64,000 nucleotides of DNA, taken from assembly GCA_964015055.1 (NCBI GenBank), contig CAXHBG010000001.1, positions 730 to 64,729 on the forward strand, read 5' to 3'. This document shows, piece after piece, positions 1 to 64,000 of the stretch; positions within the stretch are counted from its first letter, which is position 1, and the number at the start of each line of letters is the position of its first letter. The notes under the pieces are model-generated. The model had not been told where the DNA came from and made no database searches. It worked only from the letters and a program-made list of their open reading frames with translations. The stretch comes from an uncultured Thermoplasmata archaeon. GTDB taxonomy: Archaea; Thermoplasmatota; Poseidoniia; MGIII; CG-Epi1. The position numbers and the translations under genes are program-made.

Positions 1-1
1 T

Positions 2-346
2 CCAAAAATATCATTAATTGTTGTTGATACAATAAATGCATACGTTAGATTATCTTATCTTAAGAATAAGGAACTATCCTCTCGTCAATTTCTAGAGATG
101 ACTTCTATTTTACAACCTCTAGCTGAAAAAGGCGATTATCCAGTTTTAATTTCAGCACAAGTTTTTGAAAAAGATGGAGAAATAGGGCCTTATTTTGGCA
201 AATCTTTGATGCATCTTTCAAAAACAATTATACACTTAGAAAGAACGAAGAGAGCTAGCTTTAGACAAATTAGATTGAAAAAGCACAGATCGCTTCCTGA
301 AGAATTAGTAGAAAGCTTTATTCTCACAAACAATGGCTTAGAATAA
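2..346 (+). CDS. RecA-superfamily ATPase (RadB/KaiC-like), 3' portion; 5' end lies outside the window
   Basis: The frame is open from position 2 and runs into the listed ORF 98..346. The translated upstream part reads PKISLIVVDTINAY, and VLISAQV resembles the RadA/RadB xTNQV motif. The C-terminal FILTNNGLE resembles RadB/KaiC C-termini. Confidence 0.4.
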   Translation, partial: PKISLIVVDTINAYVRLSYLKNKELSSRQFLEMTSILQPLAEKGDYPVLISAQVFEKDGEIGPYFGKSLMHLSKTIIHLERTKRASFRQIRLKKHRSLPEELVESFILTNNGLE

Positions 347-383
347 ACTCAACTCTTTAATTCTGCCACCATTCTATTGTAAT

Positions 384-1877
384 ATGTCAGATTATGATAA
401 TTTTATTGACCGCGTTAAAGAATTGAGCCTAATTGGTAGCCTATCAGGAATAATGGGCTGGGATCAGGAAACAATGATGCCTCCTAAGGGAGGTAAGTTG
501 CGTTCAGAGGTGATGGCTTTTCTTTCAAGCCAAGCACATTCAAGAATAACCGATCCTGAGATGGGAAATTTAATTTCATCATTAGAATCCCAGAATTTGA
601 GCGCTGAACAGGCAGCTAATGTTCGTGAAATCAAGGAGTCTTATGAAAAGGCTACTAAACTTCCAGCAGAATTAGTTGAAGAAAAAGCAAGACATAAGTC
701 AAAGTCATTGAGGATATGGCAAGAAGCTAGATCTGAGAATGATTTTGCTAAGTTTCTCCCGTACCTTGAGAAATCTGTAGAATTAAATTGCCAAACTGCT
801 GAGCATTATGGTTATGAGGATAATATCTATGATGCACTCCTAGATATCTATGAATCTGGAATGACAGTTAAGCAGTTAGATCCGTTATTCTCAGGTTTGA
901 GGGAGGCTATAGTTCCCTTAGTAAAAGCAGTTGGAGAAAGTTCTAATCAACCAGATACAAGTTTTTTAGATATAGGCAATTTCTCAGAAGAAAAGCAGAG
1001 AGAATTTTCACTTAAGGTAGCTGAAGGAATTGGTTTTGATTTTGAGGCAGGCAGAATGGATACTTCCACTCACCCATTTTGTTCAGGTGCAGGTCCTAAT
1101 GATGTTCGTTTTACAACTAGATATGATGAAGAATTTCCATTTGGTTGTTTGTATGGTGTGATGCATGAAACCGGGCACGGAACATACGAGCAAGGATTAT
1201 TGGAGGAACATGAAGGAACTCCTATGGGGAAGGCTGTTTCACTTGGAGTACACGAATCCCAATCAAGGATGTGGGAAAATATGGTTGGACGTAGTAGGGA
1301 ATTCTGGCAATTTTATATCAATGATTTCAAGGCATGCTTCCCACATTTGCCTGAGGATTTGGATGTAGATACGTTGCACAGAGCAGTTAACACAGTTCAA
1401 CCATCTCTAATTAGAGTGGAATCAGATGAGGCAACCTACAATCTCCACATTATGGTTAGATACGAAATTGAGAAAGAGCTAGTTAATGGTGAAATTAATG
1501 TTTCAGATTTACCAGATGTTTGGAATTCGAAAATGGAAGAATATTTGGGTATTACTCCACCTAACGATACTAAGGGCGTACTTCAGGATATTCACTGGTC
1601 CATGGGTGCAATTGGTTATTTTCCAACATACACATTAGGGAATTTATACGCAGCTCAGCTTTATGCAGCGGCTCTTGCAGATGATCCAAGTATTCCAAGT
1701 AAAATAGCCAAGGGAGAATTTAGAGTACTGTTAGACTGGATGAGAAGTCACATTCACGTTCACGGTTCTAAGTTAACACCTTCAGATTTAATTACAGAAG
1801 CTACTGGAAAAGAACCAAGTAGTGATGATTTTATTGAGTATTTAACATCAAAATATTCTAAAATATATAATTTGTAA
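384..1877 (+). CDS. M32 family carboxypeptidase (carboxypeptidase Taq-like)
   Basis: M32 signature motifs are present: HPF, DVRFTTRY, HETGH (HEXXH), GVHESQS, IRVESDE, and GVLQDIHWS. Confidence 0.85.
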   Translation: MSDYDNFIDRVKELSLIGSLSGIMGWDQETMMPPKGGKLRSEVMAFLSSQAHSRITDPEMGNLISSLESQNLSAEQAANVREIKESYEKATKLPAELVEEKARHKSKSLRIWQEARSENDFAKFLPYLEKSVELNCQTAEHYGYEDNIYDALLDIYESGMTVKQLDPLFSGLREAIVPLVKAVGESSNQPDTSFLDIGNFSEEKQREFSLKVAEGIGFDFEAGRMDTSTHPFCSGAGPNDVRFTTRYDEEFPFGCLYGVMHETGHGTYEQGLLEEHEGTPMGKAVSLGVHESQSRMWENMVGRSREFWQFYINDFKACFPHLPEDLDVDTLHRAVNTVQPSLIRVESDEATYNLHIMVRYEIEKELVNGEINVSDLPDVWNSKMEEYLGITPPNDTKGVLQDIHWSMGAIGYFPTYTLGNLYAAQLYAAALADDPSIPSKIAKGEFRVLLDWMRSHIHVHGSKLTPSDLITEATGKEPSSDDFIEYLTSKYSKIYNL

Positions 1878-1879
1878 AA

Positions 1880-1955
1880 TGGTAGCCCCCCTCGGATTCG
1901 AACCGAGGTCTCAGGCTCCAAAGGCCTGAATGATGGACCGCTACACTAGGGGGCT
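1880..1955 (-). tRNA. tRNA-Gln (anticodon UUG), 76 nt with encoded CCA
   Basis: I folded the cloverleaf by hand. The acceptor stem AGCCCCC/GGGGGCT has 7 bp. The T-arm is CTCGG-TTCGAAT-CCGAG. The anticodon stem CAGGC/GCCTG carries the loop CTTTGGA, with U33 and G37 flanking TTG. The discriminator is A73 and the variable loop is 4 nt. Confidence 0.75.
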
Positions 1956-2034
1956 TCATTTGGTCTAGAGACAGGTGGCTTTAGAAATATTCCCCGTAAG
2001 CAACAATTAATAAAGGTCTCCTAGTGCAATAACA

Positions 2035-2292
2035 ATGACAGCTGGTGATAGGTTTATGAAAAAGGTCAGTGACTACTACAATGACTTGGGATATCCTGTC
2101 ACTTGGGAAGGTGAGGGTTCTAAACGTAGTCTTGAAGTCCAATTTAAAGCAGAATCAGGATATTTTACTTCTATGATATTTTCACCTAGTGGAAATGATA
2201 TAATTATCAAGGATGAATGGGGTCGTGAACAGAAAATAAAGGCTACAAAAGGAAACCTTGATATGATTAAGTCTTGGTCAGAACACCGTTAA
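2035..2292 (+). CDS. hypothetical small protein (85 aa)
   Basis: ORF only; no recognisable motif. Confidence 0.3.
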   Translation: MTAGDRFMKKVSDYYNDLGYPVTWEGEGSKRSLEVQFKAESGYFTSMIFSPSGNDIIIKDEWGREQKIKATKGNLDMIKSWSEHR

Positions 2293-2936
2293 TTCGGTAT
2301 TTTACTCATACTTTTCGCGTTAGGTCTTGCTTTAATCTCTAGATTAATTAATTTTTCGTCTTTGAAGTTAAAAATCCAAGGCTCACACCATCCAATTTCA
2401 GTTTTTAGAATTTCCTCTGGAGTGAAATTTTTGAGTGCCATTACAATCGCTCTAATACTATTTCCATGAGCACTTACAATGATATTTTCACCTGCGTATA
2501 CTCGAGGTAAAATCTTTTCATTAAGATAGGGTATTACTCTATCTGCAGTATCTTTTAGTGATTCACCGCCTGGAGGTGGAATATCATAACTTCTTCTCCA
2601 GATTTGGACTTGCTCATCTCCAAATTTTCTAGCAGCTTCAGCTTTATTCTGGCCGACTAAGTCACCATAATCTCTTTCGTTTAGGGCTAAATCTTTTTCA
2701 ATCTTAATAGATTCTTGTCCTATTCCTTTTAGAATGAGACTCAAGGTGTCATTTGCCCTTTTAAGTTTTGAAGTAAAAGCCATATCAAAATTATAGTCTT
2801 CTAGTAAATCAACAGCTTGCTTAGCCTCAGCTACTCCTTGCTCATTTAGATCTACATCTTTCCATCCGGTAAACCTGTTTTGATCATTGTAAACAGATAA
2901 TCCGTGTCTCACTAAAATTAGTTTCCCGCTCTTCAT
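2289..2936 (-). CDS. gpmA: histidine-phosphatase superfamily protein, 2,3-BPG-dependent phosphoglycerate mutase-like
   Basis: The N-terminal LVRHGLSVYN is the RHG catalytic motif. WRRSYDIPPPGGESL and the overall length fit dPGM. Confidence 0.7.
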   Translation of the reverse strand: MKSGKLILVRHGLSVYNDQNRFTGWKDVDLNEQGVAEAKQAVDLLEDYNFDMAFTSKLKRANDTLSLILKGIGQESIKIEKDLALNERDYGDLVGQNKAEAARKFGDEQVQIWRRSYDIPPPGGESLKDTADRVIPYLNEKILPRVYAGENIIVSAHGNSIRAIVMALKNFTPEEILKTEIGWCEPWIFNFKDEKLINLEIKARPNAKSMSKIPN

Positions 2937-2938
2937 GA

Positions 2939-3925
2939 CTAGTTATATTTTTCTATGGAAGTTTGTCCATATTTAGGTAACGGCTGTGCGTGTATTCCTA
3001 ATTGTTTTTGAATTTGTTTTGCTAATTCCTTTGTGGATCCGTGCACTGTATAAACTTGTTTAGGGTTACATTCTTCTACAAATTTCATAGTTCCACTGAA
3101 GTCGGAATGGTCACTTATTGGAAATCCCGCATCTACACTTCTTAGTGCCCATTCAGAAAAAGCACACCATCCAGAAACTCTTGCTGTTTTAGCACCTTTT
3201 TTTCTCATATTTTGTACAGCTTCATCCTGTTTTTTACCATTAGCTGCAGTAGTTGATGTAACCAATAACTCAACAGTTTTTTGTTCATTTTCATTCAAAT
3301 CAGAGTAGGTATTGTATTCCAGTTTTACTCCATTTCTTTTGTAAATCTCACTAACAGAAGCAACAACGTCAGAAACTACAGGAGTTACGCCGCCTATATT
3401 TGCAGTTGCAATTATTTCCTGAGCTTTTCCCAAGGAGTAAGCACCAATTATTGCACCTTCTTTTGCCGATGTAGCCATTATCCACGCTTGTAAATCACTA
3501 AGTACTTCATTTCTGTCAGGCAATACTTGGTCTGGCTTTCCGTATGTAGATTCAACAATTAAAGTATCACAGTCTTGTGGCTTAGCAACTCCAGCAGTTA
3601 CAGTTCCATATGGATTGTAATCTCCAGTATAGAGTACACCTTCACAGTCAATCATTGCTGATCCTACAACATGTCCTGCTGAAACAAATTCTAGTTCAAA
3701 ATCATTTATCTTAAATTTTTCGTGGAATTTATGTGTTGTCGCTTCTTTAGATCCCGTTCTTGCTATCATCACATCTTTCGTAGGCTCAGTCATGTGAGTT
3801 TTTGGTCTTAAGTGATCAGAATGACCGTGGCTTACAGCACCGTCTGGCCTCCCACTTGAAGGATCAAGATATATTGCTCTTTTATCTCTCTTCAAGCAGA
3901 TACCTTTGTAATCAAAAACTTCCAC
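2939..3925 (-). CDS. metallo-beta-lactamase fold hydrolase, beta-CASP-like nuclease
   Basis: HGHSDH (HxHxDH) lies near the N-terminus. DHSDFSG and a C-terminal VHGSTKEL resemble beta-CASP motifs B and C. There is a 2-nt gap to the downstream gene and a 1-nt overlap with the upstream gene. Confidence 0.6.
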   Translation of the reverse strand: MEVFDYKGICLKRDKRAIYLDPSSGRPDGAVSHGHSDHLRPKTHMTEPTKDVMIARTGSKEATTHKFHEKFKINDFELEFVSAGHVVGSAMIDCEGVLYTGDYNPYGTVTAGVAKPQDCDTLIVESTYGKPDQVLPDRNEVLSDLQAWIMATSAKEGAIIGAYSLGKAQEIIATANIGGVTPVVSDVVASVSEIYKRNGVKLEYNTYSDLNENEQKTVELLVTSTTAANGKKQDEAVQNMRKKGAKTARVSGWCAFSEWALRSVDAGFPISDHSDFSGTMKFVEECNPKQVYTVHGSTKELAKQIQKQLGIHAQPLPKYGQTSIEKYN

Positions 3926-4449
3926 TAATTTACACCTTTAAGACTAAAAGAATACCTTGCAGGCTCTCTCCATCTGTGGCCTGTTAAATATCCGCATAAT
4001 TTACAATTAAATCCAATTGCTACCTTTCCACCATAAAGCGTTGCGTTGTGGACTTTCTTCAATGGTGAAGTACATACTGGACACGGCTGGCCTGGAGATG
4101 CAAATTCACCTCTATGATGCTTATGCCCACTCTGATCCTCACCTGGCCGTATTCTTCTCCATCTTTTTACTACAGGATCATAGCCTAATCCTTGTCTTCT
4201 GAAGGTATTCTCATCATTTTCAGGTCCAGCTCCCACTGAACGGGTCCTTATCCCTAGTTTAACTTTCTTTGATTTTACTGCTATAATTCTCATTCTTTCA
4301 GCTGAAAGCTTGTATGTTTTATCTATTTTTTTAAGGTGAGCAATTACAAGTCTGTGCATCTTAGTTTGAGTATCTATACTCCCCCTACTTTTTAGGACGC
4401 TTAAGACAGCTTTCACTATCACTTTTTTAGTAGGTTTTCGATACTCCAT
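3925..4449 (-). CDS. basic zinc-ribbon protein, probable nucleic-acid binding
   Basis: The sequence is rich in K/R. CPVC...CKLC forms a Cys4 zinc-ribbon pattern. It is translationally coupled to the MBL nuclease. Confidence 0.5.
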   Translation of the reverse strand: MEYRKPTKKVIVKAVLSVLKSRGSIDTQTKMHRLVIAHLKKIDKTYKLSAERMRIIAVKSKKVKLGIRTRSVGAGPENDENTFRRQGLGYDPVVKRWRRIRPGEDQSGHKHHRGEFASPGQPCPVCTSPLKKVHNATLYGGKVAIGFNCKLCGYLTGHRWREPARYSFSLKGVN

Positions 4450-4542
4450 TAATTGCCTATCAGAACTGAATGTTAAAGCTTGTTGGACCTGTAGTAATTT
4501 TTATATTCCATTACAACAAGGGGTATACAACCGGAGGTTGAT

Positions 4543-5202
4543 ATGTCATTTGATGAAGTAGACGAATTATTCTATTTGTTAGAGAACCCAACTAGACGTC
4601 GAATTTTACAATTATTGTCTGTAGAAAGGCTGTATCCTTTACAGTTGTCCAAGGAAATAGATGTCACTCAACAGGCAGTTGTAAAACATTTGAGAATCCT
4701 AGAAGATCATGGCTTAGTAAAATCAAGAGATGAGCCTAGTCGAAGAGGGCCAAATCGAAGAGTTTACAAAGCATCGAGGGACGTTTCCCTTCACATAGAC
4801 ATTGGTCCTTCAACTTACAAACAGAAAGCAGAAACGGATTTTGACGTATCAGACTTATCAGACCAGCATAGAAGAGTCTTAGACGCTATAGCTGAATCAG
4901 AAAATATGGATTCAAGAGCTCGTATGGACCTTCTATCGAGAGTCTCTGAAGATTTAAAACAATCTATAGATGAAGTAGAATCTGAGAGAAGAAGTCTAAT
5001 GGCCTTAATGGGAGAATTGAATCGAAAAATTATATCAACGACTCAAGATGCAGACTGTACTTATCATGAAAGGAGGCTATTACATCACATACTTCACAAT
5101 AGAGATTATACTATAGAAAGTGCAGCAGCATCTTTGGGACTTCGTGAAGCTGAAGTTCGTATTATCTTGGAAAGTTTACAACACAGAGGTTTAACTCGTT
5201 AA
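4543..5202 (+). CDS. ArsR-family winged-helix transcriptional regulator with C-terminal helical domain
   Basis: LENPTRRRILQLL...QQAVVKHLRILEDHGLV matches the ArsR HTH consensus. Confidence 0.65.
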   Translation: MSFDEVDELFYLLENPTRRRILQLLSVERLYPLQLSKEIDVTQQAVVKHLRILEDHGLVKSRDEPSRRGPNRRVYKASRDVSLHIDIGPSTYKQKAETDFDVSDLSDQHRRVLDAIAESENMDSRARMDLLSRVSEDLKQSIDEVESERRSLMALMGELNRKIISTTQDADCTYHERRLLHHILHNRDYTIESAAASLGLREAEVRIILESLQHRGLTR

Positions 5203-5248
5203 TTATCCGCATATCTTATATAGAATGCTAAAATATTAAAAGCCTAAG

Positions 5249-5779
5249 ATGGACGCTCTTCGGAAAATTTTACTTGCAATAGTTGCAATATCATTGTTCT
5301 TGCCTATCGCGCAAGCTGAAGACAAAATTTATCGCGTTGAAGGTTTACCTGAAGATTTGCACTATTCTACAGGAAAATCTTACGAGATTGTACTAACTGC
5401 AAATGATTATGCTTCAATTTCAGAAGTTAACATAAGCGTTACGAATGGATCTCTTAGTTCCACAGATTCATTTGAACCGGATGTATTCAACTTAATTCTA
5501 GAATCAAGTGATGAGGGATGGACTTTTTTCTGGCAAGCGCCCACCCAATCTTTTAGCTTAGGAGAAGGTAATTCTTTAATGGCTATAATTTTCACAGACA
5601 CAAACGGTCAAGTGTGGTCATCGTACGAGTCTATGCTTAGATCGCCAAAAATAATATCTCACAGTACGTCAGGAGTTCCTGACTGGGCAAATTCATTAGC
5701 ATGGGCTGGAGTTAGTATTACAGTTTTATGCTCGGTTGCAGGTTCTTATGTTCTCAGAAGAGATAAAATTAAGGAATAA
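5249..5779 (+). CDS. exported protein with N-terminal signal peptide and C-terminal membrane anchor
   Basis: A hydrophobic N-terminus ends in AQA. A C-terminal hydrophobic helix is followed by RRDKIKE. Confidence 0.5.
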   Translation: MDALRKILLAIVAISLFLPIAQAEDKIYRVEGLPEDLHYSTGKSYEIVLTANDYASISEVNISVTNGSLSSTDSFEPDVFNLILESSDEGWTFFWQAPTQSFSLGEGNSLMAIIFTDTNGQVWSSYESMLRSPKIISHSTSGVPDWANSLAWAGVSITVLCSVAGSYVLRRDKIKE

Positions 5780-5789
5780 TTTTTGTAAC

Positions 5790-5840
5790 GCAAGGTATAT
5801 ATGCTCATTCAACAGTCTATTAGTCTGACTTAGGTCAGAG
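5790..5840 (+). promoter_or_regulatory. putative archaeal promoter (TATA-like GTATATAT) plus 6-bp inverted repeat CTGAC-TTAG-GTCAG at the predicted transcription start of the pilin gene
   Basis: The AT-rich TATA-like element at 5796-5802 lies about 48 nt upstream of the ATG at 5850. The palindrome sits at 5824-5839. Confidence 0.35.
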
Positions 5841-5849
5841 GACACAACA

Positions 5850-6353
5850 ATGCAAAGAAGAATTGTAAAAGATGAGCAGGCAGTATCTCCTGTAATTGCG
5901 GTTATTTTGATGGTCGCTATTACAGTGGTTTTGGCTGCAGTATTGTACGTTTGGGCTAGCAGTTTCCTTGGTGGTACAACCAAGAACGCACCAACCGGCA
6001 GTATGATAGCTAGCGAAGATGGAAGTGGAGTCTGGACGGTTCAGATCGTCAAGATTAACCCGCAAGTTTCCGTAAACTCTGTACACTGGTACTTACTAGA
6101 TGTACAAGGAAACACTAAGACTGATGGCTTAGTTTCTGATGTCTACGGATATTACTCTGGTCAGGGTAAAGCTGTAGTCTTCATTGACAACGACTTCAAC
6201 GGTAAGTTGAGCCCAGGTGACAAATTTGAAGTTCACCCAGGTGAAGCTGGTTCCGATTTGGAAAGTGTAACTGACGTAAGTGATTACTCCTTCCGTATGA
6301 AGTTCGAGCCTACTGGTGACGTAATCGGATACGATATAGGTCTACAATCATAG
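5850..6353 (+). CDS. archaeal type IV pilin-like protein (class III signal peptide, DUF1628-like N-terminus)
   Basis: The N-terminus MQRRIVKDEQAVSPVIAVILMVAITVVLAAVLYVW carries a charged prepilin-type leader, an AVSPVI motif and a hydrophobic helix. The gene is monocistronic and is followed by a strong terminator. Confidence 0.7.
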   Translation: MQRRIVKDEQAVSPVIAVILMVAITVVLAAVLYVWASSFLGGTTKNAPTGSMIASEDGSGVWTVQIVKINPQVSVNSVHWYLLDVQGNTKTDGLVSDVYGYYSGQGKAVVFIDNDFNGKLSPGDKFEVHPGEAGSDLESVTDVSDYSFRMKFEPTGDVIGYDIGLQS

Positions 6354-6400
6354 ACTTAGGTCACCAAATTTAGAGTGGGATTAGTTTCACTCGAAGGTAA

Positions 6401-6440
6401 CTCGGGGGCTTCGGCCCCCATTTACCAAATTTTTATTTTT
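6401..6440. terminator. GC hairpin GGGGGC-TTCG-GCCCCC followed by a T-rich tract, between convergent genes
   Basis: A perfect 6-bp GC stem lies at 6404-6419. It is followed by TTTACCAAATTTTTATTTTTTT, and archaeal termination occurs at oligo-T. Confidence 0.5.
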
Positions 6441-7622
6441 TTAATCTAACCAAGGCACGCGTTGAATCGGTTTTGCACCTTCACAGATTCCTTCTCTTAC
6501 GATTGCATTAGGAAAAAGAGACTTCACTACGTCTTCGATGGTTTGATTTTTTGGTTTTTTACCAATTTCTAATTTCTCATTGTTGAGTATTGCGTTCGGA
6601 TATTTTTTCAAAAATTCGATTGCTCCGTCTTCCCAAGGGGCTGGGCCCTTGTGTGATACTATCTCAGGTAGTTTTCGCATTCCAGTTTCCAGAACAATAT
6701 AACCTTCACTACCCATATTTGCATTCCATGCAATAGGTTCAAAGTCATGAAGCGCTCTGTATATTTTCCTTCCTTGTTTCTGCAACCATGGCATTACGGT
6801 TTCTTCATTTTCTCCTGGAAGTGGTAAAATAATACTTGTCAGATTCCCTTGAAACTCTCTTTCCTTGTAATTAGGGAAAAAGAAATTATGTGATGGTTTA
6901 TCAAGAAACGATTTAGAAGCTAAAATGGCAGTTCCGAGTCCTTTCAAAGTTACTCCTGCAGCTACATTTCTTTTATCATCTACAGGATCACAAATCATCA
7001 CTGGAGATTCAGGAGTTTTCATTTTGTCAATAATAATTGGAGGCCTCCATTGGGACATTTCTTTTATTAGTTTTAAGAATCCTCCATATTTTATGCAAAG
7101 TATTTCTACTAAATAACCTGAAAATCCACCTACTGCAGAATTTGCACCATAAGCCCCAACAGCTTTTAGGAACTGTTTTGTTAGTCTTACCTCATTTTCT
7201 AACTCATTTATATTGGATATTACCCAATCAGTATGAAATGGCGTTCTATCCACTGCAGACACAGATTGAGTAGAGTCCTCTATTGCATAACAAGGTACTA
7301 GATCTATTCCTATACCATCTATTTCTCCTCTCAAATAGGGGTGCTGTGCGTAGAGTTCTTTACCGTTGGGTAGTATTTTCCTTGCCACGGCCAAGCCTTC
7401 TTTTTTCAAATCTGATCCCTTTTGAAATTTTAAAAAAATGTCAATGTCAGCTCCGGTCAGAAAAGTTCCTTTTGCTATCGATCCTACAACTTTAGGCTCA
7501 AAAGTCGACATTTCTAAAGCCTTTATTTTATTAAGAATGTTATCTCTTAAATTTATTATTTTTTCTTTTTCTTCAACTTTAGGTTGGACCTCTTTTAAGG
7601 CTTCTCTGATTATATCCTTCAC
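6441..7622 (-). CDS. cca: CCA-adding tRNA nucleotidyltransferase (archaeal class I)
   Basis: GSIAKGTFLTGADIDIF is the class I nucleotidyltransferase motif. The length and overall pattern are typical of archaeal CCA enzymes. Confidence 0.85.
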   Translation of the reverse strand: MKDIIREALKEVQPKVEEKEKIINLRDNILNKIKALEMSTFEPKVVGSIAKGTFLTGADIDIFLKFQKGSDLKKEGLAVARKILPNGKELYAQHPYLRGEIDGIGIDLVPCYAIEDSTQSVSAVDRTPFHTDWVISNINELENEVRLTKQFLKAVGAYGANSAVGGFSGYLVEILCIKYGGFLKLIKEMSQWRPPIIIDKMKTPESPVMICDPVDDKRNVAAGVTLKGLGTAILASKSFLDKPSHNFFFPNYKEREFQGNLTSIILPLPGENEETVMPWLQKQGRKIYRALHDFEPIAWNANMGSEGYIVLETGMRKLPEIVSHKGPAPWEDGAIEFLKKYPNAILNNEKLEIGKKPKNQTIEDVVKSLFPNAIVREGICEGAKPIQRVPWLD

Positions 7623-8122
7623 TCTTCTTCATCTGCATGGCTCACTTTACCTTTGCGCCATGCTTTTATTCTTTCTTTTTCGGCTCTTTTCCTTAAAGTT
7701 TCAATGTCATCTTTAACGGGAAGGAATATAGGAATTATGAATATTATAAGTCCGATAATTAGACATAATAATCCCCATAATATTTGTCTACCTGTAGTTA
7801 GGGCCTCTAAGAATAGAGAAAGGAGTACAAGAGATATAATGGTGGATATCCAAATTATTTTTCTGAATGCCTTTTCAGAAATGACGTATTTATCTTTTTC
7901 CTCTAGTATTTCAACTGAGAAATCAGCACTCGGAATTACTATATCTTCTTCTTTGCTAACCGGCCTCTCGGCTTTTAATTTTCGTAAGTAAAGGTGACCA
8001 GCTATTCCAGAAATTACAAATGTAGCTTGGCCGTATCCGGGGTCTCCAGCAGCCGTTGCAGCCCAAACAGCGTATAGCATAGTTAGCCAAATAGTCACTA
8101 TTATTGTATTATACAAATCCAT
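7619..8122 (-). CDS. polytopic membrane protein, last gene of the complex III-associated operon
   Basis: I trimmed the start to MDLYNTII to avoid a 67-nt overlap with the upstream gene. There are several hydrophobic helices. Confidence 0.45.
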   Translation of the reverse strand: MDLYNTIIVTIWLTMLYAVWAATAAGDPGYGQATFVISGIAGHLYLRKLKAERPVSKEEDIVIPSADFSVEILEEKDKYVISEKAFRKIIWISTIISLVLLSLFLEALTTGRQILWGLLCLIIGLIIFIIPIFLPVKDDIETLRKRAEKERIKAWRKGKVSHADEEE

Positions 8123-8132
8123 GTTCAAAATC

Positions 8133-9143
8133 TTAGACTTTACTTTCCATGGTAATTGCTTCAACAGGACAAGCAAATGCACAAAGAGTACATCCGACAC
8201 AAGTATCGTTCAAAATTAAAGCTTTTTTGGATTCAAACTGAGATGTTCTTGCGTTTAACTGCCAAGAAATCATATCAATTGATGCAAAGTTACAATAGTA
8301 AACACATTGAGTACAACCTATGCATTTTTCATTATTAACTAAGGCAATGAAATCTTTACCTTGAGGAAGAGATTTGAGAGTAATTTTTCTCAATTCTTTA
8401 AACATTTCCTTAGCTTTTTCTATACCTGTTGTAGGCAATTCCTCATTATCTAAAGCTTCTTTAACTCTCTTGAGCCACTTATTTGGTTTGTGAAAGAAAA
8501 GGGATGTAGTTCCCATTGCCTGATATGCAGTGGTACCTGCACTTTCTTCTAGAACAGTTTCAGCTTCAGACTCTACTACTGCCCCAGAGGCAAAAGAAGT
8601 CATACTTTCAACTAAATCTGACTGAAACGCACCATCACTATCTACACAAGCTAGCTTAGACATCGCTCCGTTCATCCATTGGTCAGCAGGATCTTCGAAA
8701 TCAACATCGCAATCTACTCTGTCGTGAATTCTGGAACCGCCCATGTCTTCCATAGTCTTGTCCCAATCTTTTCCGGATTGACAGAATAAATCATAACCTG
8801 TATCGCCAAGTGCACAAATTGAGAAATGAGTGTTGGTTAGTATTTTGCCAACACCTACCGCAGCTTCGTACAATTCTTCCGCATTATCTGGCATTTCTCC
8901 TTCTCCCCATGTTGAACAGACAATCATTACTCTGGACATTCCCGACATTGAATTGATATCAAAACCGTCCATGTCGTGAACGGTTGGATTCAATCCGTAT
9001 TTGGAAGCCTCTTTCTTCCATTTTCCTGCAAGTCCTTCGGAGTTGCCGCTTTGGGAGCCGTACAAAATATGTAAGTCGCGATTTCCTTCTGTTGCAAATG
9101 CAGTAATATCTACATCAGACACTATTTTCCATCCTCTAAACAA
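8133..9143 (-). CDS. flavodoxin-like FMN domain fused to a 2x[4Fe-4S] ferredoxin domain
   Basis: The N-terminal ILYGSQSGNSEGLA is the flavodoxin FMN loop. The C-terminus has CIGCTQCVYYC and CVGCTLCAFACP cluster motifs. Confidence 0.7.
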   Translation of the reverse strand: MFRGWKIVSDVDITAFATEGNRDLHILYGSQSGNSEGLAGKWKKEASKYGLNPTVHDMDGFDINSMSGMSRVMIVCSTWGEGEMPDNAEELYEAAVGVGKILTNTHFSICALGDTGYDLFCQSGKDWDKTMEDMGGSRIHDRVDCDVDFEDPADQWMNGAMSKLACVDSDGAFQSDLVESMTSFASGAVVESEAETVLEESAGTTAYQAMGTTSLFFHKPNKWLKRVKEALDNEELPTTGIEKAKEMFKELRKITLKSLPQGKDFIALVNNEKCIGCTQCVYYCNFASIDMISWQLNARTSQFESKKALILNDTCVGCTLCAFACPVEAITMESKV

Positions 9144-10048
9144 GCGACTAAGAATTGCATTAAATCCATCATTTCATAATCATGGTGATGCCCATCTTCA
9201 GGATTCATTCTTTCTTCGTTAAGCATACACTGCATGTGCATGTAGCATTTTGGACATCCACCTAGCATAAGGTCAATTCCGGCGTCAGTACCTTGATCTA
9301 ATCTTTTTCGACGTACAGCTTTAGTAGCATCATTACAATACATCATCGAAGATACGCCACAGCACAATGCTCTCTCTTTGTTGTTTTCAAGCTCAACCAT
9401 TGTAGCTCCATCGACTAATTGTATCAAATCTCTAGGAGCTTCATACTCTCCCATCATTCTTCCTAGCCGGCAGGGATCATGGTAAGAAACGGTCACATTT
9501 TCAGGAGCTTTGAACTTCAATCCTCTACCCTGTAAAGTTTGTGTAATATGTTCAACTTTTATCCCAAGTATGTTGGGCAAATCGTAGTCTACAGCAAAAG
9601 TACGATAGCATTCAGCACATGAGCACGTTAGAATCTTTATTCCAGATTCTTTTAATCGCCTCATGTTATGTTCCTTTAAAGCATCATAAACTTCCAAATT
9701 ACCTTGCCATAGCTGGTCATGGCCTGAACATTTGAACACATTCATATCCAGAATTAAAGGGTCGATTTCTGCATAATTTAATAATTTAATTGAAGCAGCA
9801 GCAATTGATGCGTGATCAGCGTCTCCTTTGTTCAAGTGTGTAAATTTGACTTCAACATCCATAAAGTCGACACATCCAGGAAAATATCCATATTCATGAT
9901 ATCTTTCAGGCTTCCATTCATTTGATTCTTTGTTCATTGCATCATCTACAATTAGTCTTTCAAAAAGTGGATGAGGAATTGATCTTGCGTATGTTTTTTG
10001 TCTAGGCTTATCGCTCATAAGCGACACCTCCTGCAGGAGTGCCTCCAA
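9122..10048 (-). CDS. CCG-domain Fe-S protein, HdrB/GlcF/SdhE-like
   Basis: The sequence is cysteine-rich, with a signature LCCGVS and a final GCPKC. Further Cys clusters are FPGC, TCSCAEC and HDPC. The true start may be the internal MSDKPRQ at 10018. Confidence 0.7.
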   Translation of the reverse strand: MEALLQEVSLMSDKPRQKTYARSIPHPLFERLIVDDAMNKESNEWKPERYHEYGYFPGCVDFMDVEVKFTHLNKGDADHASIAAASIKLLNYAEIDPLILDMNVFKCSGHDQLWQGNLEVYDALKEHNMRRLKESGIKILTCSCAECYRTFAVDYDLPNILGIKVEHITQTLQGRGLKFKAPENVTVSYHDPCRLGRMMGEYEAPRDLIQLVDGATMVELENNKERALCCGVSSMMYCNDATKAVRRKRLDQGTDAGIDLMLGGCPKCYMHMQCMLNEERMNPEDGHHHDYEMMDLMQFLVACLEDGK

Positions 10049-11144
10049 TACTAGGTAAATCTAGTGCGGCACCTTCAGTGGATGCCCCCAATGTAGCTAG
10101 AAGCCTTTGTTCTAGCACATAATCTACGTATTCGATATTTTGTGGACATACTGCAGTACACATTCCACAGGAAATACAGGACCAAAGAGCTACTCCATCG
10201 TGTTTATTTTGGAATGTATTGAATATAATATTTAATTCATGCTCACCTTCCATGTCTCTAACGGGACATATGTCATCACATAATCCACATTGATAGCAAC
10301 GATTTAGTTTGAATTCATAAATACGTTGCATTCTCCTATCTTGGATACCTTTAGTGTAAAGGTCAAATCTTTCTTCATCACTTAGGGGTTTGGCACCTTC
10401 AGATCGTCTTCTATCAAGGAAAAGGTAAGTTAACAGTGCACCTCCGATGGGACCCCACAGCGTAAGTGTGTATAGCAGGTCTGTAGTAACTTCTGGGTAA
10501 TATAGAGCAATATTGGCATTAATTGAAAAAACTGACAGCATGACTACCATTATGATGCCGTATACTCCAATAGCAGCCCTAACTGGGTCTTCAATAGGTC
10601 TTCTTTCATGTCCTCGATTTATTACATCACCGTATTGAGGATCAATGATGGCACCCAATGCCCTATCGATAAATGGAACAGCTACTACTAGCCCAATGAC
10701 AAGACCTTGTACAAGGGTTCCCCATACTTTTGCACTCATTAAAAATAGTTCAAAATCTTCTAGCCCCAAGAAGGGAATCATAGACAGAGGTAATCCAATT
10801 TTTAAATCGGTAGCAACTTTAAGGCATCCAAAAGCCCACAATAAATACCAATCAGGTAGTGGCGGAGGATAAGCAGTACCGGCTGTTGGGTCTGCAGATT
10901 CGTGTAGTGGTGGTGGAATGAATGCCCCTAAGTAAAATAAAATAGATATGACATAGAAAGTATAGATGGCATCTCTTGATAATTCATGAGGGTAAAGAGG
11001 TTCACCCTTGACTAAACCAGCTTCTAGTACAGAGTGATCCTCACGGTTTTCAAGTTTTCTAATAGTATCAAGCTCTTGTTGCTCTTTTATCGATTCGGCT
11101 ATCATTTCAGCAGCATCGTCTTCCAAAATTTGCTCTTCGCCCAT
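10008..11144 (-). CDS. cytochrome b6f subunit-IV-like membrane domain fused to a C-terminal 2x[4Fe-4S] ferredoxin (HdrC-like) domain
   Basis: ADPTAGTAYPPPLPDWYLLW matches the PEWY Qo-site motif of PetD (the C-terminal half of cytochrome b). After this come CYQCGLCDDICPV and CISCGMCTAVCPQ. The start overlaps the cytochrome b6 stop by 1 nt. Confidence 0.75.
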   Translation of the reverse strand: MGEEQILEDDAAEMIAESIKEQQELDTIRKLENREDHSVLEAGLVKGEPLYPHELSRDAIYTFYVISILFYLGAFIPPPLHESADPTAGTAYPPPLPDWYLLWAFGCLKVATDLKIGLPLSMIPFLGLEDFELFLMSAKVWGTLVQGLVIGLVVAVPFIDRALGAIIDPQYGDVINRGHERRPIEDPVRAAIGVYGIIMVVMLSVFSINANIALYYPEVTTDLLYTLTLWGPIGGALLTYLFLDRRRSEGAKPLSDEERFDLYTKGIQDRRMQRIYEFKLNRCYQCGLCDDICPVRDMEGEHELNIIFNTFQNKHDGVALWSCISCGMCTAVCPQNIEYVDYVLEQRLLATLGASTEGAALDLPSIGGTPAGGVAYER

Positions 11145-12100
11145 TAGTGAGGTTCAGCCTCCCCTTGTATCCATACTAAAGCCATGTGAATAATCATTAG
11201 AACAGTACCTACCAAAGGGAGCACAAATATGTGCAACCAGTACATTCTTGTGACAGTATCTCCTGTAACTTGTGTTCCTCCGAATACAATTTGTGCCATC
11301 AAAGGCCCCATTGCAGGAATAGAAGTAGCCATTTCGAGACCTATAGCAGCGGCAGCATAACCAAGGGCATCCCAAGGCAATAAGTAACCGGTGTATCCAA
11401 AGAAAATAGTAACCATCAAAAGTATGACTCCTAAAATCCAATTTACTTCTCTCGGATTTCTATAAGCACCTACAAAATAAACTCTCATCATGTGCAAGAA
11501 TACTGCTGCAACCATGAAGTGAGCTGACCAATGATGAATGGCTCTAATAATGTATCCAAAAGAGACCTGAGTCATGATTAGTTCCATTGATTGATATGAT
11601 CCAGAGGTAGCATTACCATCTTCGTCAAAAACTATTTCACCATCAGGAACATAGTAGAAACCAAGATAAATTCCGGTGATCACTAAAACAATATAGGCGA
11701 AAAAGGAAAGTCCACCTAACGAGTAAAATGGATACCAATACCAAACAGATTTTACATTATATCTTTCAGTATGAGATTGAGGCATTGTTCGTCCACTTGA
11801 AGGTAAAAGTGTGAATACAACTGAATAATATTCTCTTTTGGCCAGAGAAGCATATCTGTGTAAAGCAAATCTTTCATCAAACCAGTTCCATGTCGCCAAT
11901 ATAACTCTAGGTAATGTTCCTGAAACATACAAATAGCCTACAGTTAAAACAGCCATAAGTAATTGTAAAAAGATTAATGGGAATGTATATTTTCTCATCA
12001 ATTCTTCAATAAGAGGAGGGTCACCAGAAGCTGCACTAGCTGGCAGTGTTAAGAACGTAATACTTCCTAAAAGTGTAGCTAAGAATAGTTTTATTTTCAT
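11144..12100 (-). CDS. petB: cytochrome b6-like protein (N-terminal half of cytochrome b, complex III)
   Basis: IRAIHHWSAHFMV, HMMRVYF and GYLLPWD are hallmark cytochrome b/b6 motifs with heme His ligands. I set the start at MKIKLFL, which gives a 4-nt ATGA overlap with the Rieske stop. The listed ORF starts 24 nt earlier. Confidence 0.85.
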   Translation of the reverse strand: MKIKLFLATLLGSITFLTLPASAASGDPPLIEELMRKYTFPLIFLQLLMAVLTVGYLYVSGTLPRVILATWNWFDERFALHRYASLAKREYYSVVFTLLPSSGRTMPQSHTERYNVKSVWYWYPFYSLGGLSFFAYIVLVITGIYLGFYYVPDGEIVFDEDGNATSGSYQSMELIMTQVSFGYIIRAIHHWSAHFMVAAVFLHMMRVYFVGAYRNPREVNWILGVILLMVTIFFGYTGYLLPWDALGYAAAAIGLEMATSIPAMGPLMAQIVFGGTQVTGDTVTRMYWLHIFVLPLVGTVLMIIHMALVWIQGEAEPH

Positions 12101-12771
12101 CCTTGTCCACAATATTTGAGCCACTCGATTTGAGTCATTAGCCCAATTAAACCTCCATCTTTTTCAGCTATTGGGACTACAGGAAGGCCGTACGGAGCAG
12201 GTCCTTCTAATAATTCAGCAGCCATAACTTCACGTCCTTGTTCATCAACATTTTTAGTAACTGAGAGGGGATCAAAAAGAGATAAATGGCATGGACATAA
12301 AAACATATTTTCATAATCGTTTCCGCTAATGGTACTAGTTCCTTCCGCAGTGAATACGGGTTTGCAGCATAAGTGTGGGCATTTATAAGTATGATATGCC
12401 ATTAGGTAAGCGTTTCCATCGTCGACGCTTATTCCTAAACCCTCCATAGTTGGTTCAGCGGGAACTTTGGCTAGAGCAAGCTGTATTTCACAAGTACCTA
12501 ATTCTTGTTCCATCTCTTTTGGTCCCCAATTCACTATGGCTACATCCCATAGATTGAAATCCTCTTTTTTAGCAATATTGCCAGCCATATTTTCATACCA
12601 TTTTCCGCTCTCAGATTTATAAGTTAAGGTCTCGTGTGCATCATCCTCATTACACCTTGTTACGGGTGGAGGAAGTAATGTCTTAAGTGCAGGAACAGTT
12701 AAAGCAGCAGTCATTCCAGCGCCGGCTAATCCAATTGCACCTTGCAGAAATCCTCTTCTTGTTATTTTCAC
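12097..12771 (-). CDS. petC: Rieske [2Fe-2S] protein with Tat signal
   Basis: RRGFLQG is a twin-arginine motif. CPHLCC...CPCHLS are Rieske boxes I and II. Confidence 0.85.
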   Translation of the reverse strand: MKITRRGFLQGAIGLAGAGMTAALTVPALKTLLPPPVTRCNEDDAHETLTYKSESGKWYENMAGNIAKKEDFNLWDVAIVNWGPKEMEQELGTCEIQLALAKVPAEPTMEGLGISVDDGNAYLMAYHTYKCPHLCCKPVFTAEGTSTISGNDYENMFLCPCHLSLFDPLSVTKNVDEQGREVMAAELLEGPAPYGLPVVPIAEKDGGLIGLMTQIEWLKYCGQG

Positions 12772-12773
12772 TA

Positions 12774-12977
12774 TTACCTTTCAAGTTTTGTAATAACCTT
12801 ACTCCTCCTTTTCTTCAATTCTAAAACATCGGGCAAGAATGATCTTCTGTAGAAATCGAGCATCAGCCCCAGTATCATAAATGCCATAGCCAAGGTAAAT
12901 GACAAAAATTGTTGATCCCATCCTTGTATGATTCCGTAAATAAATAACGAGTCATACATTATTTCAAGGACTAGCAA
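12774..12977 (-). CDS. small membrane protein (TTG start), possibly longer or fused upstream
   Basis: The listed ORF is 67 aa with one or two TM helices. The same frame stays open for 60 more codons upstream without ATG, GTG or TTG (see findings). Confidence 0.4.
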   Translation of the reverse strand: MLVLEIMYDSLFIYGIIQGWDQQFLSFTLAMAFMILGLMLDFYRRSFLPDVLELKKRRSKVITKLER

Positions 12978-13125
12978 AATTAGGACAATTGCAAAGATTT
13001 CTCCTTGCTCTTTTCCTGGAGTTTCTCTAACAACCTTACCTAAATCTTCATCTTTGTATGTACCTAATAGCTTTTGCGCATCTTCAGGTGTAATGTCACC
13101 TCTTGCAATCTTCTCAAGTAATTCG

Positions 13126-13821
13126 TTAACCTCGGTAATGGGAACTACCTCCTCGTATTACTATGTATGCAAATAAAACCATCACAAATACAACAGCCAT
13201 TGATATCAGAGCAATCCAGTACTGCATTAGGCTTACGCCTAGTTCATGTATTGAAACTTCCTCAGATACTATTTGTGGAGTACCTATGGAGACAGCAGAG
13301 ATGTAGCCCCATTGATCTCCATTTGTTCCTACCCCATTTACTACATTGTAATAAATTGTGAATAGAGCATCTCCAGCACCTTCGCTAGGAGATGTCCATT
13401 GGAACGTCCAATTGCGTTGTGCGTTACTATCAGCATTGTGTGAAATGTATTTTCCGCCTTCACCGATCCAATAAAGCGCATCAGTCTGAAATGCGCCCTC
13501 GCTAACCTCAGCTAGGAACCCACCATATCGAATAGCATCAGGTTCAGAAATTACAGTTGTATCATTGATTACAAGTGAAATATTGTATGTTGAATCAGGA
13601 ATATACTTTGAAGGTATGCCCTCGAGCATGTACATACCTTCGTCAAGTTGTTCATCCATGTGACAAGAGCAACCGTTGGCTATACTGTCTTTTGCCCAGT
13701 CCTCCCCAGCTCCTTGCTGAGCACCTCCTGCAGGGTAACCATTGACACTCATACCGACTGACATGACGGTTATCAATAAGATTGCTAATAGTGCGTAAGT
13801 TCCTTTTTGATTTATAGCCAA
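13126..13821 (-). CDS. exported protein with signal peptide, about 170-aa ectodomain and C-terminal TM anchor
   Basis: The N-terminal hydrophobic leader is MAINQKGTYALLAILLITVMSV. A C-terminal helix is followed by RGGSSHYRG. The ectodomain contains GCSCHMDEQLDEGMYM. Confidence 0.55.
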   Translation of the reverse strand: MAINQKGTYALLAILLITVMSVGMSVNGYPAGGAQQGAGEDWAKDSIANGCSCHMDEQLDEGMYMLEGIPSKYIPDSTYNISLVINDTTVISEPDAIRYGGFLAEVSEGAFQTDALYWIGEGGKYISHNADSNAQRNWTFQWTSPSEGAGDALFTIYYNVVNGVGTNGDQWGYISAVSIGTPQIVSEEVSIHELGVSLMQYWIALISMAVVFVMVLFAYIVIRGGSSHYRG

Positions 13822-13860
13822 ATTTAGCTCCCTTTAAGGTGACAATAATATCGAAGTGAG

Positions 13861-13925
13861 CGCTATATAAAAATATAGTATATTTTAGGCACTTTTTGTA
13901 CAAGGCTATAGTATTATTAAATAAC
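13861..13925. promoter_or_regulatory. divergent promoter region with a perfectly palindromic TATA element CTATATAAAAATATAG
   Basis: The region is AT-rich and lies between divergent gene starts at 13821 (minus) and 13940 (plus). A second TATA-like element, CTATAGTATTATTAAATA, lies nearer 13940. Confidence 0.3.
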
Positions 13926-13939
13926 TGTTTTGATAGTTC

Positions 13940-15526
13940 ATGAAGGGTAGTAAATTAAGTGAAAAAACAGGCTTAATTTTACTAGGTCTTCTGACGTTTA
14001 CATTTCGCTATCCTATCACAGAGACACCTACAGGTTCAGATAATTTTTACTATATCTCAGCAGTCAAAGCTATATTGATTCACGGAGAAATATTTTGGGC
14101 TGAGAATATACTTTCAATATATGGTTTATTTCCTGGGACAGCTCCATTAGGAAGTCTAATACTAGCTAGCACAATTACTGAAATTACGGGGTTATCAGTT
14201 CATAATTATCATTTGATACATAGTATTTTCTTATCATTATTATCTACTTTTGGATTCTTTCTTCTCTCAGGTGAATTCACTACAAACTACAAGAGCCGTT
14301 GGTTTTCATCTTTAGCATTTTCACTTGCTCCTAGGTTTCTAACTTTTACTTTGTGGAGATTTTCATTACGTTTTTCTTTAATTGCATTACTTCCTTTTTT
14401 TATGTGGGCTATTCTCAGAATAATGAATAAAAAATATGGACGTAATCCTAAAAAATTACTGATTTTATTATTAATCTTCACTCTACTTCTTCCTTCATTA
14501 CATAGAATGGGATTACTTTTACCAGGTTTTTTTATATCATTTTTCGTATCTTTTTTATTGTGGCAATGGCAAGAAAACGCATTGAACAGAGAGCGTGCAG
14601 GGAGGCAAGTTTTTACATTTATATTATTTTTAGCTACATATCTGTTTTACCTTCAATACTTAGATTTTTCACCCTATTCTCCTGATGATGAGATGATTGG
14701 AGTTTATTATCTAAGAGAGGGGACAATTTTATCAAATATAGTCAACCTTGGTTTTTACTATCTGATAAACGTGGGGCCAATCATGTTTTTATCATTAATA
14801 GGAATAATTTTTTGGATTCAAGAAGGAAGAGTGCCATTTAGCTACATGTTTTCATTTACATTATTGGCATTATTCTTGTTTTCGATATCAGATTTAATTT
14901 ACATCCCATATCTATTCACTTTTTTCATAATAGTATTTGTGGCTCCTGGAGTAGATTTTTTCTTAGATAATCTTCAGAATTACAAAGCAAGGCTAGGTGC
15001 ATTTCTTTCAATATTATTGATGTTAACAATATCATTTTCTAGCTTAGATGTGTCATACAGAGTAGATGCTCATGAGAGAGAAGAATTTTACTACTCGTAT
15101 AACATTAGCGAGAGTAGCATTTCTACAGGCCTTTGGATCAATGAAAACTTTTATTCAGAAATTATTGAGTCCAACGATCAAAAAAAACCTAGAAGAGTAG
15201 TAGCCTACTCAAATTCAATAAATTTGGCTGATGCATCAGAATTATCTTCAAATCTGATAGATTTATCCGGAATGGAATTAAAGCGCTATCCAATTTTTGA
15301 TTTATACTGGTACGCAGAAGATCATTTATGGAAATGGGAAAATGTTTTAAATCAGACTAATTTCGATGTAAATTTATCGCTAGTTAATCTAGGAATGTCT
15401 AACTTTAGCGGTAAATCATCAACATCTTCCATTACCGTTGACAGTTACTACAAGAGTATGCCAGATTATAATTTTAAGTTGTATTATGATGAAGAGTTAG
15501 CATTGTATTGGACAAACAATTATTAA
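13940..15526 (+). CDS. large polytopic membrane protein with C-terminal soluble domain (GT-C-like glycosyltransferase candidate)
   Basis: About 10 hydrophobic helices make up the first two thirds. The tail is hydrophilic and rich in N-x-S/T. No catalytic motif was recognised. Confidence 0.45.
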   Translation: MKGSKLSEKTGLILLGLLTFTFRYPITETPTGSDNFYYISAVKAILIHGEIFWAENILSIYGLFPGTAPLGSLILASTITEITGLSVHNYHLIHSIFLSLLSTFGFFLLSGEFTTNYKSRWFSSLAFSLAPRFLTFTLWRFSLRFSLIALLPFFMWAILRIMNKKYGRNPKKLLILLLIFTLLLPSLHRMGLLLPGFFISFFVSFLLWQWQENALNRERAGRQVFTFILFLATYLFYLQYLDFSPYSPDDEMIGVYYLREGTILSNIVNLGFYYLINVGPIMFLSLIGIIFWIQEGRVPFSYMFSFTLLALFLFSISDLIYIPYLFTFFIIVFVAPGVDFFLDNLQNYKARLGAFLSILLMLTISFSSLDVSYRVDAHEREEFYYSYNISESSISTGLWINENFYSEIIESNDQKKPRRVVAYSNSINLADASELSSNLIDLSGMELKRYPIFDLYWYAEDHLWKWENVLNQTNFDVNLSLVNLGMSNFSGKSSTSSITVDSYYKSMPDYNFKLYYDEELALYWTNNY

Positions 15527-15588
15527 ATATGCTAATGTTTTTATACAGGCCCGACTGGCACACTTTCCTTATTAGGAGTTAAAACAAA

Positions 15589-16041
15589 ATGGCACGAATG
15601 CATGCAAGACGTAAAGGTCGCTCAGGCTCTAGTCCACAGACTAGAAAAGAAAATCCTAAATGGTCACCAAAAGCTAAAGATGTTGAAAAATTAATTATTG
15701 AGTTATCCTCAGAGGGCAAATCTTCATCAGAAATAGGAATCATTTTGAGAGACATGCACGGAGTTCCAAGCGTAAAGTTAGCAACAGGTAAATCCATAAC
15801 TTCTATTTTGTCAGACGGCGGAGTAGCATTATCTCTCCCTGAAGATTTAACCAATCTTATGAGAAAAGCAGTCCGTCTAGGAGAGCACTTAAAGATACAT
15901 AAAAAAGATATCCACAATACACGTTCACTAAGGTTAACTGAAGCAAAAATTCTTCGATTAGTTAAGTACTATCGCTCAAATAAAGTATTATCAGAAGATT
16001 GGAAATATTCATTATCTGATGCTAAGCTTTTAGTAGGATAA
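15589..16041 (+). CDS. rps15: 30S ribosomal protein S15 (uS15/S13e)
   Basis: The N-terminal MARMHARRKGRSGS is the archaeal S15 signature. The size is 150 aa. Confidence 0.9.
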   Translation: MARMHARRKGRSGSSPQTRKENPKWSPKAKDVEKLIIELSSEGKSSSEIGIILRDMHGVPSVKLATGKSITSILSDGGVALSLPEDLTNLMRKAVRLGEHLKIHKKDIHNTRSLRLTEAKILRLVKYYRSNKVLSEDWKYSLSDAKLLVG

Positions 16042-16054
16042 TTACAAACTTCAG

Positions 16055-16798
16055 ATGGCAGATTGGTGTCTATTAGTAATAGATAACAAATCTCACTTAG
16101 TAAATCTTGATACCAAAATAATCGATATTAAAAATTTTGGCAATTTCCCTACTGAGTTTCTAAAAAATCAAAAAAAAGGCGTTGAGTTTGACTTATTCGG
16201 TAAAAAAGGTAAATTACTCCTACACAATTTATCAGATATTCAAAAAAATTTAATCAGAGGTCCTCAAATAATATCTCCTAAAGATATAGCTTGGCTTGTT
16301 TACAGTTCTGATGTCAAATCAAATGATATAATTATCGAGGCAGGAGGTGGGTCGGGAGCACTTACTACAGCTTTAGCACAATCGGTATTTCCAGAAGGCA
16401 AAGTCGTTACTTTTGAAAAGAATAAAAAACACCTTGAAATAGTAAAAAAGAATCTCGAACTAAGCCAATTTTCAGATCAAGTTGAACTGAGATACGAAGA
16501 GTTAAATGATCAAACTGAAATTATCACTTGTAATTCAATAATTTTGGATTTACCCGATCCACAAGAATTAGTTAAATGGGCAGAAAAGTCATTGGTGTTA
16601 GGAGGTAAGTTGTTGTGTTATGTGCCTACAATGAATCAAGTAGAAAGATTGCTAGGTTCACTCAATGGTTGGAGTGAAATAGAAATCAATGAAATGATGC
16701 ACAGAACTTGGCAATCAAGGCTTGAGGCCATACGACCTAACACGAATATTTTAGGGCATACTGGATTTATCGTTTCTGCCAGATTGCTGAATAAGTAG
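16055..16798 (+). CDS. trmI: tRNA (adenine-N1)-methyltransferase TrmI/Gcd14 family
   Basis: IIEAGGGSGALTTALA is the SAM-binding motif I. The N-terminal beta domain and length fit TrmI. Confidence 0.7.
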   Translation: MADWCLLVIDNKSHLVNLDTKIIDIKNFGNFPTEFLKNQKKGVEFDLFGKKGKLLLHNLSDIQKNLIRGPQIISPKDIAWLVYSSDVKSNDIIIEAGGGSGALTTALAQSVFPEGKVVTFEKNKKHLEIVKKNLELSQFSDQVELRYEELNDQTEIITCNSIILDLPDPQELVKWAEKSLVLGGKLLCYVPTMNQVERLLGSLNGWSEIEINEMMHRTWQSRLEAIRPNTNILGHTGFIVSARLLNK

Positions 16799-16824
16799 AT
16801 ATCTATTTTAGTAGTCGCCTTCAT

Positions 16825-17757
16825 ATGCTTCTGATGTCATCTATCGAGGAAGTAATAATCATAGGCTCAGGTCCAGCAGGCTATACGGCAGGCTTGTATT
16901 CAGGAAGAGCAATGCTCAAACCTAAATTATTCGCAGGCTTTGCAAGTGGCGGACAATTAATGCTGACTAGTGATGTAGAAAATTTCCCAGGATACCCTGA
17001 AGGAATAGGTGGTCCTGAAATGATGATGGAGTTGAGAGCTCAAGCTGCAAGATTTGGTTGCGATATTATCGATAAAAATGTAGATTCGATTGATATTAGC
17101 TCGCATCCGTTTAAGGTTAATGTAGGTAAAGATAAATTTTTAACTAAATCAATCATTATTACAACTGGAGCAGAAGCAATATGGTTAGATGCAGGTAATG
17201 AAGAAAAACACAAAGGACAAGGAATTTCTACCTGTGCCACATGCGATGGTGCTTTTTTCAGAGACAAGGAAGTAATAGTGGTTGGAGGTGGAGACTCTGC
17301 CATGGAAGAAGCTACTTTCCTTACTCGATTCTGCAGTAAAGTCACAATCGTTAACCGAAGAGAAGAGCTCAGGGCCTCACAAATAATGGCAGATAGAGCT
17401 CGAGATAATGATAAGATTGGATGGAAATTAAATCGAGTTGTAAAGGAGTGGGTAGGAGAGCAAGGGAATTTTGAAGGTGTAGTTCTTGTAGACACGATAT
17501 CAGGCAGAGAAGAACTATTCAAATGTGACGGTGCATTCATTGCTATAGGGCACAAGCCTATGACAAACTTTTTAGGAGATCAGATTGAGTTAGATGGTAA
17601 CGGTTACATAGTTCATAAAGAAAATACTATGACAAATGTTTCGGGAGTATTCGCAGCAGGAGATGTGGTTGATACGCGTTATCGTCAAGCCATCACTGCA
17701 GCAGGTATGGGATGTATGGCTGCAATTGATGCTGAAAAATGGCTTGAAGAAAATTAA
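16825..17757 (+). CDS. trxB: thioredoxin-disulfide reductase
   Basis: GSGPAGYTAG is the FAD motif. CATC is the redox-active disulfide. GGGDSAMEEA is the NADPH motif. Confidence 0.85.
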   Translation: MLLMSSIEEVIIIGSGPAGYTAGLYSGRAMLKPKLFAGFASGGQLMLTSDVENFPGYPEGIGGPEMMMELRAQAARFGCDIIDKNVDSIDISSHPFKVNVGKDKFLTKSIIITTGAEAIWLDAGNEEKHKGQGISTCATCDGAFFRDKEVIVVGGGDSAMEEATFLTRFCSKVTIVNRREELRASQIMADRARDNDKIGWKLNRVVKEWVGEQGNFEGVVLVDTISGREELFKCDGAFIAIGHKPMTNFLGDQIELDGNGYIVHKENTMTNVSGVFAAGDVVDTRYRQAITAAGMGCMAAIDAEKWLEEN

Positions 17758-17803
17758 ATCAAATTAACAATCATTTTTTAGAACCCCCTATAAATGGCTA
17801 AAT

Positions 17804-18847
17804 GTGCAGCGTCAGCTTTCCCTTAGCGATTCAGAAGATGCCGTCAGTCCAATAATAGGTACTGTTTTAATATTGGCAATTATGGTTTCTATAACGGGAA
17901 CCATGCTTGCTTGGGGTATTCCGCAAATTCAAGAAAGTGAAGCTTATGCAATTTACACTTCTGCTCAAAATAATTTTTTAAATTTTGATGCAGACCTAGA
18001 TCAGGTAATAGTCCAAGGCGAAGGTAGTTCTCGTTCATCAACAGTGTCATTCAGTGCTGGAACATTTGTTCACCGTGAAAATCTAGACGAAATCCGTTAT
18101 TATTACGAAACCACCTCTTGGTCATCATTTGAGATTCTTGGAGTAAAAAATGGAGCAACTACATTTGCAATAATTGATAATAAAGAAGTTATAGATGATT
18201 TTGATATAACTATATCTTATCCAAACGGAACTATTTTGGAAGTGAAATCTTCAGCTTTTATTGCTTCAGGATTTCCAGCTTTGGTTTATGGGACTTCAGC
18301 TACATATACAAGTACAGCTAACGATACTGTTGTTGGTGGTTTTTTCATATATGGCGTAGACTCACTTTCGTACAAATATTCCTCTGTCTCAGGTGTTTAC
18401 AAAATGCGTTTGTTCAATGGTGGAATAGTTACTAGAGAGCCAGGAGGTATTTTCTTTGTAAGCTCGAAACCTATTATCAGATCCATTAGCACAGATGATT
18501 CCTATGAATCACTGGTTTTGTACCAAACAGATTACAATATGACTACTGGAGCTAAATCTCTAACTGGAGGAAATTATAATTTTGAAGCTAGGAATCAAGG
18601 TGGAAAAGATTCTTCTTTCGAAGTCTTTAACGTAAGAATGGGTTTTAGCGGCGAGAGTTCAATGGCATTAAAAAATTATTACTCAACGTATTGGAGTTTC
18701 AGTCCCGAAACATACACCATTTCTAGTACCCAATCAACAGCAGCAGCTAACATGGGCTTTGAGGAAGACATTTTTTACAATCAAGATACTGCATTTGACT
18801 TTAGAATTTTGGAGAGAACAATTCATGTTACGTTTAACCTCCGATGA
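17804..18847 (+). CDS. class III signal-peptide protein (DUF1628-type pilin-like), large ectodomain
   Basis: The gene has a GTG start. DAVSPIIGTVLILAIMVSITG matches the N-terminus of the pilin at 5850 (AVSPVIAVILMVAITV). Confidence 0.6.
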   Translation: MQRQLSLSDSEDAVSPIIGTVLILAIMVSITGTMLAWGIPQIQESEAYAIYTSAQNNFLNFDADLDQVIVQGEGSSRSSTVSFSAGTFVHRENLDEIRYYYETTSWSSFEILGVKNGATTFAIIDNKEVIDDFDITISYPNGTILEVKSSAFIASGFPALVYGTSATYTSTANDTVVGGFFIYGVDSLSYKYSSVSGVYKMRLFNGGIVTREPGGIFFVSSKPIIRSISTDDSYESLVLYQTDYNMTTGAKSLTGGNYNFEARNQGGKDSSFEVFNVRMGFSGESSMALKNYYSTYWSFSPETYTISSTQSTAAANMGFEEDIFYNQDTAFDFRILERTIHVTFNLR

Positions 18848-19301
18848 TTCTGGTGCATCTCAGTTAATAGGTTACGTATACACGGCATTAATTTCAGTCT
18901 TAATTTTATCTTCGATGATGCTAACATCAAGTACTATGTTGAATGGCAGCGTTTCGAATACTGCACAGGAAGAGGCTGAACAGCTTGCACTATATTTTCA
19001 ACTGGCTGTTGAAGATTTACTCAATACAGTAAGAGAATATCCAGGCTCTACTCCAGTAATGGTTTTAGATACAGGAACAGAAGCAATTAATCATGGTATA
19101 CAATACAAAGTAACTGGTTTAACCACAGGATTAAAAGTGACTACAATTCAACCTCGAGGAGGTTCGTTCGAGGTTAACTTTCCACTAGCGCCAGCAACTT
19201 CAATTGAAACTACAAATTCTGCATCTTTAAAGTCTACTACTTCTTATATAGTCATATCCTATGATGATAATCTAAAGGTTGTCAAGTTAACCTCAGGATG
19301 A
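18825..19301 (+). CDS. class III signal-peptide pilin-like protein
   Basis: I trimmed the start to MLRLTSDDSGASQLIGYVYTALISVLILSS, a short polar leader followed by a hydrophobic helix. Confidence 0.5.
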   Translation: MLRLTSDDSGASQLIGYVYTALISVLILSSMMLTSSTMLNGSVSNTAQEEAEQLALYFQLAVEDLLNTVREYPGSTPVMVLDTGTEAINHGIQYKVTGLTTGLKVTTIQPRGGSFEVNFPLAPATSIETTNSASLKSTTSYIVISYDDNLKVVKLTSG

Positions 19302-19305
19302 TAAA

Positions 19306-21564
19306 ATGAGTGCTGCAAAAGAGACATTGGACGGGGCTTCTGGATTAATTGGTGAAGAAGAGGAACAAATTGACGAAACTAAACTTTCATGGAGAGAGCG
19401 CCGTAGATTAAACAAACAGCGTAAAGCTGAAGCCAGGAAGCGTAGAGCTGCAGAGAAAGATGGAGTAATCCATGACTTGGTTATGGATGATATCGAGATT
19501 GGTGAAGATTTTGAAGAATTAGACACTTATCCGGTTAGGCCGCCTTTCTCTTACGTAAGAGTTTTATTCGATAAGAGGGATTATTCTAGATTTTACTATG
19601 TTGTTGAGCCCAAGGCTACAAAACAAGAAAAGGAAGATTTACAAACAATAAAAGATGTTTTACAGAGAGCTCTAAATATTGAGAGAGATACTCTAGATGA
19701 ATCTCAAGAAGAATTTTTGAAACAAGCAGTAGACGACATATTAGATAGTTACAGATTAAAATCACGAAAGAGTAACCGCGAAAAGATTCATTATTACATT
19801 GAGAGAGATTTGATAGGTTATGGTAAAATTGACACCATGATGCAAGATCCCAACATTGAGGATGTTTCTTGTGACGGTCCAGGAGTTGAAATTTTCGTTT
19901 ACCACAGAAGATTTGAATCTTTAAGGACGAATGTGATGTGGGAAGATGAATTAGAACTTGAACAATATATAATTCGTATGGCTCAGCGTTGTGGTAAACA
20001 TATTTCGATAGCTGAACCGCTTCTTGATGCAACATTAATGGATGGTTCACGTATAGTTATGACTCTAGGTAGGGAAGTATCTACCAAAGGTTCTACGTTT
20101 ACGATTCGGCGTTTTAGAGATGAACCGTTTACTCCTGTAGATTTACTTGAATTCAAAACGTTCTCTTCCATGCAAATAGCATTTTTCTGGCTTGCAATGC
20201 AATATGGAATGTCTATGTTGTTTGTAGGAGGTACGGCTTCAGGGAAAACCACTTCACTTAATGCATGTTCTCTTTTCCTTCCCTGGCAACATAAAATTGT
20301 TAGTATTGAAGAAACACGCGAGTTGAATTTACCACATCCGAATTGGATTCCCGGATGTACTAGACAAGGTTTTGGAGGTGAATCAGCAGGAAGTGGTGAA
20401 AAGGCAGCTGGAGAAGTTGACATGTACGATTTACTGAGAGCTGCTTTGAGGGAACGTCCAGAATACATTATTGTAGGAGAAATTAGAGGTGCTGAAGCTT
20501 ATGTTCTTTTCCAGGCAATGGCAACAGGGCACACGACGTATTCTACTTTTCACGCAGATTCAATTCAGAGTTTAGTTCACCGTTTAGAAAATAAGCCTAT
20601 TGAGATTCCTAGAGTTTTAATTCCAGCATTAGACGGCATATCAATTCAAATTCAGACTAGAGTTGGTGGAAAACGAGTAAGAAGAAATAAAGGAATTATA
20701 GAAATTATAGGTATTGATCCTCATTCACACGAGTTACTTACAAATGAAGCATTTCGATGGGACAACACCGTGGATGAATTTGTTTTCACAGGTAAATCGT
20801 ACATATTTGAAAAAATTATGATGAAAGCTAATCTCAATCGTGTCGAGATTATGGATGAGACAAAGCGAAGACAGTTAGTAATCGAATGGTGTTTGAAGAA
20901 AGGAATTAGAGATTACAAAGATTTTGCAAGAGTAGTTGCAGAATATTATGTACATCCTGAGGATGTAATGAGACAAGTTTACGAAGATATGCAGGTTGGG
21001 GGCAAGAAACGCAGACGTAAAGTTGAAGACAGAGATTTAGACTTATCAAAATCAGATGATGCTGACGTAGATGTGTCAGATTTCCCGCCAAAGGTTAGGC
21101 AAAAGTATCAAACACGTGAAGCTAAGGAACAAGCAGCTCGGGCTAAGAGTGATGCAAAAATTTCGCAAACTGACGATCCTACTAAGAGAGCTAATTTAAT
21201 TGCTAAAGAAGAGCAGAGAAGAGCAAAAGTGGAAGCTAGGTTGGAGAGCGATCAGCTAAAGGACCAAGCCTATTATGTACCATTAAAGCAATTAAAACCA
21301 TTAGCTAAGCAAATAAGCCTAGGTGATGTATCATCATTAAATGAAGTTGAAGGAAGAAGAATGTTAAAAGATGTCCGTTCAGAAATGAATAAAAAGTCTA
21401 AGGCAGAAACTAACATTTCTAAACTAGATGCTTCAGATAAAAAAGAAAAGGCAATTTCTTCAGAGGAAGAAAGAGCATCTAAGGCATTGAACAGTTTAAA
21501 AGCTAAGCTAGCAAATAGGGTACAGCGATCAGCTAACCCACGTTGGTGGCATTCATGGCTCTGA
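19306..21564 (+). CDS. type IV pilus/archaellum assembly ATPase (FlaI/PilB/VirB11-like) with long charged N- and C-terminal extensions
   Basis: GGTASGKTT is the Walker A. The Asp box, His box and RxxxE pattern fit secretion ATPases. The final ~200 aa are low-complexity and rich in K/E/R/A. Confidence 0.85.
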   Translation: MSAAKETLDGASGLIGEEEEQIDETKLSWRERRRLNKQRKAEARKRRAAEKDGVIHDLVMDDIEIGEDFEELDTYPVRPPFSYVRVLFDKRDYSRFYYVVEPKATKQEKEDLQTIKDVLQRALNIERDTLDESQEEFLKQAVDDILDSYRLKSRKSNREKIHYYIERDLIGYGKIDTMMQDPNIEDVSCDGPGVEIFVYHRRFESLRTNVMWEDELELEQYIIRMAQRCGKHISIAEPLLDATLMDGSRIVMTLGREVSTKGSTFTIRRFRDEPFTPVDLLEFKTFSSMQIAFFWLAMQYGMSMLFVGGTASGKTTSLNACSLFLPWQHKIVSIEETRELNLPHPNWIPGCTRQGFGGESAGSGEKAAGEVDMYDLLRAALRERPEYIIVGEIRGAEAYVLFQAMATGHTTYSTFHADSIQSLVHRLENKPIEIPRVLIPALDGISIQIQTRVGGKRVRRNKGIIEIIGIDPHSHELLTNEAFRWDNTVDEFVFTGKSYIFEKIMMKANLNRVEIMDETKRRQLVIEWCLKKGIRDYKDFARVVAEYYVHPEDVMRQVYEDMQVGGKKRRRKVEDRDLDLSKSDDADVDVSDFPPKVRQKYQTREAKEQAARAKSDAKISQTDDPTKRANLIAKEEQRRAKVEARLESDQLKDQAYYVPLKQLKPLAKQISLGDVSSLNEVEGRRMLKDVRSEMNKKSKAETNISKLDASDKKEKAISSEEERASKALNSLKAKLANRVQRSANPRWWHSWL

Positions 21565-22502
21565 CCGGTTTAACTGGCTTCGAAACCTTCAGCCGAGTTT
21601 TGCTTGGTTGGTTTGGCCGAATGGTTACTAAAGATTCGGTTGATTTAAAAAATCAATTAGTGAAAGCAAGAATTCCACTTCTTCCAGAAGATTACGTAGC
21701 GTCCTCAGCCATGCAAGTAATTTTAGCTTTTTTAGGAGGGATAGCTGTTTCTCTTGCCATTGTTGGATTTCTAGTTCCTCAACTTGAAACAATGGATGAT
21801 CCTGCCAACGCAGGAGAGAAATTTGATATTTCAAATACTATTCAATATGCAATTATCGCACTTTTGGTATTTGTTTTGCCTGCTCTAATTGCATTAGTAC
21901 AATTTTTGACTCCAGCATTATTAGAAAGTAGCCGAGGAACTAACATGGACAGACAAATTCCTTTTGCAGCAAGTTATGTTTCTGCAATGGCTGCAGCTAA
22001 CGCGACACCTTCAATGACTTTTAAATCTTTAGCCAGGAATAAAGACATTTACGGTGAAATTTCGAACGAAGCTGCATGGATTTATCACAGCATGGAATTC
22101 ATGGGAAGAGACTTAGTTACAACTTTAAAAGAGGCTGTTGATAGAACACCTTCAGAGAGATTTGCAGAGTTTATTCAAGGAATTATAGGAACTGTAACCT
22201 CAGGAGGTAATCTCAAATTATATTTCCTTAATCGTTCAGAGTATTATGCTCAACAAAATAGAGTTCATGTTAAAGATGTTTTACAGCAGATGGCTTTGTT
22301 TTCTGAAGCATATGTGGTTGTAGCAGTCGCATTGCCTATTTTTGCTATGATTATCGCAGTTATTACTTTCTGGGTTTCAGGAGCAGGTATGAAACTTGAA
22401 GAGATACACATGTACTTGTTAATATTTGCAGGATTTCCAGTAATCCAATTAATTTTTTCAGGTCTATTCTACAGTTTAAGTTCGGAGATATCAAACGATT
22501 AA
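21543..22502 (+). CDS. type II secretion system F-domain membrane protein (FlaJ/TadC-like), first of two
   Basis: The architecture is typical of T2SSF: a TM helix, a helical cytoplasmic domain, and TM helices. Confidence 0.65.
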   Translation: MVAFMALTGLTGFETFSRVLLGWFGRMVTKDSVDLKNQLVKARIPLLPEDYVASSAMQVILAFLGGIAVSLAIVGFLVPQLETMDDPANAGEKFDISNTIQYAIIALLVFVLPALIALVQFLTPALLESSRGTNMDRQIPFAASYVSAMAAANATPSMTFKSLARNKDIYGEISNEAAWIYHSMEFMGRDLVTTLKEAVDRTPSERFAEFIQGIIGTVTSGGNLKLYFLNRSEYYAQQNRVHVKDVLQQMALFSEAYVVVAVALPIFAMIIAVITFWVSGAGMKLEEIHMYLLIFAGFPVIQLIFSGLFYSLSSEISND

Positions 22503-23740
22503 TGGCTATTAAAGGCAACCTACAGAAGAAGGTATATCGCGATAAGCGAACCGGCGTAAAGCGAAGATGGATGGAATATAGCAAAGTTGACAGGTGGCTG
22601 TCGGTTAGAGATAAAGTAACTGATTGGGCTCCAGCATTTGTGGCATTTTTTTCTATAATTTTTGCATTATTTTTCTTTATGATTGCCAATATCAATAATA
22701 CTACTGATGCTCAAACATTAGTTGTTGATACTGATGCAGATAAACAGTTTGATAATCCTTGGCACATGAATGATGGTCAATTTTCATTTACGTTTGGGAA
22801 TACATACAATGAAGCAGGTGGCCAGCAAAATCGTGTCGAAGCGATATATGGATTAGGCCTTCCGGCCATTAGAAGTAATGAATCAGTTGATTCTGACCCA
22901 TTAGTAGATGGGATTGAGAACGAAATGACAGCTAATGAATGGTTCCGCTCATTTCCAGAGATTTCTGCAATTGACTATATCGTATTTGGAATTATATCTC
23001 TGATTTTACCATATGGAATTTACGGATACCGCAGAGATCAAATTAGAGCTAGAGTCGAAGAAAAATTCCCTGATTTTTTAAGAGATTTAGCAGAATATTG
23101 GAAAGGCGGTCTTAGTATGACTGTAGCTATTCAAACACTTGCTAAAGGAGAATATGGAAATCTTAATGACGAAGTTAATAAGATGTCTTCGCAGATTTCT
23201 TGGGGGGTTTCTTTTGGTGAAGTTTTGGAAATGTTCACAGAGAGAGTGACCTCACCTATTGTTACTCGTGCGGTTAGGATGGTAGATGAGGCAAATAGGG
23301 CAGGCGGTAAAATTTCAGATATCTTACTTGCAGCTTCATACGATGCCCGAGAGATTAAGGCTCTTGAGACTGAAAGAAGGCAAGAAGTAGGTAGTTATGT
23401 TACAGTTATTTACGCATCTTTCTTCGTTTACCTAGGAATAATTTTAGTTTTAGCTTCTACATTTATTCCTGCTATTGTCGATTCTTCAGCAGCAACTGGC
23501 GGCGGCGGAACAATGTCTATTGGTAACTTAACTATCAGAGAAATGAATGAAGTTTGGATTTCAACAGTTTTCCTTTACAGTTTAATAATTCAAGGAACCG
23601 GAATGGGATTGGCAGCAGGGTTCATGTCTACAGGTAGATTATATTCTGCATTTTTGAGAGCTTCATTCCTGTTGTTCCTGGGCTGGCTTATTTTTGAATT
23701 AGCAGGCATTACAACATCAATGATTACTCCACAAATTTAG
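22502..23740 (+). CDS. type II secretion system F-domain membrane protein (FlaJ/TadC-like), second of two
   Basis: FLRDLAEYW...GVSFGEVLEMFTERV and TM helices are typical of T2SSF. The gene is adjacent to the ATPase. Confidence 0.65.
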   Translation: MAIKGNLQKKVYRDKRTGVKRRWMEYSKVDRWLSVRDKVTDWAPAFVAFFSIIFALFFFMIANINNTTDAQTLVVDTDADKQFDNPWHMNDGQFSFTFGNTYNEAGGQQNRVEAIYGLGLPAIRSNESVDSDPLVDGIENEMTANEWFRSFPEISAIDYIVFGIISLILPYGIYGYRRDQIRARVEEKFPDFLRDLAEYWKGGLSMTVAIQTLAKGEYGNLNDEVNKMSSQISWGVSFGEVLEMFTERVTSPIVTRAVRMVDEANRAGGKISDILLAASYDAREIKALETERRQEVGSYVTVIYASFFVYLGIILVLASTFIPAIVDSSAATGGGGTMSIGNLTIREMNEVWISTVFLYSLIIQGTGMGLAAGFMSTGRLYSAFLRASFLLFLGWLIFELAGITTSMITPQI

Positions 23741-23751
23741 GAGATTATTAG

Positions 23752-24204
23752 ATGAAAAATACTAAAGGACAGATGCATGTTTTGGAAGTATTGCTAGTAG
23801 GAGTGCTCTTTACTTCAGCAGTGAATGTAGCAGTTAATATCTTGCCTACAAGTGATGCAGATAATTCAGAACAAAGCGATCTTTATTTTTCAGGAATGGA
23901 AATTTTAGAAATATTAGATAACTGGGAGCCATCGAATTCTGATATTTCGGCTAAGCACAATGGCTCAACATTGTCATGGTGGTTAGCTACTAATAATGAT
24001 TCAGCAATAAAGCAATACCTTGATGCCGGCCTTTCTTCTTCAATTTCATACAGGCTAGAAGCTACACATGGTTCACAAAATGAGGTTATTGTTGATAGAG
24101 AAATCCCCGATGGAGAAGTAAGTACTTCCTTTAGATTAGTTTGGAGCGATAACGAGCTTTGGGATATAAGTCTACATCTATGGTATGGTTATAGGGAGGT
24201 CTAA
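23752..24204 (+). CDS. class III signal-peptide minor pilin-like protein
   Basis: MKNTKGQMHVLEVLLVGVLFTSAV has a KGQ-hydrophobic prepilin pattern. Confidence 0.55.
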   Translation: MKNTKGQMHVLEVLLVGVLFTSAVNVAVNILPTSDADNSEQSDLYFSGMEILEILDNWEPSNSDISAKHNGSTLSWWLATNNDSAIKQYLDAGLSSSISYRLEATHGSQNEVIVDREIPDGEVSTSFRLVWSDNELWDISLHLWYGYREV

Positions 24205-24593
24205 TGAACACAAAAGGTCAACTTCTTTTAGTTTCTGGTCTTCTAATGTCTATCACATTGATAGCAGTCAGTAGTACTATTACACATTCAGTTAATATGG
24301 GCGCACATCAAGGTGAAAGACATGATTTAACTCCTCAAATCAGCTCAATTGAAAGTAATTTTCCTTTAGCTTTAGAATATCAGATTGATCAAGATGATGG
24401 CTCAGCTTCGTTAATTGAATCATTTGAAGTTGTAGCTGAAGATTTTGAATATCGATTTGCACTTAGAGGTATCTCTCTATCTTTTGATCTTAAATCATCA
24501 TCTTTGAATTCTGGGACATATAATTTTGTCTATGAATATATTCTGGGCGATGGAATAATTACTATCTCTTTATCTAAGACTACTACCTTTTAA
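24204..24593 (+). CDS. class III signal-peptide minor pilin-like protein
   Basis: MNTKGQLLLVSGLLMSITLIAV shows the same pattern. It is translationally coupled to the previous gene. Confidence 0.5.
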   Translation: MNTKGQLLLVSGLLMSITLIAVSSTITHSVNMGAHQGERHDLTPQISSIESNFPLALEYQIDQDDGSASLIESFEVVAEDFEYRFALRGISLSFDLKSSSLNSGTYNFVYEYILGDGIITISLSKTTTF

Positions 24594-24594
24594 T

Positions 24595-24909
24595 TTATTC
24601 TTGTGAGGTTGTAAAAGAGGAAATAGTTCTTTTAAACATTCCTCCGAAACCAATAACTGTAGTTATTAATATTCCAACAAACATTATTAGATAACCTAAG
24701 TATAATTGTTCTAAATTATTATTAAAATCTGTTTGATTAGTTTCTCCATTGAGAGCCATCAATCTGATAAGGCCTAAAATAAATCCTGCAATCAATAAAA
24801 TAAATCCAATACTAATTCCTATTTCTGAAGTTGTAAATCCATCTTCTTCTACATCTGGTTTTCCTTTAAAATCTGGAAAATTATCGTTACCCGTTTCTTC
24901 ATCAGACAT
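24595..24909 (-). CDS. small two-TM membrane protein
   Basis: There are two hydrophobic helices and an acidic N-terminus. Confidence 0.4.
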   Translation of the reverse strand: MSDEETGNDNFPDFKGKPDVEEDGFTTSEIGISIGFILLIAGFILGLIRLMALNGETNQTDFNNNLEQLYLGYLIMFVGILITTVIGFGGMFKRTISSFTTSQE

Positions 24910-24953
24910 AATACAGCCAGAAATAATAGGTTAATAAGCTTGCCCTTATTATT

Positions 24954-26555
24954 TTAGTTTATTTTCTTATGTTCTAGAGCGGCTTTCACTAATCCGAAAT
25001 GTAATGGTGACGGATTATCAGGTCTTGATTTGAATTCAGGATGAAATTGCGATGCCATAAAATAAGGATGATTTTCTAACTCGAGAATCTCCATACGCCT
25101 TCCGCTTTTATCTCTTCCAGTATATTTCATTCCCTTTTCTTCAATTTGTGTTATATATTCTGGATTGATTTCGTATCTGTGGCGATGCCTCTCAAATATA
25201 GTATTACTACTGTACAACTCTCGGGCTTTTCCACCTGAAATTACAACTTCATGGTCTCCTAATCTCATAGTAGCTCCCATATCCTTTACACCTTCTTGTT
25301 CAGGTAATATGTCTACTACAGAATGCTTTCCTTCAGAATCTAGCTCCGATGAATTAGCACCTTTTAATCCTAAAACGTTACGAGCGAATTCCACAGTAGC
25401 TAGCTGAAATCCAAAACAAACACCAAGGTATGGGGTATTGGTTTCACGAGCCCATTTAGCACTCATTATTTTGCCTTCTGAGCCTCTACTTCCGAATCCA
25501 CCAGGAACTAGAACACCATTTACACCTTCGAGGCTTTTTGTATTTCCACTATCTTCTAAATCAGGCGCTTCAATCCATCTTATTCTAACTTTACAATCAA
25601 GTAATGCCCCTGCATATCTCAAGGATTCCTCATGGGATATGTACGAATCTTTCAAATCCGTATATTTTCCTATTAAAGCAATTTCTACAGTATTTTTACC
25701 ATTTGAAATCCTTTCAGCAAAATCTTCCCATTTAGTTAGGTCAGGTGTTTTAGGTGTAAGTCCTAGACGTTTCTCAACTAAGCTAGGTAATTTTTGTTCT
25801 AGGAAGACCATAGGTACATCGTAAATGGATCTTGCATCAGGGGCAGAGATTACACATTCACGAGGTATATCAGCAAAAAATGCGATTTTTGTGGCTATTT
25901 CTTCTTCAAGTTTTGTACTACTTCTTCCTACAATAATGTCAGGTCTTATTCCTAGCCCCTGCAGTTCTTTTACAGAGTGTTGAGTTGGCTTTGTTTTTTG
26001 CTCTCCAACTGCACCTACCACTGGAACCAGTGTGGTATGAATGACCATTACATTTTCTTTACCTTCTAACCTTCCCAATAATCTTACAGCCTCCATGAAC
26101 GGCATAGATTCAATATCTCCCACAGTACCTCCTAATTCCACCATACAAATGTCGGCCTTAGCACTTTTAGCGGCGGTTTGTATTCCATCTACAATTTCAC
26201 GAACTACGTGTGGAATTATTTGAACAGTTTGACCTAGATAATCACCGCGTCTTTCTTTTTCGATTACATTCTTGAAAACTTTTCCTGTAGTAATATTATG
26301 ATCTTTTGTCAAATTACAACTTAAAAACCTTTCATAATTTCCTAAATCTAAATCTACCTCTGAACCATCAGTCATTACAAAGACTTCACCATGTTCGTAT
26401 GGATTCATAGTCCCAGCGTCTACGTTTAGATATGGATCAATTTTAACAGCTGTTACTTTGTATCCTGCGCGTTGCAGTAGTAATCCAGTAGAAGACGATG
26501 TAATTCCTTTTCCTATTCCAGAAAGAACTCCGCCGGTCACAAGTATATATTTCAT
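24954..26555 (-). CDS. pyrG: CTP synthase
   Basis: The N-terminal YILVTGGVLSGIGKG matches, and the C-terminal glutamine amidotransferase domain has GVCFGFQ. Confidence 0.9.
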   Translation of the reverse strand: MKYILVTGGVLSGIGKGITSSSTGLLLQRAGYKVTAVKIDPYLNVDAGTMNPYEHGEVFVMTDGSEVDLDLGNYERFLSCNLTKDHNITTGKVFKNVIEKERRGDYLGQTVQIIPHVVREIVDGIQTAAKSAKADICMVELGGTVGDIESMPFMEAVRLLGRLEGKENVMVIHTTLVPVVGAVGEQKTKPTQHSVKELQGLGIRPDIIVGRSSTKLEEEIATKIAFFADIPRECVISAPDARSIYDVPMVFLEQKLPSLVEKRLGLTPKTPDLTKWEDFAERISNGKNTVEIALIGKYTDLKDSYISHEESLRYAGALLDCKVRIRWIEAPDLEDSGNTKSLEGVNGVLVPGGFGSRGSEGKIMSAKWARETNTPYLGVCFGFQLATVEFARNVLGLKGANSSELDSEGKHSVVDILPEQEGVKDMGATMRLGDHEVVISGGKARELYSSNTIFERHRHRYEINPEYITQIEEKGMKYTGRDKSGRRMEILELENHPYFMASQFHPEFKSRPDNPSPLHFGLVKAALEHKKIN

Positions 26556-26633
26556 TGACTCAACGGACTAATACATGTTGGAAGCTCCCTATAAGGCCGT
26601 CGGTCCACTTATACCCCTTTTCACTGATGTATT

Positions 26634-27536
26634 GTGACAGTTGATATTAAACGGCATAATAGTAAACTATTTTGGTTTGATTTAGAGCCCAATAATGAAA
26701 AAGAATTTATTACAATTTATATTTTAAAAGATGAAAAAATAACGCTAATTGAAACAGGTCCAGCTTGTTCACATGCTAATCTAATTAAGGGAATAAATAA
26801 TGCTGGACTTGCATTGTCAGATATAGACTTTATTGTTCCTACTCATATTCACCTAGATCATTTTGGCGGAGGAGGCCACATCATGGAAGTCTGTCATAAT
26901 GCTAAAGCAGTAGTACATCCAAATGCAACATATCATGTTTCTAATATAGATAAGTGGTGGTCAGGTAGTCTTGATTTTTTAGGAGACGTTGCAGAGTTGT
27001 ATGGAGAGCCTTTACCAATCCCTAAAGAAAGGATAATATCTGCTGAAGACGGTTTTAAACTGGATTTAGGTACGTCAACGTTGGATGCCGTACACACGCC
27101 CGGACACGCTCCACATCACATAACCTGGATAAATAAGGAGTCAGCTTTTGTTGGCGATTCTCTAGGACTTTGGTATCCGGAAATAAATAAGGCATTTCCA
27201 GTTACTCCAGGATACTACCGGCACGACTTGGCTTTGCAAAGTATAAGCTACATGTCTAAATTGAATATAGATGAATTATTTTACACGCATTTTGGACCAA
27301 GGCCAGCAGCAGGTGCATTTCAGCAAACAATTAATGAATTTGAGACTTGGATGTCTATCGTAGAAGATGGCATTAACGAAAATCTTAGCTCAAAAGAAAT
27401 ATTGGATTCTTTATTTTTAAAGCAAGACGGATTAAAACTTACAGATATTAAGCATGGAATACATCAGAGAAATACTCATTTAGGTTCCATTGAAGGGATG
27501 ATGGGTTGGATTAAAAGAGAAAATGAGAAAAACTAA
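26634..27536 (+). CDS. metallo-beta-lactamase fold hydrolase
   Basis: HIHLDHFGG is the HxHxDH motif. Downstream His and Asp ligands are HTPGHAPHH. The gene has a GTG start. Confidence 0.7.
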   Translation: MTVDIKRHNSKLFWFDLEPNNEKEFITIYILKDEKITLIETGPACSHANLIKGINNAGLALSDIDFIVPTHIHLDHFGGGGHIMEVCHNAKAVVHPNATYHVSNIDKWWSGSLDFLGDVAELYGEPLPIPKERIISAEDGFKLDLGTSTLDAVHTPGHAPHHITWINKESAFVGDSLGLWYPEINKAFPVTPGYYRHDLALQSISYMSKLNIDELFYTHFGPRPAAGAFQQTINEFETWMSIVEDGINENLSSKEILDSLFLKQDGLKLTDIKHGIHQRNTHLGSIEGMMGWIKRENEKN

Positions 27537-28098
27537 CACTATTTCAGCAGTCGAAAAATCTCCATTTCCTCATGTGGTTGTTGAAGATTTTCTGGATGAT
27601 GATACATTAGATTTAGTGATTGATGCACTTGCTGGACTTGAGTACAGTTTTAGTGAATCTGATCTTTTTAGCTATTGGGCGAGTGTGAAGTTAACTGACA
27701 TTGATCATCCTGCGCTCAACGTTTTGAGAGAGGATCTAGGTGATAAGTCGTGGAGAAAAGAAGTTTCACAAGCTTTTCAAGTCTCTAAGTTGTCTAGAAT
27801 AGACATGGCAGCATACGTTTACGGCCAAGGGGATTTTTTACTGCCACACGATGATCAAGTAGAAGACCGCATCATAGCTTACAGTTTGCATCTAACTCCG
27901 GATTTAGAAGAATTGGATGGAGGTTCACTAGATCTTTTTGAAGGCAAAAAAGATGGCACTTCTAAATTAGTTAAATCAATAATTCCTAAATTTAATTCAT
28001 TGAATATGTTTGAGGTTTCGGAGACTTCTTGGCACCAAGTTAGTGAAATTTTGACAGATATTCAGAGGTTAACTCTTACAGGCTGGTACCATGTCTGA
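27523..28098 (+). CDS. 2-oxoglutarate/Fe(II)-dependent oxygenase (prolyl-hydroxylase-like DSBH)
   Basis: PHDD is the HxD motif. IIAYSLHLTPDLEELDGGSL and a downstream WHQV His plus RLTLTGWYH match the 2OG-FeII_Oxy_3 consensus. Confidence 0.6.
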   Translation: MRKTNTISAVEKSPFPHVVVEDFLDDDTLDLVIDALAGLEYSFSESDLFSYWASVKLTDIDHPALNVLREDLGDKSWRKEVSQAFQVSKLSRIDMAAYVYGQGDFLLPHDDQVEDRIIAYSLHLTPDLEELDGGSLDLFEGKKDGTSKLVKSIIPKFNSLNMFEVSETSWHQVSEILTDIQRLTLTGWYHV

Positions 28099-28645
28099 AA
28101 TTAATTTTTATTATCTAGAAAAGCCTACCCTTTCCAATTTAAATAGAATATTTGGCTCAGCAGATATTCCTTTTATTCGTTTGTCTAAGTTTTTATCTAA
28201 AGAAGAGGCAAATTTTGATATGAAGCTACAGAAGGATGAAAAAATAGGTTTTTATAAAAGACATGTGAGTCCAGCTCATCTAGGAGATTTCTGGGAATCT
28301 AAAGATTTTCTTAGTTTTTTGGAATTAGGAACTGGTCTTCATCTTAAATTTCGTACGTCACAAGGCCAAACTTATGGTCAAGGTGATTATTCACTTTTGC
28401 ATTCTGAGGAATTTGAAAGAAAAAGGTTAGTAGTAGTTTACGATTTCACAAATAATTGGAATATTGAGTGGGGCGGACATGATATCTATACTTCTCCAGA
28501 CAAGGATCCCTTGATTTGCAACAGAGACGCAGGAACACTGATGCTAACTTTGCTGGATGAAGGAGATTATTCTTGTACAAGATACGTTAGTTTGAAATCG
28601 GATTCTAAAGTAGTTATCGATAAGGTTATTTTTGATTTGAAATAG
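28091..28645 (+). CDS. degenerate DSBH (cupin) paralogue of the preceding oxygenase
   Basis: LLHSEE, VVVYDFTNNWNIEWGGHDIY and LMLTLLDEGD follow the DSBH pattern. The second iron-binding His is not evident. Confidence 0.45.
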   Translation: MSEINFYYLEKPTLSNLNRIFGSADIPFIRLSKFLSKEEANFDMKLQKDEKIGFYKRHVSPAHLGDFWESKDFLSFLELGTGLHLKFRTSQGQTYGQGDYSLLHSEEFERKRLVVVYDFTNNWNIEWGGHDIYTSPDKDPLICNRDAGTLMLTLLDEGDYSCTRYVSLKSDSKVVIDKVIFDLK

Positions 28646-28713
28646 ATACTTATTTTTGAGTACCTACGCTATTTTTATATCTCACATACAAAAGTAATGT
28701 CACGGAGATTATT

Positions 28714-29421
28714 TTGTCCGACTCAATTAACCTAGAAAAAATAAAAAAGGAACTACTTAGTGGTAATCCAATTTTTGTATTTGATGAAGAGGGAAGAGAA
28801 TCGGAAACAGATATTTTCTTTTATGCTAAATCAGTTACGAGTAAGAATTTACATTATTTGAGAAAAAACGGAGGAGGGATGATTTTCTTAGCCTCAGATT
28901 ATTCGGTTTCAAGAAAATTAGGTATTCCTTTCATGGAAGAGATATATGAGGCAGCTTTCTCAAATTCAAATGATTTTTCAATATTAGAGATGATGAAACA
29001 CCATTCCTTGCCATACACAAAATCTAAATCTTCGTTCTCCATATTCATTAATCATAAGGATACTTTTACCGGGATAACTGACGACGATCGTTCCCTGACT
29101 GCCCGTTCATTTTCAGAAGTTTTTGAAAAAGCTAAGACTATAAGTGCTGATGAATCCATAAAAATCATGGGAAATTCATTTAGGAGCCCAGGTCATGTGC
29201 CAATTTGTATAGCAGCCTCTAATGGACTTTCGGAGAGGCAAGGACATACAGAATTGATAACTGAATTATTTAAAAAAATAAGTTTAACGCCTGTTGCACT
29301 GGGCTGTGAAATGGTTTCTAGATCAGGTAAATCTCTGACACGTTATGAAGCAGAGATATTTGCAAAAGACAATGGATATTTATTTTTAGATGGTCAACAT
29401 ATCAAAGAGGTATGTCAGTGA
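28714..29421 (+). CDS. ribB: 3,4-dihydroxy-2-butanone 4-phosphate synthase
   Basis: FDEEGRESETD, RSPGHVPIC and TGITDDDR are RibB motifs. Confidence 0.8.
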   Translation: MSDSINLEKIKKELLSGNPIFVFDEEGRESETDIFFYAKSVTSKNLHYLRKNGGGMIFLASDYSVSRKLGIPFMEEIYEAAFSNSNDFSILEMMKHHSLPYTKSKSSFSIFINHKDTFTGITDDDRSLTARSFSEVFEKAKTISADESIKIMGNSFRSPGHVPICIAASNGLSERQGHTELITELFKKISLTPVALGCEMVSRSGKSLTRYEAEIFAKDNGYLFLDGQHIKEVCQ

Positions 29422-29858
29422 AGGTTGTAGCTACTGGTGTTTTTGATATAATTCACATAGGTCACGCCCATTTCTTGAACGCAGCCAAAGAGCATGGTAA
29501 TCATTTGACAGTAATTGTAGCCAACGATGCTACAGTCAGGAAGATGAAAGGGGAGCCCATTTTATCAGACAAGAGACGTTCGGAAGTAGTTTCTCAACTC
29601 AAACCAGTAGATGAAGTTGTGATAGGTAGAACAGGAGATATGCTTGATATTATTGTTGAAGACATAAAACCTGATGTTATTGCATTAGGTTTTGATCAAC
29701 GTTTATTTACTACAACTGAACTGTCAGCTAAACTATTGGAAAGAGGCTTGGAAGTTAAGGTAGTTCGACTTGAAGAAATGGAGCAAGATTTAGCAGGTTC
29801 ACGTAAGATAATTTCTAAAATTTTAAAGGTATATAGGAAAAAATATAGTTCTGAATAA
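29412..29858 (+). CDS. ribL: archaeal FAD synthetase (FMN adenylyltransferase, cytidylyltransferase fold)
   Basis: GVFDIIHIGHAHFL is the nucleotidyltransferase HxGH motif. The size and riboflavin-cluster context fit. Confidence 0.75.
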   Translation: MSVKVVATGVFDIIHIGHAHFLNAAKEHGNHLTVIVANDATVRKMKGEPILSDKRRSEVVSQLKPVDEVVIGRTGDMLDIIVEDIKPDVIALGFDQRLFTTTELSAKLLERGLEVKVVRLEEMEQDLAGSRKIISKILKVYRKKYSSE

Positions 29859-30466
29859 TGGTTTTTACAGGAATAATACAAGAAAAAGCGGAAGTGTCTA
29901 GTATTGAAAAATCACAAGATTTTTCTAGTATTCGAATAGAAGCAAGTTCAGAGTTTGTAGAAGGAATTAAGATTGGAGCGAGCGTTTCAATTGATGGAGT
30001 TTGCTTAACAGTTACTTCAATAAAGGATAACAGTTTGACTTTTGATATAATTGTAGAAACTTTAAGAGTTACTAATTTATCAAATTTAGAAGAGTATGAT
30101 TTAGTTAATCTAGAAAGGGCAGCGCGTTTTGGAGATGAAATTGGTGGACATATTGTCTCGGGCCATGTTTCTGGAATCGTTAAAATATCAAAAATAGAAA
30201 AGACAACTAATAATCACATTATATCCTTTAAAACGAGTAATGACTTGATAAAATATATTTTTCCAAAGGGGTATGTCTCACTAAATGGAATAAGCTTAAC
30301 CATTGGGGATGTAAATAGATTAGATAATATTTTTACTGTTTATTTAATTCCTGAAACGCTAAGAATTACGACTATGCTAGACAAGAAAGTTGGAGATATA
30401 ATTAATTTAGAAGTTGAAACCCAAACCAAAAATACAGTAGATTTAATAACTGAGATGCAGGTGTAA
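29858..30466 (+). CDS. ribE: riboflavin synthase alpha chain
   Basis: The N-terminus is MVFTGII. The lumazine-binding repeat is duplicated, with GASVSIDGVCLTV and GYVSLNGISLTI. Confidence 0.8.
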   Translation: MVFTGIIQEKAEVSSIEKSQDFSSIRIEASSEFVEGIKIGASVSIDGVCLTVTSIKDNSLTFDIIVETLRVTNLSNLEEYDLVNLERAARFGDEIGGHIVSGHVSGIVKISKIEKTTNNHIISFKTSNDLIKYIFPKGYVSLNGISLTIGDVNRLDNIFTVYLIPETLRITTMLDKKVGDIINLEVETQTKNTVDLITEMQV

Positions 30467-30469
30467 TAT

Positions 30470-30874
30470 ATGGCAAAGTCAGTAGCGATTGTGGCAGGAA
30501 GTTATCACAAAGACAAAGTTGAGAAAATGGTTAAAATAGTTAAATCAATATCTCCTGAAAACAATCTGCTGGTTGAAGAAATAAGCTGGGTTCCAGGGTC
30601 AATGGAACTTCCCCTACAGGTTAAACGTTTGTTACTTAGGGAATCAATTGAAGGCGTAATAGTCTTAGGAATTATTGAAAAAGGAGAGACAGATCATGGC
30701 CTAGTCATGGGTCAGGCAGTTACTAAGTCAATCATAGATTTACAATTACTTTCAATGAAGCCTATAGGTTTTGGAATAATAGGTCCAGGTGCAGAAGAAG
30801 AACAAATTGATAAAAGAGTAGAAGTTCATGCTAGGCAGGCAGTGTTAGCAGTCTCGGAGATGTTATTTAATTAA
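30470..30874 (+). CDS. ribH: 6,7-dimethyl-8-ribityllumazine synthase
   Basis: At 134 aa, IAIVAGSYHKD and the size fit lumazine synthase. The gene closes the riboflavin cluster. Confidence 0.7.
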   Translation: MAKSVAIVAGSYHKDKVEKMVKIVKSISPENNLLVEEISWVPGSMELPLQVKRLLLRESIEGVIVLGIIEKGETDHGLVMGQAVTKSIIDLQLLSMKPIGFGIIGPGAEEEQIDKRVEVHARQAVLAVSEMLFN

Positions 30875-33488
30875 ATTTATTTTTTATTTTCCAATTGCTC
30901 ATTTTATATTTTTCTATAATATAGTGGAGAGCATGATAGAAGCTTGGTAGAGCAAAAACAGCCATAAGGAGAGAGAATAGAACTAGTGTAATAATTAATG
31001 CGAAGAAATTTCTTAGTCCAATAAATTGGCTACTAAAGAATGAAATAAGAACTCCGGAGAATACCCCTCCCATTGTGGTAAATGTTGCTTCTACAACTGA
31101 CTGACCTGTATTCTCAACAGCTTTTTGTATTCCTTCAGGAGTAGTACCTTCTTCCCTTACTCTTTCAGTAATTTGAATAGAATTATCAATACCAATTCCA
31201 ATAATAATTGTCCCAACCATTGCGGTAAAAATATTTAGATTAGTTCCTCCAGCGTCAACAGTCGCTGGGTACCACAGAATTACTAACAATATGGGTAGGA
31301 AAGTTATTACTCCGAATTTAACCGAACTAAAAATCACGATCATTGTCATCAAAACTAAAAGTAAACTTAGCTTAATCGTGTCGAATTGAGTTTCTTGAAT
31401 TCCTTCATTAATTGCGATACTTACAGGAGGACCTCCGGTTAATTGAGACATTTGCGCATCGTGGGCATGAATTTGTTTATCTCTTAAAAAAGCGATATTA
31501 TCTATCTCATTAACTAATATTGTGGTATCATCAATATTGATGTATGGCATGCTAACATAGATTAATGCTTTATCGTACTCATCAGTCAAAAGCATTGCCC
31601 GCATTTCATCGGTAAATGACTCGTAAAATACATCAATCATATCACTCCTTAGTTGCTCCCTGCTGTATAATGGATTTATATCAATCCAAACATAATCATC
31701 TCCAAAAAAGTCACTGTGTAAGAAATCCCAAAAGCTTCCGTCGAATTCAAATTGAGTTTCACCATCTAAATCATCCAGAGTAATAGTGATATGGGCTGAT
31801 TTGAAAAAGTCAACGATAGAAAAAGCTGAAACATTTATAATTTCATTAGAATTTCTATTAGTAACGGATAAATTATTTATCTCTCCTTGCGTCCAATTCA
31901 TAACATCTAAAACATCTAAATCTTTAGCAGCTGGCTTTAGTCTATCTTCAGGACCGTTTACTAGTAAAATTCCAGTTTGTCCAGCTTCAAATTTTTCAGA
32001 ATATTCGCCTAATTTCTTAATTGAATCAATATCTTCAGGTGCAGATTCACTTCCTTTAATGTCTTGATCCATTACTGCAATTCTTGCTATAGAGTAAGAC
32101 GTTGTTAGAAGTAAAACTAGTAGAATAGTTTTCCATTGTTTTGTTGATAAGACTGCTATACTTTTCCAGCCTTCTGATTTATGCCTTGAATAATTAGTTA
32201 GCTTCATAATTGCAGGAGTCATACTAACTGTCAGAAAGAATGCACACATTACTCCGACAATCATAGTAAATCCAACGGTTCTCATTGGAGCAATTGGAGA
32301 AATGAAGAGAGCAGAAAAACCAATCGTATCTGTTACGGCACATAGGAAGGTTGCTTTTCCCGTCGTAAGTAATGCTAAAAATGTTGCTCTTGGCATTTTA
32401 TTTCCTTCGTCTTTAAATTCTACAATTCGATTGGCTACGTGTAATCCATAGTCAACGCCAATTCCAACTAAAATTGGTCCGGCTGCCACAATCATTGGGG
32501 TAAGAACCACTCCAGATAAATTTACAATCCCGAGTGTCCAAATTAGAGCACAAAAGATTGGTACTAAAACAACAGGTATGGCCAACCAGTTTCTATGAAA
32601 AAATAACATCATAGCAATTACTATACCTAATGAAATAGGTAGCATTGTTAGTAAATCATCGTATAATCTAGCAGTTACTTCGTGAAGAACAACAACAAGA
32701 CCAGTTTGAGTCATGTCAGTTCTAGCATTATATCTTTGATCAATATGCTCTTGAATCTTAGCAATCATTTCTTCTTGTGAAGCATCATTATTTTCTCCTT
32801 GATATTTTAAAGCGAATAGAATTACTGCAGTATCAATTATCTTATCATCATTTGTGTCTATAGCAAAATTTTGTAAGGCTGATGACGTACTATCATATAT
32901 TTGGTCTACTCTATCTTGATCATCGGGTATATTGTATGTACCAGTTAGATTTACAGTATCATCATCATTTTGCTCAATACTTAATCCACCAAATATTTTC
33001 CCTTCAGTTGCTTCTATAAATCTAGCATTTGTTGAGTTAAATTCCTTAATTAGGGTAGAAATACTTAGTGTAAAAATTATTCCATCTTTATCACCTCGAT
33101 CAGCTTGATAAGTTTCTAAATCTTCACTTTGTCCATATTTATCAATTGTAGCTTCAAGAAGAGCAATTTCTTTCAAAGTAGGAACATAGGTAATATTATC
33201 AACTACAATGTCATTAAAGACATTGGGATCGTTAGCATTCCCAGTTTCAATATAGACAATGATTAGATCAGTTGCCCAATCTTGTCTAACCTCAATTAAT
33301 ATTTCTGTAGATTCCTCTCCTTCTGGAAGATATACTTCGATATCTCTTGTCATATTTTCTTCGAAAGTTAAGGCAGATTGTAGAAGAAGAACAGTTATTA
33401 GACTAAGAATAGCAATGGTGGCTATAGCATTCTTCAAAATTATATTAGTATAAATTTGAACTCCGTTCTCTAAAGCCTTCGTAATCAC
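30867..33488 (-). CDS. RND/MMPL-superfamily exporter
   Basis: The 873-aa protein has two 6-TM bundles, each preceded by a large extracytoplasmic domain, giving SSD-like topology. Confidence 0.7.
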   Translation of the reverse strand: MITKALENGVQIYTNIILKNAIATIAILSLITVLLLQSALTFEENMTRDIEVYLPEGEESTEILIEVRQDWATDLIIVYIETGNANDPNVFNDIVVDNITYVPTLKEIALLEATIDKYGQSEDLETYQADRGDKDGIIFTLSISTLIKEFNSTNARFIEATEGKIFGGLSIEQNDDDTVNLTGTYNIPDDQDRVDQIYDSTSSALQNFAIDTNDDKIIDTAVILFALKYQGENNDASQEEMIAKIQEHIDQRYNARTDMTQTGLVVVLHEVTARLYDDLLTMLPISLGIVIAMMLFFHRNWLAIPVVLVPIFCALIWTLGIVNLSGVVLTPMIVAAGPILVGIGVDYGLHVANRIVEFKDEGNKMPRATFLALLTTGKATFLCAVTDTIGFSALFISPIAPMRTVGFTMIVGVMCAFFLTVSMTPAIMKLTNYSRHKSEGWKSIAVLSTKQWKTILLVLLLTTSYSIARIAVMDQDIKGSESAPEDIDSIKKLGEYSEKFEAGQTGILLVNGPEDRLKPAAKDLDVLDVMNWTQGEINNLSVTNRNSNEIINVSAFSIVDFFKSAHITITLDDLDGETQFEFDGSFWDFLHSDFFGDDYVWIDINPLYSREQLRSDMIDVFYESFTDEMRAMLLTDEYDKALIYVSMPYINIDDTTILVNEIDNIAFLRDKQIHAHDAQMSQLTGGPPVSIAINEGIQETQFDTIKLSLLLVLMTMIVIFSSVKFGVITFLPILLVILWYPATVDAGGTNLNIFTAMVGTIIIGIGIDNSIQITERVREEGTTPEGIQKAVENTGQSVVEATFTTMGGVFSGVLISFFSSQFIGLRNFFALIITLVLFSLLMAVFALPSFYHALHYIIEKYKMSNWKIKNKFN

Positions 33489-33523
33489 AAGTGCCCTATC
33501 GAGGCCTCAAAATAAATGTAATC

Positions 33524-35287
33524 TCAACTAGAATAGTAGTATTCTTTCTTACTTTTCTGTTCTCTGTCCAATCTTGAATCTGGCTTGTTGACCCGAGGTC
33601 TATGTGTATTTTTATCTCGTCTGAAGGTTACATCTACTCTTTCTAGGAAAATATTCATTCCCTCACGCATTTTGTAGGGTCCTTCCACGACCCCTCTTTT
33701 TCCGGGTTCCCCGCCAAAACATAATATCCCGTCTGAGATATAATCAATGAAGTAAATATCATGGTCTACTATTAGAGCAGATTTACCTCTGTTCTCCATG
33801 AATTTTCTAATAGTTTTTGCAGTTACCATTCTTTGATTTGCATCAAGATATGCAGACGGTTCATCCAATAAATACAAATCCGCTTCCTTGAGTAAGCATT
33901 CAGCAACTGCAACTCTCTGCAACTCCCCTCCAGACAGAGTTTGCATTTCTCTCTCTAGTAACGGCTCCAAATTTAGGGGCCTGTTTAGTTCAGTACTAAA
34001 TGTATGTTCATCATATCCTTCAACAGATTTTAGTAGATCTTCCACAATCATTCCTTCTTGAATATCAATGTATTGAGGCTTGTAAGATACAGCAATCTCA
34101 TTTTCAATTTTACCTTCATCAGGCTTTAACTCTCCAGCTAGAATTTTCACAAAGGTTGTTTTACCAGTAGCATTTGCACCGACCGCACCTAAAACTTGGC
34201 CGCTTAGTAGTTCGCCTGCATTTGAATCAAGATTAAAACTACCCAATTTCTTTGATAATTTAGGCCACTCTACCAGCTCCATTCCATCCCACCCGGTTCT
34301 TGGTGGATGTTCTAAGAATTTTATTGGTTTATCTCTAATTCTAACGTTTTGTTCAGGTAAGTATCCTTCAATATATGCATTAATAGCTTTACGGGTAGTT
34401 CTGGCTGGAGTGAAGATTCCAAAAGCCCCTTTCTTTCCATAAACAATATGAGTTAAATCTGCAATTACATCTAACACAGCTAAGTCATGTTCAATTACAA
34501 TTACTCTTGCAGATTCAGAGAGTTCTTGAATAATTCTTACGATTCTCATCCTTTCATAAATGTCAAGGTAAGAAGATGGTTCATCAAAGAAGTAAACATC
34601 GGCTTGCTTTAGCAATGTGGCGCAAATTGCTACACGTTGCAATTCTCCTCCAGATAGTTGGTCTAAATTTCGTTCCAAGAGATGACCTAATCCAAATTTT
34701 TCAATCATTTCATCATATAATCCTCTTTCATTTACTGAGGATAGAAGTTTACCCACATTCCCTTTGAAAGCTTTAGGAATATGGTCTACATATTGAGGTT
34801 TTAACGCCACTTTAACTGTAGATTCATTCAAGTCAGTTAGAAAATCTCTTAATTCACCACGCGGTAATGTTTCAATTACATCTTCCCACAGACAATCGCT
34901 TGATTCGAATTCACCAAGATTTGGAATTATGCTTCCGTTCAAGATATTAAATGCTGTAGATTTCCCCATTCCATTTGGTCCTAAAATACCAATTATGGAG
35001 TCTTTAGATGGGGTAGGCAATCGGAATAGTCTAAAACCATTGAGCGAGTATCTGTGAATCATATCAGTTTCTAACTCTTCGGGGAGATTGATTACTTTGA
35101 CAGCATCGCCGGGACAATTTTTAGCTCTCATCAAGCACGGCGGACAAGCGTCTTCTAAAATTTTACATTTATCATTTTCATCGACCTGTATACATTCAGC
35201 TCCACAAGACCCAGCATATTTTTGCAAATATTCAAAGGCAGGGCTATTTGGCTTGCATCTGTCCTCAAATAAAACGGCAATTCTCAT
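33524..35287 (-). CDS. abcE1: ABCE1 ribosome-recycling ATPase (RNase L inhibitor homologue)
   Basis: The N-terminal Fe-S domain has CKPNSP...CPPC. The two ABC modules carry GPNGMGKST and GANATGKTT plus LSGGELQR signatures. Confidence 0.9.
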   Translation of the reverse strand: MRIAVLFEDRCKPNSPAFEYLQKYAGSCGAECIQVDENDKCKILEDACPPCLMRAKNCPGDAVKVINLPEELETDMIHRYSLNGFRLFRLPTPSKDSIIGILGPNGMGKSTAFNILNGSIIPNLGEFESSDCLWEDVIETLPRGELRDFLTDLNESTVKVALKPQYVDHIPKAFKGNVGKLLSSVNERGLYDEMIEKFGLGHLLERNLDQLSGGELQRVAICATLLKQADVYFFDEPSSYLDIYERMRIVRIIQELSESARVIVIEHDLAVLDVIADLTHIVYGKKGAFGIFTPARTTRKAINAYIEGYLPEQNVRIRDKPIKFLEHPPRTGWDGMELVEWPKLSKKLGSFNLDSNAGELLSGQVLGAVGANATGKTTFVKILAGELKPDEGKIENEIAVSYKPQYIDIQEGMIVEDLLKSVEGYDEHTFSTELNRPLNLEPLLEREMQTLSGGELQRVAVAECLLKEADLYLLDEPSAYLDANQRMVTAKTIRKFMENRGKSALIVDHDIYFIDYISDGILCFGGEPGKRGVVEGPYKMREGMNIFLERVDVTFRRDKNTHRPRVNKPDSRLDREQKSKKEYYYSS

Positions 35288-35397
35288 TTTTCGATATTTT
35301 TGAAAGACTTAGTCTTGTCGTATTCCTTTCCATAGTACGAGTAATTAAAATCATATGGTCATCCAAAGATACTTTTGTCCCCCTTTAATGGGATGTT

Positions 35398-35835
35398 GTG
35401 CGAATTAAATTTACATTACCGGGAAAGCCCGTTGCTCAAGGAAGACCCCGATTCTATAGAAAAGGAAAATTTGTAGTTGCTACAGATCCTAAACCAAGTA
35501 AAGTTTACAAAGCAGATATTGCATATATCGCACAGAGAGCCAGAGAGGAAGCTGGAATTGAAGGTCTTTTTGAAGGTCCATTGGGTATGGAAATTTTAGC
35601 TTATTTTCCATGCCCTAAAAGTAAATGGAGAGTTAAAGTTCCTAGAATTGAAGAGCATCATGCAAAGAGACCCGATGCAGATAATTTAGCTAAATCAGTA
35701 AAAGATGGTCTAAGCGGAGTTTTGTATCATGACGACGGTCAAATATCAGAATTAGTAGTTAGAAAAAGGATTGCAGCTCAAGGCGACGGCCCAAGAATTG
35801 AAGTTGAATTGTACAAATTGGAGCCATTAGAATGA
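35398..35835 (+). CDS. rusA: RusA-family Holliday junction resolvase-like endonuclease
   Basis: TLPGKPVAQGRPRF and RPDADNLAKSVKDGLSGVLYHDDGQI match the RusA pattern GkPvpKgRPR...DxDNl.K...D. The gene has a GTG start and an ATGA overlap with folD. Confidence 0.55.
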   Translation: MRIKFTLPGKPVAQGRPRFYRKGKFVVATDPKPSKVYKADIAYIAQRAREEAGIEGLFEGPLGMEILAYFPCPKSKWRVKVPRIEEHHAKRPDADNLAKSVKDGLSGVLYHDDGQISELVVRKRIAAQGDGPRIEVELYKLEPLE

Positions 35836-36653
35836 GTTTAATCATAGACGGTAAAAAAATAGCCAAAGAAATAGAAACTGAATTAACCGCTAAAGTGGGT
35901 GCAATGGAGAGTGCTCCCAGATTGTCAGTGGTTCAGATAGGAGATGACCCAGCCTCTGCTTCTTACATTAAAGCCAAAGCTAATGCAGCCTCTAGAGTTG
36001 GCATCGAACTGACCCATCATCATTTATCATTAGATACTTCAATAAAAGAATTAGAAAATCTTGTTGACAATTTAAACGAAAGTGAGGATGGCCTCATAAT
36101 TCAGTTACCTATTCCCAAGGCCCTAGAACCTGTTTTAGAAAGAATAAAGCCTGGCAATGATGTGGATGGCTTTCACTCCGAAAATTTAGGAAAATTAGTT
36201 CAAGGAATTTCAGGAATGGTTCCTTGTACTCCAGCAGGTATTATTGAATTATTATACCGTTCTGGAAATGATCCCAAGGGCAAACACGTAGTTGTTGTTG
36301 GTCGTAGCACGATAGTTGGCACGCCACTGTCTCTTCTTTTATCTCAGAAAGGAGTAGATGCAACAGTTACATTGTGCCATAGTAGAACTAAATCCTTGCA
36401 TGAGCATTGCAAACAAGCCGATATCCTAGTGGCTGCAGTTGGAAAAGCTAATATGATTACTAAGGATATGGTAAAACCCGGTGCAGTAATAATTGACGTG
36501 GGAGTTAACAGAACCTCAGAAGGGTTAGTTGGAGATGTATCGCATGATGTTAGAGATGTTGCAAGTCAGATTACGCCAGTTCCTGGAGGGGTAGGCCCTA
36601 TGACAGTTGTGATGTTAATGTCGAATACGGTAAAATCAGCTTTAGAAAACTAA
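35832..36653 (+). CDS. folD: bifunctional methylenetetrahydrofolate dehydrogenase/cyclohydrolase
   Basis: IIDGKKIA, YIKAKANAASRVGI, VVVGRSTIVGTPL and PVPGGVGPMTV are FolD motifs. Confidence 0.85.
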   Translation: MSLIIDGKKIAKEIETELTAKVGAMESAPRLSVVQIGDDPASASYIKAKANAASRVGIELTHHHLSLDTSIKELENLVDNLNESEDGLIIQLPIPKALEPVLERIKPGNDVDGFHSENLGKLVQGISGMVPCTPAGIIELLYRSGNDPKGKHVVVVGRSTIVGTPLSLLLSQKGVDATVTLCHSRTKSLHEHCKQADILVAAVGKANMITKDMVKPGAVIIDVGVNRTSEGLVGDVSHDVRDVASQITPVPGGVGPMTVVMLMSNTVKSALEN

Positions 36654-37967
36654 GTTTTTGAAAAGTGTCCACGGACTAGTCAACTGGCGCTGGGCTTCCT
36701 TTGACGTTAAGCTCTCGGACAAAATCTTCTGGAGTTCAGGTTTCCTTTGCGCTTTGCCAATAAACCAATTTATCAACCATTCTTTTCTAGTATAATTTTG
36801 GATTTTGTAAGAATTTGTTAACTCTTTACCCAGGATTTCCCAAACCTCTCTCTGGTAATCTTCTCCACATTCTAAATTAAAGTCCTTTCTATTTTCTTTG
36901 ATATGCTTTATTGCAGTCTTTGCAGATAGAAGGGCATTTCCTATACCTTCTCCAGTAAAAGGATCTACCAAACTCCCTGAGTCTCCCACTAGTAGGCAAC
37001 CATTACCAAACATTCTTCTTAATTTCATACTATTATTTCTCGGAGAGCCCAAAGGTAATTGCCAAGCTTTTCCGCTATTTTCTACCAATTCAGCATTCTT
37101 AAATCTCGATGCAAATTTTTCTTTTATTATATATTTTTGAAGATCTTTTAGTTTCTTATCTTTACTCTTATAATCTTCAAGTGTAATACCTAAGCCCACA
37201 TTGCACGTATTGTTGCCGACAGGAAAAATCCAAAAATATCCAGGAATAACTCCATCCACATAGTGGAATTCTATAGCTCCTTTTTCATAGTCTATGCCAT
37301 CTATCCCTCTCCAGTATTCTCTAAATGAAGTACTCCAATGTTTTTTCTTGATAAATTTTTCACCGTTTATTTCGGATACGACTGTTTTAGCAACAGGACA
37401 GTTTACGCCTCCGGCTCCTACAGTTATGGGAGCATAGAATTTTTTTTCTCCAATACCATTTTTTCCTTTTACACCAATTATTCGGTTGTTTTCTCTACTG
37501 TCAATAATCAAATCGTTAACTCGGAAGTTTTGGATAGCAAAACCTCCACTATTTTCCACGAGGCTCTTTGCTTCATTGAATAGGAACCAATCAAAATTCA
37601 TTCTAGGATATACATATCCTGTAGTTTCAGAATCTTTAATTTTAACTTTTACTTTTTCTTCTTTCGTATTACTAAATATTACACTATCAAATACGAAATG
37701 TGGACTTTTTTCCAGACTTCTTAATATATTCAATTCTTCTAAATGTCTTAGAGCTTTTCCTCCTACAGCGTCTCCACAGACTTTGTCTCTTGGAAATTCA
37801 TCTTTTTCTAACAGTAAAACTTTGAGCCTTTCTTTAGCAGCATAACAGGCTGCTGCAGAGCCTGCAGGCCCGCCTCCAACAATAATAACATCGAAATTAA
37901 CTTCATCTTCAGGAATCTTTTTAGTTTCTATATTTTTTTCCCAAAAATTATTAGCTTTATTCGACAC
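36642..37967 (-). CDS. geranylgeranyl reductase family FAD-dependent oxidoreductase (digeranylgeranylglycerophospholipid reductase-like)
   Basis: DVIIVGGGPAGS, DKVCGDAV, GYFWIFPVGNNTCNVGLGI and LLVGDSGS match archaeal GGR. Confidence 0.8.
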   Translation of the reverse strand: MSNKANNFWEKNIETKKIPEDEVNFDVIIVGGGPAGSAAACYAAKERLKVLLLEKDEFPRDKVCGDAVGGKALRHLEELNILRSLEKSPHFVFDSVIFSNTKEEKVKVKIKDSETTGYVYPRMNFDWFLFNEAKSLVENSGGFAIQNFRVNDLIIDSRENNRIIGVKGKNGIGEKKFYAPITVGAGGVNCPVAKTVVSEINGEKFIKKKHWSTSFREYWRGIDGIDYEKGAIEFHYVDGVIPGYFWIFPVGNNTCNVGLGITLEDYKSKDKKLKDLQKYIIKEKFASRFKNAELVENSGKAWQLPLGSPRNNSMKLRRMFGNGCLLVGDSGSLVDPFTGEGIGNALLSAKTAIKHIKENRKDFNLECGEDYQREVWEILGKELTNSYKIQNYTRKEWLINWFIGKAQRKPELQKILSESLTSKEAQRQLTSPWTLFKNLVF

Positions 37968-38046
37968 AATTTCGGAACTTATACCGATTAATAAACGTTT
38001 TCAACGTGGCAATACAAATTTTAAGACCTCTGTTAATCTCGCTTTA

Positions 38047-39162
38047 ATGGCAGTAGCTTCTAATGCTAATGATTCTAAAAAACATAGAATAATTGGTGCG
38101 GGTCTTTCTGGACTTTCTGCAGCGATTAACTTCGCTAAGAACGATGAGAAAGTTGTGATTCACGAATCAAGGGAAGATGTTGGTATGCAATTTCACCCTA
38201 ATTATCAAGTATTATTAAAGGAAAGTCCAGACACACCTTCCTCTGAAGCTGGAGCTAAACAATATCTGAACAGATGGGGATTAAATCCCAAGTTTACCTT
38301 CAAAGATGCAAAAAAATTTATTTGTTCTACAGAAAAGAGAGATTTTACGATTTCATTAAAAGAGCCGTTACCATTGATTCTGCGAGGTGGAGAGAATTCA
38401 CTCGAGAGAGGGCTCGCTAACGAAGCTAAAGATTTAGGCGTTGAGTTTAAGTTTAAATCTAGGCCCAAGCCGAAAGCAGGAGATATTCTTTCCACAGGTC
38501 CAAAACGTACAGATATGGTTGCTTTTGGAGCATATTATGAAAATTCAGACTTTCCTAGAGATCAGTTTTTGTACATGCACGATGAAAAATATTCGCCAAG
38601 AGGATGGTATCTGTATGTAATACCGATGGATGATGATACTATCAAAATTATGAATTGTTGTTCAAAGCCCTACGCAAAGCAAGTTAGGAAATTATTGTAC
38701 AAGGCGGTTGAAGAGAGAGAAATTCTTAGAAACATAGTCGATGGTGCAAAACCTACTGGCACGGTAGGCGGCCAAGGTGGTGTTGATTTCCCTAAAACAG
38801 CCATTAAGGATGGAATTTATCCCACCGGTGAGGCAGCAGGTTTCCAAGATCCTTGGAGAGGTTTTGGAATGAATTATGCGATTGAATCGGGAGCTCTTGC
38901 TCAAAGAGCTATATCTGAATCTTTGGATTATGATAAATTATGGAAAAAACAGTTTCATCAAAGGAAGAAAGCAGATATAGCTCGCAGAGGAATTTTTGCA
39001 CTTCTCGGTAATCGAGCATTTGAATATGGCATGAGAAAAGTAAAAGATGGAGATGAAGTTGATTGGGAAGAGATAAATCCTAGTGGTTGGAAAAAATCAT
39101 TAATCTACAATACTTTTTATTCAATGGAGATGGCTAAGAAAACGATGTGGGATTCCTGGTAA
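38047..39162 (+). CDS. FAD-dependent oxidoreductase, geranylgeranyl-reductase-family paralogue
   Basis: IIGAGLSGLSAA is a Rossmann motif. PTGEAAGFQDPWRGFGMNYA resembles the GGR C-terminal FAD motif. Confidence 0.55.
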   Translation: MAVASNANDSKKHRIIGAGLSGLSAAINFAKNDEKVVIHESREDVGMQFHPNYQVLLKESPDTPSSEAGAKQYLNRWGLNPKFTFKDAKKFICSTEKRDFTISLKEPLPLILRGGENSLERGLANEAKDLGVEFKFKSRPKPKAGDILSTGPKRTDMVAFGAYYENSDFPRDQFLYMHDEKYSPRGWYLYVIPMDDDTIKIMNCCSKPYAKQVRKLLYKAVEEREILRNIVDGAKPTGTVGGQGGVDFPKTAIKDGIYPTGEAAGFQDPWRGFGMNYAIESGALAQRAISESLDYDKLWKKQFHQRKKADIARRGIFALLGNRAFEYGMRKVKDGDEVDWEEINPSGWKKSLIYNTFYSMEMAKKTMWDSW

Positions 39163-39365
39163 TGGATCTCACTGGTTTAGTATCTTATATCATTTCAGTA
39201 TTTTCAGTATTGGCAGGAGTTGCTATCTTTTTTGGCGAGGAGGAATATATTGTCCCAGCTTCTGGCCGCTCTCTTCGATTGCCCTGTTCTTTTCTTTTTT
39301 GGTTCCTAGCTTTGATTTTTTGGGCTATGGCTGTCAAAGTAGAGGATGACGATAGTATCATATAA
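39162..39365 (+). CDS. small two-TM membrane protein
   Basis: I trimmed the start to MDLTGLV, which gives a TAATG overlap with the upstream stop. The protein is hydrophobic. Confidence 0.35.
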   Translation: MDLTGLVSYIISVFSVLAGVAIFFGEEEYIVPASGRSLRLPCSFLFWFLALIFWAMAVKVEDDDSII

Positions 39366-39385
39366 TCAATTCTTTAGTCAAAAAT

Positions 39386-41638
39386 ATGTCTGATTTTGGT
39401 GTAATTCGTAATTATTATTCACAAATGCCCGAAAAGATAGATCAGGCTAGACGCGTCTTAAAGCGTTCGATGACATTAACCGAAAAAATTCTTTTCAGCC
39501 ATTTAGTTAGTATTGTAAATGAACCAGAGAGAACAAAATCATATGTGGAATTACAACCAGATAGGGTAGCTATGCAAGACGCTACAGCTCAAATGGCTTT
39601 ACTTCAATTTGCTTTGACAGGCCGCTCAGAAGTTGCAGTTCCTTCTACAGTTCACTGTGACCATCTAATTCAGGCTCGAGTTGGAAAGGAGAAAGATCTT
39701 GAGTATGCAAACGAAATTAGTTCAGAAGTTTTTTCTTTTCTCAAATCGGCTTCAGCAAAATATGGGCTTGGTTTCTGGAAGCCTGGCGCTGGCATAATTC
39801 ATCAAGTAGTTCTAGAGAACTACGCTTTTCCGGGAGGAATGATGATTGGTACAGATTCTCATACTCCAAATGCAGGTGGTCTTGGAATGGTTGCAGTCGG
39901 AGTTGGAGGGGCTGATGCTATGGAGGTCATGGCAGGTTTACCTTTTACAATAAAATGGCCGGGAATTATCGGTGTTCATTTGTCTGGCAAGCTATCGGGT
40001 TGGGCTTCTGCTAAAGATGTTATCTTGAAGGTTTGCGAAGAATTAACAGTTAAAGGAGGTACTGGCCACATTGTAGAGTATTTTGGTCCAGGGACTACTT
40101 CAATATCTTCAACTGGGAAAGGTACAATTTGTAATATGGGAGCTGAAGTTGGAGCTACAACTTCTCTTTTTCCTTATGACAGTTCGATGGATGAATATCT
40201 TAGAGCAACAAATAGATCAGAAGTTGCAGATATCGCTAAAGACTACTCTGAATATTTAGTTCCAGATGATGAAGTCGAGGCTAATCCCTCACAGTATTAT
40301 GATAGAATTATTGAGATTAATTTATCGGAGTTAGTTCCAGCGATAGTTGGACCACATACTCCTGATTTAGCAAGACCAGTTTCAGATTTGGGAGATGAGG
40401 CAAGAGAAAATGGTTGGCCAACAGATATTCAAGCAGCTTTGATAGGTTCTTGCACAAATTCATCGTATGAAGACATGGAAAGAGCATCTTCAATAGCTTT
40501 GCAGGCCAGAGACGCAGGTCTAAAATCCAAAGTACAATTTATGGTCACATCAGGTTCGGATACAATAGACAATACAATAAGAAGAGATGGTCAAATGCAA
40601 ATATTTGATGATATTGGAGGAACTGTATTAGCAAATGCGTGCGGGCCATGTATAGGTCAATGGAAAAGAGAAGATATTGATAGTGGAGACGTGAATTCTA
40701 TTGTCTCATCCTATAATCGGAATTTCAGCGGTAGAAATGATGGTAACCATCAAACACTATCGTTTCTTACAAGTCCAGAAATAGTTACTGCCATGGCAAT
40801 TGCAGGTAGTCTAGATTTCAATCCAATTACAGATAAATTAACTGCGAAAGACGGAAGTAAATTTTTACTTGAGCCTCCGGAGGGCGAACAGTTGCCTAAG
40901 AACGGATTTTTATTTAATTTAGAAGGGTTCATTCCACCGTCAGAAGGTTCTGAATTTGTTGACTTAGATGTATCGCCTAAAAGTCGCAGGCTGCAATTAT
41001 TAGAACCATTTGTGGCAACTGGCAAGAAAGATTTAGAAGATTTACCAATATTAGTCAAAGTTAAAGGCAAGTGTACGACAGATCATATTTCACCTGCAGG
41101 CGTATGGTTACAATTTAGAGGCCATTTAGATAATATTTCAGATAATTGTTACATTGGAGCGCATAATTCTTTTACAGAGGAGCAAGGTACTGCAATCAAT
41201 CAACTAGATGGAAACAAGGGAAAAATTCCAAAGGTTGCACGCAATTATTATGAAAATAATCAACCGTGGGCAGTTATTGCAGATGTCAATTATGGTGAAG
41301 GAAGTAGTAGAGAACATGCAGCAATGTCTCCTAGATTTTTAGGGTGTAAGGTTGTTATTGCAAGGAGTATGGCACGAATTGCAGAGACTAACCTGAAGAA
41401 GCAAGGAGTTTTACCTTTAATTTTTGCAGATGAGTCTTCTTGGGATTTATTGAGAGTCGATGACAGATTAACAATCAAAGGAACTGATGAGCTAGGTCCA
41501 AACTCTCAAATTACTGTAGAGGCAAAGCACGCTGATGGAACTATGGATACTTTCGTTTGTAATCATAGCATGGATGAACTTCAAGTTGAATGGTTTAAAT
41601 CGGGTTCAGCTTTGAATTATTTAAGATCGCAGAATTAA
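39386..41638 (+). CDS. acn: aconitate hydratase
   Basis: GTDSHT, SCTNSS and ANACGPCIG are the Fe-S ligand motifs. The 750-aa size fits the aconitase family. Confidence 0.9.
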   Translation: MSDFGVIRNYYSQMPEKIDQARRVLKRSMTLTEKILFSHLVSIVNEPERTKSYVELQPDRVAMQDATAQMALLQFALTGRSEVAVPSTVHCDHLIQARVGKEKDLEYANEISSEVFSFLKSASAKYGLGFWKPGAGIIHQVVLENYAFPGGMMIGTDSHTPNAGGLGMVAVGVGGADAMEVMAGLPFTIKWPGIIGVHLSGKLSGWASAKDVILKVCEELTVKGGTGHIVEYFGPGTTSISSTGKGTICNMGAEVGATTSLFPYDSSMDEYLRATNRSEVADIAKDYSEYLVPDDEVEANPSQYYDRIIEINLSELVPAIVGPHTPDLARPVSDLGDEARENGWPTDIQAALIGSCTNSSYEDMERASSIALQARDAGLKSKVQFMVTSGSDTIDNTIRRDGQMQIFDDIGGTVLANACGPCIGQWKREDIDSGDVNSIVSSYNRNFSGRNDGNHQTLSFLTSPEIVTAMAIAGSLDFNPITDKLTAKDGSKFLLEPPEGEQLPKNGFLFNLEGFIPPSEGSEFVDLDVSPKSRRLQLLEPFVATGKKDLEDLPILVKVKGKCTTDHISPAGVWLQFRGHLDNISDNCYIGAHNSFTEEQGTAINQLDGNKGKIPKVARNYYENNQPWAVIADVNYGEGSSREHAAMSPRFLGCKVVIARSMARIAETNLKKQGVLPLIFADESSWDLLRVDDRLTIKGTDELGPNSQITVEAKHADGTMDTFVCNHSMDELQVEWFKSGSALNYLRSQN

Positions 41639-42597
41639 AAAGCTGAGTGATTTACACCCTTTCCGTTTTCTACAGATCCAACAACCTGAGCATGTTTTCC
41701 AAGTATTGATACAGATTTCTTAGCTTCAGCTTTGTCAACAATAATAATCATTCCCATTCCCATGTTAAACGTTCGATACATTTCCTTAGTTTCAATATTT
41801 CCTTTTTCTTGTAACCAATCAAATACCGAAGGAACTGGTAGAGGGTTATCTATTACATACTGAAAGTTATCATTTACTCGACCAATATTATCTAGTCCAC
41901 CGCCAGTAATGTGGGCAATTCCATTAACATTCACTTGATTAATTAATTCCATTATTTCCTTAACATAAATTCTCGTGGGTTCGACTAATTTTTTTCCTAG
42001 CTCCTTGTTGCCGTCAAATAATTTACGAATCAGAGTATATCCGTTAGAATGTGGTCCGCTAGACTTTAAACCGATTAGAACGTTACCTTCAGCGATTTTT
42101 GTCCCGTCTATTATTTTGTCTTGTTTAACGTAGCCGACAGATGTTCCAGCAATATCAAATCCATGAACAAGCTCAGGAAGAATAGCCGTTTCACCGCCAG
42201 ATAATGTACAGTTAGATTGCTTACATCCTTCCGCTAAACCCATTCCAATTTTAGCCATTAATTCTTCATCTGGCTTGTCTAAAGCTACATAATCAACGAA
42301 ACTTAATGGTTCAGCACCTACACAAATTAGATCATTTGTATTCATAGCAACGCAGTCTATTCCGACAGTATGGATTGAGTCCATTTCTTCTGCCAGCAAC
42401 AATTTGCTGCCTACGCCGTCAGTACACATTGCTAATGCACCGTCGCCGAGTTTCACTAATCCCGCAAATCCATTATCTAATTTTATGGGTTCGCCGTCAC
42501 CCTTTCTATTTACTCCTTTAATTTGGGCAATGAGAGCTTCAGTAGCTCTTTCACTTGCATCAATATCCACACCAGCTTCAGAGTATGTGCTTACCAT
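41635..42597 (-). CDS. purM: phosphoribosylformylglycinamidine cyclo-ligase (AIR synthetase)
   Basis: SYSEAGVDIDA, DGVGSKLLLA and GGETAILPE are PurM motifs. Confidence 0.85.
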   Translation of the reverse strand: MVSTYSEAGVDIDASERATEALIAQIKGVNRKGDGEPIKLDNGFAGLVKLGDGALAMCTDGVGSKLLLAEEMDSIHTVGIDCVAMNTNDLICVGAEPLSFVDYVALDKPDEELMAKIGMGLAEGCKQSNCTLSGGETAILPELVHGFDIAGTSVGYVKQDKIIDGTKIAEGNVLIGLKSSGPHSNGYTLIRKLFDGNKELGKKLVEPTRIYVKEIMELINQVNVNGIAHITGGGLDNIGRVNDNFQYVIDNPLPVPSVFDWLQEKGNIETKEMYRTFNMGMGMIIIVDKAEAKKSVSILGKHAQVVGSVENGKGVNHSAF

Positions 42598-42602
42598 ATT
42601 GT

Positions 42603-43835
42603 TTACATCTTAGCGTAATAATTTTGCACAACTGTGCTAACTTGATCAATGTCATCAATATTGCGCTGAACTAATGATTCAAGAATCTTCTGCCTATTTT
42701 GAGCCATTTCATCAAATTGCCTTGGTGCTACACCTGCAGCTTTAGAAATTCGCTCACGTAGCTTACTTGGAACTCCAGTTTCTTCCAATTGATTGGATTG
42801 TCCGTTCCATTTGAATAAGGTGTTTAACCTTGGTTTACTACCTTCTAAACCAGCTAACTCAGACACCTCAGTAATAGTTCTAATTTGTTTTCCGTTAACA
42901 TTTATTCTACTTTGCATTATGATTAAATGTAAAGCATTCATCATTATAGGAGGAACTTCCATAGGAGGATTGATTAGTCTTGATACAGTCTCTTGTGCAG
43001 TATTTGCGTGAACAGTACCAAAACATCCGTCGTGACCGGTATTCATTGCAGTAAAGAGAGTTTTAGCCTCTGGCCCTCTCACTTCACCTACAATTATCCT
43101 GTCAGGCCTCATGCGCAATGTATTTTTCAGTAAAGAATCCATATCTACTTCAGGTTCTTCGGGTTTTGTTGAGTTAAATGTTTCAAGTTGGACATGATGT
43201 TCATGTTTTAATTGAACTTCAGTTACATCTTCAATTGTTATTAATCTATCCTTTGAGGGAATAAATAATCCCAATACATTCAAAGTTGTAGTTTTACCGG
43301 AACCTGTACCGCCTGCAACCAAAATATTAGATGGAGCAGAACCCATTCCGTCAGCAAACATCCATAATAGTGAAGCTAGTCTTGGAGACATTGTTCCGAA
43401 TTTCATTAAATTGACAACAGTTAGTGGATCATTCATTTGCTTTCTTATTGTCATTGTTGGACCGTTTGGAGAAACCGGTGGAATTGTAGCATTTACACGA
43501 CTTCCATCAGGCAATCTTCCATCTAAAAGTAAATTTCCGGGACCTACTTTTCTACCAACATATTTCCCAACTTTTTGAATTATTGAGGTAGCTTCCTCAC
43601 TAGTTAGCTTCACGTTAGTCACACACATTCCATGTTTTCTGTGTGCAACCATCACAGCTTTATCAGGATGATTATACATAATCTCTTCAAGATTGTCGTC
43701 ATCTAACAATGGTTTTAGAGCACCATAACTGGGAGATTTGACAGCTTTTGTCACTTGATATAGAGGTCGCTCAGCATCAGGTCTTTCGACGATGTTGGCA
43801 GTCGGGTATTGTTCTATTATTCGGCCTTGTTGCAT
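42603..43835 (-). CDS. type II/IV secretion-family ATPase (TadA/FlaI-like), second copy
   Basis: GGTGSGKTT is the Walker A. The Asp and His boxes are present. I set the start at MQQGRIIE, which gives a TAA-AT-ATG junction with the upstream gene rather than a 115-nt overlap. Confidence 0.8.
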   Translation of the reverse strand: MQQGRIIEQYPTANIVERPDAERPLYQVTKAVKSPSYGALKPLLDDDNLEEIMYNHPDKAVMVAHRKHGMCVTNVKLTSEEATSIIQKVGKYVGRKVGPGNLLLDGRLPDGSRVNATIPPVSPNGPTMTIRKQMNDPLTVVNLMKFGTMSPRLASLLWMFADGMGSAPSNILVAGGTGSGKTTTLNVLGLFIPSKDRLITIEDVTEVQLKHEHHVQLETFNSTKPEEPEVDMDSLLKNTLRMRPDRIIVGEVRGPEAKTLFTAMNTGHDGCFGTVHANTAQETVSRLINPPMEVPPIMMNALHLIIMQSRINVNGKQIRTITEVSELAGLEGSKPRLNTLFKWNGQSNQLEETGVPSKLRERISKAAGVAPRQFDEMAQNRQKILESLVQRNIDDIDQVSTVVQNYYAKM

Positions 43836-43837
43836 AT

Positions 43838-44602
43838 TTATACTATTGATATCCTTAGTGCTAGTAACAGTGTAGTAGTAGCTATGAACATATACATTGG
43901 CATTCGCCATATTGCAGTCTTGGTTGTTTGTAAGATTACTGATTGCATCCAAACACCTCCAGCTCCTAACACCATCATATAGAAAAATAATGATTGATTC
44001 AATAAACTCAGGTCAACGTTAAGCTCGAACGAACCAGCTTTACCACTGCCGAATACAGAGACAATTAATCCCAAAAGAATTGGACAAATCACAGCTCCGC
44101 CCCAGAGAATGAAGTTGGCAGTACTTTGTGTTTTTGTAATTCTTTCTTTTCTCAGCATATAAATTTCCCAAAACTCTTCAGAAATATTTTCAAGAGTAGT
44201 AGCGAAGCTTCCGGATGAACCCAATGCCACATTTAGTATGCTTACAATTCTAATAATCATAGGCGATTCAGTTTGTTTAGCAAAATCTCTCATCGCCATT
44301 CCAAATCCATCATCTCGCATTCTTTTTACTGCTTCACGAAGGAACAATCCCATTCTGTCATTTCTACCAGATGCAATTGCATCCAAAGCAGATTCAACAC
44401 CCATTCCTGCACGCAATTCTTCAGCAAGATCAGCTAGAACATCTGGCCATACCGCCTCTAATTCATTTATCTTATCTTGTTTTCTCTTTGCAGGAATATA
44501 GAACAATGTACCTATTAAGGCCCAGACTCCCAAACCTATCCAAATTATACTATGGAGCGATGATAATCCATCTCCACTTACTAAATCTTCCAATAAACTC
44601 AT
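43838..44602 (-). CDS. T2SS F-domain membrane protein (TadC-like)
   Basis: I set the start at MSLLEDL, which gives an ATGA overlap with the upstream stop. The helical cytoplasmic domain is flanked by TM helices. Confidence 0.6.
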   Translation of the reverse strand: MSLLEDLVSGDGLSSLHSIIWIGLGVWALIGTLFYIPAKRKQDKINELEAVWPDVLADLAEELRAGMGVESALDAIASGRNDRMGLFLREAVKRMRDDGFGMAMRDFAKQTESPMIIRIVSILNVALGSSGSFATTLENISEEFWEIYMLRKERITKTQSTANFILWGGAVICPILLGLIVSVFGSGKAGSFELNVDLSLLNQSLFFYMMVLGAGGVWMQSVILQTTKTAIWRMPMYMFIATTTLLLALRISIV

Positions 44603-45174
44603 ACGCCAGGCTCCTTTGCTTTGGTTTGAACAATCATTCCAGCAATTATTATTGTTGCAGTAATGAACAATGCAGGTACGCAAACATCAGGCATTGTTGG
44701 AGTATTACCTAAGAATCCACCACCAGATGCTTTAGCAGATTCAACTAATCCGTTTACAACAGCTCCAATTACTACAATAATTGGAATTAATATTGAAACT
44801 ATAATGAATTGTTCTGAAGTTGAAGATAGCCCTTCTATAAAATTATCTAAATTTACACGTCTTTCTTTCGCTTCTTTTTCAGCTATAGATCTAAGTCTGT
44901 CGATAACGTTAGTGTCTTCTTCGATAGACATTATCAAACTTGAAAGAACTTTTCTTAATCCTGAAGAATCAGTGTTTCTCATCTGAGTTCGAATAGCATC
45001 ACTAAAGTTTTTTCCACCTTCAGTATCTCTAAATATTTGCTTGAAAATACCACTTAAATCACCATAGTCTTCGTCAGCAACATGCTTCATTGCTTCTGCA
45101 ACACCTACGCCAGATTCTAATAGAACTTCAATTCCTCTAATAGCAAAGAGTAGTTCTTGGTCAACGGTCGCCAT
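44599..45174 (-). CDS. T2SS F-domain membrane protein (TadB-like)
   Basis: The helical N-domain and C-terminal TM helices give an architecture similar to its neighbour. Confidence 0.55.
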   Translation of the reverse strand: MATVDQELLFAIRGIEVLLESGVGVAEAMKHVADEDYGDLSGIFKQIFRDTEGGKNFSDAIRTQMRNTDSSGLRKVLSSLIMSIEEDTNVIDRLRSIAEKEAKERRVNLDNFIEGLSSTSEQFIIVSILIPIIVVIGAVVNGLVESAKASGGGFLGNTPTMPDVCVPALFITATIIIAGMIVQTKAKEPGV

Positions 45175-45213
45175 AATCTATCAATAAAACCCCATTATAA
45201 ACCAATTAACCTT

Positions 45214-45909
45214 CTAAATCTTTTCGTTTTTTATGAAATCCCGATAAGTACTAAAATTTAAATAAAAAGAAAAAACCATTGCCCATTCACATAGTGCAGT
45301 TAAGTTTAGATAAAAACTTCTTTCTGTATTTACATCTGGGGGATTTTCCATTCTATGAAAAAAATCGTCTTTTTCTTTCAGCATATCTAAATTATCTAGT
45401 ACACTAAAAACTGCCATCATTATGTAAAAAAACCACCCTGCAACTAAAGCATATTTTCGAATACTATTATCTAGATTATTTTTCCTCATCAAGTCGTAGC
45501 TAAATGTTGAGGTAACCAAATACGTTGTGAAGAGAGTGAACGCAGTTATTCCATGCAATACAGGGAATTCTTTCCAATTAAAGCTAACAGTAACAATTCC
45601 ACATATTGATCCAATTGTTGCCGCTATCCAACTAATTTGAGCTCCCTTTACATAGAAATCACCCAAATTCTTAGCCAAGGGTTGGAATAAACGATAGAGT
45701 ACTTGAATAACCAAAAATGTCCCAAATAAGCTTATCCCTAAGCCTGTTGAAAATATACTTTCTTCAGGTTCTGAGAATGGCATTTCTGAAATTATCGGTA
45801 TGAATGGCGCCACGCGTCCGCTTGTAGTTGAAACGATATATGTCGTTATTAATGTGAATATTCCTAAGATAATACTAAATTCTAAAAGTAATTTAGCACT
45901 ATTCTTCAT
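45214..45909 (-). CDS. polytopic membrane protein of unknown function
   Basis: There are about 6 hydrophobic helices. No motif was recognised. Confidence 0.45.
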   Translation of the reverse strand: MKNSAKLLLEFSIILGIFTLITTYIVSTTSGRVAPFIPIISEMPFSEPEESIFSTGLGISLFGTFLVIQVLYRLFQPLAKNLGDFYVKGAQISWIAATIGSICGIVTVSFNWKEFPVLHGITAFTLFTTYLVTSTFSYDLMRKNNLDNSIRKYALVAGWFFYIMMAVFSVLDNLDMLKEKDDFFHRMENPPDVNTERSFYLNLTALCEWAMVFSFYLNFSTYRDFIKNEKI

Positions 45910-48598
45910 TCAATACCGCTTGTGCCGCTGCTAATCTTGCGATTGGTACTCTGAAAGGTGAGCACGACACATAATCCATCCCAACGTTGTGGCAAAAGTG
46001 AACAGATTTTGGTTCACCACCATGTTCTCCACATATTCCAACTTTAAGATCAGGCTTCGTACCTCTACCTCTTTCTATACCCATTTTAACCAATTCACAT
46101 ACACCTTCGTCCAAACTTGCAAAAGGATCTTCAGGTAATAATTCATTTTCTAAATAGGCTGGCATAAACCCTCCTGTATCGTCTCGACTGAATCCGAAAG
46201 CCATTTGAGTTAAGTCATTAGTTCCGAATGAAAAGAACTCAGCAGTTTCAGCTATTCTGTTTGCAACAAAGCTTGCCCGTGGAATCTCCATCATTGTTCC
46301 AACCATATAACTATTCAAGTCTTCAACACTATTTGCCACATCCCTTACAATTTTTTCCTGATGATTATATTCAGTTTCCATTCCAGTTAGTGGAATCATT
46401 ATCTCAGGAAAAGTTTTAACGTTTTCATTTGAAAGTTCTGCAGCAGCTTCCAGGATGGCTCTAGCTTGCATTTCAGTTATTTCGGGATGAGTTATTCCCA
46501 ATCTAACTCCTCTATGCCCCATCATTGGATTAGATTCTTTTAGGGCATCTGACCTTCTTTCAAGCTCTTCAGCGTTTATGTTTAAAGCTTCAGCAAGTTT
46601 CTTCTGCCTTTTTGCATCATGAGGAATGAATTCATGCAAAGGAGGATCCATTAACCTTATGGTAACTGGAAGTCCTTGCATTGCTCTCAATGTTTCTTTA
46701 ATATCATTTTTCATGAAGGGGAATAATGAATCCAAAGCAGTCTTTCTTTCATCTTGATTATTTGCCATAATCATTTCTTGTAAGTGGAAAAGTGGCTCCT
46801 CTGAACCTTCACCATAGAACATATGTTCAATTCTGAAAAGTCCAATACCTTCAGCACCAAAATCTAATGCCCTTTTAGCATCAGCTGGTGTTTCTGCATT
46901 TGTTCTTACCTTAAGTCTTCTTACGTTGTCACACAGTCCTAAGAAATGTGTAAGATAATCACTACTTATGTCCGTTTCAATTAATGGGAGTTCACCTTTG
47001 TACACTTTTCCTGCAGTTCCATTAAGAGTTATTTCATCTCCCTCATTAATTGTGACATTTCCGACCGTGAATTTCTTTTTAATAGAATCAACTTTCATTT
47101 CGCCAGCACCAACAACACAGCACATTCCCCAACCTCTAGCGACTAGAGCGGCGTGGGAAGTCATACCTCCTCTTGAAGTTAAAATTGCTACAGAAGCTCT
47201 CATTCCCTCGACATCCTCAGGATTTGTCTCTTCTCTGACTAATACAACTTTTTCACCTTTTGCAGCCCAATCTACCGCGTCTTGCGCAGTAAAGACGGCT
47301 TTTCCAGTTGCGCCACCCGGCCCTGCAGGCAACCCTTTTGCTAGAAGATCAGTACTTTTTTCTACATCTGGATCAACTATGGGGTGCAATAATTCATCAA
47401 GTTGCGAAGGTGTAACTCTCGTAATAGCAGTTTTTTCATCGATTCTATTTTCTTTTACCATCTCGGAAGCCATACGAATTGCAGCAGGTCCATTTCTCTT
47501 TCCTATTCTACATTGTAGCATCCATAATTTCCCTGATTGAATAGTAAATTCGATATCCATCATGTCATTGTAATGGTCCTCAAGATTTAGTCGAATTGTG
47601 TTCAATTCATCATAGAGATGGGGTACAGATTGTTCTAGGCTTGGTAAATCTCCGCTGTGTTCAGTTCTACATACTTCATTTAGAGGATTTGGCGTTCTAA
47701 TGCCTGCGACAACATCCTCTCCCTGGGCCTTTGGTAACCATTCACCGTAAAAATTATTCTCACCAGTAGCAGGATTTCTAGTGAATGCCACGCCTGTAGC
47801 GCTGTCTTCACCAAGATTTCCGTATACCATTGCTTGAACATTTACGGCAGTTCCCCATTCCTCAGGAATATTTTCAATTTTCCTGTAAGCTTTTGCTCTT
47901 TTCCCATCCCATGAATAGAAAACAGCTGAAACAGCCCCCCATAATTGTTCCCAAGGATCTTCGGGGAACGGCTTTTTGAGTACTTCCAAGACTTTTCCCT
48001 TGTAAATGTCAACTAAATCTTTTAAATTTTCAGCTGTTAGGTCAGTATCTTCAGTTACTCCATTTTGTTCCTTCATATTTTCTAATTCATGTTCTAACTG
48101 GTTACGAATTCCCATCCCTTCTTCAGGCTCTATCCCTGAAGCCTTTTCCATTACAACATCAGAGTACATCTGTATTAGTCTTCTCTGAGCATCATAAACA
48201 AATCTAGGGTCTCCACTTTGAGCAATTAGCCCTTCTCTAGTGGAATCATTTAAGCCTACATTGAGAACAGTTTCCATCATTCCAGGCATTGACGTTCTAG
48301 CTCCAGATCTCACAGATAATAACAGAGGATTACTAGAGTCTCCGAAGACAGCTCCAACGCTATTTTCGACATCCTTCAAGGCTTTTTTTAATTGTCCATC
48401 AAGTTCACTTGGATAATTCTGTTTATTTTCATTGTAGAAGGTACATACTTCAGTAGTTATTGTACATCCCGGAGGTACAGGTATTTTCAGTAGCGCCATT
48501 TCAGCTAAATTTGCGCCCTTTCCACCTAGTAGATTTTTCATGTCGGCTTTGCCATCGGTCATTCCTGGACCGAAACGATAAACGTGCATTTCGCTCAT
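45899..48598 (-). CDS. ppdK: pyruvate, phosphate dikinase
   Basis: The N-terminal KNLLGGKGANLAEMA matches. The central phosphohistidine region is GGMTSHAALVARGWG. The C-terminal PEP-utilising domain is present. The protein is 899 aa. Confidence 0.9.
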   Translation of the reverse strand: MSEMHVYRFGPGMTDGKADMKNLLGGKGANLAEMALLKIPVPPGCTITTEVCTFYNENKQNYPSELDGQLKKALKDVENSVGAVFGDSSNPLLLSVRSGARTSMPGMMETVLNVGLNDSTREGLIAQSGDPRFVYDAQRRLIQMYSDVVMEKASGIEPEEGMGIRNQLEHELENMKEQNGVTEDTDLTAENLKDLVDIYKGKVLEVLKKPFPEDPWEQLWGAVSAVFYSWDGKRAKAYRKIENIPEEWGTAVNVQAMVYGNLGEDSATGVAFTRNPATGENNFYGEWLPKAQGEDVVAGIRTPNPLNEVCRTEHSGDLPSLEQSVPHLYDELNTIRLNLEDHYNDMMDIEFTIQSGKLWMLQCRIGKRNGPAAIRMASEMVKENRIDEKTAITRVTPSQLDELLHPIVDPDVEKSTDLLAKGLPAGPGGATGKAVFTAQDAVDWAAKGEKVVLVREETNPEDVEGMRASVAILTSRGGMTSHAALVARGWGMCCVVGAGEMKVDSIKKKFTVGNVTINEGDEITLNGTAGKVYKGELPLIETDISSDYLTHFLGLCDNVRRLKVRTNAETPADAKRALDFGAEGIGLFRIEHMFYGEGSEEPLFHLQEMIMANNQDERKTALDSLFPFMKNDIKETLRAMQGLPVTIRLMDPPLHEFIPHDAKRQKKLAEALNINAEELERRSDALKESNPMMGHRGVRLGITHPEITEMQARAILEAAAELSNENVKTFPEIMIPLTGMETEYNHQEKIVRDVANSVEDLNSYMVGTMMEIPRASFVANRIAETAEFFSFGTNDLTQMAFGFSRDDTGGFMPAYLENELLPEDPFASLDEGVCELVKMGIERGRGTKPDLKVGICGEHGGEPKSVHFCHNVGMDYVSCSPFRVPIARLAAAQAVLNEE

Positions 48599-48643
48599 TA
48601 TTACTCAGGGCTCTAGCGAAATAGGTATAAATTCTCTTTCTCG

Positions 48644-49069
48644 TTATTCTATAGGGTCGTGGAGCTTTCCTATCAATGGCCATCCGTGCCATAATAATCG
48701 TTCGTCAAGTTCGATTAATATTTTGTAAATTTCATCGTATCCTTCAACAACGTGCTCAATTAAACATGGCTTACAGTCATCGCTCAACCATCTTTCTAAT
48801 AAATCCGGATTACCTACTTCAATTATCTTTGCGATGTCGCTCATTTCGCTTAGTCGAGTATGTAAATGGTCGAGAAAAATTTCAGAATTTTTTAGCGCCA
48901 TTGTCAAATGTAAGAATCTTAACTTTTCATCCTCAACTATTTGAGTAAGGTCTTTGTTTTCAGGCGCTCCTTCTGCTACAAGCATCTCCAATAATTTTTT
49001 CTCTCCAAAAATCTTGTTTGCAGTTTGCAATAAAAATTCCAGACTTTCCTTTTTCTTATCCCTATTCAT
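48644..49069 (-). CDS. hypothetical protein, probably helical, co-operonic with a small GTPase
   Basis: ORF only. The start overlaps the GTPase gene stop by 8 nt. Confidence 0.4.
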   Translation of the reverse strand: MNRDKKKESLEFLLQTANKIFGEKKLLEMLVAEGAPENKDLTQIVEDEKLRFLHLTMALKNSEIFLDHLHTRLSEMSDIAKIIEVGNPDLLERWLSDDCKPCLIEHVVEGYDEIYKILIELDERLLWHGWPLIGKLHDPIE

Positions 49070-49541
49070 AATTACTATTAAGGTAATCTAAGACTGCCCT
49101 AATATCCTTTTTTGATGCTAATGCAGTTTCTTCGTTAATAATTTTCCCAATACCTATGCAGAAAATTTCATTATCGTTATAAGTGCTCCACGGTTCACTT
49201 ATTTTTTTAGTTCGATTTAGTATAATTATTTTTTTTGTATTTGGTGTATTCTTTTCTAAATAATCCCATAATTCAATGAAGTTAGTATCAGGTTTTTCCT
49301 TACCATTAGCAACAACAACTTGTATGTCAGCAACCTTAAGCCAATTAATCCAAACATTACCAGTAGCTGTTGGAGCATCTATTTCGTAAAACATCAGGTT
49401 TTTCAGGCTACAGGCATAATCTAGTAGCATATCAGGTACGTTTTTTGGAATTGTAAAGTCATTCCAAGGTTTTGGTAAACTTCTCATAAATGTAGATTTA
49501 CCAGCACCCATTGGTCCTGTTACCATCACATATTTTCTCAT
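49062..49541 (-). CDS. small P-loop GTPase-like protein (Ras-like fold candidate)
   Basis: GPMGAGKST is the P-loop. EIDAPTATG is a G3-like motif. ILNRTK is a G4-like motif. The protein is 159 aa. Confidence 0.55.
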   Translation of the reverse strand: MRKYVMVTGPMGAGKSTFMRSLPKPWNDFTIPKNVPDMLLDYACSLKNLMFYEIDAPTATGNVWINWLKVADIQVVVANGKEKPDTNFIELWDYLEKNTPNTKKIIILNRTKKISEPWSTYNDNEIFCIGIGKIINEETALASKKDIRAVLDYLNSNYE

Positions 49542-50263
49542 GCTTCCTCAATACTCCACGTTCTAACTTCTACACCTTTACTAATATGAACTAAATCAGG
49601 CTTTAATACATTAGTTATTCCAAGTTCATAAAATTCAGTCAGTGTATTCATTTCCAGGTTAGCTGTAGCATCCTGAAACTCCCATTTTTCATGACAAGTA
49701 TATGCTATGTGTGTTTTATTTTTATATGTAACATAAAGGCAATATCTTTCAAACAAAAATTCTTCGAGACTGCCTCTCTTAGCTTTTCTAAGATTCCCGT
49801 TAGGCTTTGAACTTCCTTTGATTCCTATTCCGTTACTTTTTCTTTTAGATTTCCATGTAAATCCACCTTCATAATTGTCTTTTACATCTCCATCAGCATA
49901 AACATATGGTAATCCGTAAGCCCATGGCGCATACATGCTTGTTATTCGACTTTTTGCATCTAATGTGAGAAACAAAACCCCAGAAATTCCGTTTTTTACT
50001 ACGTAAGTTCTGATGTTAAATTCTGCGAAATTTGAAATCAAAGGTATAGATGGCAAATATTTAGGTCTCACTTTTTCCATTCTAAATGGAATTGTTCCAA
50101 CATAGGTTTTTCCATCGTAGCGCTCAAGTTCTAAGTCTTCAGGAATATATTTCTTCAATAAATCGTGCTCAACTTCCCAATGCATGAATGTTAGATTAAC
50201 CCAATTTTGATTTAGGGACCAACTACGAGATGGCATGTTGAAAGGTAAGTGTTCAGTATTCAC
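49538..50263 (-). CDS. conserved protein resembling the DUF2071 (YqjF-like) family
   Basis: WVNLTFMHWEV, GTIPFRMEKVRPKYLPSIP, FAEFNIRTYV, GVLFLTLDA and YGLPY match the pattern I recall for this family. Confidence 0.45.
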   Translation of the reverse strand: MNTEHLPFNMPSRSWSLNQNWVNLTFMHWEVEHDLLKKYIPEDLELERYDGKTYVGTIPFRMEKVRPKYLPSIPLISNFAEFNIRTYVVKNGISGVLFLTLDAKSRITSMYAPWAYGLPYVYADGDVKDNYEGGFTWKSKRKSNGIGIKGSSKPNGNLRKAKRGSLEEFLFERYCLYVTYKNKTHIAYTCHEKWEFQDATANLEMNTLTEFYELGITNVLKPDLVHISKGVEVRTWSIEEA

Positions 50264-50949
50264 CGTTTACCTTCTTTGATTGCTTTGAATATACCCATTA
50301 AGTTTTCATATTCCCCAATGTTTGGATTTCCACGAGAGACAAGTCTTCGTAGTGTTGTCTTTGAGCGATCGAGTCGTCTTTCTGGATAACTGCTGTTCTC
50401 TAGTAATTCCATTATCCTGTCTACCAATCTCTCAAATTCTTCCTGAGAAACAGATTTTTGTTTTTTCAAACGTTTTACTTTTTCACTTCTTTTAATTTCA
50501 TAAAGAACAATTGCAACTGCGTGGGATAAATTTAGAATTGGATACTCAGAGTTAGTAGGAATTGTTATTGTAGCTTCACAAAGAGCTAACTCTTCTCTGT
50601 AGAGGCCATGGTTTTCTCTGCCGAAAAGTAAAGCAGGATTTTCTCTTTCAGCGATAATTTCGTTTATTTTTTTAACATCTTGAGGAGCTCTAAACCATCT
50701 TTTGTCTCCCTCGGGTCTGATTCCACTAGTACCGATAGTGATATCACATTCAGCAATGGCTTCCTCAATTGTCTCAAATCTTTTCGAATTCTCAAGAATA
50801 GGCCTTCCAGATTTAGACCTTGCGTAGCTTTCATCAGCTAAACCGCACCCTTTTACCATTGCTAAATCTTTCAACCCGAAATTAGCCATAGCTCTTGCAA
50901 CTGCACCTATGTTTCCTGGATGTTGTGGCTCGACTAGTACGACTCTCAA
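50260..50949 (-). CDS. SpoU/TrmH-family RNA 2'-O-methyltransferase (TrmJ-like)
   Basis: RVVLVEPQHPGNIGAVARA and ALLFGRENHGL, with a C-terminal helical extension, fit a SPOUT fold. Confidence 0.75.
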   Translation of the reverse strand: MRVVLVEPQHPGNIGAVARAMANFGLKDLAMVKGCGLADESYARSKSGRPILENSKRFETIEEAIAECDITIGTSGIRPEGDKRWFRAPQDVKKINEIIAERENPALLFGRENHGLYREELALCEATITIPTNSEYPILNLSHAVAIVLYEIKRSEKVKRLKKQKSVSQEEFERLVDRIMELLENSSYPERRLDRSKTTLRRLVSRGNPNIGEYENLMGIFKAIKEGKR

Positions 50950-51024
50950 GAATGGTCAAAGAAGTACTTTTAGATAACTTGTGTTGTGAAATGATTAATA
51001 TCAGGTTTCATTAAGTATATTGCA

Positions 51025-52143
51025 ATGATTGAAATTTACATTATTTTGAGTTTGGTGATTGGCATTGGAATAGGTTATTTTTTAGCAAGCCAAAATAGCT
51101 CTACGAACGATGAGGACATTGATTCTATCAAGAAAGAAATGGAAAATACTTTCAAGGCTTTGGCTCTTGACGTCAACAGATCTAATACTGAAGAATTTTT
51201 CAAATTAGCGAATGACAAATTTCAAGGACTCAGCAAGGAATCAGATAAAAATTTAGAAACTAAAAAGAAATTAATTGATGAAAATCTAAATGAAATGTCA
51301 AAAAGACTCAAATCCATTGAAGATGCATCTATTAAGTTAAATGAAAATTTAGAATCAACCAATAGTCAAACTAAAGATTTAACGGAAACAACAATTAAGT
51401 TGAGAGAAATTCTATCATCCTCTCAGAAAAGAGGTCAGTGGGGTGAGCGTATTGTAGAGGATATCCTAAATGTGATTGGCCTCATGGAAGGTGTGAATTA
51501 TACAAAGCAAGGAGTTGTAGAATCTGGTGAACGTCCAGATTTTACTTTTATTCTTCCCAAAGAAAAAGTAATCAATATGGACGTTAAATTTCCTCTTGCC
51601 CATTACGAGAGGTATATAGATTCTGATGATGAACATATTCGTGGATCAGAGAAGGCAGCATTTTTGAAAGATGTTAAGAAACATGTAAGAGATATTACTA
51701 AGCGAAGCTATATCGATCCATCTTCTGGGACGCTTGATTATGTTCTAATGCTTGTTCCTAATGAGTCAATTTATTCATTTATTAATAAAGAAGATAGTGC
51801 AGTAATTGATTTTGCTCTTGAAAATAAAGTTCTACTTTGCTCACCATTAACGCTCTATGCAATTCTTTCTCTAATTCATCAGGCCACTCGTAATTTTGCA
51901 ATGGAGGAGAAGGCTACTGAAGTTATGAATTTACTTAATGCATTTAGACTTCAATGGTCAAAATATGTCGAAGCAATGGATAAAATGGGTAGAAGAATTG
52001 ATGATGCCAAAAGAGAATTTAGCAATTTAGTCACAACTCGTACCAATCAACTTCAGAAGCCTCTTGATAAAATAGATAATATCACCAATTTAGTAGAAGA
52101 TTCAGAAAAGGCGAATAGATTAGAAGGGCAACAACGTTTCTAA
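51025..52143 (+). CDS. rmuC: DNA recombination protein RmuC family
   Basis: An N-terminal TM helix is followed by coiled coils. RGQWGERIVEDIL...ERPDFTFILP...DVKFPLAHY is the RmuC core. Confidence 0.75.
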   Translation: MIEIYIILSLVIGIGIGYFLASQNSSTNDEDIDSIKKEMENTFKALALDVNRSNTEEFFKLANDKFQGLSKESDKNLETKKKLIDENLNEMSKRLKSIEDASIKLNENLESTNSQTKDLTETTIKLREILSSSQKRGQWGERIVEDILNVIGLMEGVNYTKQGVVESGERPDFTFILPKEKVINMDVKFPLAHYERYIDSDDEHIRGSEKAAFLKDVKKHVRDITKRSYIDPSSGTLDYVLMLVPNESIYSFINKEDSAVIDFALENKVLLCSPLTLYAILSLIHQATRNFAMEEKATEVMNLLNAFRLQWSKYVEAMDKMGRRIDDAKREFSNLVTTRTNQLQKPLDKIDNITNLVEDSEKANRLEGQQRF

Positions 52144-53555
52144 AGATCTTTCATTGATGAAACTAGTTCAGTCATCATTTGCTTTCCATCACCAAATAGC
52201 ATCATAGTTTTATCTTCATAGAATAAATCGTTGTCTACTCCTGCGTATCCAACAGATAAAGATCGTTTTACAATTACTACTACACCAGCTTTATCGGCGT
52301 CTATAATTGGCATTCCAGCGAGAGGCCCTTCTCCACTTCTTGCTGCAGGGTTAACAGTATCATTTGCCCCAACAACTAAAGCAACATCACATTCTCCCAT
52401 TTCTGAGTTAATGTCGTCCATTTCGATTAGCTTTTCATAAGGAACACTAGCCTCTGCTAGCAATACATTCATGTGACCAGGCATTCTACCAGCTACAGGA
52501 TGTATTCCATATTTCACTTCGCAGCCATTTGCTTCTAAGATTTCAGCAAATTCTCTAACTTGATGTTGACATTGTGATACTGCCATTCCGTATCCTGGAA
52601 TTATAACACATTTTGATATGCCATCACAAACCATGGCTACCTCTTCAGGGTCAGAGCCTACTTTAGTTCTTGTTACCTGCTCTTTGTCGGACCCGCCAAA
52701 AGATTTGAACAATACATCAATTAATTCTCGGTTCATTGCCTTACACATTATGTTTGTTAGGATTAAGCCAGCTGCACCTACCATTGATCCTGCAATGATT
52801 AATACATTATTTCCGATTATGAAGCCAGTAAATGCTGCTGCAATACCTGAGAGGGAATTTAGAAGACTTACAACGACAGGCATATCAGCTCCCCCGATAG
52901 GGAGAACAAACAATATTCCGAGAATGGAAGATAATACAATGATTGCTACAACATAATCTTGATTTCCAGGTTCTTCGATTGTCATGTAAAGCAACCCTAC
53001 TATTGAAATTAGTAAAAGTCCTTTTACATAATTCAACCATTCTGGCCCCCAGGTTGGAGTTCTATACCAGGTACCAAATAATTCAATTCCTCCTTTCAAT
53101 TTCATCATGGCTAATAAACTTCCACTGAGAGTAACCCAGCCGACTAACGCAGAAAGCCCAATTGCAGTCCATGCAACATGTAATTCCAACCCACTTGGAA
53201 GGTCGTTTTCGTTAATTCTTCTAAATACTTCAGAAGCAGCCACGAGAGCGCTAGCAGCACCTCCGAAGCCATTGAAGAGTGCAACCATTTCGGGCATTCC
53301 AGTCATCTGTACTCTTACAGCCATTAAGTATCCGATAGAAGCACCAATAGCTAATCCAGCTCCAATTAGGATGAAATTATTTATTTCACCAAAATCCATT
53401 TGAGCGATTGTAACAATTACAGCAACCAGCATACCCATTGAGCCGTACAAGTTCCCTGTTGGAGCAGTACGAGGATGACCTAGTTTCTTTAATCCTAAAA
53501 TAAATAATATTGAAGCGAACAAATATCCAATATCCCATACAGCTTCGTCCATCAT
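52140..53555 (-). CDS. pntB: NAD(P) transhydrogenase subunit beta
   Basis: The N-terminal membrane domain is followed by a C-terminal dIII NADP-binding domain, with VIIPGYGMAV and GANDTVNPAA. Confidence 0.9.
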   Translation of the reverse strand: MMDEAVWDIGYLFASILFILGLKKLGHPRTAPTGNLYGSMGMLVAVIVTIAQMDFGEINNFILIGAGLAIGASIGYLMAVRVQMTGMPEMVALFNGFGGAASALVAASEVFRRINENDLPSGLELHVAWTAIGLSALVGWVTLSGSLLAMMKLKGGIELFGTWYRTPTWGPEWLNYVKGLLLISIVGLLYMTIEEPGNQDYVVAIIVLSSILGILFVLPIGGADMPVVVSLLNSLSGIAAAFTGFIIGNNVLIIAGSMVGAAGLILTNIMCKAMNRELIDVLFKSFGGSDKEQVTRTKVGSDPEEVAMVCDGISKCVIIPGYGMAVSQCQHQVREFAEILEANGCEVKYGIHPVAGRMPGHMNVLLAEASVPYEKLIEMDDINSEMGECDVALVVGANDTVNPAARSGEGPLAGMPIIDADKAGVVVIVKRSLSVGYAGVDNDLFYEDKTMMLFGDGKQMMTELVSSMKDL

Positions 53556-53860
53556 TTACCTCCTCTTTTACCTGCAATCATATTCAACATTCTATTTGTC
53601 ACAGCAAACCCTCCAACTACGTTAATTGTAGCTAAGATTAGGGCGAAAAAAGCAAGCCAAGCTGCAAAGCCTGGGTCTCCTCCGTTAAAGTCGGTGTTTG
53701 AGAAAATTAATGCACCTACTATTGTAATTCCAGATATAGCATTAGCCCCAGACATAAGAGGAGTATGAAGCGTAGGAGGTACTTTTGTGATTAGTTCAAA
53801 TCCTAAAAAAATAGCCAATATGAAAACAGTTACAGCTCCAATTAGAGTGATTAATTCCAT
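53552..53860 (-). CDS. pntAB: NAD(P) transhydrogenase subunit alpha, membrane part (alpha2)
   Basis: The 102-aa protein has three TM helices and sits between pntAA and pntB. Confidence 0.8.
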   Translation of the reverse strand: MELITLIGAVTVFILAIFLGFELITKVPPTLHTPLMSGANAISGITIVGALIFSNTDFNGGDPGFAAWLAFFALILATINVVGGFAVTNRMLNMIAGKRGGK

Positions 53861-55032
53861 TACTTCATAGCCTCCATTAGTTTAGAATGATTATCATGCA
53901 CTTTTCCATTTTCAGCAATTAAAATTCCACCATATCCTGCTGAAATACCACCTTCATCTCCGGTGAGTACTTGTTCTTCTTGATTTATAGCCAACTTACC
54001 TTCGTCAACTAAAACAGTTACAAAATTGGTAACGTTGTTTGAATAAAGCATCGATGCAGTATTTGGAACTGTTCTACACAGCATAGGTATTCCTATAATT
54101 GTTATTCCATCTTTTTTAATTATTTCTCCTTCTTTACTTCCAGCAATATTGCCACCAGTATCTGTATTCATGTCAACAATTACAGAACCTTCTTTCATTT
54201 CTTTTGTCATCTTATCATTGTTTTCCTTACTGAAGAATAGTTTAGGTGCATCTGCACCGAATAATCTAGCAGTAGTGATTACAACATCAGCGTCTTTTAC
54301 AGCATCCATTAATGCATTATCAAATGCTTCTTGAAGTCCCTTATCCGTAAAGAGAGATGCATGTCCACTTGAGCTTTCAGCATCCTTCCAGCCGGGTACT
54401 TCGATAAATTTAGCACCTAAACTTTCAGTATCTTGCTTAGCAGCTAATCTAACATCTATAGCTTGCACTGCAGCTCCTAATCTCTTTGCAGTTGCTATTG
54501 CTTGAAGGCCAGCAACAGCAGCCCCTTGAATTATGAACTTTGCAGGCCTTACAGTTCCAGCAGATGTCATCATCATAGGAACCATTTTTGCAATATTTTG
54601 AGATCCCATCAAAGCTGCTTTGTAGCCAGATAAGTTATCTTGACTAGAGTTAACATCCATAGACTGTCCTTTTGATAATCTTCTTGGAATAACTTCTAAA
54701 GACAATAGAGTAATACCTGCATTAACTATTTCTTTTGTTTGTTCTAAATTTCTAAATGGATCAGCTATACATGCTAGCATCTGACCTTTTTTCATATCTT
54801 TGAAGTTTGGAACATCAATCGATGCAATTAAGTCACATTTCATTATTTCATCAAATGATTTGGTTTTTGCACCTTTTTCTTCATATTCAGCATCAGAGTA
54901 TCCTGATTTTTCTCCAGCACCTTTTTCAATTAATACTTCAAAACCTAGTTTCATTAATTTAGGTATTGAAACAGGTACAATAGCTACACGAGTTTCTTTC
55001 TCGTTATCCTCTTTGGGTATTCCTATACGCAT
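53860..55032 (-). CDS. pntAA: NAD(P) transhydrogenase subunit alpha, NAD(H)-binding part (alpha1)
   Basis: The alanine-dehydrogenase-like fold has GAAVAGLQAIATAKRLGA as its Rossmann motif. Confidence 0.85.
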   Translation of the reverse strand: MRIGIPKEDNEKETRVAIVPVSIPKLMKLGFEVLIEKGAGEKSGYSDAEYEEKGAKTKSFDEIMKCDLIASIDVPNFKDMKKGQMLACIADPFRNLEQTKEIVNAGITLLSLEVIPRRLSKGQSMDVNSSQDNLSGYKAALMGSQNIAKMVPMMMTSAGTVRPAKFIIQGAAVAGLQAIATAKRLGAAVQAIDVRLAAKQDTESLGAKFIEVPGWKDAESSSGHASLFTDKGLQEAFDNALMDAVKDADVVITTARLFGADAPKLFFSKENNDKMTKEMKEGSVIVDMNTDTGGNIAGSKEGEIIKKDGITIIGIPMLCRTVPNTASMLYSNNVTNFVTVLVDEGKLAINQEEQVLTGDEGGISAGYGGILIAENGKVHDNHSKLMEAMK

Positions 55033-55111
55033 TATTTAGCACCGATAATTTGTGTGTTGACTAAAATAGTCTGTAAAGCATCTTACAAACATACTCATAA
55101 AACTTTTCCTA

Positions 55112-56281
55112 TTACTTTCCAATTTCACGAGCAATTACTAATCTTTGAACTTCTTGAGTTCCTTCATAAATTTGGGTGATTTTTGCATCACGGAAAAATC
55201 TTTCTACTGGGAAATCCTTTGTGTATCCGTATCCGCCTAATACCTGTACAGCTCTTTCTGAAACCCACATTGCAGTATCACCTGCACTTAGCTTTGCAAT
55301 TGAAGCTTCAAGTGTATGGCGCGATGATCCATTTTCATAATGTTCTTGTTTAGCCCATGCAGCTTTGTAAACTTGTAATCTTGCAGCATCAATTCTAACA
55401 GCCATATCTGCCAGATAATTACTTATTGATTGGTGAGCAGCTATTGGTTTACCGAAAGTTTCTCGTTCTTTTGAATATTTCAGTGCAGCTTCGTATGCTC
55501 CTTGTGCAATACCAAGTCCCTGAGCAGCTATACCTATTCTTGAATTGTCTAACGCATTCATTGCAATTGGAAATCCTTTGCCTACATCTCCAAGAACGTT
55601 AGCTTTTGGTACTTTACATTCATTTAAAATTAATGTGCATGTATCACTTGAACGGATTCCCAGTTTGTCTTCTTTCTTTCCAATTTCAAATCCTTCAAAC
55701 CCTTTTTCAACTATAAAACAAGTTACTCCCCCGTGGCTCTTTTTACCATAATCAGGGTGATTAGTTACTTTAGCAAATAGAACGAAGAGATCTGCAGTTG
55801 TTCCGTTTGTAACCCACATTTTTTCACCATTCAAAGTATAGTGCTCACCATCATCTGTAGCCCTTGCAACCATTGCAGCAGCATCTGTACCTGAACCGGC
55901 CTCACTCAAGGAATATGCACCCAAGAATTCTCCAGAGGCTAATTTCGGTAAATATTTTTCTTTTTGCTCTTCATTTCCACTCAGTGCTATTGTCATCGAG
56001 CAAAGTCCGACATGGACTGCTATCATGACTCCTAAAGATGGATCGACTCTTGACAATTCTTCGATAACAATTGCCTCCGAAATATCATCTAATTTCTGAC
56101 CACCGTATTTTTCAGGTATGGTCATTCCTGCAAATCCTAGTTCTGCGAATTTTTTGAATTCCTCAATAGGTGCAATTTGTTCTTTATCTCTCTTGTTGCA
56201 AGTAGGCCCAGCAACATCTTCAGCAAATTCACGTACCATTTCGCGAATCATTTTTTGGTCATCAGTTTCTGCAAAATCCAT
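55112..56281 (-). CDS. acyl-CoA dehydrogenase
   Basis: YSLSEAGSGTDAA, GEKMWVTNG and a C-terminal QVLGGYGY give the ACAD three-domain pattern. Confidence 0.85.
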   Translation of the reverse strand: MDFAETDDQKMIREMVREFAEDVAGPTCNKRDKEQIAPIEEFKKFAELGFAGMTIPEKYGGQKLDDISEAIVIEELSRVDPSLGVMIAVHVGLCSMTIALSGNEEQKEKYLPKLASGEFLGAYSLSEAGSGTDAAAMVARATDDGEHYTLNGEKMWVTNGTTADLFVLFAKVTNHPDYGKKSHGGVTCFIVEKGFEGFEIGKKEDKLGIRSSDTCTLILNECKVPKANVLGDVGKGFPIAMNALDNSRIGIAAQGLGIAQGAYEAALKYSKERETFGKPIAAHQSISNYLADMAVRIDAARLQVYKAAWAKQEHYENGSSRHTLEASIAKLSAGDTAMWVSERAVQVLGGYGYTKDFPVERFFRDAKITQIYEGTQEVQRLVIAREIGK

Positions 56282-56284
56282 TTT

Positions 56285-56644
56285 TTACTCACTCATTAGT
56301 TTAATAATAGCTTCAGCAGGCTCTCCATTGCATTCTTCCAAAGCCTCTTTTGCTTTTTCAGGAGAAACGCCGGCTTGTGTCGCTACTAAATCTATGTCCT
56401 CTTGGGGGATATTTGTAGTTTCCTCACTACTGCCTAGAGCGCGTTCTTCAGGCTCACCTACAATCTGGTATGATTGTTGCCCCATCATATTCATTGCACT
56501 TACAGAAGGGTTGCTAAAGTACAATTCTTTATCTTTTGTTCGTATAATTACTTCAGTAGCATCGATTTCCTCTGTAGCACTTTGTAATTGTTTTTGCAAT
56601 TTTTTCATCATGCGGGGATTCATACGCCCCATTCCTGGCATCAT
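56285..56644 (-). CDS. nac: nascent polypeptide-associated complex protein (NAC-alpha homologue)
   Basis: The 119-aa protein has a central NAC domain and a C-terminal UBA-like EKAKEALEECNGEPAEAII. Confidence 0.7.
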   Translation of the reverse strand: MMPGMGRMNPRMMKKLQKQLQSATEEIDATEVIIRTKDKELYFSNPSVSAMNMMGQQSYQIVGEPEERALGSSEETTNIPQEDIDLVATQAGVSPEKAKEALEECNGEPAEAIIKLMSE

Positions 56645-56675
56645 ATGATACTTACAAGCTCCCCTCTAAAAGAAT

Positions 56676-57698
56676 TTATGTCATCTTATACCTAAGAATA
56701 ACAGCTGTTCCTCCTAGTCCAATGAGCATTTCACCACCATGGTGGTGAGATGAAATTTCTATCACATCAGTACGATTTTGTTGAGCTAATTCTAATAGTT
56801 CTAAACCCTCTCTTTCCTTAGTTTTTTCGGATATTAGTAGAATACTATCTGCAGCCCCACTCTCTACAGCATTCCTAACTTCATTTTTACCGTAAGTACC
56901 CATTTCTTTTGCTATAGCTTCTTTCAGTCTCTCTACAGCTGCCATCTCTTCTTGGATTTTTATCTGGGCGACTGCGTTAGGTAAATCGCCTCTGCCTATT
57001 GCTTCATGGATGCCAGCCATTCCTCCTTGACCGGAGTTTTCAATTACGCAACCCTTGAATATTTCACGCGCTCTAGATTTACCAACTTCAGCAAAATCTT
57101 CTTTTAAAAATCCAGGTCCTATTACGACTATTACAGAATCCTTAATGTGAACTTTTACTATTTGCCTTACAGCTCTTTTGTAAAAATCATTAAGTTCTTC
57201 TCCGCCAGTTGATTTTCCACTGCCTTCTCGGCTAAGTGTTTTTAGTTCTCTTATGCCATACGTTCTTAATTCAGCAATTACGATCGAATCACTTTCAACA
57301 GCAATTGCTGTCGCAGTTACAATTGGTTCAGCAGCCTTTCTTAGTCTTTTTTTGTGGTGATTTAGCCAAACTTCCTTTCTAACATCAAACGAATCGCCAG
57401 GTTCTAAGATTAAAGTGTGATGCAGTCCCTGATTATTTTCACCTAAGGAGATAATGCCATGACATCTAAAGCGTTGCCCAAATGATTGATATTCAAGGTT
57501 CTTAACATCAATAGTGAGTTTCATCTTTTGTTTTTTACCTCTCTCTTTTTTGAGTCTATCAGATTGTGAGGATTCACGCCTTTCAGTCAGAGCCCTAACT
57601 TGATCTCCCTCATTAAGTAATAAGTTCAAATGATACAAATCATCTTCATTTTCTAAACGAATTTGGTAAACGTTATTATCACGTTTATTATATTTCAA
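56676..57698 (-). CDS. pelA: pelota (Dom34) mRNA surveillance/ribosome rescue factor
   Basis: The N-terminal Sm-like domain is followed by central and eRF1-like C-terminal domains. The protein is 340 aa and lies next to TFB. Confidence 0.8.
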   Translation of the reverse strand: MKYNKRDNNVYQIRLENEDDLYHLNLLLNEGDQVRALTERRESSQSDRLKKERGKKQKMKLTIDVKNLEYQSFGQRFRCHGIISLGENNQGLHHTLILEPGDSFDVRKEVWLNHHKKRLRKAAEPIVTATAIAVESDSIVIAELRTYGIRELKTLSREGSGKSTGGEELNDFYKRAVRQIVKVHIKDSVIVVIGPGFLKEDFAEVGKSRAREIFKGCVIENSGQGGMAGIHEAIGRGDLPNAVAQIKIQEEMAAVERLKEAIAKEMGTYGKNEVRNAVESGAADSILLISEKTKEREGLELLELAQQNRTDVIEISSHHHGGEMLIGLGGTAVILRYKMT

Positions 57699-57705
57699 AA
57701 TAACC

Positions 57706-58656
57706 TCACAAGTAGACTACAATATCCAAATTTTTAGCTAATTCTTTGTAACGATTTCTTATTGTTACTTCAGTGACGCCTACAGTATCAGCAATTGTCT
57801 TTTGGGTTTTTCTTTGGTCATGTACAACAGAAGCAATGTAAATGGCTGCAGCTGCAACTCCAGTAGGCCCTCTTCCAGACGTTAGTTCAGCAGCAATAGC
57901 TTGGTTTAGAATACTTATTGCAGTATTTTCAACATCGCCAGGTAGTTCTAATTCTCTACAAAAGCGAATTATGTAAACAGACGGAGATGCAGGCTGTAAA
58001 TTTAATTTTAATTCTCTAGAAATGTATCTGTAAGTTCTTCCAACTTCCTTTTTGGATGCTCTTGAAGCTTCTGTAATTTCAGTTAACGTTCTTGGGACCT
58101 CACATCGTCTACATGCACCGTAAAGTGCGGCGGCAGCAACGCCTTCAACAGATCTTCCTCTAACTAAGTTATCTTGTACAGCTCTTCTGTAAAGCATAGC
58201 AGCCTCCTCTCTGACTTGACGGTGTAATCCAATTTTTGAAGCCAATCTGTTAAGCTCATTAAGAGCTTGGGCCAAGTTTCTATCGGCAGAGTTTGATGCT
58301 CTAGTTCGATTCTGCCATTTCCTCATTCTGTAAACTTGTGCTCTATTTTTTGTAGGAACATTGTTTCCGTTAATATCTCGTCCACCCCAACCAATATCAG
58401 TTGAAAGGCCTTTATCGTGTACCATTACAGACATTGGAGCTCCACCTCTTGCTCTTCTTTCATTTTGTTCTGAATCAAAGGCTCTCCACTCAGGGCCTTG
58501 ATCAATTACTTGGTCATCAACAACAAGTCCACAATTCCTACAGGTAACTTCACCACGCTTGTAATCGCGCACAATATGTTCCGAGTCACATTCAGGACAT
58601 TCAGTTAATTCTTCAACATCAACTTCTTTGACATTTCCGGAAATATTCATATTCAT
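57706..58656 (-). CDS. tfb: transcription initiation factor IIB
   Basis: The N-terminal zinc ribbon is CPECDSEH...CRNCG, followed by the B-finger and two cyclin repeats. I set the start at MNMNISG, which leaves a ~97-bp divergent intergenic region instead of 19 bp. Confidence 0.9.
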
Positions 58657-58753
58657 ATTGGAAGAGAATTTTGTCAATATAAGCTTTGGGCCATTGCCTT
58701 TAAATTCCCCATTTTGAAAGAAGGTGGAACACAAAAGATAGACAACCTATTTT

Positions 58754-59926
58754 ATGAACCTTGTATCAAGTGAATTAATGCGAAGGGTAAGAGATTCTAT
58801 ACACGATTACATTGATTTAGATGAATTAGAGTCCTCTCTAGTTGATACTGAACCATATCAAAGATTGCGCTGGATAAAGCAATTAGGTTCAGCAAATTTA
58901 GTTTACCCTGGAGCAAACCATACCAGACTTGAACACAGCATAGGTGTTAGCCATCTGGTTAAACAGATGGCTGGACAATCTGATGTTCCTAAAGATGAAA
59001 TACCATTAGTTTCAGTCGCAGGGTTACTTCATGATTTAGGCCATTCTCCATACTCACACTTAGCTGATGAGTTGCCATTTGGTAAAGATCATGTTGAAGT
59101 TACTCAGGATATCATTAATTCTAGTCAAATATCAGGCATTCTAGGCGATCATGGATTAGCCATCAGCGAAGTTTGCAACCTGATCAAAGGTGATCACAAG
59201 TACGGTTCACTAATTTCCGGAGATATTGATGGTGATCGTCTTGATTATCTCATGAGAGATTCACATTATACGGGTGTCAAAACAGGAGTAGACACTGGAA
59301 GATTAGTTACAAAGATGTCAATGGCAGATAATGAGCTAGTAATCGGAGAAAGTGGTTTACCAGTTGTTGAAACTTTCTTGACTTCTCGTTCAATTATGTT
59401 TCCAACTGTTTATTTCCATCCCTTTTCACGAGGGGCTGAATTAATGTTGGCAAGGGCAACTAAAGCTGCTATTGACAATGGTGTCTTTACATATAATTCG
59501 TTTGTTTCTTTCACAGATCATAAATTTTTATCTGAATTAAATTTGGCAGGCGGATTGTCGCAAAAGTTAGTTAATGATTTTGAAAAAAGGAATATAACAA
59601 AAAGGGTAGTTAGTATCACAAAAGATAAAACTGAAGAAATGGGAATTTCCAAGTCAGATGTTGAAGATTTAGAATCATCCATTGCTCAAAAGCTTGATAT
59701 TAATCCGTCACAAATATTTATGGATTTACCACCTTTGAAAGTAGTGCCAGCTATGAAAGTTAAAATTCTTAAAGAAGATGGAACTCTTGATTATGCAAGT
59801 AATATGTCCACTATAACAAAAAATTTATACGAAGCTCAGTTTGATCACTGGAGGTGCCGAATATATGCGCCCTCTAAACTGTCTGATCAAGCCTCAGAAG
59901 TTGCAAGTCGAGAGTTAGGAATTTAA
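58754..59926 (+). CDS. HD-domain metal-dependent phosphohydrolase (dNTP triphosphohydrolase-like, COG1078-type)
   Basis: RLEHSIGVSHL, LLHDLGHSPYSH and DGDRLDYLMRDSHYTGV are the HD motifs. Confidence 0.7.
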   Translation: MNLVSSELMRRVRDSIHDYIDLDELESSLVDTEPYQRLRWIKQLGSANLVYPGANHTRLEHSIGVSHLVKQMAGQSDVPKDEIPLVSVAGLLHDLGHSPYSHLADELPFGKDHVEVTQDIINSSQISGILGDHGLAISEVCNLIKGDHKYGSLISGDIDGDRLDYLMRDSHYTGVKTGVDTGRLVTKMSMADNELVIGESGLPVVETFLTSRSIMFPTVYFHPFSRGAELMLARATKAAIDNGVFTYNSFVSFTDHKFLSELNLAGGLSQKLVNDFEKRNITKRVVSITKDKTEEMGISKSDVEDLESSIAQKLDINPSQIFMDLPPLKVVPAMKVKILKEDGTLDYASNMSTITKNLYEAQFDHWRCRIYAPSKLSDQASEVASRELGI

Positions 59927-61507
59927 ATGTCCAAATCGATACAAAAATTCATTGAAAGTCTGAACTGGAAAATTGAAGACAGTAAATGGGACGGCAATGC
60001 TCATTTATTTTTTGTTAAAGAACCAGATAATTTGGAAGATAAATTTGAGGAGTTACGTTTGGCTCTTAAGACAGCTACTACTTTTGGTGCAGGTCGTCTC
60101 TTCCCAATGCTAAGGAGAACCGGAAATGAATTGATTTTAGTTATTCTTCCTCAACCTTCGTTTGATTATTATGAAAGTAGAATTAATTTGTATTTACTTC
60201 TAGCAACTTTCTTTACTACTACTTGGGCAGGCGCCATGTGGTGGGCCTCGTACGATGACTCCTCAATAATTGAGATGAGCTGGTGGTGGCTTAGAATCCT
60301 CATAAGTCCACAAATATTTTTTATGGGATTTCTTACTTTTTCTTTACCTTTAATGTTAATTCTTGGCGCTCACGAAATGGGGCATTACTACTATGCTAAG
60401 AAGCATAATCTTGATGCTTCCTTACCGTTCTTTTTACCAATGCCTCCAATGATATTTCCATTTGGAACGATGGGCGCCTTTATTTCCATTAGAGAGCCCA
60501 TACCTAATCGGAAAGCACTTCTAGACGTTGGTGCAAGTGGGCCGATTGCAGGTCTTTTAGTTGCTATACCTGTAACTCTGCTCGGTTTTTGGCTAACAGA
60601 ATTTTATGCGAGATCAGTTCCAGTAGATTCAGGGGATTCGCTTTTTTTAGGTTCATCTTTTTTCTTTGAATTACTTTTTTCGATTTCTGAAAACTTAAAC
60701 CCTTCTTCTGGAGACTATCTATCTCATCCAGTTGTCCTTGCAGGATGGACTGGTTTTTTTGTTACAGCACTAAATTTATTGCCTGCAGGTCAGCTTGATG
60801 GTGGACATATAGCACGTTCACTTCTTGGTCCAAAAGCAAATATTTTATCTTTTGCAGTTATAATTTCCCTCATATTAATGACATTTTACGGTATTCCGGG
60901 TTTCGGTCCGCCATACATGGGATGGGCGATTTATGCTCTCCTTATTTATTTTTTAGGAACTTATCATCCTCCACCTTCGGAGGAGATATCTAATCTGGGT
61001 AAATCTAGGGCAATAGTTGGAGTAATTACAGGGATATTGTTACTAACAACTTTTACACCATCTCCTATTTTCACAGTAGACTCGCCATTTTCTTTGAATA
61101 TAGATTCAGACGAAAATGAATTTTTCCAGTATGCAGGCGAAGCTAATACAACTTCCATAAAAATTTGGAATAATGGAGCTGAAGAGGGTTGGGAAAACCT
61201 TTCTGTCAGTATCAATCCATTGGAAAATATTTCAGTATCTCTTGTTGTAGACTTTGTAAACATAAGTTCAGATTCAACAAATATAAATTCTACTTCCAAC
61301 ATTTTTCAAAAATATGTATTTCTAGACTATGAAAATAATATTACATTTTTAAATTTATCTTCAGGCGATTATGCAAATTTAACATTAACGATAACGACCT
61401 TCGAGAATTCAACTTTTGAGGATAGTAAGCTTATTTTGGCAGTAAAAAGCAGAACAGAAGATGTTTATACGTCAACCTTTCATTTGTCGAACAGGGAAAA
61501 GGAATAA
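59927..61507 (+). CDS. M50-family (site-2 protease-like) membrane metalloprotease with C-terminal extracytoplasmic domain
   Basis: HEMGHYYYAKKH is the HExxH motif. LPAGQLDGGHI is the LDG motif in a TM helix. The C-terminal 200 aa are rich in N-x-S/T sequons. Confidence 0.7.
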   Translation: MSKSIQKFIESLNWKIEDSKWDGNAHLFFVKEPDNLEDKFEELRLALKTATTFGAGRLFPMLRRTGNELILVILPQPSFDYYESRINLYLLLATFFTTTWAGAMWWASYDDSSIIEMSWWWLRILISPQIFFMGFLTFSLPLMLILGAHEMGHYYYAKKHNLDASLPFFLPMPPMIFPFGTMGAFISIREPIPNRKALLDVGASGPIAGLLVAIPVTLLGFWLTEFYARSVPVDSGDSLFLGSSFFFELLFSISENLNPSSGDYLSHPVVLAGWTGFFVTALNLLPAGQLDGGHIARSLLGPKANILSFAVIISLILMTFYGIPGFGPPYMGWAIYALLIYFLGTYHPPPSEEISNLGKSRAIVGVITGILLLTTFTPSPIFTVDSPFSLNIDSDENEFFQYAGEANTTSIKIWNNGAEEGWENLSVSINPLENISVSLVVDFVNISSDSTNINSTSNIFQKYVFLDYENNITFLNLSSGDYANLTLTITTFENSTFEDSKLILAVKSRTEDVYTSTFHLSNREKE

Positions 61508-62724
61508 TGTCAGTTTTCGAGGGTAGAGCGTGGATTTCAAATCAAGGGCTAGTTGATGTTTCTATTGAAGTAGAGGAGGGTTACATTTCTTCAGTTAAGA
61601 AAACTAATTCAAATCCAAATAGAGAGAAGGTTGATGGTTTGATTTTACCAGCAGCTATGGACATGCATGTTCATTTCAGAGATCCAGGCTACATCCACAA
61701 AGAAGATTGGAAAACGGGTTCAGAGTCTGCAGCTTGTGGCGGTGTTACAGCAGTAGTAGACATGCCTAATACGAATCCCTTTACATCAGATTATTCACAA
61801 TTTAAGGAAAAGGAAAGAATAGCCAAAGAGAAATCAGTAGTAGATTTTGGAATAGGTATTAACGTTGAGGAGAATTTAATAAAACAAGATTGGTTTGAAA
61901 CAGTTCCGGCTGCATTTTGGAAATTGTATCCGTATGGAGTATCATCAAAAGATTATTTCAGATTAGCACAAGAAGTATTAGATAAAACTAAGAAACCGTT
62001 AGTTGTTCATTGCGAGCATCCAGATTACATGCACAATAACCCTCTAGAGAAACTATCAGATCATACAGAGAATCGTCTATTTGCTGAAGAAAAATGCCTT
62101 TCAGAAATGCCTCCTTCGAAGTATTTGCACGTGGCACATTTATCTACTTCTAACGGGTTAAGAAATCTTCCATCTCATTCTTCAACAGAGGTCTGTCCAC
62201 ACCATCTTTTACTAAATTTGGATAATTGTAGTTCATTAGATTGTAAGGTTGATCCGCCATTACGAACCATTTCGGATAACAAAACTCTTTATGACGCATA
62301 CAGAAGGGGAACAATTCCCATATTGGCTAGTGATCATGCACCGCACACAGTCGAAGAAAAAAAGTCATCATCACCTCCGTCAGGGCTGCCAGGTGTAGAG
62401 ACAATGGTTCCATTGATGCTGCAAGAAGTTGTAGAGAAAAGATTAGATTTGAGCAGGTTAGTGAATAGTATGGCAGAAGCCCCTGCAGATCGGCTTGGAT
62501 TAAGTCGAGGAAGAATAGAAAAGGGTCAGCCTGCAGATTTTATGTTTGTTGATTTGAATAAATCAGAGAAGATTGATGTTGATAAACTTCATTCAAGAGC
62601 TAATTGGTCTCCATTTGAAGATTGGGAAGCAATTTTCCCTTATAAAGTATTCAGTCGAGGTCGACTTATTTCTGAGAATTCAGATATTGTCTCTAGTGGA
62701 GGAGGCATCAACCTCTTTGACTAG
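61507..62724 (+). CDS. pyrC: dihydroorotase
   Basis: DMHVHFRDPG is the metal-binding HxH. DHAPHT is in the C-terminal part. The fold is amidohydrolase. Confidence 0.8.
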   Translation: MSVFEGRAWISNQGLVDVSIEVEEGYISSVKKTNSNPNREKVDGLILPAAMDMHVHFRDPGYIHKEDWKTGSESAACGGVTAVVDMPNTNPFTSDYSQFKEKERIAKEKSVVDFGIGINVEENLIKQDWFETVPAAFWKLYPYGVSSKDYFRLAQEVLDKTKKPLVVHCEHPDYMHNNPLEKLSDHTENRLFAEEKCLSEMPPSKYLHVAHLSTSNGLRNLPSHSSTEVCPHHLLLNLDNCSSLDCKVDPPLRTISDNKTLYDAYRRGTIPILASDHAPHTVEEKKSSSPPSGLPGVETMVPLMLQEVVEKRLDLSRLVNSMAEAPADRLGLSRGRIEKGQPADFMFVDLNKSEKIDVDKLHSRANWSPFEDWEAIFPYKVFSRGRLISENSDIVSSGGGINLFD

Positions 62725-62770
62725 TGGTATCAGGCCAAACCTTAATAATGTCAAAATTTAAATTACTACT

Positions 62771-64000
62771 ATGCGAGGTCTAACCTATACACTCTTTTTA
62801 GTGTGTTTTTCGATTTTACTGATTTCACTCCCTTCTGATGCCGAGGAATATGGAAACACAGAATTCTACTTAGCAAAATCAGGAATTGGCGACGTTTATG
62901 ATTTATCAATAGAAGAGCCCTCTGAAGCTACACCCAAGTATTGGAAGTGTCGTGATGATCCTAATCAAGCTAATACTTTCTTTCCTTTAGTTTCATGGGA
63001 GACAAACATGGGTGGTCCTTTAGAACTAGGAAATTCATACAGCTATAGTTTTTGGGTAGAATCAACTAATGTCCAAGAAATCAGCTTCAAAACTACGTTA
63101 TACATACGCACTCAAGAAGGATTCAATAATTTATCAATTGATGAAGTAAGTAAATCTGCAGGTTTTGGAACATTTTTATCTGAAAATTATACTTTGGATT
63201 TAGAAAGCTCAAGTTTAGATAAAAGTTTATTTCCGGATGGAGTACCGGCTTATACCACACTTGGGCTTAAGCTAGAAACAAGTGTTACTTGGGCTCCAGA
63301 TACTGAGAATAGAACAGTGTGGGTTAAAGGCGCCCACTCAGATTTTCTTTCGTCCTTCATAATTGATTTCAAGCACGTTAATATTGAGAATGATGAGTAT
63401 TATTTTGATAATGATAGGGTAGAAGCGATAGATGGAGATTCTCTTTTTATCAAAGTTAACGTGACTAATGCATTAGGTGCAGATAATTTTGACATTTCAT
63501 CAGCAGAGATAATGATTGAGGGAATCAGTGGAGGAGGGAAATTTAAGGACACAATCCAGTTAAAGGATAAACATACCTATGCAAAATATATTCAAGGTAA
63601 ATGGTGGTACCAAGAAGACAACGGAATAACTAGTGGCAATTATGTTATTAAGTTCTCAGTTAAAGATAATTTTGGTAATACTTGGACTTCTTCAATGTCA
63701 TATTATTTAGAGGTTGATCAGTATGGTTTAGAGGTTCAATTTGACGAGACCAGCAGCCCTAATGGTCAATTACCTAAAGGCGGAAAAACGGATTACTCTT
63801 TTAGAGTACTAAATACAGGAAATACTAGAGATATTTTTTCTATAACTATCGATGATTCAGATGTCCCCTCAGGTTGGCAGATTAGTCTTCAATCAGATTC
63901 CTCAATAGATCTTCAAATGGGACAATCATCATATGTCCAAGTTAGAGTAGAAGCTCCGGTTTCAGCAAAAGGAGGTTCATCAGAGAGAGTGACAATCACA
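62771..64000 (+). CDS. large secreted cell-surface protein with CARDB-like repeats; 3' end lies outside the window
   Basis: I translated this by hand. ATG at 62771 is followed by a signal peptide, MRGLTYTLFLVCFSILLISLPSDA, and a frame open to the window end. FRVLNTGNTRDIFSITIDDSDVPSGWQ is a CARDB-like segment. Confidence 0.5.
   Translation, partial: MRGLTYTLFLVCFSILLISLPSDAEEYGNTEFYLAKSGIGDVYDLSIEEPSEATPKYWKCRDDPNQANTFFPLVSWETNMGGPLELGNSYSYSFWVESTNVQEISFKTTLYIRTQEGFNNLSIDEVSKSAGFGTFLSENYTLDLESSSLDKSLFPDGVPAYTTLGLKLETSVTWAPDTENRTVWVKGAHSDFLSSFIIDFKHVNIENDEYYFDNDRVEAIDGDSLFIKVNVTNALGADNFDISSAEIMIEGISGGGKFKDTIQLKDKHTYAKYIQGKWWYQEDNGITSGNYVIKFSVKDNFGNTWTSSMSYYLEVDQYGLEVQFDETSSPNGQLPKGGKTDYSFRVLNTGNTRDIFSITIDDSDVPSGWQISLQSDSSIDLQMGQSSYVQVRVEAPVSAKGGSSERVTIT

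Follow-up and report, generated by a model that had tools for sequence, protein, structure and literature searches.

A b6-type Rieske/cytochrome b operon of a Marine Group III archaeon with an iron-sulphur module fused to its membrane subunit and a putative cytoplasmic electron wire

Introduction

The split complexes to which the locus described here can be compared are cytochrome b6f and its Firmicute-type counterparts (PetABD, QcrABC), together with the haloarchaeal halocyanin-Rieske/cytb cluster. A ferredoxin:plastoquinone reductase activity of cytochrome b6f is a long-standing proposal. Haem cn, located on the n-side of that complex, has been put forward as the acceptor of electrons from ferredoxin (PMC5600118).

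Related iron-sulphur modules are found on membrane cytochromes of other families. Mycobacterial EtfD (Rv0338c; PDB 9ojn) acts as a wire: it takes electrons from a cytoplasmic flavoprotein and conducts them inward, by way of its CCG clusters, a pair of cubane clusters and haem b, to menaquinone; its CCG pair holds a linear [3Fe-4S] cluster and a noncubane cluster that is completed by a His (PMC13083937). For the anammox Rieske/cytochrome b complexes, bifurcation at the Qo site to a low-potential acceptor has been proposed (PMC12954380). In addition, a bacterial 'PDWF-FeS' clade has been described in which a bc-type cytochrome b is fused to 4Fe-4S, MvhD or ferredoxin/flavin-oxidoreductase domains (Kao and Hunte 2014, PMC4122944). 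In the literature searched we found no account of a complex III with a cytoplasmic Fe-S/flavodoxin chain.

Results

The window, i.e. the whole stretch of 64,000 nucleotides that was analysed, derives from a Marine Group III (MGIII; Poseidoniia) archaeon. Among genomes it is matched best by Marine Group III euryarchaeote CG-Epi1 and other Poseidoniia, which show 93% protein identity and a shared gene order. The preliminary description had taken the source for an ammonia-oxidising archaeon (Nitrosopumilales), which these matches contradict, and its argument on the supply of low-potential reductant in those organisms is therefore inapplicable. Aconitase, PPDK and PntB are also encoded within the window, which fits an aerobic heterotroph.

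Eight abutting ORFs on the minus strand (g1-g8, Table 1) form the operon of a b6-type split Rieske/cytochrome b complex (complex III). Their linkage and the junctions listed for them previously agree with the DNA. The g3/g4 junction reads ATGA (12100-12097) and the g4/g5 junction TAATG, with a 1-nt overlap at 11144; g6 and g7 overlap at 9122-9143, and a spacer of 10 nt (8123-8132) separates g7 from the ATG of g8 at 8122. The maximal ORF of g6 starts at TTG 10048, but ATG 10018, which leaves an overlap of 11 nt with g5, agrees better with the homologues. The stop of g8 overlaps the GTG of the gene for the CCA-adding enzyme (GTGA, 7622-7619), so that the coupled run comprises nine genes, of which cca is the ninth.

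Table 1. Features of the operon and its flanks; positions are counted from the first letter of the window.
Feature	Position	Strand	Basis or remark
TATA-like box TTTTTATATA	13864..13873	-	pattern match only; ~45 nt upstream of g1
g1, reeler-like / choice-of-anchor V beta-sandwich, 231 aa	13126..13821	-	NCBIfam choice_anch_V 7.5e-18
g2, DUF7318 membrane protein, ~124 aa, two predicted helices	12774..13145	-	profile and conserved N-terminus
g3, Tat-exported Rieske [2Fe-2S] protein	12097..12771	-	TRRGFL; CPHLCC...CPCH including the disulfide cysteines
g4, cytochrome b6-type cytochrome b	11144..12100	-	Pfam Cytochrome_B 1.4e-38
g5, PetD-like subunit IV with HdrC-like 2x[4Fe-4S] domain	10008..11144	-	profiles and motifs
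g6, cytoplasmic protein with two CCG domains	9122..10018 (maximal ORF to 10048)	-	Pfam CCG 2.9e-16, two stretches
g7, flavodoxin, acidic linker of ~100 aa and C-terminal 2x[4Fe-4S] ferredoxin domain	8133..9143	-	
g8, small membrane protein, 167 aa, three predicted helices, basic C-terminus	7619..8122	-	
cca, CCA-adding enzyme	6441..7622	-	GTG overlaps the g8 stop

The Tat motif and the Rieske loops of g3 are invariant in 37/37 related loci. The protein matches NCBIfam TIGR01416 (local, 3e-8), a TAT profile (1.3e-4) and the Rieske protein of complex III in PDB 7yr9_A (2.3e-4), and scores under the cut-off for Pfam Rieske. In the PDB, g4 matches cytochrome b6 (1q90_B, 3.1e-41); the alignment to this structure shows all four histidines that ligate the two bis-His b haems at the spacing of b6. 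Two extra helices precede the core and the C-terminal VWIQGEAEPH is invariant across the family. The cysteine that binds haem cn (b6 Cys35, FYCxGG) is replaced by serine in the window (FYSLGG), and is kept in deep relatives; 14 related loci have YCLGG.

The membrane part of g5 resembles the C-terminal half of actinobacterial QcrB (1.5e-4), and gives a weak match to Cytochrom_B_C (0.016, below Pfam's cut-off). Its Qo motif of the PEWY type is an invariant PDWY, a variant that accompanies menaquinol (PMC4122944). Topology prediction gave four hydrophobic segments followed by DRRR, the fourth of which places the C-terminus in the cytoplasm. It is there that the two [4Fe-4S] motifs, CYQCGLCDDICP and CISCGMCTAVCP, are found, in a domain that matches Fer4_8 (3.8e-10) and HdrC (TIGR03290, 3.9e-8; PDB 7bkb_C, 1.1e-5). 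Considering this topology and the absence of signal peptides from the Fe-S and CCG domains, the module as a whole would be cytoplasmic. Thus, the split b6-type operon and the two clusters on subunit IV that had been recognized by eye are borne out by the cytochrome b and Fer4_8 profiles, the Rieske loops and PDWY.

With the b6f and split complexes the locus shares a Tat-Rieske protein, a four-helix b6 with the same histidine spacing, a separate PDWY subunit IV and, in its deep relatives, the haem cn cysteine, whose loss sets the window lineage apart from cytochrome b6f proper. The DUF7318 gene upstream is shared with the haloarchaeal Rieske/cytb cluster, the family being named from haloarchaea. 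Unlike in these systems, subunit IV is extended by a fourth helix and a 2x[4Fe-4S] domain on the cytoplasmic side, the CCG and flavodoxin/ferredoxin proteins come after it, and a reeler-like protein stands in for cytochrome f, c1 or a fused c.

The first CCG motif of g6 is degenerate (K-C-S-G-H-D; C-A-E-C), whereas the second is complete (HDPC...LCCG...GCPKC). C-S-G is the form of the window and of 28/35 MGIII loci; Marine Group II (MGII) and six MGIII loci have CC, and other lineages, where the operon is still kept, have C-T or C-V. The nearest solved relative of g6 is EtfD (9ojn_A, 9.3e-14) rather than HdrB (1.8e-5), i.e. a non-catalytic electron wire, and EtfD, LutA and HdrB lead the fold search with a g5+g6 chimera. 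The single-chain model of that chimera is poor outside the CCG part (pLDDT 56.5) and gives no distances. The likeness to EtfD extends to the order of the domains, the two CCG domains coming after two cubane [4Fe-4S] motifs, and to the first CCG motif, which has no second cysteine in either protein (C-T-G in EtfD). All cysteines of the second domain are present in both, although cluster types are not readable from sequence. The differences are that His583 of EtfD is an invariant Glu in the g6 family (C-A-E-C), that the membrane part of EtfD is NarI/HdrE-like, with five helices, one haem and neither Rieske protein nor Qo site, where the window has cytochrome b6 and subunit IV, and that the partner of EtfD is ETF, where the window encodes a tethered flavodoxin or ferredoxin.

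A similar comparison holds for HdrDE and HdrBC. They have an HdrC-like di-cluster domain (1e-5) preceding the CCG domains as in the window, an HdrB-like CCG fold and a membrane b cytochrome. However, HdrD and HdrBC carry two complete CCG motifs (Cx31-39CCx35-36CxxC), HdrE is a NarI-type protein and thus of another b-cytochrome family than b6 with subunit IV, and the substrate of HdrDE is CoM-S-S-CoB, whereas the host lives as an aerobic heterotroph and has no methanogenesis. In the anammox complexes Kuste4569-4574 and Kustd1480-1485, too, a cytoplasmic Fe-S chain connects a Rieske/cytochrome b core to a flavin, but these have an FAD/NAD(P) oxidoreductase, multihaem c subunits and Rieske proteins of very high potential (PMC12954380); profile searches revealed neither such oxidoreductase domains nor multihaem c subunits in g1-g8. 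The 'PDWF-FeS' proteins differ in having PDWF, no clustered Rieske gene and no reported CCG domain, and they are bacterial and few (PMC4122944).

The flavodoxin part of g7 (Flavodoxin_1, 1.4e-26) is of the CysJ/MioC type that binds FMN: its phosphate loop reads YGSQSGNSE and it matches the FMN domain of CysJ (1ykg_A, 1.8e-22). The C-terminal part matches Fer4_21 (8.5e-14). With these matches and that of g6 the earlier assignment of CCG and flavodoxin-ferredoxin proteins stands up to profile searches. MGIII lineages differ in the carrier domain: some have the flavodoxin, others a 2x[4Fe-4S] ferredoxin domain in its place. The g8 protein is conserved downstream of g7 in MGIII; synteny and gene overlap suggest g7 and g8 as putative members of the complex.

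Every relative has the Fer4 domain joined to subunit IV in one protein, and in MGII and other archaeal lineages subunit IV, Fer4 and CCG form one polypeptide, which indicates that the Fe-S module belongs to the complex. The gene order is retained in 37/37 MGIII species-level loci and is the same in the distant loci L040-L044. This synteny and the natural fusions allow the operon to be treated as one unit, as had been proposed. Downstream of the CCG module, MGIII, L040, L043 and L044 all encode an Fe-S protein that resembles g7, and the cytoplasmic partner differs by lineage: a polyferredoxin, a small ferredoxin, or HdrA-like and MvhD-like proteins.

Among the accessory proteins, g1 is exported and anchored by a C-terminal helix; the motifs G-C-x-C-H, RYGGF, SHN and GDQW are invariant in the family alignment. 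Its AlphaFold model has a pLDDT of 59.7 and the best PDB fold is the reeler domain of F-spondin (5e-6). A role as cytochrome was rejected on basis of the profile and fold searches, and CxxCH is absent from the whole operon, which has no c1, f or fused c cytochrome. As a cytochrome c occupies the same position in the related locus L038, g1 may serve the Rieske protein as partner or acceptor. For g2 an ORF of 67 aa after a gap of 148 nt was considered and rejected: some 50 N-terminal residues upstream of TTG 12977 (ITEVNELLEK...EDAQKLLGT), overlapping the stop of g1, are conserved at the protein level throughout the MGIII loci, and the extension improves the DUF7318 score (8.5e-15). Many lineages start g2 with GTG, where the window has GTT; its start codon in the window may thus be non-canonical.

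Discussion

The locus suggests a complex III that carries, in the Fe-S module fused to its membrane subunit, a built-in cytoplasmic wire. Tentatively, at a probability of about 0.45, we read it as a wire on the n-side through which cytoplasmic donors (ferredoxin, flavodoxin or a flavoprotein) would deliver electrons to the b haems and quinone. Soluble donors, either of low potential or carrying a flavin, would be connected with the n-side haem of cytochrome b by a chain that runs from g7 via g6 to the Fe-S domain of g5. The donors could be ferredoxin or flavodoxin reduced by 2-oxoacid oxidoreductases, or an ETF-like flavoprotein; the operon has no ETF gene and none was seen in a partial survey of the window. 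The n-side haem would then pass the electrons to a menaquinone-type quinone at the Qi side, while the Rieske/Qo side would oxidize quinol by a conventional Q cycle. On this view the complex would combine a quinol oxidase with a hard-wired cytoplasmic-donor:quinone reductase, for which EtfD and the reductase activity proposed for cytochrome b6f are parallels. In favour of this reading are the closeness of g6 to EtfD in sequence and fold, the C-S-G motif that corresponds to C-T-G of EtfD, and the haem cn cysteine retained by deep relatives. The swap of ferredoxin and flavodoxin in g7, together with the lineage-variable partners, forms a pattern of interchangeable input modules. Moreover, an inward branch spares the Q cycle, which matters if, as we assume, this is the sole complex III of the organism. 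The loss of the haem cn cysteine in the window lineage leaves the link between haem bn and the first cluster putative and counts against this reading. The same can be said of the habit of related systems: most that combine a cytochrome b with HdrD-like proteins (HdrDE, DsrMK, Qmo) run outward from quinol.

That habit is at the same time an argument for the reverse direction, the main rival, to which the physical architecture is equally suited and which we consider possible but unlikely. Quinol would bifurcate at Qo, one electron passing via the Rieske protein to oxygen and the other via the b haems and the Fe-S chain to flavodoxin or ferredoxin, yielding low-potential reductant. This is the supply of reductant considered in the preliminary description, which allowed for either direction. 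The HdrA-like and MvhD-like proteins at L044 are in line with it, and a precedent, itself a hypothesis, exists in Kuenenia, whose complexes have an NAD(P) oxidoreductase subunit on the cytoplasmic side (PMC12954380). However, catabolism supplies an aerobic heterotroph with reduced ferredoxin and a need for reductant derived from quinol is not apparent, and if there is no other complex III, the Q cycle would be lost on diversion of the b-chain electron. In addition, PDWY points to a Rieske protein of low potential (PMC4122944), and hence to less driving force than in anammox bacteria.

Two further explanations appear less probable still, and to a similar degree. The CCG protein could be a catalytic site, either of a quinol-linked (hetero)disulfide or thiol reductase like HdrD and DsrK, or as an acceptor subunit of the GlcF/GlpC/LutA type for a soluble dehydrogenase. 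The complete second motif, the retention of both CC motifs in MGII and the deep MGIII lineages, the GlcD-like flavoproteins convergent to the operon at L043 and the presence of LutA and HdrB among the fold matches would fit such a role. Yet Hdr chemistry requires two noncubane clusters (PMC13083937), and the C-S-G, C-T and C-V forms of the first motif, with which the operon is kept, count against it. MGIII loci show no conserved genes for a dehydrogenase or a thiol cofactor beside the operon, and the host is neither methanogen nor sulfate reducer. The heterodisulfide-reductase-like chemistry suggested in the preliminary description is weakened by the same C-S-G motif and by the closer relation to EtfD. 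Alternatively, the fused Fer4 domain alone could belong to complex III, in a structural, regulatory or redox-sensing role, with g6-g8 serving a separate function on a shared transcript. Indeed, cca is an unrelated gene coupled to that transcript, L038 has the subunit IV-Fer4 fusion and lacks the CCG gene, and the ferredoxin gene of MGII sits on the opposite strand. Nevertheless, the fusion of Fer4-CCG to subunit IV in several lineages binds g6 to g5, and the g7-like protein recurs behind the CCG module in MGIII and three distant loci.

The same design of complex III recurs throughout the very abundant Marine Group II/III archaea. As to its expression in the window, TTTTTATATA is the sole TATA-like box that the minus strand has from 6200 to 14000, and may act as promoter. 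The cca gene probably shares the transcript of g1-g8, and is no functional part of complex III.

Organisation and conservation of the operon

Protein and genome searches placed the window in Marine Group III (MGIII): the best loci, with 93% identity, come from 'Marine Group III euryarchaeote CG-Epi1' and further MAGs of the Poseidoniia. The preliminary description had assigned the DNA to an ammonia oxidiser of the Nitrosopumilales. That origin is ruled out, as all genome and protein matches are to MGIII/Poseidoniia. Further genes of the window encode aconitase, pyruvate phosphate dikinase, PntB, archaeal pilins and pilin ATPases. The MGIII operon was also found at 86-89% identity on two contigs labelled otherwise, L006 (NZTZ01000011, Chloroflexota) and L008 (CAXGWP010000033, Nitrosomonadaceae), which are probably mis-binned in their MAGs.

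ORF calling on the window gave eight minus-strand ORFs, g1 to g8, between 13821 and 7619, and their arrangement and junctions on reading of the DNA (see the table of features) matched the preliminary description. The extent of g2 needs correction, as the gene is longer than a 67-aa ORF with a gap of 148 nt before it: all related loci conserve the protein sequence of the upstream in-frame stretch (ITEVNELLEKIARGDITPEDAQKLLGT...), which runs over the stop codon of g1, and the extended product is a better match to DUF7318 (8.5e-15, profile positions 5-94). The codon at the start position is GTG in many lineages and GTT in the window; translation from a non-canonical start or by termination-reinitiation is suggested. 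At the other end of the operon the stop of g8 overlaps the GTG of cca, the gene of the CCA-adding enzyme, so that nine genes are coupled.

The host being archaeal, promoters and terminators were sought by a simple TATA and T-run scan rather than a bacterial-type one. A single TATA-like box was present on the minus strand within 6200-14000, and the T-run scan found no runs of six or more T between the operon genes. As far as such a pattern argues, this is compatible with one transcript. An Rfam scan of the window returned one tRNA only, and no match in the operon.

Features of the operon region and of related loci (window positions unless a locus is named)
Feature	Position (strand)	Product or observation	Support
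Divergent gene	13940-15526 (+)	528-aa polytopic membrane protein, divergent from g1; 37-97% identity at same position in MGIII	no Pfam match
TATA-like box	13873-13864 (-)	TTTTTATATA, directly upstream of g1	TATA scan
g1	(-)	choice-of-anchor V/reeler-like domain, C-terminal helix	NCBIfam 7.5e-18; model pLDDT 59.7; top PDB fold F-spondin reeler domain
g1 residues 50-54	13660-13680	invariant G-C-x-C-H and conserved His residues; matches no known haem or copper motif
g2	(-)	DUF7318 membrane protein	profile search
g2, conserved N-terminal 50 residues	12978-13145 (-); corresponding site in L001-L037	no ATG, GTG or TTG start in window and closest relatives, which have GTT at the GTG of other lineages
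g3	(-)	Rieske protein, Tat signal	TRRGFL; CPHLCC...CPCH; NCBIfam local 3e-8; PDB complex III Rieske 2.3e-4; Pfam below cut-off
g3/g4 (Rieske/cytochrome b) junction	12100-12097	ATGA	DNA reading
g4	(-)	cytochrome b6 type	Pfam 1.4e-38; PDB b6 3.1e-41; four histidines, b6 spacing
g4, N-terminal extension	11720-12100	about 120 residues; two extra predicted helices, one signal-peptide-like
g4, haem cn position	about 11725	Ser (FYSLGG)
g4, C-terminus	11144-11175	VW(I/V)QGxAEPH-stop, invariant in MGIII, MGII and distant loci
g4/g5 (cytochrome b/subunit IV) junction	11144	TAATG, 1-nt overlap	DNA reading
g5	(-)	subunit IV with PDWY, fused to 2x[4Fe-4S]	Fer4_8 3.8e-10; HdrC 1e-5
g5/g6 overlap	10018; 10048	g6 start likely ATG at 10018; maximal ORF from 10048
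g6	(-)	two CCG domains	Pfam 2.9e-16
g6/g7 overlap	9122-9143		DNA reading
g7	(-)	flavodoxin, acidic linker of about 100 residues, C-terminal 2x[4Fe-4S]	Flavodoxin_1 1.4e-26; CysJ FMN domain 1.8e-22; Fer4_21 8.5e-14
g7, N-terminal domain	8133-9143	ferredoxin/flavodoxin swap within one gene
g7/g8 junction	8122	10-nt spacer, g8 ATG at 8122	DNA reading
g8	(-)	membrane protein, three helices	no family match
g8/cca junction	7622-7619	GTGA
cca	6441-7622 (-)	CCA-adding enzyme; adjoins g8 in all MGIII loci whose contig extends that far
GC hairpin	6400-6440	GGGGGCCGAAGCCCCC, A/T runs on both sides, where cca and the pilin gene converge; resembles a bidirectional terminator
L041/L042 fusion	8001-10799	about 390-residue insertion between subunit IV helices 3 and 4, probably extracellular
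L043	12222-15236	GlcD-like FAD proteins convergent to core
L044	9909-13074	HdrA-like (split) and MvhD-like genes downstream of core

Among species representatives from GTDB genomes the order g1-g8, together with cca and the divergent membrane protein, is kept in 37 of 37 MGIII loci as far as the contigs reach. An exhaustive HMMER search showed that relatives of g5 at about 40% identity retain subunit IV with Fer4, and many of them run on into CCG as a single protein of 543-932 aa. A profile search at E<=1e-10 returned more than 1,400 proteins of the subunit IV-Fer4(-CCG) type, mostly the 920-940-aa form of Marine Group II (MGII). The claim that the operon is to be treated as one unit thus holds, given the conserved order and these fusions. 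The fusions give direct evidence that Fer4 and CCG belong to the complex as modules; for g7 and g8, membership would follow from synteny and gene overlap.

Gene order at more distant related loci
Locus	Source	Genes
L041/L042	Candidatus Poseidoniales (MGII)	choice-of-anchor V, 148 aa, Rieske-sized gene, cytochrome b, 932-aa subunit IV-Fer4-CCG
L040		reeler-like, DUF7318, 260 aa, cytochrome b, 789-aa fusion, polyferredoxin
L043		core as in L040; Fer4 and CCG proteins split; small ferredoxin
L044		core, then split HdrA-like flavoprotein and MvhD-like protein
L038	MAG labelled Halobacteria	cytochrome c, DUF7318, Rieske-sized gene, cytochrome b, subunit IV-Fer4; CCG absent

Gene products

The domains previously read from the sequence (Rieske, b6, subunit IV with Fe-S, CCG and flavodoxin-ferredoxin) hold in profile searches, and the CPHLCC...CPCH of the Rieske protein is invariant in the 37 loci. 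In g5, four hydrophobic segments are followed by DRRR and two CxxCxxCxxxCP motifs. Because the four helices follow a cytoplasmic N-terminus, the Fe-S domain would lie in the cytoplasm, the one place where a domain lacking a Tat signal could receive its Fe-S clusters. The PDWY motif suggests a quinone of the menaquinone type and a Rieske protein of low potential (PMC4122944). The cytochrome b of g4 has Trp at the position of b6 Arg207, and those of L040 and L044 are 758-832 aa long with a Big_5 domain.

The exported product of g1 takes the place that a cytochrome c has in the L038 operon, and is a candidate acceptor for the Rieske protein. Beyond the invariant G-C-x-C-H it has no recognisable cofactor motif. 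Neither a c-type cytochrome nor a blue copper protein is supported, as CxxCH is absent and the low-confidence model has only a reeler-like sandwich.

The CCG module as a proposed wire

The solved protein closest to g6 is the mycobacterial electron wire EtfD (9ojn_A, 9.3e-14, versus 1.8e-5 for HdrB). A fold search again put EtfD first, followed by LutA and HdrB. For this search a chimera of g5 and g6, aligned to the natural fusions, was modelled as a single chain with AlphaFold; the model was poor (pLDDT 56.5), and its confident CCG part, the only usable portion, served as the query. Of the two clusters bound by the CCG domains of EtfD, one is a closed noncubane [4Fe-4S] cluster and the other a [3Fe-4S] cluster, which is linear since C-T-G stands in place of C-C-G. 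With two cubane clusters added, they make up a wire without catalytic function that leads from ETF to haem b and menaquinone (PMC13083937). In the alignment, K-C-S-G of g6 falls at C538-T539 and C-A-E-C at C581-P-H583-C584, and the second cluster retains each of its five cysteines.

Across the family C-A-E-C and G-H-D are invariant, and the first CCG motif varies at its second position, reading CC in MGII and in six deep loci of MGIII, CS in 28 MGIII loci, and CT or CV elsewhere. Since the second cysteine was lost while the operon was kept, a catalytic role is unlikely. The heterodisulfide-reductase-like chemistry of the preliminary description is weakened by the C-S-G of the first motif and by the greater closeness to EtfD than to HdrB; cleavage of a disulfide as in Hdr seems unlikely at least for the lineage of the window.

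Lineage differences in carrier domain and haem cn

Motif typing assigned the carrier domain of g7 to the flavodoxins in 14 loci, including the window and the lineage CG-Epi1, and to the 2x[4Fe-4S] ferredoxins in 15 loci, including the lineage CG-Bathy1. Such a swap indicates that the domain acts as a one-electron low-potential carrier. It was noted for L012, L014, L016, L017, L019, L021, L024, L025, L027-L031, L033 and L037.

The haem cn cysteine (FYCxGG of b6) is kept in 14 loci (deep MGIII, MGII, L038-L040, L043 and L044) and replaced by Ser in the window and 29 MGIII loci; the loci named for this site are L027-L033 and L037-L044. It was lost after the first CCG motif had given up its second cysteine. 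The MGIII series runs from CC with haem cn Cys and ferredoxin, via CS with Cys and ferredoxin (CG-Bathy1) and CS with Ser and ferredoxin, to CS with Ser and flavodoxin in the window. Every step takes away iron or a cofactor, and the series may be linked to conditions in surface water, either scarce iron or oxygen.

Direction of electron flow

The complex has a Rieske/b6 core and, on the cytoplasmic side, a chain with at least four Fe-S sites that ends in a tethered FMN or di-cluster domain. We infer that the chain connects cytoplasmic redox carriers to the n-side haem. Inward flow is tentatively favoured, with a probability of roughly 0.45: electrons from reduced ferredoxin, reduced flavodoxin or a flavoprotein (ETF, for instance) would enter the Fe-S clusters and pass via haem bn to the quinone at Qi. 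In favour of this direction are that the nearest characterised relative, EtfD, runs inward, that the partner modules vary as input modules would, that an inward branch spares the Q cycle, and that a heterotrophic host makes rather than lacks reduced carriers. Moreover, ancestral members retain haem cn, which has been proposed as the acceptor of ferredoxin electrons in b6f (PMC5600118).

In the opposite direction, bifurcation at Qo would send the second quinol electron via the b haems and the Fe-S/CCG chain to the tethered flavodoxin or ferredoxin. A model of this kind has been proposed for anammox complexes (PMC12954380), and low-potential reductant made from quinol was the route considered in the preliminary description. 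The architecture and the single unit that it described stand; the organism does not, and because the genome is not of the Nitrosopumilales its ammonia-oxidiser rationale is inapplicable. We consider outward flow unlikely here. Two further readings have a still smaller chance: a catalytic CCG site, in favour of which MGII and deep MGIII keep both CC motifs, is improbable, and so is the reading of g6-g8 as mere neighbours of the complex, given the natural fusions with subunit IV for Fer4 and CCG and the overlaps and synteny for g7 and g8.

Relation to known systems

Three kinds of system are nearest in concept. The Rieske/cytochrome b complexes of anammox bacteria have a cytoplasmic NAD(P) oxidoreductase. 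In a few bacteria cytochrome b is fused to 4Fe-4S/MvhD or ferredoxin/flavin domains, but there the Rieske protein is absent (Kao and Hunte). HdrDE and EtfD share the same Fe-S/CCG module, paired there with a different b cytochrome. Each of these families has defining features that the complex lacks. All of its parts are known; what would be new is the combination of a Rieske/b6 complex with an n-side wire of the EtfD/HdrD type, which is kept across the Poseidoniia and scattered in other archaeal lineages.

MGII and MGIII are among the most abundant heterotrophs of the ocean. If the built-in cytoplasmic Fe-S branch is true, the coupling of their catabolism (ferredoxin, flavoproteins) to respiration departs from the textbook scheme. 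Ferredoxin:quinone reductase activity has long been debated for b6f, and inward flow would make the complex a natural hard-wired ferredoxin:quinone reductase of the b6 type; with outward flow, aerobic marine archaea would gain low-potential reductant from the respiratory chain. The family is thus of high interest, since its hosts are abundant and it offers a natural test case for two long-standing questions on b6-type complexes, namely whether they exchange n-side electrons with ferredoxin and whether Qo bifurcation can serve acceptors in the cytoplasm, a diversion that has been proposed in anammox bacteria.

In a search of the MGII/MGIII literature that lay mostly outside subscription journals no account of the complex was found, and the genome papers retrieved mention just 'an electron transport chain'. 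Public annotations of the family read 'Fe-S oxidoreductase', 'HdrD', 'heterodisulfide reductase-related' or 'dihydropyrimidine dehydrogenase PreA subunit', and mask its identity as subunit IV of complex III.

Follow-up and report, generated by a model that had tools for sequence, protein, structure and literature searches.

A subunit IV-ferredoxin fusion in complex III of Marine Group II and III archaea, and its possible role in cytoplasmic electron entry

If the subunit IV of an archaeal complex III carries an iron-sulfur domain as part of the same polypeptide, on which side of the membrane does that domain lie, what does it connect to, and which way would electrons pass through it? These questions are raised by a gene cluster within the window analysed here (the whole 64,000-nucleotide stretch of DNA, from a Marine Group III, or MGIII, archaeon), where one reading frame continues from a subunit IV-like membrane part into a ferredoxin domain. 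The fusion gene is encoded with a four-His b6-type cytochrome b and a Rieske protein in a conserved gene order, and the cluster reads as follows:

13126..13821, minus strand: extracytoplasmic 'choice-of-anchor V' protein (NF041895, 7.5e-18; alignment)
12774..12977, minus strand: small membrane protein DUF7318 (Pfam, 5.5e-12), conserved in every operon of the same type
12097..12771, minus strand: Rieske iron-sulfur protein with boxes CPHLCC and CPCHLS and a Tat signal (TIGR01416, 3e-8; TAT signal, 1.3e-4)
11144..12124, minus strand: cytochrome b6-type N-terminal half (PF00033, 1.4e-38; cytochrome b6, 3e-55)
10008..11144, minus strand: subunit IV-ferredoxin fusion gene, 378 aa from an ATG start
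9122..10018, minus strand: CCG-domain protein of 298 aa (ATG 10018), which forms the second, HdrB/EtfD-like half of the module (Pfam, NCBIfam, EtfD alignment)
8133..9122, minus strand: flavodoxin (FMN) domain plus RnfB-like 2x[4Fe-4S] protein (Pfam, NCBIfam)
7619..8122, minus strand: conserved membrane protein, 167 aa from ATG 8122, the last gene of the cluster in MGIII (synteny)

A preliminary description of this locus had proposed a single 378-residue ORF at 10008-11144 that joins subunit IV to a 2x[4Fe-4S]-type domain, and the exact coordinates, on the minus strand, and the call of both parts have held, as have the three strings it quoted (YPPPLPDWYLLWAFG at residues 91-105, CYQCGLCDDICPV at 283-295 and CISCGMCTAVCPQ at 323-335). 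Its caution that a frameshift might have joined genes that are separate in other assemblies is not borne out: the same single ORF occurs in 39 MGIII loci from independent assemblies, the single-cell genomes AG-343-N02, AG-343-J07 and AH-321-L02 among them, and the fusion is also present in Marine Group II (MGII), in other Thermoplasmatota, in one Halobacteria-like MAG, and in metagenomes as 128 clusters at 90% identity. The dN/dS against MGIII orthologues is 0.02-0.09 for the whole protein, and purifying selection spans the junction between subunit IV and the ferredoxin domain. The upstream cytochrome b gene meets the fusion gene at TAATG, with GGGGAGG ahead of it, and the fusion gene shares 11 nt, ATGAGCGATAA, with the downstream CCG gene; arrangements of both kinds are characteristic of translationally coupled genes. 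Within the fusion protein we distinguish the following parts:

10395..10988, minus strand: subunit IV membrane part, residues 53-250 (AF2 model, hydropathy, profile matches, Foldseek)
10971..10976, minus strand: Arg57-Asp58, aligned to Lys-Asp (K251-D252) of the R. sphaeroides cytochrome b Qi site (profile alignment)
10845..10856, minus strand: PDWY, residues 97-100, the Qo/Qp-site motif equivalent to PEWY (conservation, alignment)
10077..10307, minus strand: HdrC/EtfD-type dicluster ferredoxin domain, residues 280-356 (Pfam, PDB, conservation, pLDDT)
10263-10298, minus strand: Cys motif 1, C283-P294, within the ferredoxin domain
10143-10178, minus strand: Cys motif 2, C323-P334, within the ferredoxin domain
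10011..10076, minus strand: C-terminal tail, residues 357-378, clade-specific and predicted to be disordered, its last codons overlapping the start of the next gene

At the N-terminus lies a subunit IV of four helices, equivalent to the C-terminal half of cytochrome b. Pfam PF00032 does not match the window protein at E<=0.01, and the homology therefore rests on other evidence. The window protein itself matches NCBIfam QcrB at 1.4e-7 and a PDB QcrB at 1.5e-4, and with the family profile the PDB matches extend to QcrB (2e-15), Rhodobacter cytochrome b (2e-13) and b6f subunit IV (PetD, 5e-11); orthologues do match PF00032 (8e-10 in L042, and also in P0124, P0155 and P0151). A Foldseek search with the AF2 model returns QcrB with probability 1.0 but a modest E-value (2e-3). 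The modelled helices are E (53-75), an ef-loop helix (99-110), F (138-167), G (187-215) and H (221-250), a number matching bc1/QcrB-type cytochrome b; with four helices and a C-terminal Fe-S domain the protein is not a PetD in the strict, three-helix, p-side-ending and cofactor-free sense. PDWY aligns with PEWY of R. sphaeroides cytochrome b in a profile alignment and is invariant in 41 complete orthologues, the most distant of which share 29-34% identity. These several lines of evidence uphold the PetD-like identity with a Qo-site motif that had been suggested for this part. Arg57 is nearly invariant among orthologues, and the adjacent Asp is aligned to bc1 Asp252, a residue known for its role at the Qi site; its retention suggests that the n-side quinone site is still in use.

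The ferredoxin domain contains two CxxCxxCxxxCP motifs, and all eight Cys are invariant in the 41 complete orthologues even where identity is lowest (29-34%), which settles the doubt raised in the preliminary description as to whether these motifs are conserved. Residues 280-337 match the Pfam dicluster families Fer4_8 (3.8e-10) and Fer4_17 (7e-7), and the domain matches HdrC (1.1e-5) and FwdF (5e-7) in the PDB, the HdrC match rising to 1e-10 with the family profile. It is modelled with pLDDT of 81-97 and has the lowest dN/dS within the fusion protein (0-0.07). We predict that it binds two cubane [4Fe-4S] clusters, although this is inferred from the sequence alone and there are no binding data. 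The tail that follows has pLDDT of about 35 and dN/dS of 0.16-0.8 and is missing from most orthologues.

The model predicts that the ferredoxin domain is cytoplasmic (n-side), on the same side as the N-terminus, because there are four transmembrane helices and because basic residues (DRRRSEGAK) sit immediately past helix H. The cytoplasmic placement in the preliminary description thus holds, on the basis of four helices in both the AF2 model and the hydropathy profile. A location outside the cell was considered and rejected, given the four helices, the basic residues past helix H and the absence of a Tat signal; the extracellular piece is instead the insertion found in MGII between helices G and H. 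The further suggestion that the clusters lie directly next to the quinone sites has not been shown, as no cluster-to-haem distance stands behind it.

The preliminary description also took the ferredoxin domain as stand-alone and overlooked the CCG and flavodoxin/ferredoxin partner genes directly downstream. The domain is the first, HdrC-like half of a split HdrD/EtfD-type module, and the next gene supplies the two CCG domains. The CCG protein matches Pfam CCG at 2.9e-16 and the C-terminal part of TfrB at 3.6e-24, with further matches to GlpC, DsrK, TmcB and HdrB. Its first motif, KCSGHD, is of the 4-Cys type and its second, LCCGVSS, of the 5-Cys type, so that it meets the EtfD-type arrangement of CCG ligands (four Cys in D1, five in D2). 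Alignment with EtfD (9ojn_A, 8.9e-14) brings the ligand Cys into agreement within the aligned stretch, the pairs of CCG protein and EtfD being KCSG/ETCTG, CAEC/CPHC, DPC/DPC, CCG/CCG and CPKC/CPFC (ligand numbers from PMC13083937); the first EtfD D1 ligand, Cys503, lies outside that stretch and was matched by pattern only (FPGC).

The following gene probably starts at GTG 9122, in a TAGTG overlap, although the longest ORF runs from 9143. Its product matches Pfam Flavodoxin_1 (1.4e-26) and Fer4_21 (8.5e-14), with additional matches to the CysJ FMN domain and to rnfB, the latter confined to the dicluster domain and below cutoff (2.4e-10). The operon has no other rnf genes and thus does not encode an Rnf complex (RnfB with RnfACDEG); RnfACDEG is likewise absent from MGII (Tully 2019, PMC6336850). 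The partner protein differs among relatives, carrying an MvhD/FlpD domain in L042 and L043, and the module is in every locus compared followed by, or close to, a ferredoxin-type partner gene. The last gene of the cluster begins 10 nt past the previous stop and has only a weak DUF3792 match in Pfam.

Upstream, the four His of the window cytochrome b are spaced as in b6-type proteins, and the protein begins with a signal/TM extension. It has YSLGG in place of the YCLGG associated with haem cn, and thus lacks the haem-cn Cys (CxGG, helix A). YSLGG is found in the window and its epipelagic MGIII clade, and YCLGG in bathypelagic MGIII, in MGII and in other Thermoplasmatota. We also asked whether loss of this Cys, the CSG motif and the flavodoxin partner strictly co-vary, and the overlap is only partial. 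The choice-of-anchor V protein has an invariant Cys53-His54 (GCSCH) and a C-terminal TM anchor and is a possible candidate for a p-side redox subunit; it is fused to cytochrome b in L042 and L043, and in L048 a cytochrome c with a similar-looking C-terminal anchor replaces it. A PDB sequence search with this protein found nothing.

A word-indexed protein search with the family alignment gave almost only MGIII, whereas an exhaustive HMMER search exposed the wider family. A single polypeptide carries the subunit IV, ferredoxin and CCG domains in L041-L043, P0121, P0126 and P0130 and throughout the MGII family; the single-chain forms in MGII and other Thermoplasmatota are about 600-940 residues long and annotated "HdrD" or "Fe-S oxidoreductase", and other annotations of the fusion in MGII and MGIII are 'PreA' and 'ferredoxin'. 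The window and all MGIII instead encode the CCG domains in a separate, translationally coupled gene and do not have the one-polypeptide form of HdrD/EtfD. MGII, deep (bathypelagic) MGIII and soil Thermoplasmata retain both full 5-Cys Hdr-type CCG motifs. L048 has a ferredoxin domain on subunit IV and no CCG gene, and two operons with an unfused subunit IV (L050 and L051) have neither CCG nor ferredoxin genes. The unfused forms end in YExKLNxxYYKxR, which would predict that the domain was lost from them. The fusion is the usual form that complex III takes in MGII and MGIII, which are among the most abundant planktonic archaea, and not an oddity of one genome.

Comparison with known systems places the two parts of the protein in different families. 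With PetD and the long cytochromes b (bc1 and actinobacterial QcrB) the window protein shares homologous helices E-G and the ef loop with PDWY/PEWY, and the bc1 sequence PFWPYFIIKD aligns with the conserved N-terminal GxPxxPHExxRD motif of the window family. The subunit IV gene lies directly after those for a b6-type cytochrome b and a Rieske protein. PetD, however, has three helices, a p-side end and no cofactor domain, whereas the fourth helix here leads to the n-side and a 2x[4Fe-4S] domain. An Fe-S domain on subunit IV is, to our knowledge, without precedent among solved b6f and bc1 complexes, and our profile-PDB search returned no such case.

For the ferredoxin and CCG part the best sequence and fold match is mycobacterial EtfD (Rv0338c/MSMEG homologue, PDB 9ojn; family profile against the M. 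smegmatis protein, 3.9e-29), and the AF2 model of P0121, a homologue with all these domains on one chain, aligns to 9ojn across 620 columns with E 9e-14. EtfD and the window module share the order of membrane protein (of the haem-b kind in EtfD), two cubane sites and two CCG domains, together with the 4-Cys plus 5-Cys CCG pattern and the ligand Cys alignment. They differ in that EtfD is a single chain and the window module splits after the ferredoxin domain, in that the EtfD donor is ETF, and in that EtfD is held in the membrane by a five-helix mono-haem anchor of NarI/HdrE-like type, whereas the membrane part of the window protein is a Rieske/cytochrome b subunit IV and not a NarI/HdrE-type b cytochrome. 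In EtfD, clusters spaced 7-9 A apart make up a wire that carries electrons from a flavoprotein in the cytoplasm to haem b and menaquinone (PMC13083937). HdrD (in HdrDE), HdrBC, DsrK, TmcB, GlpC, TfrB and LutA also share the HdrC-like dicluster and HdrB-like CCG domains, but these enzymes either are soluble or attach to cytochromes b of the NarI type, unlike the window module, and most act on a thiol/disulfide or hydroxy-acid substrate, none of which is evident here.

Three further systems offer partial parallels. QmoC of sulfate reducers likewise fuses an HdrC-like Fe-S domain to a membrane b-type cytochrome, although its NCBIfam match over the window Fe-S domain is weak (1e-4); QmoC has the reverse order, with the Fe-S domain N-terminal, an HdrE-like membrane part and no place in a Q-cycle complex. 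The anammox Rieske/cytochrome b complexes (Kuste4569-4574 and Kustd1480-1485) are also b6-type with an n-side Fe-S chain, a [4Fe-4S]/[3Fe-4S] chain modelled as connected to haem bn/cn (PMC12954380), but there the chain belongs to a separate FAD/NAD(P) subunit of another family that is not fused to subunit IV, and the complexes are bacterial, have multihaem c subunits and are proposed to send electrons outward by bifurcation. Bacillus-type QcrC (subunit IV plus cytochrome c) is a precedent for the C-terminal fusion of a redox domain, and such fusions are discussed by Dibrova 2017; QcrC has a three-helix subunit IV and a p-side haem c of the high-potential chain, whereas the fusion described here is n-side.

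Taken together, we lean, by a modest margin, towards a reading in which the fusion is a cytoplasmic electron-entry Fe-S wire into the n-side haem and quinone site, with the direction of flow being inferred. The analysis establishes what the domains are, their topology and conservation, their linkage in the operon, the existence of relatives with a single chain and the homology to EtfD; that the clusters lie within tunnelling distance of haem bn, the flow direction and the identity of the donor are inferred, and no distance has been measured. In the proposed scheme helix H, as in long cytochromes b, would return the subunit IV chain to the cytoplasm, where the HdrC/EtfD-type domain follows, and the fusion and the next two gene products would attach up to six Fe-S clusters and an FMN to the n-side of complex III. 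A low-potential cytoplasmic donor, for which reduced ferredoxin from 2-oxoacid oxidoreductases and possibly ETF are candidates, would reduce the outer protein, and electrons would then pass through the CCG clusters and the two cubanes on subunit IV to haem bn, with haem cn joining the path in relatives that keep the CxGG Cys. Quinone would be reduced at the n-side site, and quinol would be oxidised at the PDWY Qp site via the Rieske protein to a p-side acceptor.

Several observations touch on this scheme. The co-occurrence seen in the unfused L050 and L051, which lack the CCG and ferredoxin genes, and the inward flow in EtfD, the closest solved homologue, speak for it. Related ideas have been put forward: in Angelarchaeales, Diamond et al. 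2022 described genes resembling hdrD and rnfB next to those of complex III and suggested that ferredoxin enters there (PMC9038741), for MGII, Tully 2019 remarked on an RnfB that is an orphan and on a complex III that is not canonical (PMC6336850), and a soluble n-side donor to the b6f Qn site is a long-standing proposal (PMC7908018). Against it, helix H is peripheral in known cytochrome b structures and nearness to haem bn is not guaranteed; the window clade is without the Cys for haem cn, the cofactor usually invoked for n-side entry in b6f; within the HdrD family, HdrDE and DsrMK take electrons the opposite way, out of quinol and onto a disulfide in the cytoplasm; and the full CCG/CCG motifs of MGII and deep MGIII are compatible with catalysis at the CCG site. 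The wire is not obligatory, because L048 has the ferredoxin domain and no CCG gene. Expression and biochemical data are absent.

The most serious alternative, which remains possible, is that the wire runs outward, taking electrons from the b-haem chain to a cytoplasmic acceptor, either with quinol driving the reduction of a disulfide-type substrate on the CCG clusters, in the manner of HdrDE/DsrMK, or with bifurcation at Qp sending one electron through bp and bn into the Fe-S chain to reduce the flavodoxin/ferredoxin. The matches of the CCG protein to the CCG parts of TfrB, DsrK, TmcB and HdrB favour such an output, as do the paired 5-Cys motifs, typical of catalytic HdrB/HdrD, in MGII, bathypelagic MGIII and soil Thermoplasmata, the MvhD/FlpD partner domain in L042/L043, which is typical of Hdr-linked systems, and the anammox complexes, whose n-side Fe-S/FAD subunit is proposed to produce NAD(P)H by bifurcation (PMC12954380). 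However, Poseidoniia are aerobic heterotrophs, as is generally understood and in line with Tully 2019, and are not known to have a CoM/CoB or Dsr system; the first CCG motif of the window is of the 4-Cys type that is buried and non-catalytic in EtfD; EtfD, the closest homologue, flows inward; transfer from bp through bn to a low-potential acceptor opposes both the membrane potential and the redox potential; and the Qi-type Asp is kept. A bolder form of the bifurcation model, in which quinol oxidation at PDWY gives one electron to the Rieske protein and the p-side and the other to bp, bn and the Fe-S wire, we consider unlikely, although the evidence does not exclude it, the direction of flow being only inferred. 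If true, an aerobic archaeon would make a low-potential reductant (flavodoxin/ferredoxin) directly at complex III, an archaeal counterpart of the proposed and unproven anammox Rieske/cytochrome b scheme.

It is similarly doubtful that the module is an ETF:quinone oxidoreductase, with EtfD function, grafted on complex III, such that ETF from acyl-CoA/amino-acid dehydrogenases docks on the CCG protein and the flavodoxin/ferredoxin serves as an additional or substitute donor. The ferredoxin and CCG part has its best homologue in EtfD, the window shows an EtfD-like 4-Cys/5-Cys pattern, an acyl-CoA dehydrogenase is encoded at 55112-56281 in the same window, and MGII/MGIII are described as degraders of protein and fatty acids (PMC6336850), but etfAB genes were not found in the operon or the 64-kb window, and a dedicated ferredoxin-type partner gene is always linked. 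Still less likely is a role without electron through-put, in which the Fe-S domain is an appendage for structure, assembly or redox sensing, regulating the complex. The occurrence of subunit IV-ferredoxin without a CCG gene in L048, and the earlier naming of the M. tuberculosis EtfD homologue Rv0338c as a putative redox sensor (reference list of PMC13083937), are in keeping with it; the strict conservation of eight Cys, the lowest dN/dS in the protein and the constant linkage to further Fe-S, flavin or MvhD electron-transfer proteins are not. That a frameshift or assembly error merged a petD-like gene with a ferredoxin gene is all but excluded: we found no evidence in its favour, and it is contradicted by the recurrence of the ORF in the 39 MGIII assemblies (including single-cell genomes), MGII, other Thermoplasmatota and the Halobacteria-like MAG, by the 128 metagenome clusters and by the selection acting across the junction.

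The components of the electron-entry model that we prefer are all of known kinds, namely Rieske/cytochrome b complexes and HdrD/EtfD-type Fe-S wires. In the literature searched, which did not cover the MGIII genome papers, we found no description of their covalent union through subunit IV and only the passing remarks of Diamond 2022 and Tully 2019. If the entry reading is true, it would account for two loose ends in MGII, a complex III with a part 'missing' and an RnfB that stands as an orphan (PMC6336850), and would provide a natural, hard-wired case for the decades-old debate as to whether a soluble n-side donor (ferredoxin/FNR) feeds the Qn site of b6f (PMC7908018). Fusion of the donor chain to subunit IV makes the question of Qn entry directly testable by structure and spectroscopy, and the finding bears on how ferredoxin may be re-oxidised in aerobic archaea that rely on ferredoxin-dependent 2-oxoacid oxidoreductases.

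The open reading frame at 10008..11144 on the minus strand very likely encodes a protein that belongs to the cytochrome b C-terminal/subunit IV family, carries an HdrC-type domain, and is not a three-helix PetD. The preliminary description placed it exactly (ATG start, 378 aa), and all of the strings it quoted are present (YPPPLPDWYLLWAFG at aa 91-105, CYQCGLCDDICPV at aa 283-295, and CISCGMCTAVCPQ at aa 323-335), as is the ferredoxin domain it claimed, a dicluster domain at aa 280-337 by Pfam (Fer4_8 3.8e-10, Fer4_17 7e-7). What it missed is that this domain is half of a larger module. The accompanying genes of the operon are as follows:

13126-13821, minus strand: exported 'choice-of-anchor V' protein (anchV), the first gene, with an invariant Cys-His and a C-terminal TM anchor
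12774-12977, minus strand: DUF7318 small membrane protein, between the p-side subunit and the Rieske protein
Upstream of cytochrome b: Rieske protein with a Tat signal and the boxes CPHLCC/CPCHLS
11144-12124, minus strand: b6-type cytochrome b (PF00033 1.4e-38; cytochrome b6 3e-55), four His at b6-type spacing
10018-9122, minus strand: CCG-domain (HdrB/HdrD-type Fe-S cluster) protein, the next gene after the fusion (Pfam CCG 2.9e-16; CCG part of TfrB 3.6e-24)
9122-8133, minus strand: third gene, flavodoxin-like FMN domain plus RnfB-like 2x[4Fe-4S] domain (domain searches)
7619-8122, minus strand: 167-aa membrane protein, 10 nt after the flavodoxin/ferredoxin gene and kept in all MGIII (Marine Group III) loci

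The junction upstream of the fusion gene, TAATG with GGGGAGG before it, is of the coupling type, as are ATGAGCGATAA between the fusion and CCG genes and TAGTG at the start of the flavodoxin/2x[4Fe-4S] gene.

The preliminary description would have been refuted by a frameshift or sequencing error joining two genes, or by Cys motifs not conserved in orthologues, and neither is found. The DNA is from an MGIII euryarchaeote of the CG-Epi1 type (93% identical to MIZA01000012), and 39 loci of MGIII type, drawn from independent MAGs as well as single-cell genomes, have the same single ORF at 59-93% identity; in a metagenome protein collection the ORF is represented by 128 clusters at 90% identity. Neither PDWY nor any of the eight Cys varies across 41 complete orthologues, or in a 14-member alignment down to 34% identity. 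Against nine orthologues the dN/dS of the fusion gene is 0.02-0.09, with the strongest constraint in the ferredoxin domain (0-0.07), which stays at 84-100% amino-acid identity in pairs whose membrane parts share 62-92%. With dS saturated for most pairs, these dN/dS values are approximate. An assembly or frameshift artefact is all but excluded by these loci, the single-cell genomes, the metagenome clusters, and the dN/dS. Clade specificity and disorder are confined to the last 22 residues, judging by the AF2 model and the orthologue comparison.

PF00032 has no match in the protein at E≤0.01 in Pfam, and homology to subunit IV therefore needed other tests. The C-terminal half of the NCBIfam actinobacterial QcrB model matches aa 45-217 (1.4e-7), and a profile of 34 family members finds, among solved structures, actinobacterial QcrB (2.1e-15), Rhodobacter cytochrome b (2e-13), and b6f subunit IV (5.4e-11). 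PF00032 is present outright in orthologues (8.3e-10 in locus L042; also the search relatives P0124, P0155, and P0151). In the profile alignment PDWY lies on top of PEWY, and the conserved Arg57-Asp58 falls on the Lys-Asp of the R. sphaeroides cytochrome b segment 'PFWPYFIIKD', whose Asp is Asp252 of the bc1 Qi site. By hydropathy, three hydrophobic segments stand out clearly and a fourth more weakly, and the AF2 model built on the same profile (pLDDT 75.6, pTM 0.66; pLDDT 81-97 over aa 190-350) has helices at 53-75, 138-167, 187-215, and 221-250, followed by two short helices and the ferredoxin domain; Foldseek matches it to QcrB (probability 1.0, about 239 columns). The membrane part thus has the predicted form of a long cytochrome b, with helices E-H, and not that of three-helix PetD. 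Every subunit IV and cytochrome b protein has its N-terminus on the n-side (cytoplasmic side), and with four helices the ferredoxin domain is therefore predicted to be on that side too, which supports the cytoplasmic placement proposed earlier. The basic residues DRRRSEGAK directly follow helix H.

The ferredoxin domain has HdrC and FwdF as its best solved matches, and together with the CCG protein, which also matches the CCG parts of GlpC, DsrK, TmcB, and HdrB, it constitutes an HdrD/EtfD-type module that is split here after the ferredoxin domain. Subunit IV, ferredoxin, and both CCG domains form one polypeptide of 606-699 aa in L041-L043 (the L042 chain has PF00032, Fer4, and 2xCCG), and one chain is also found in P0121, P0126, P0130, P0132, P0134, P0145, and P0146. 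Marine Group II (MGII; Poseidoniaceae and Thalassarchaeaceae by NCBI names) has a one-chain family of 917-942 aa, with at least 459 clusters and operons checked in L046 and L047. Between helices G and H, these MGII proteins (L046:7001-9799, L047:7001-9781) carry an insertion of ~330 aa, containing several Cys, which topology places outside the cell. A split is also found in another lineage, L049, in the order subunit IV-Fd, CCG, small ferredoxin. In the clade studied here the partner protein combines flavodoxin and dicluster domains; other MGIII have two dicluster domains in it, and soil Thermoplasmata a dicluster domain with MvhD/FlpD. Several of the metagenomic relatives are assigned to lineages by record title alone.

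Operons of the unfused subunit IV relatives L050 and L051 have neither CCG nor ferredoxin genes, so the Fe-S parts move together as an add-on. The exception is L048 (a Halobacteria-like MAG), which encodes subunit IV-Fd (3172-4182) without a CCG gene, and the two cubanes are therefore evidently able to work without the CCG extension; the genes after it encode an unknown protein of 103 aa and a UbiA-family protein. We also note that unfused forms (P0138, P0148, P0151, P0155, P0158, P0159; L050:4918-5637, L051:1314-2144) terminate in '...YExKLNxxYYKxR', exactly where the ferredoxin domain starts here ('YEFKLNRCYQCG'). The unfused forms look as if they had lost the Fe-S domain secondarily, and less as if fused forms had gained it repeatedly.

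The best solved relative of the ferredoxin-CCG part is M. smegmatis EtfD (9ojn; profile 3.9e-29). The CCG protein aligns with it at 8.9e-14, every cluster ligand inside the aligned stretch matching, and an AF2 model of the one-chain P0121 (pLDDT 75.5) matches 9ojn over 620 columns (E 9e-14), ranking above LutA and HdrB. In EtfD, electrons pass inward from ETF through D1 (linear [3Fe-4S], 4 Cys), D2 (noncubane [4Fe-4S], 5 Cys), and the cubanes D3 and D4 to haem b and menaquinone, with spacings of 7-9 Å (PMC13083937). The CCG protein here likewise has a 4-Cys motif ('KCSG') followed by a 5-Cys motif ('LCCG'), unlike its deep-water MGIII, MGII, and soil relatives, which have Hdr-type CCG at both positions.

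On the p-side (outer side), anchV is likely to be the redox subunit in place of cytochrome c1/f, and its layout recalls cytochrome f. Relatives lie at L042:3228-3830, L043:1169-1780, L046:4023-4799, L047:3997-4806, L048:595-1122, and L049:3-695; MGII and MGIII have the motif as GCxCH, the others as CGxTxxCH, and CxCH is, to our knowledge, not known as a haem-c motif. The head is beta-rich with weak Reeler matches. In soil Thermoplasmata anchV is fused to the cytochrome b N-terminus, and in L048 its slot holds a class-I cytochrome c (CASCH) with a C-terminal anchor similar by eye. Just past the operon, the ORF at 5249-5779 (plus strand; signal peptide, C-terminal TM, no Cys-His motif) resembles an anchV-head paralogue at the equivalent position in related MGIII loci, where that paralogue is about 27% identical to anchV.

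DUF7318 is present in every operon of this type encountered (MGIII, MGII, other Thermoplasmatota, the Halobacteria-like MAG, and unfused L050, one of two unfused operons, the L051 contig stopping short of that position), and is probably an uncharacterised core subunit of archaeal b6-type complexes. Family searches gave no informative match for the 167-aa membrane protein, which could act as an additional subunit or tether the soluble Fe-S proteins. In MGIII cytochrome b, the first ~130 aa (11735-12124, minus strand) comprise a signal-like segment and an extra TM helix, where relatives have a large extracellular region with an anchV-like domain and four Big_5 domains; the extension looks like a gene-fission remnant.

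We are highly confident of the identity of these parts of the complex III Fe-S fusion, and evenly divided on the mechanism we propose, a cytoplasmic electron-entry wire fixed to complex III, in which cluster-to-haem distance, flow direction, and donor identity are all inferred. Electrons would pass from a donor through the flavodoxin/2x[4Fe-4S] protein and CCG clusters to the two cubanes on subunit IV, then to haem bn (and cn where present) and quinone at the n-side site, with the normal Qp/Rieske reaction afterwards. In its favour are the homology to EtfD, a Qi-type Asp that has been retained, partners that are all low-potential, an aerobic heterotrophic way of life, and two remarks in the literature: in Angelarchaeales 'hdrD-like' and 'rnfB-like' genes adjoin complex III and a ferredoxin entry point was suggested (Diamond et al. 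2022, PMC9038741), and MGII have cytochrome b and Rieske, no canonical bc1, and an orphan RnfB (Tully 2019, PMC6336850). Neither study recognised that the 'HdrD' is itself subunit IV. Against entry, this clade has lost the haem-cn Cys (YSLGG), and known structures place helix H at the periphery.

Electrons could instead flow outward to a cytoplasmic acceptor, either in Hdr/Dsr fashion or through bifurcation of the kind proposed for anammox complexes (PMC12954380), which we rate as possible but less likely than entry. An EtfD-type ETF:quinone function is favoured by an acyl-CoA dehydrogenase inside the window, and we consider it unlikely; acyl-CoA dehydrogenase requires ETF and an ETF acceptor. 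That gene (55112-56281, minus strand) and the PntAB transhydrogenase (52140-55032, minus strand) bear on which cytoplasmic donor feeds the module. A regulatory or structural Fe-S domain without throughput is very unlikely.

The proposed entry wire resembles EtfD, HdrDE, and QmoC in docking an Fe-S wire on a b-haem membrane protein, and the debated ferredoxin/FNR-to-Qn route of b6f (PMC7908018). Unlike HdrD/EtfD, it is not one chain in this genome and has no NarI-type membrane part. Among Rieske/cytochrome b complexes, the nearest precedent for an Fe-S chain on the n-side comes from anammox bacteria, in the NAD(P) oxidoreductase subunit (PMC12954380), which differs in being of another family, unfused, and bacterial.

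The epipelagic MGIII clade, to which the locus studied here belongs (compare L027-L033 and L038), has lost the haem-cn Cys (YCLGG to YSLGG) and changed the first CCG motif to the 4-Cys CSG form, and in several subclades a flavodoxin domain replaces the partner's dicluster ferredoxin domain. These changes overlap only partly; each cuts iron or haem demand, and iron sparing in surface water is conceivable. An exhaustive HMMER search covering 1.84 billion representative proteins gave just 319 matches at E≤1e-3, and 12 passed E≤1e-30; in sequence space the family is narrow, yet it is very abundant in the ocean. No description of a subunit IV-Fe-S fusion was found in the literature searched, and the fusion is widespread in Poseidoniia, hidden by misleading annotations.

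What the first reader, a model, noticed from the sequence alone, without database searches (positions are those of the whole stretch)
13126..13821. Candidate cytochrome f/c1 functional analogue upstream of the Rieske gene
This is the first gene of the complex III operon. It encodes a protein with an N-terminal signal peptide, an ectodomain of about 170 aa and a single C-terminal TM anchor with a short basic tail. Cytochrome f and c1 have exactly this topology, and the gene sits where petA lies in many b6f operons. There is no CxxCH heme motif. The ectodomain contains GCSCHMDEQLDEGMYM, in which Cys, His and Met residues are clustered. Thaumarchaeota lack c-type cytochromes and use copper proteins, so this may be the missing high-potential electron acceptor of the Rieske centre.
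Basis: inference. Interest (0 to 1): 0.55.

Follow-up and report, generated by a model that had tools for sequence, protein, structure and literature searches.

The report
Cytochrome-f-like subunit of archaeal complex III
The first gene of a respiratory Rieske/cytochrome b operon in a Marine Group III archaeon encodes an outward-facing, membrane-anchored protein that resembles cytochrome f and has an invariant Cys-x-Cys-His motif, which makes it the best candidate for the missing electron-accepting third subunit of this complex in some of the ocean's most abundant archaea.

Summary
The ORF is real: minus strand, 13126-13821, 231 aa, with a Sec signal peptide, a beta-sandwich ectodomain and a C-terminal TM anchor. 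It is the first gene of a Rieske/cytochrome b6 operon. The organism is Marine Group III (Poseidoniia), not Thaumarchaeota.

The protein passes NCBIfam's cut-off for the uncharacterised 'choice-of-anchor V' domain and has a Reeler-like fold. G-C-x-C-H is 98-99% conserved across 124 divergent relatives.

- **Synteny:** in all 71 MGII/MGIII loci with enough upstream DNA the gene sits at a fixed distance before DUF7318, Rieske and cytochrome b. The same order holds in relatives at 22-30% identity.
- **Domain swap:** in five sister Thermoplasmata operons the ectodomain is replaced by a type-1 copper cupredoxin. In two of them the cupredoxin sits on the same TM anchor. So the ectodomain is an interchangeable one-electron module.
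- **Fold:** a confident AlphaFold model (pLDDT 88.6) matches F-spondin reeler best, then cytochrome f.
- **Motif behaviour:** 'CH' is invariant and the first Cys is variable (Cx1-6CH, AxCH), as at heme-c sites. One orthologous operon adjoins CcmF and a DsbD/CcdA-type gene.

Best reading: a functional analogue of cytochrome f/c1, probably a c-type heme protein with a contracted CXCH site. The heme is inferred, not shown.

The parts
13126..13821 (-). ORF231: precursor of the choice-of-anchor V / Reeler-like membrane-anchored protein (231 aa, TTG start)
   Evidence: ORF list and sequence. NCBIfam NF041895 E 7.5e-18, 65 bits against a cut-off of 42. 101 close homologues, 231 aa in MGIII.
13738..13821 (-). 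Sec-type signal peptide (residues 1-28), predicted cleavage SVNG|YP
   Evidence: AF2 helix 5-21. No twin-arginine motif. Family-wide -3/-1 rule: the residue 4 positions before invariant G32 is A/S/G in 110 of 114 sequences, and the residue 6 before it is small or aliphatic.
13726..13737 (-). Predicted mature N-terminus Y29-P30-A31-G32. G32 is 97% conserved and lies at a fixed distance from the cleavage site.
   Evidence: It parallels the Y1-P2 N-terminus of cytochrome f, whose alpha-amino group ligates heme (established knowledge; Martinez 1994, cited in PMC5600118). The ligand role here is an inference.
13660..13674 (-). G50-C51-S52-C53-H54: candidate contracted heme-c attachment site (CXCH)
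   Evidence: The DNA reads GGT TGC TCT TGT CAC. Invariant in MGIII and 98-99% conserved in the family. Variants CxxCH, Cx3CH, Cx4CH, Cx6CH and AxCH occur with 'CH' invariant.
13282..13641 (-). Reeler-like beta-sandwich ectodomain (residues about 61-180)
   Evidence: AF2 pLDDT 90-98 over this region. Foldseek 3coo_B E 1.5e-6, TM 0.60. Profile against PDB: Spondin-1 E 0.013. Pfam Reeler is matched by 39 of 96 family members.
13438..13440 (-). H128, conserved in 97% of the family (Gln in 4 representatives)
   Evidence: Role unknown. It is either a second ligand or an H-bond partner of the cofactor.
13129..13239 (-). Conserved TM anchor plus basic tail (residues 195-231: GVSLMQYWIALIS...IRGGSSHYRG). 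Presumed docking helix to the Rieske/cytochrome b core.
   Evidence: Invariant residues within MGIII. G195, W202 and G204 are conserved in distant orthologues. The same anchor carries a cupredoxin in L067 and L051 (BLASTP E 7e-6).
12774..13139 (-). DUF7318 small membrane protein. The listed ORF is 12774-12977. The conserved reading frame continues upstream into the end of ORF231 without a canonical start codon.
   Evidence: Pfam PF24002 E 5.5e-12. Frame analysis and orthologues. It always follows the family gene.
12097..12771 (-). Rieske [2Fe-2S] protein with a Tat signal (boxes CPHLCC and CPCH)
11144..12124 (-). Cytochrome b6-like subunit (N-terminal half of cytochrome b) with an N-terminal extension of about 110 aa
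   Evidence: Pfam Cytochrome_B E 1.4e-38. Alignment A5.
10008..11144 (-). Subunit IV-like (cytochrome b C-terminal) domain fused to a 2x[4Fe-4S] ferredoxin domain
9122..10048 (-). CCG-domain (HdrB/TfrB-like) protein
   Evidence: Pfam CCG E 2.9e-16. NCBIfam TfrB-like.
8133..9143 (-). Flavodoxin domain fused to a 2x[4Fe-4S] ferredoxin; last gene of the cluster
   Evidence: Pfam Flavodoxin_1 E 1.4e-26, Fer4_21 E 8.5e-14.
13864..13871 (-). TATA-like box (TTTATATA on the minus strand) about 45 nt upstream of the start codon; possible archaeal promoter of the operon
   Evidence: Read directly from the sequence. The spacer is AT-rich, so this is weak evidence.

Best explanation
ORF231 is the extracytoplasmic, membrane-anchored redox subunit of the Rieske/cytochrome b6-type quinol-oxidising complex of Marine Group III archaea. 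The same applies to its orthologues in MGII and other Thermoplasmatota.

**Proposed mechanism**
1. The protein is exported by the Sec pathway.
2. Its signal peptide is cut at SVNG|YP.
3. Its conserved C-terminal helix docks it to the cytochrome b / subunit IV / DUF7318 membrane core.
4. Its Reeler-like beta-sandwich holds a one-electron centre that takes the 'high-potential' electron from the Rieske [2Fe-2S] head and passes it towards the terminal oxidase. This is the job of cytochrome f, c1 or CbsA.

The centre is most likely a single c-type heme. It would be attached by thioether bond(s) to C51 and C53 of a contracted C-x-C-H site, with H54 as proximal ligand. The free N-terminal amino group (as in cytochrome f) or H128 would complete the site.

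**Shown:** gene, topology, family, fold, motif conservation, synteny, and replacement of the domain by cupredoxin.
**Inferred:** physical membership of the complex, the redox role, and heme as the cofactor.
For: **1. Synteny**
- 71 of 71 MGIII/MGII loci with enough upstream DNA carry the gene 1.0-1.4 kb upstream of cytochrome b, on the same strand, and every intact copy has CxCH.
- Orthologues at 22-30% identity keep the order family gene, DUF7318, Rieske, cytochrome b6, subunit IV.

**2. Domain displacement**
- Five sister Thermoplasmata operons lack the family gene and carry a plastocyanin/azurin-type cupredoxin instead.
- In L051 and L067 the cupredoxin is the first gene, with a signal peptide, C-x4-H-x4-M copper ligands and a TM anchor homologous to that of ORF231 (BLASTP E 7e-6). 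It is followed by DUF7318, Rieske and cytochrome b.
- In L039 and L066 Pfam shows the cupredoxin fused to cytochrome b; L040, with a similarly extended cytochrome b ORF, was not scanned.
- In the haloarchaeal cluster halocyanin has been proposed as the acceptor (PMC3509893).

**3. Structure**
- The AF2 model has pLDDT 88.6 and pTM 0.72, and the N-terminal segment carrying CxCH is well ordered.
- The best PDB neighbours are the F-spondin reeler domain (E 1.5e-6), then cytochrome f: 2jxm_B 1.5e-5, 1ci3 6.4e-5, 1q90_A 7.2e-5. These rank ahead of generic Ig domains.

**4. The motif behaves like a heme-c site**
- C53-H54 is invariant. The first Cys sits at variable spacing (Cx1, Cx2, Cx3, Cx4, Cx6) or is replaced by Ala in operon-linked orthologues.
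[quoted passage not shown] 2019 JBC, reference seen). That the motif is CXCH is from my own knowledge.

**5. Fixed cleavage site**
- The signal-peptidase site lies exactly three residues before invariant G32 in about 96% of members. This constrains the mature N-terminus to x-[P/S]-x-G; here it is Y-P-A-G, against Y-P in cytochrome f.

**6. Export route**
- Export is Sec-type, whereas the Rieske partner is Tat-exported. This fits cofactor insertion outside the cell.

**7. Link to heme-c maturation genes**
- In L095 two tandem CxCH paralogues and their Rieske/cytochrome b operon lie next to divergent CcmF and DsbD_TM/thioredoxin-like genes. There is no canonical CxxCH ORF in the 12.7 kb held.

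**8. The gap is recognised in the literature**
- MGII have cytochrome b and Rieske but lack a canonical bc1 (PMC6336850).
Against: - No cofactor has been observed.
- No cytochrome c maturation genes were found in the 64-kb window or within 6 kb either side of any Poseidoniia locus. Whole genomes could not be searched.
- Sequence homology to cytochrome f is not significant (hhalign probability 2.8%, E 0.016), and no Pfam cytochrome f family is hit. TM-scores to cytochrome f are only 0.31-0.38.
- The wider family (1165 cluster representatives) also occurs with other anchors and in contexts with no obvious redox partner.
- The CcmF adjacency is a single case.
- H128 is Gln in four representatives, so its role is unclear.
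- A cofactor-less paralogue in the same window shows that the scaffold can have non-redox uses.
Confidence: 0.55

Rival explanations
1. The role is the same (acceptor subunit of the Rieske/cytochrome b complex), but the redox centre is copper or another metal held by C51/C53/H54, with or without H128. This is a new non-cupredoxin copper site.
For: - Cys and His are conserved, and H128 is 97% conserved with Gln as its only substitute. Gln is an axial copper ligand in some blue copper proteins (established knowledge).
- The interchangeable counterpart in sister operons is a copper protein.
- No Ccm genes were seen near Poseidoniia loci.
- Sec export is compatible with loading copper outside the cell.
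Against: - The fold is reeler-like, not cupredoxin.
- There is no H...C-x(n)-H-x(n)-M ligand pattern, and the Met residues are not conserved.
- The invariant pair consists of adjacent residues (C53-H54). That is the hallmark geometry of heme-c sites and awkward for chelating a single metal ion.
- The upstream Cys is dispensable and variably spaced.
Confidence: 0.12
2. It is a non-redox structural subunit. A Reeler/Ig-like surface domain stabilises, assembles or tethers the complex, for example to the S-layer. The two cysteines form a small disulfide loop and the His is structural.
For: - Reeler and Ig-like domains are typically adhesion or structural modules, and the top fold hits are extracellular matrix and adhesin domains.
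- The family uses many anchor types and occurs outside redox operons.
- A paralogue without the motif exists next to a pilin-like gene.
- Loops of the Cx4C and Cx6C kind are common disulfide loops.
Against: - A purely structural domain would not be expected to be swapped for a cupredoxin with intact type-1 copper ligands on the same anchor in orthologous operons.
- AxCH variants leave a lone Cys.
- A structural role does not explain 99% conservation of the C-H pair, or the fixed mature N-terminus.
Confidence: 0.2
3. It is a heme or metal chaperone, or an uptake protein. It would deliver a cofactor to the complex or to the terminal oxidase and would not itself be on the electron path.
For: It has an extracytoplasmic Cys/His site and is membrane-tethered. 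Surface-anchored relatives are widespread. The neighbourhood of CcmF and DsbD in L095 could also fit a maturation role.
Against: - It has the strict stoichiometric-looking position of a first operon gene, and its TM anchor co-evolves with the complex.
- It is replaced by an electron carrier (cupredoxin), not by a chaperone.
- It has no similarity to the known chaperones Sco, PCuAC or CcmE.
Confidence: 0.08

Closest known systems
Cytochrome f (PetA) of the cytochrome b6f complex
   Same: - Sec signal peptide and a mature N-terminus Tyr-Pro.
- A Cys...Cys-His site about 20 residues from the N-terminus, preceded by a short helix.
- A mainly beta-sandwich ectodomain and a single C-terminal TM anchor with a short basic tail.
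- Encoded alongside Rieske, b6 and subunit IV genes.
- Foldseek E 1.5e-5 to 7e-5.
- The best hhalign register puts CH on C24-H25 and aligns the following strand, IPSKYIPDSTY against VPQAVLPDTVF.
   Different: - The motif is CxCH, not CxxCH.
- There is no small domain.
- There is no significant sequence similarity (probability 2.8%) and no Pfam PF01333/PF16639 match.
- TM-scores are only 0.31-0.38.
- Heme binding and the N-terminal amine ligand are unproven.
- The family is archaeal and bacterial and widely spread, not cyanobacterial.
CbsA (cytochrome b558/566) of the Sulfolobales cbsAB-soxLN cluster
   Same: It is an archaeal analogue of cytochrome c1. It is encoded as the first gene, followed by a small hydrophobic protein (CbsB, compare DUF7318), then Rieske (SoxL) and cytochrome b (SoxN) (PMC5461723).
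   Different: CbsA is reported as a b-type (non-covalent) heme glycoprotein (own knowledge).
Membrane-anchored cupredoxins of sister Thermoplasmata Rieske/cytochrome b operons (L051, L067), and halocyanin of the haloarchaeal cluster
   Same: They have the same operon position, the same signal-peptide / ectodomain / TM-anchor design, a homologous anchor and the same downstream genes. Halocyanin has been proposed as the acceptor of the haloarchaeal complex (PMC3509893).
   Different: The ectodomain is a type-1 copper cupredoxin rather than a Reeler-like CxCH domain.
Reeler domain (PF02014; F-spondin and reelin N-terminal domain)
   Same: It is the best structural match (3coo_B E 1.5e-6, TM 0.60) and a weak profile match (E 0.013). 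39 of 96 family members hit the Pfam model.
   Different: The F-spondin reeler domain, the one eukaryotic example examined, has no counterpart of H128 in the profile alignment, and its N-terminal CxCH-equivalent segment falls outside the aligned region. Eukaryotic reeler domains have no link to respiratory complexes. ORF231 itself scores below the Pfam gathering threshold (13.8 against 21 bits).
NCBIfam NF041895 'choice-of-anchor V domain'
   Same: ORF231 scores 65 bits against a cut-off of 42. This is the family it formally belongs to. NCBI names one orthologue this way.
   Different: The family has no assigned function. The TM-anchored, Rieske/cytochrome b-linked subgroup and its possible heme site are not described in any paper I could find.
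Contracted heme-binding motif of an anammox multiheme cytochrome (Ferousi et al. 2019)
   Same: It is a precedent that fewer than two residues between the cysteines can still give a functional covalent heme site (reference seen; that the motif is CXCH is from my own knowledge).
   Different: That site lies in an all-alpha multiheme cytochrome of a bacterium with a full maturation system. Here it would be the only heme of a beta-sandwich protein.

Membership tests
choice-of-anchor V domain (NCBIfam NF041895) | HMM score above the curated cut-off | tested here: met
   E 7.5e-18, 65 bits against a cut-off of 42, residues 41-173.
choice-of-anchor V domain (NCBIfam NF041895) | Signal peptide, N-terminal G-C-x-C-H, conserved T/S-H-T and W-x3-W-T-A-P beta-sandwich motifs, variable C-terminal anchor | tested here: met
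   Alignment of 124 representatives. The anchors seen are TM, PGF-CTERM-like and T9SS.
Reeler domain (Pfam PF02014) | Pfam HMM above the gathering threshold | tested here: not met
   13.8 bits against 21 for ORF231. However, 39 of 96 relatives match with best E 3.1e-7, and the fold match is the best in the PDB. This is a superfamily-level relationship.
Cytochrome f (PetA) | CxxCH heme-c site near the mature N-terminus | tested here: not met
   The motif is C-S-C-H. A few family members do have CxxCH.
Cytochrome f (PetA) | Sequence membership (Pfam PF01333/PF16639 or profile-profile homology) | tested here: not met
   No Pfam hit in 96 members. hhalign probability 2.8%, E 0.016.
Cytochrome f (PetA) | Beta-sandwich large domain preceded by N-terminal heme-binding helices | tested here: inconclusive
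   Foldseek E 1.5e-5 to 7e-4 against four cytochrome f structures, but TM 0.31-0.38 and no small domain.
Cytochrome f (PetA) | Alpha-amino group of mature residue 1 (Tyr-Pro...) as sixth heme ligand | not testable with these tools
   The predicted mature N-terminus is Y-P-A-G, and the cleavage site is fixed relative to invariant G32 in 110 of 114 members. Ligation needs a structure or spectroscopy.
Cytochrome f (PetA) | Single C-terminal TM anchor; subunit of a Rieske/b6/subunit IV complex | tested here: inconclusive
   The anchor and the operon linkage are shown. Physical association has not been tested.
c-type cytochromes in general | Covalent heme at a C-x(n)-C-H site | not testable with these tools
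   The motif variation is consistent with this. There are no biochemical data.
c-type cytochromes in general | A cytochrome c maturation system in the genome | tested here: inconclusive
   None in the window or in the Poseidoniia loci. CcmF and DsbD_TM are adjacent to the orthologous operon in L095. Whole genomes were not searchable.
Cupredoxin / blue copper proteins (plastocyanin, halocyanin) | Cupredoxin fold and H...C-x(n)-H-x(n)-M ligand set | tested here: not met
   No Pfam Copper-bind or Cupredoxin hit. No cupredoxin appears among the fold hits. The Met residues are not conserved. The sister-operon proteins do meet this test.
Cytochrome c1 | All-alpha class I cytochrome c fold with CxxCH | tested here: not met
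   The model is a beta-sandwich and there is no CxxCH.
CbsA (cytochrome b558/566) | Sequence similarity to Sulfolobales CbsA | not tested
   No CbsA sequence was available. Only the operon analogy is known, from the literature.
Rieske-type [2Fe-2S] site | Two boxes, C-x-H-x-G-C and C-x-x-H (CPCH) | tested here: not met
   Only one CxCH is present. The first Cys, which would be the cluster ligand, is the dispensable one.

The most novel reading that the evidence does not exclude
ORF231 and its relatives are a previously unrecognised class of c-type cytochrome. A single heme would be bound by a contracted C-x-C-H site on a Reeler-fold beta-sandwich, with cytochrome-f-like N-terminal amine ligation. 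It could be an ancient relative of cytochrome f.

It would be the missing third subunit of complex III in MGII and MGIII archaea. By extension, the more than 1000 'choice-of-anchor V' clusters would be surface-anchored cytochromes that every CxxCH-based census has missed. This may bear on the 'haloarchaea paradox' of heme-stained membrane proteins without CxxCH candidates (PMC4429474).
Probability: 0.35. Interest if true: 0.88.

Novelty: new variant of a known kind. Interest (0 to 1): 0.72.

Why it matters
Marine Group II and III archaea are among the most abundant planktonic archaea, and none has been cultured. Genome surveys say they have cytochrome b and a Rieske protein but 'lack the canonical bc1' (PMC6336850). 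It is therefore unknown how electrons leave their complex III.

This gene gives a concrete, testable candidate with defined residues: C51, C53, H54, the mature N-terminus and H128.

If the cofactor is heme, several things follow:
- The set of known heme-c attachment motifs and cytochrome folds grows.
- Cytochrome f gains its first plausible structural relative outside oxygenic phototrophs.
- Motif-based counts of archaeal cytochromes c are shown to be incomplete.

Even if the cofactor is something else, the cupredoxin/Reeler-domain swap on one conserved anchor is a clean example of modular replacement of the acceptor subunit in Rieske/cytochrome b complexes.

Tried and rejected
**Hypotheses rejected**
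- Cupredoxin or copper-site reading. There is no cupredoxin fold or ligand pattern, and no type-1 copper-like ORF anywhere in the window.
- Rieske-like half-site. CSCH resembles Rieske box II (CPCH), but there is only one box and the first Cys is dispensable.

**Tests that came back negative or non-significant**
- Sequence search of the PDB with the single protein gave nothing meaningful.
- Sequence homology to cytochrome f is not significant. I verified Chlamydomonas, Mastigocladus, Nostoc and Synechocystis cytochrome f sequences against the PDB, built alignment A7 and ran hhalign.
- The first AF2 model from 20 close orthologues was poor (pLDDT 67) and gave only reeler and Ig hits. The deep alignment was needed.
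- A WWD-motif scan and phmmer with E. coli CcmF/C/E/B and the L095 DsbD-like protein against all loci and the window found nothing.

**Searches that failed technically or returned nothing**
- Genome scans with family alignments A2 and A3 failed because no stretch was conserved enough.
- The scan with the putative halophile-like pair A4 found no relative. I could not show whether haloarchaea carry the family.
- A metagenome scan meant to extend the CcmF-adjacent contig found nothing.
- The second word-indexed homologue search returned mostly MGIII again.
- Cluster look-ups gave almost no organism names for the distant relatives.
- Literature searches returned no relevant paper for 'choice-of-anchor V', DUF7318, MGIII with Rieske, reeler domain with heme, or MGII with ccmF.

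**Uninformative**
- The genomic contexts of non-TM family members told nothing.
Full report
**1. The observation**

The finding's coordinates hold a 231-aa ORF on the minus strand (13126-13821). It has a TTG start with a GGGAG Shine-Dalgarno-like sequence 8 nt upstream. It is followed on the same strand by six genes:
- a small DUF7318 membrane protein (PF24002, E 5.5e-12);
- a Tat-signal Rieske protein;
- a cytochrome b6-like protein (Pfam Cytochrome_B, E 1.4e-38);
- a subunit IV-like domain fused to a 2x[4Fe-4S] ferredoxin;
- a CCG-domain (HdrB/TfrB-like) protein;
- a flavodoxin-ferredoxin fusion.

The gene upstream (13940-15526) is divergent, so ORF231 is the first gene of the cluster.

The protein has an N-terminal hydrophobic signal peptide without a twin arginine, an ectodomain of about 165 residues, one C-terminal TM helix and the tail RGGSSHYRG. 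The string GCSCHMDEQLDEGMYM is at residues 50-65. C51 and C53 are the only cysteines. No ORF of at least 100 aa in the 64-kb window has a CxxCH.

So the descriptive part of the finding is correct, apart from the strand not being stated. Its taxonomic premise is wrong. The closest proteins and loci are Marine Group III euryarchaeotes / Poseidoniia, with MGIII-CG-Epi1-type MAGs at 94% cytochrome b identity. They are not Thaumarchaeota.

**2. What family it is**

ORF231 passes NCBIfam's curated cut-off for the 'choice-of-anchor V domain' (NF041895, 65 bits against 42). It has a sub-threshold Pfam Reeler match. UniRef calls an orthologue 'Reelin domain-containing', and NCBI calls one 'choice-of-anchor V domain-containing'. 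Neither label carries a function, and I found no paper on the family.

A profile search of 1.84 billion cluster representatives gave 1165 relatives at E <= 1e-3. In an alignment of 124 of them, each representing a 50%-identity cluster, the following are conserved:
- G32: 97%
- G50-C51-x-C53-H54: 98-99%
- H128: 97%
- a set of beta-sandwich core residues: P70, Y79, G100-G101-F102, W138, W142, P145, N159, D169, W171.

M55 varies within MGIII, and M63 is MGIII-specific.

**3. Structure**

A first AlphaFold model from 20 close orthologues was mediocre (pLDDT 67). With 96 diverse relatives the model reached pLDDT 88.6 and pTM 0.72. This includes the N-terminal segment that carries the motif, where the blocks for residues 31-60 score 83-89.

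Foldseek against the PDB gave, in order:
- the F-spondin reeler domain (3coo_B E 1.5e-6, TM 0.60);
- four cytochrome f structures: 2jxm_B 1.5e-5, 1ci3 6.4e-5, 1q90_A 7.2e-5, 1e2z_A 6.9e-4;
- generic Ig-like domains and adhesins, ranked below these.

No cupredoxin appears. TM-scores to cytochrome f are modest (0.31-0.38).

Profile-profile comparison with a cytochrome f alignment that I verified against the PDB is not significant (probability 2.8%, E 0.016). Even so, its best register is suggestive:
- the end of the signal peptide lies on Y-P;
- the family's C-H lies on C24-H25 of cytochrome f;
- the following strand aligns as IPSKYIPDSTY against VPQAVLPDTVF.

I therefore treat cytochrome f as a structural and architectural analogue. 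Homology is possible but not demonstrated.

**4. Genomic association**

Distant TM-anchored relatives at 22-30% identity keep the same order: family gene, DUF7318, Rieske, cytochrome b6, subunit IV. Some also keep the ferredoxin/CCG/flavoprotein tail.

A scan of GTDB species genomes with a cytochrome b alignment returned 80 loci from MGIII, MGIIa, MGIIb and other Thermoplasmata:
- In 71 of them the family gene lies 1.0-1.4 kb upstream of cytochrome b on the same strand, and every intact copy has CxCH.
- Four lack enough upstream sequence.
- Five lack the gene.

- In L051 and L067 the first gene encodes a signal peptide and one or two plastocyanin/azurin-type cupredoxin domains with intact C-x4-H-x4-M ligands.
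- It also encodes a TM anchor, GVALRAYWIGLIG...KYESRHH, that is homologous to ORF231's GVSLMQYWIALIS...RGGSSHY (BLASTP E 7e-6).
- It is followed by DUF7318, Rieske, cytochrome b, subunit IV-ferredoxin and a CCG protein.
- In L039 and L066 Pfam shows a cupredoxin fused to the N-terminus of cytochrome b, and L040, which has a similarly extended cytochrome b ORF, was not scanned.

So, in otherwise orthologous operons, the Reeler-like CxCH ectodomain and a classical one-electron carrier are interchangeable on the same membrane anchor. This matches the haloarchaeal cluster, where halocyanin was proposed as the acceptor of the Rieske/cytochrome b complex (PMC3509893). It is the strongest argument that ORF231 is a redox subunit and not mere decoration.

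**5. What the cofactor might be**

Four observations favour a c-type heme.
- *Motif variation.* The C53-H54 pair is invariant, while the upstream Cys is variable. CxCH is the majority form. CxxCH, Cx3CH, Cx4CH and Cx6CH also occur, and Ala replaces the Cys in two independent operon-linked sequences (GATCH in P0117 and P0224). This is how heme-c sites vary. It is not how type-1 copper, Rieske or disulfide motifs vary. [quoted passage not shown] 2019, reference seen; that it is CXCH is from my own knowledge).
- *Fixed N-terminus.* The signal-peptidase -1 position (A/S/G in 110 of 114 sequences) lies exactly four residues before invariant G32. The mature N-terminus is therefore fixed as x-[P/S]-x-G, here Y-P-A-G. 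Cytochrome f starts Y-P, and its alpha-amino group is the sixth heme ligand (Martinez 1994, cited in PMC5600118).
- *Export route.* The protein is Sec-exported while its Rieske partner uses Tat.
- *Neighbouring maturation genes.* In L095 two tandem CxCH paralogues and their Rieske/cytochrome b operon sit next to divergent CcmF (PF01578 + PF16327) and a DsbD_TM/thioredoxin-like gene. There is no canonical CxxCH ORF in the 12.7 kb held.

Against a heme:
- I found no Ccm homologue in the window or near any Poseidoniia locus, and I could not search whole genomes.
- The CcmF adjacency is a single case.
- H128 is Gln in four representatives, so it may not be an axial ligand.

**6. Rivals**
- *A novel copper or other metal site with the same role* (0.12). 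The copper-protein counterpart and the conserved Cys/His favour it. The fold, the adjacent C-H pair and the dispensable first Cys argue against it.
- *A non-redox structural subunit with a disulfide loop* (0.20). The adhesin-like fold neighbours favour it. So do the family's many anchors and non-redox contexts and a motif-less paralogue in the same window. The cupredoxin swap argues against it.
- *A cofactor chaperone* (0.08).

**7. Comparison with what is known**

Functionally the closest systems are cytochrome f, cytochrome c1 and Sulfolobales CbsA. In Sulfolobales the cbsAB-soxLN cluster has the same layout: an extracellular heme protein, a small hydrophobic protein, Rieske and cytochrome b (PMC5461723).

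In formal terms the protein belongs to NF041895 and is a Reeler-superfamily relative. It fails the membership tests for cytochrome f (motif, sequence), cytochrome c1 and cupredoxins.

The literature records the gap it would fill. [quoted passage not shown] Kletzin et al. describe heme-stained membrane cytochromes in haloarchaea without CxxCH candidates (PMC4429474). I could not show that haloarchaea carry this family, so that link is speculative.

**8. Verdict**

The copper lean and the taxon are not supported.

The thing itself is a new variant of a known kind: an acceptor subunit of a Rieske/cytochrome b complex built on a Reeler-like fold, with a probable contracted heme-c site.

Confidence:
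- about 0.7 that it is a redox subunit of the complex;
- about 0.45 that the cofactor is covalently bound heme;
- 0.55 for the combined statement as worded.

Noticed in passing
window 5249-5779 (+), next to 5850-6353 (+): A paralogue of ORF231 (176 aa, BLASTP E 3e-10). It has the same signal peptide / beta-sandwich / C-terminal TM design but lacks the whole CxCH segment and the H128 equivalent. It sits beside an archaeal pilin-like gene (QAVSPVIAVILMV...). Weaker hits at the equivalent downstream position in L016, L026, L031, L033 and L037 suggest it is conserved in MGIII.
   Followed up: partly
window 12774-13148 (-): The DUF7318 gene has no canonical start codon for its conserved N-terminal part. 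The reading frame stays open and conserved (ITEVNELLEKIARGD...) from inside the 3' end of ORF231, but the first ATG/GTG/TTG is at 12977, in the middle of the first TM helix. Several MGIII orthologues have a GTG at the equivalent upstream position. Here an AGGAGG lies 8 nt before an ATT codon (13137-13139). This could be a near-cognate start or translational coupling.
   Followed up: partly
window 8133-11144 (-): The Rieske/cytochrome b operon carries a cytoplasmic Hdr-like module: subunit IV fused to a 2x[4Fe-4S] ferredoxin, a CCG-domain protein, and a flavodoxin-ferredoxin fusion. L005, L095 and the cupredoxin-type loci add flavoprotein or Fe-S genes. This suggests a Rieske/cytochrome b complex wired to low-potential cytoplasmic carriers. 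Electron bifurcation at the Qo site is possible, as has been discussed for anammox complexes.
   Followed up: no
window 11144-12124 (-): The MGIII cytochrome b6-like protein has an N-terminal extension of about 110 residues with hydrophobic segments that the more distant orthologues lack. The position of the heme-ci cysteine (CxGG) reads S-L-G-G, so no heme ci is expected.
   Followed up: partly
L095 1-4453 and 5037-6738: CcmF (764 aa, cut by the locus end) and a 560-aa DsbD_TM/thioredoxin-like protein lie divergently upstream of two tandem GCYCH family genes and their Rieske/cytochrome b operon. The locus holds no canonical CxxCH ORF. The rest of the contig could not be fetched.
   Followed up: partly
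L004 4853-9060: Two tandem family members (one is P0111, with extra C-terminal TM segments) lie directly upstream of an 805-aa molybdopterin oxidoreductase instead of a Rieske/cytochrome b operon. This hints that the domain may serve other extracytoplasmic redox enzymes too.
   Followed up: no
L039 5059-6909, L066 2364-4322, L040 1844-4300: Cytochrome b proteins with one or two N-terminal plastocyanin-type cupredoxin domains and an Ig-like domain fused in front of the b6 core. This is an unusual acceptor-cytochrome b fusion in Thermoplasmata MAGs. Pfam was run on L039 and L066 only.
   Followed up: partly
L013, L017, L087: The record titles name Chloroflexota, Nitrosomonadaceae and Yoonia. The contigs nevertheless carry MGIII/MGII-type operons at 51-90% cytochrome b identity to the window, so they are probably mis-binned archaeal contigs.
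   Followed up: no
window 13940-15526 (+): The divergent neighbour is a 528-aa polytopic membrane protein with no Pfam hit. Its composition resembles a glycosyltransferase or oligosaccharyltransferase. It is not conserved next to the operon in distant lineages.
   Followed up: no
window 17804-19301 (+): Two ORFs with an archaeal pilin/flagellin-like N-terminus (for example QRQLSLSDSEDAVSPIIGTVLILAIMV), lying upstream of a run of co-directional ORFs that extends to about 24593. Possibly a surface-appendage locus.
   Followed up: no
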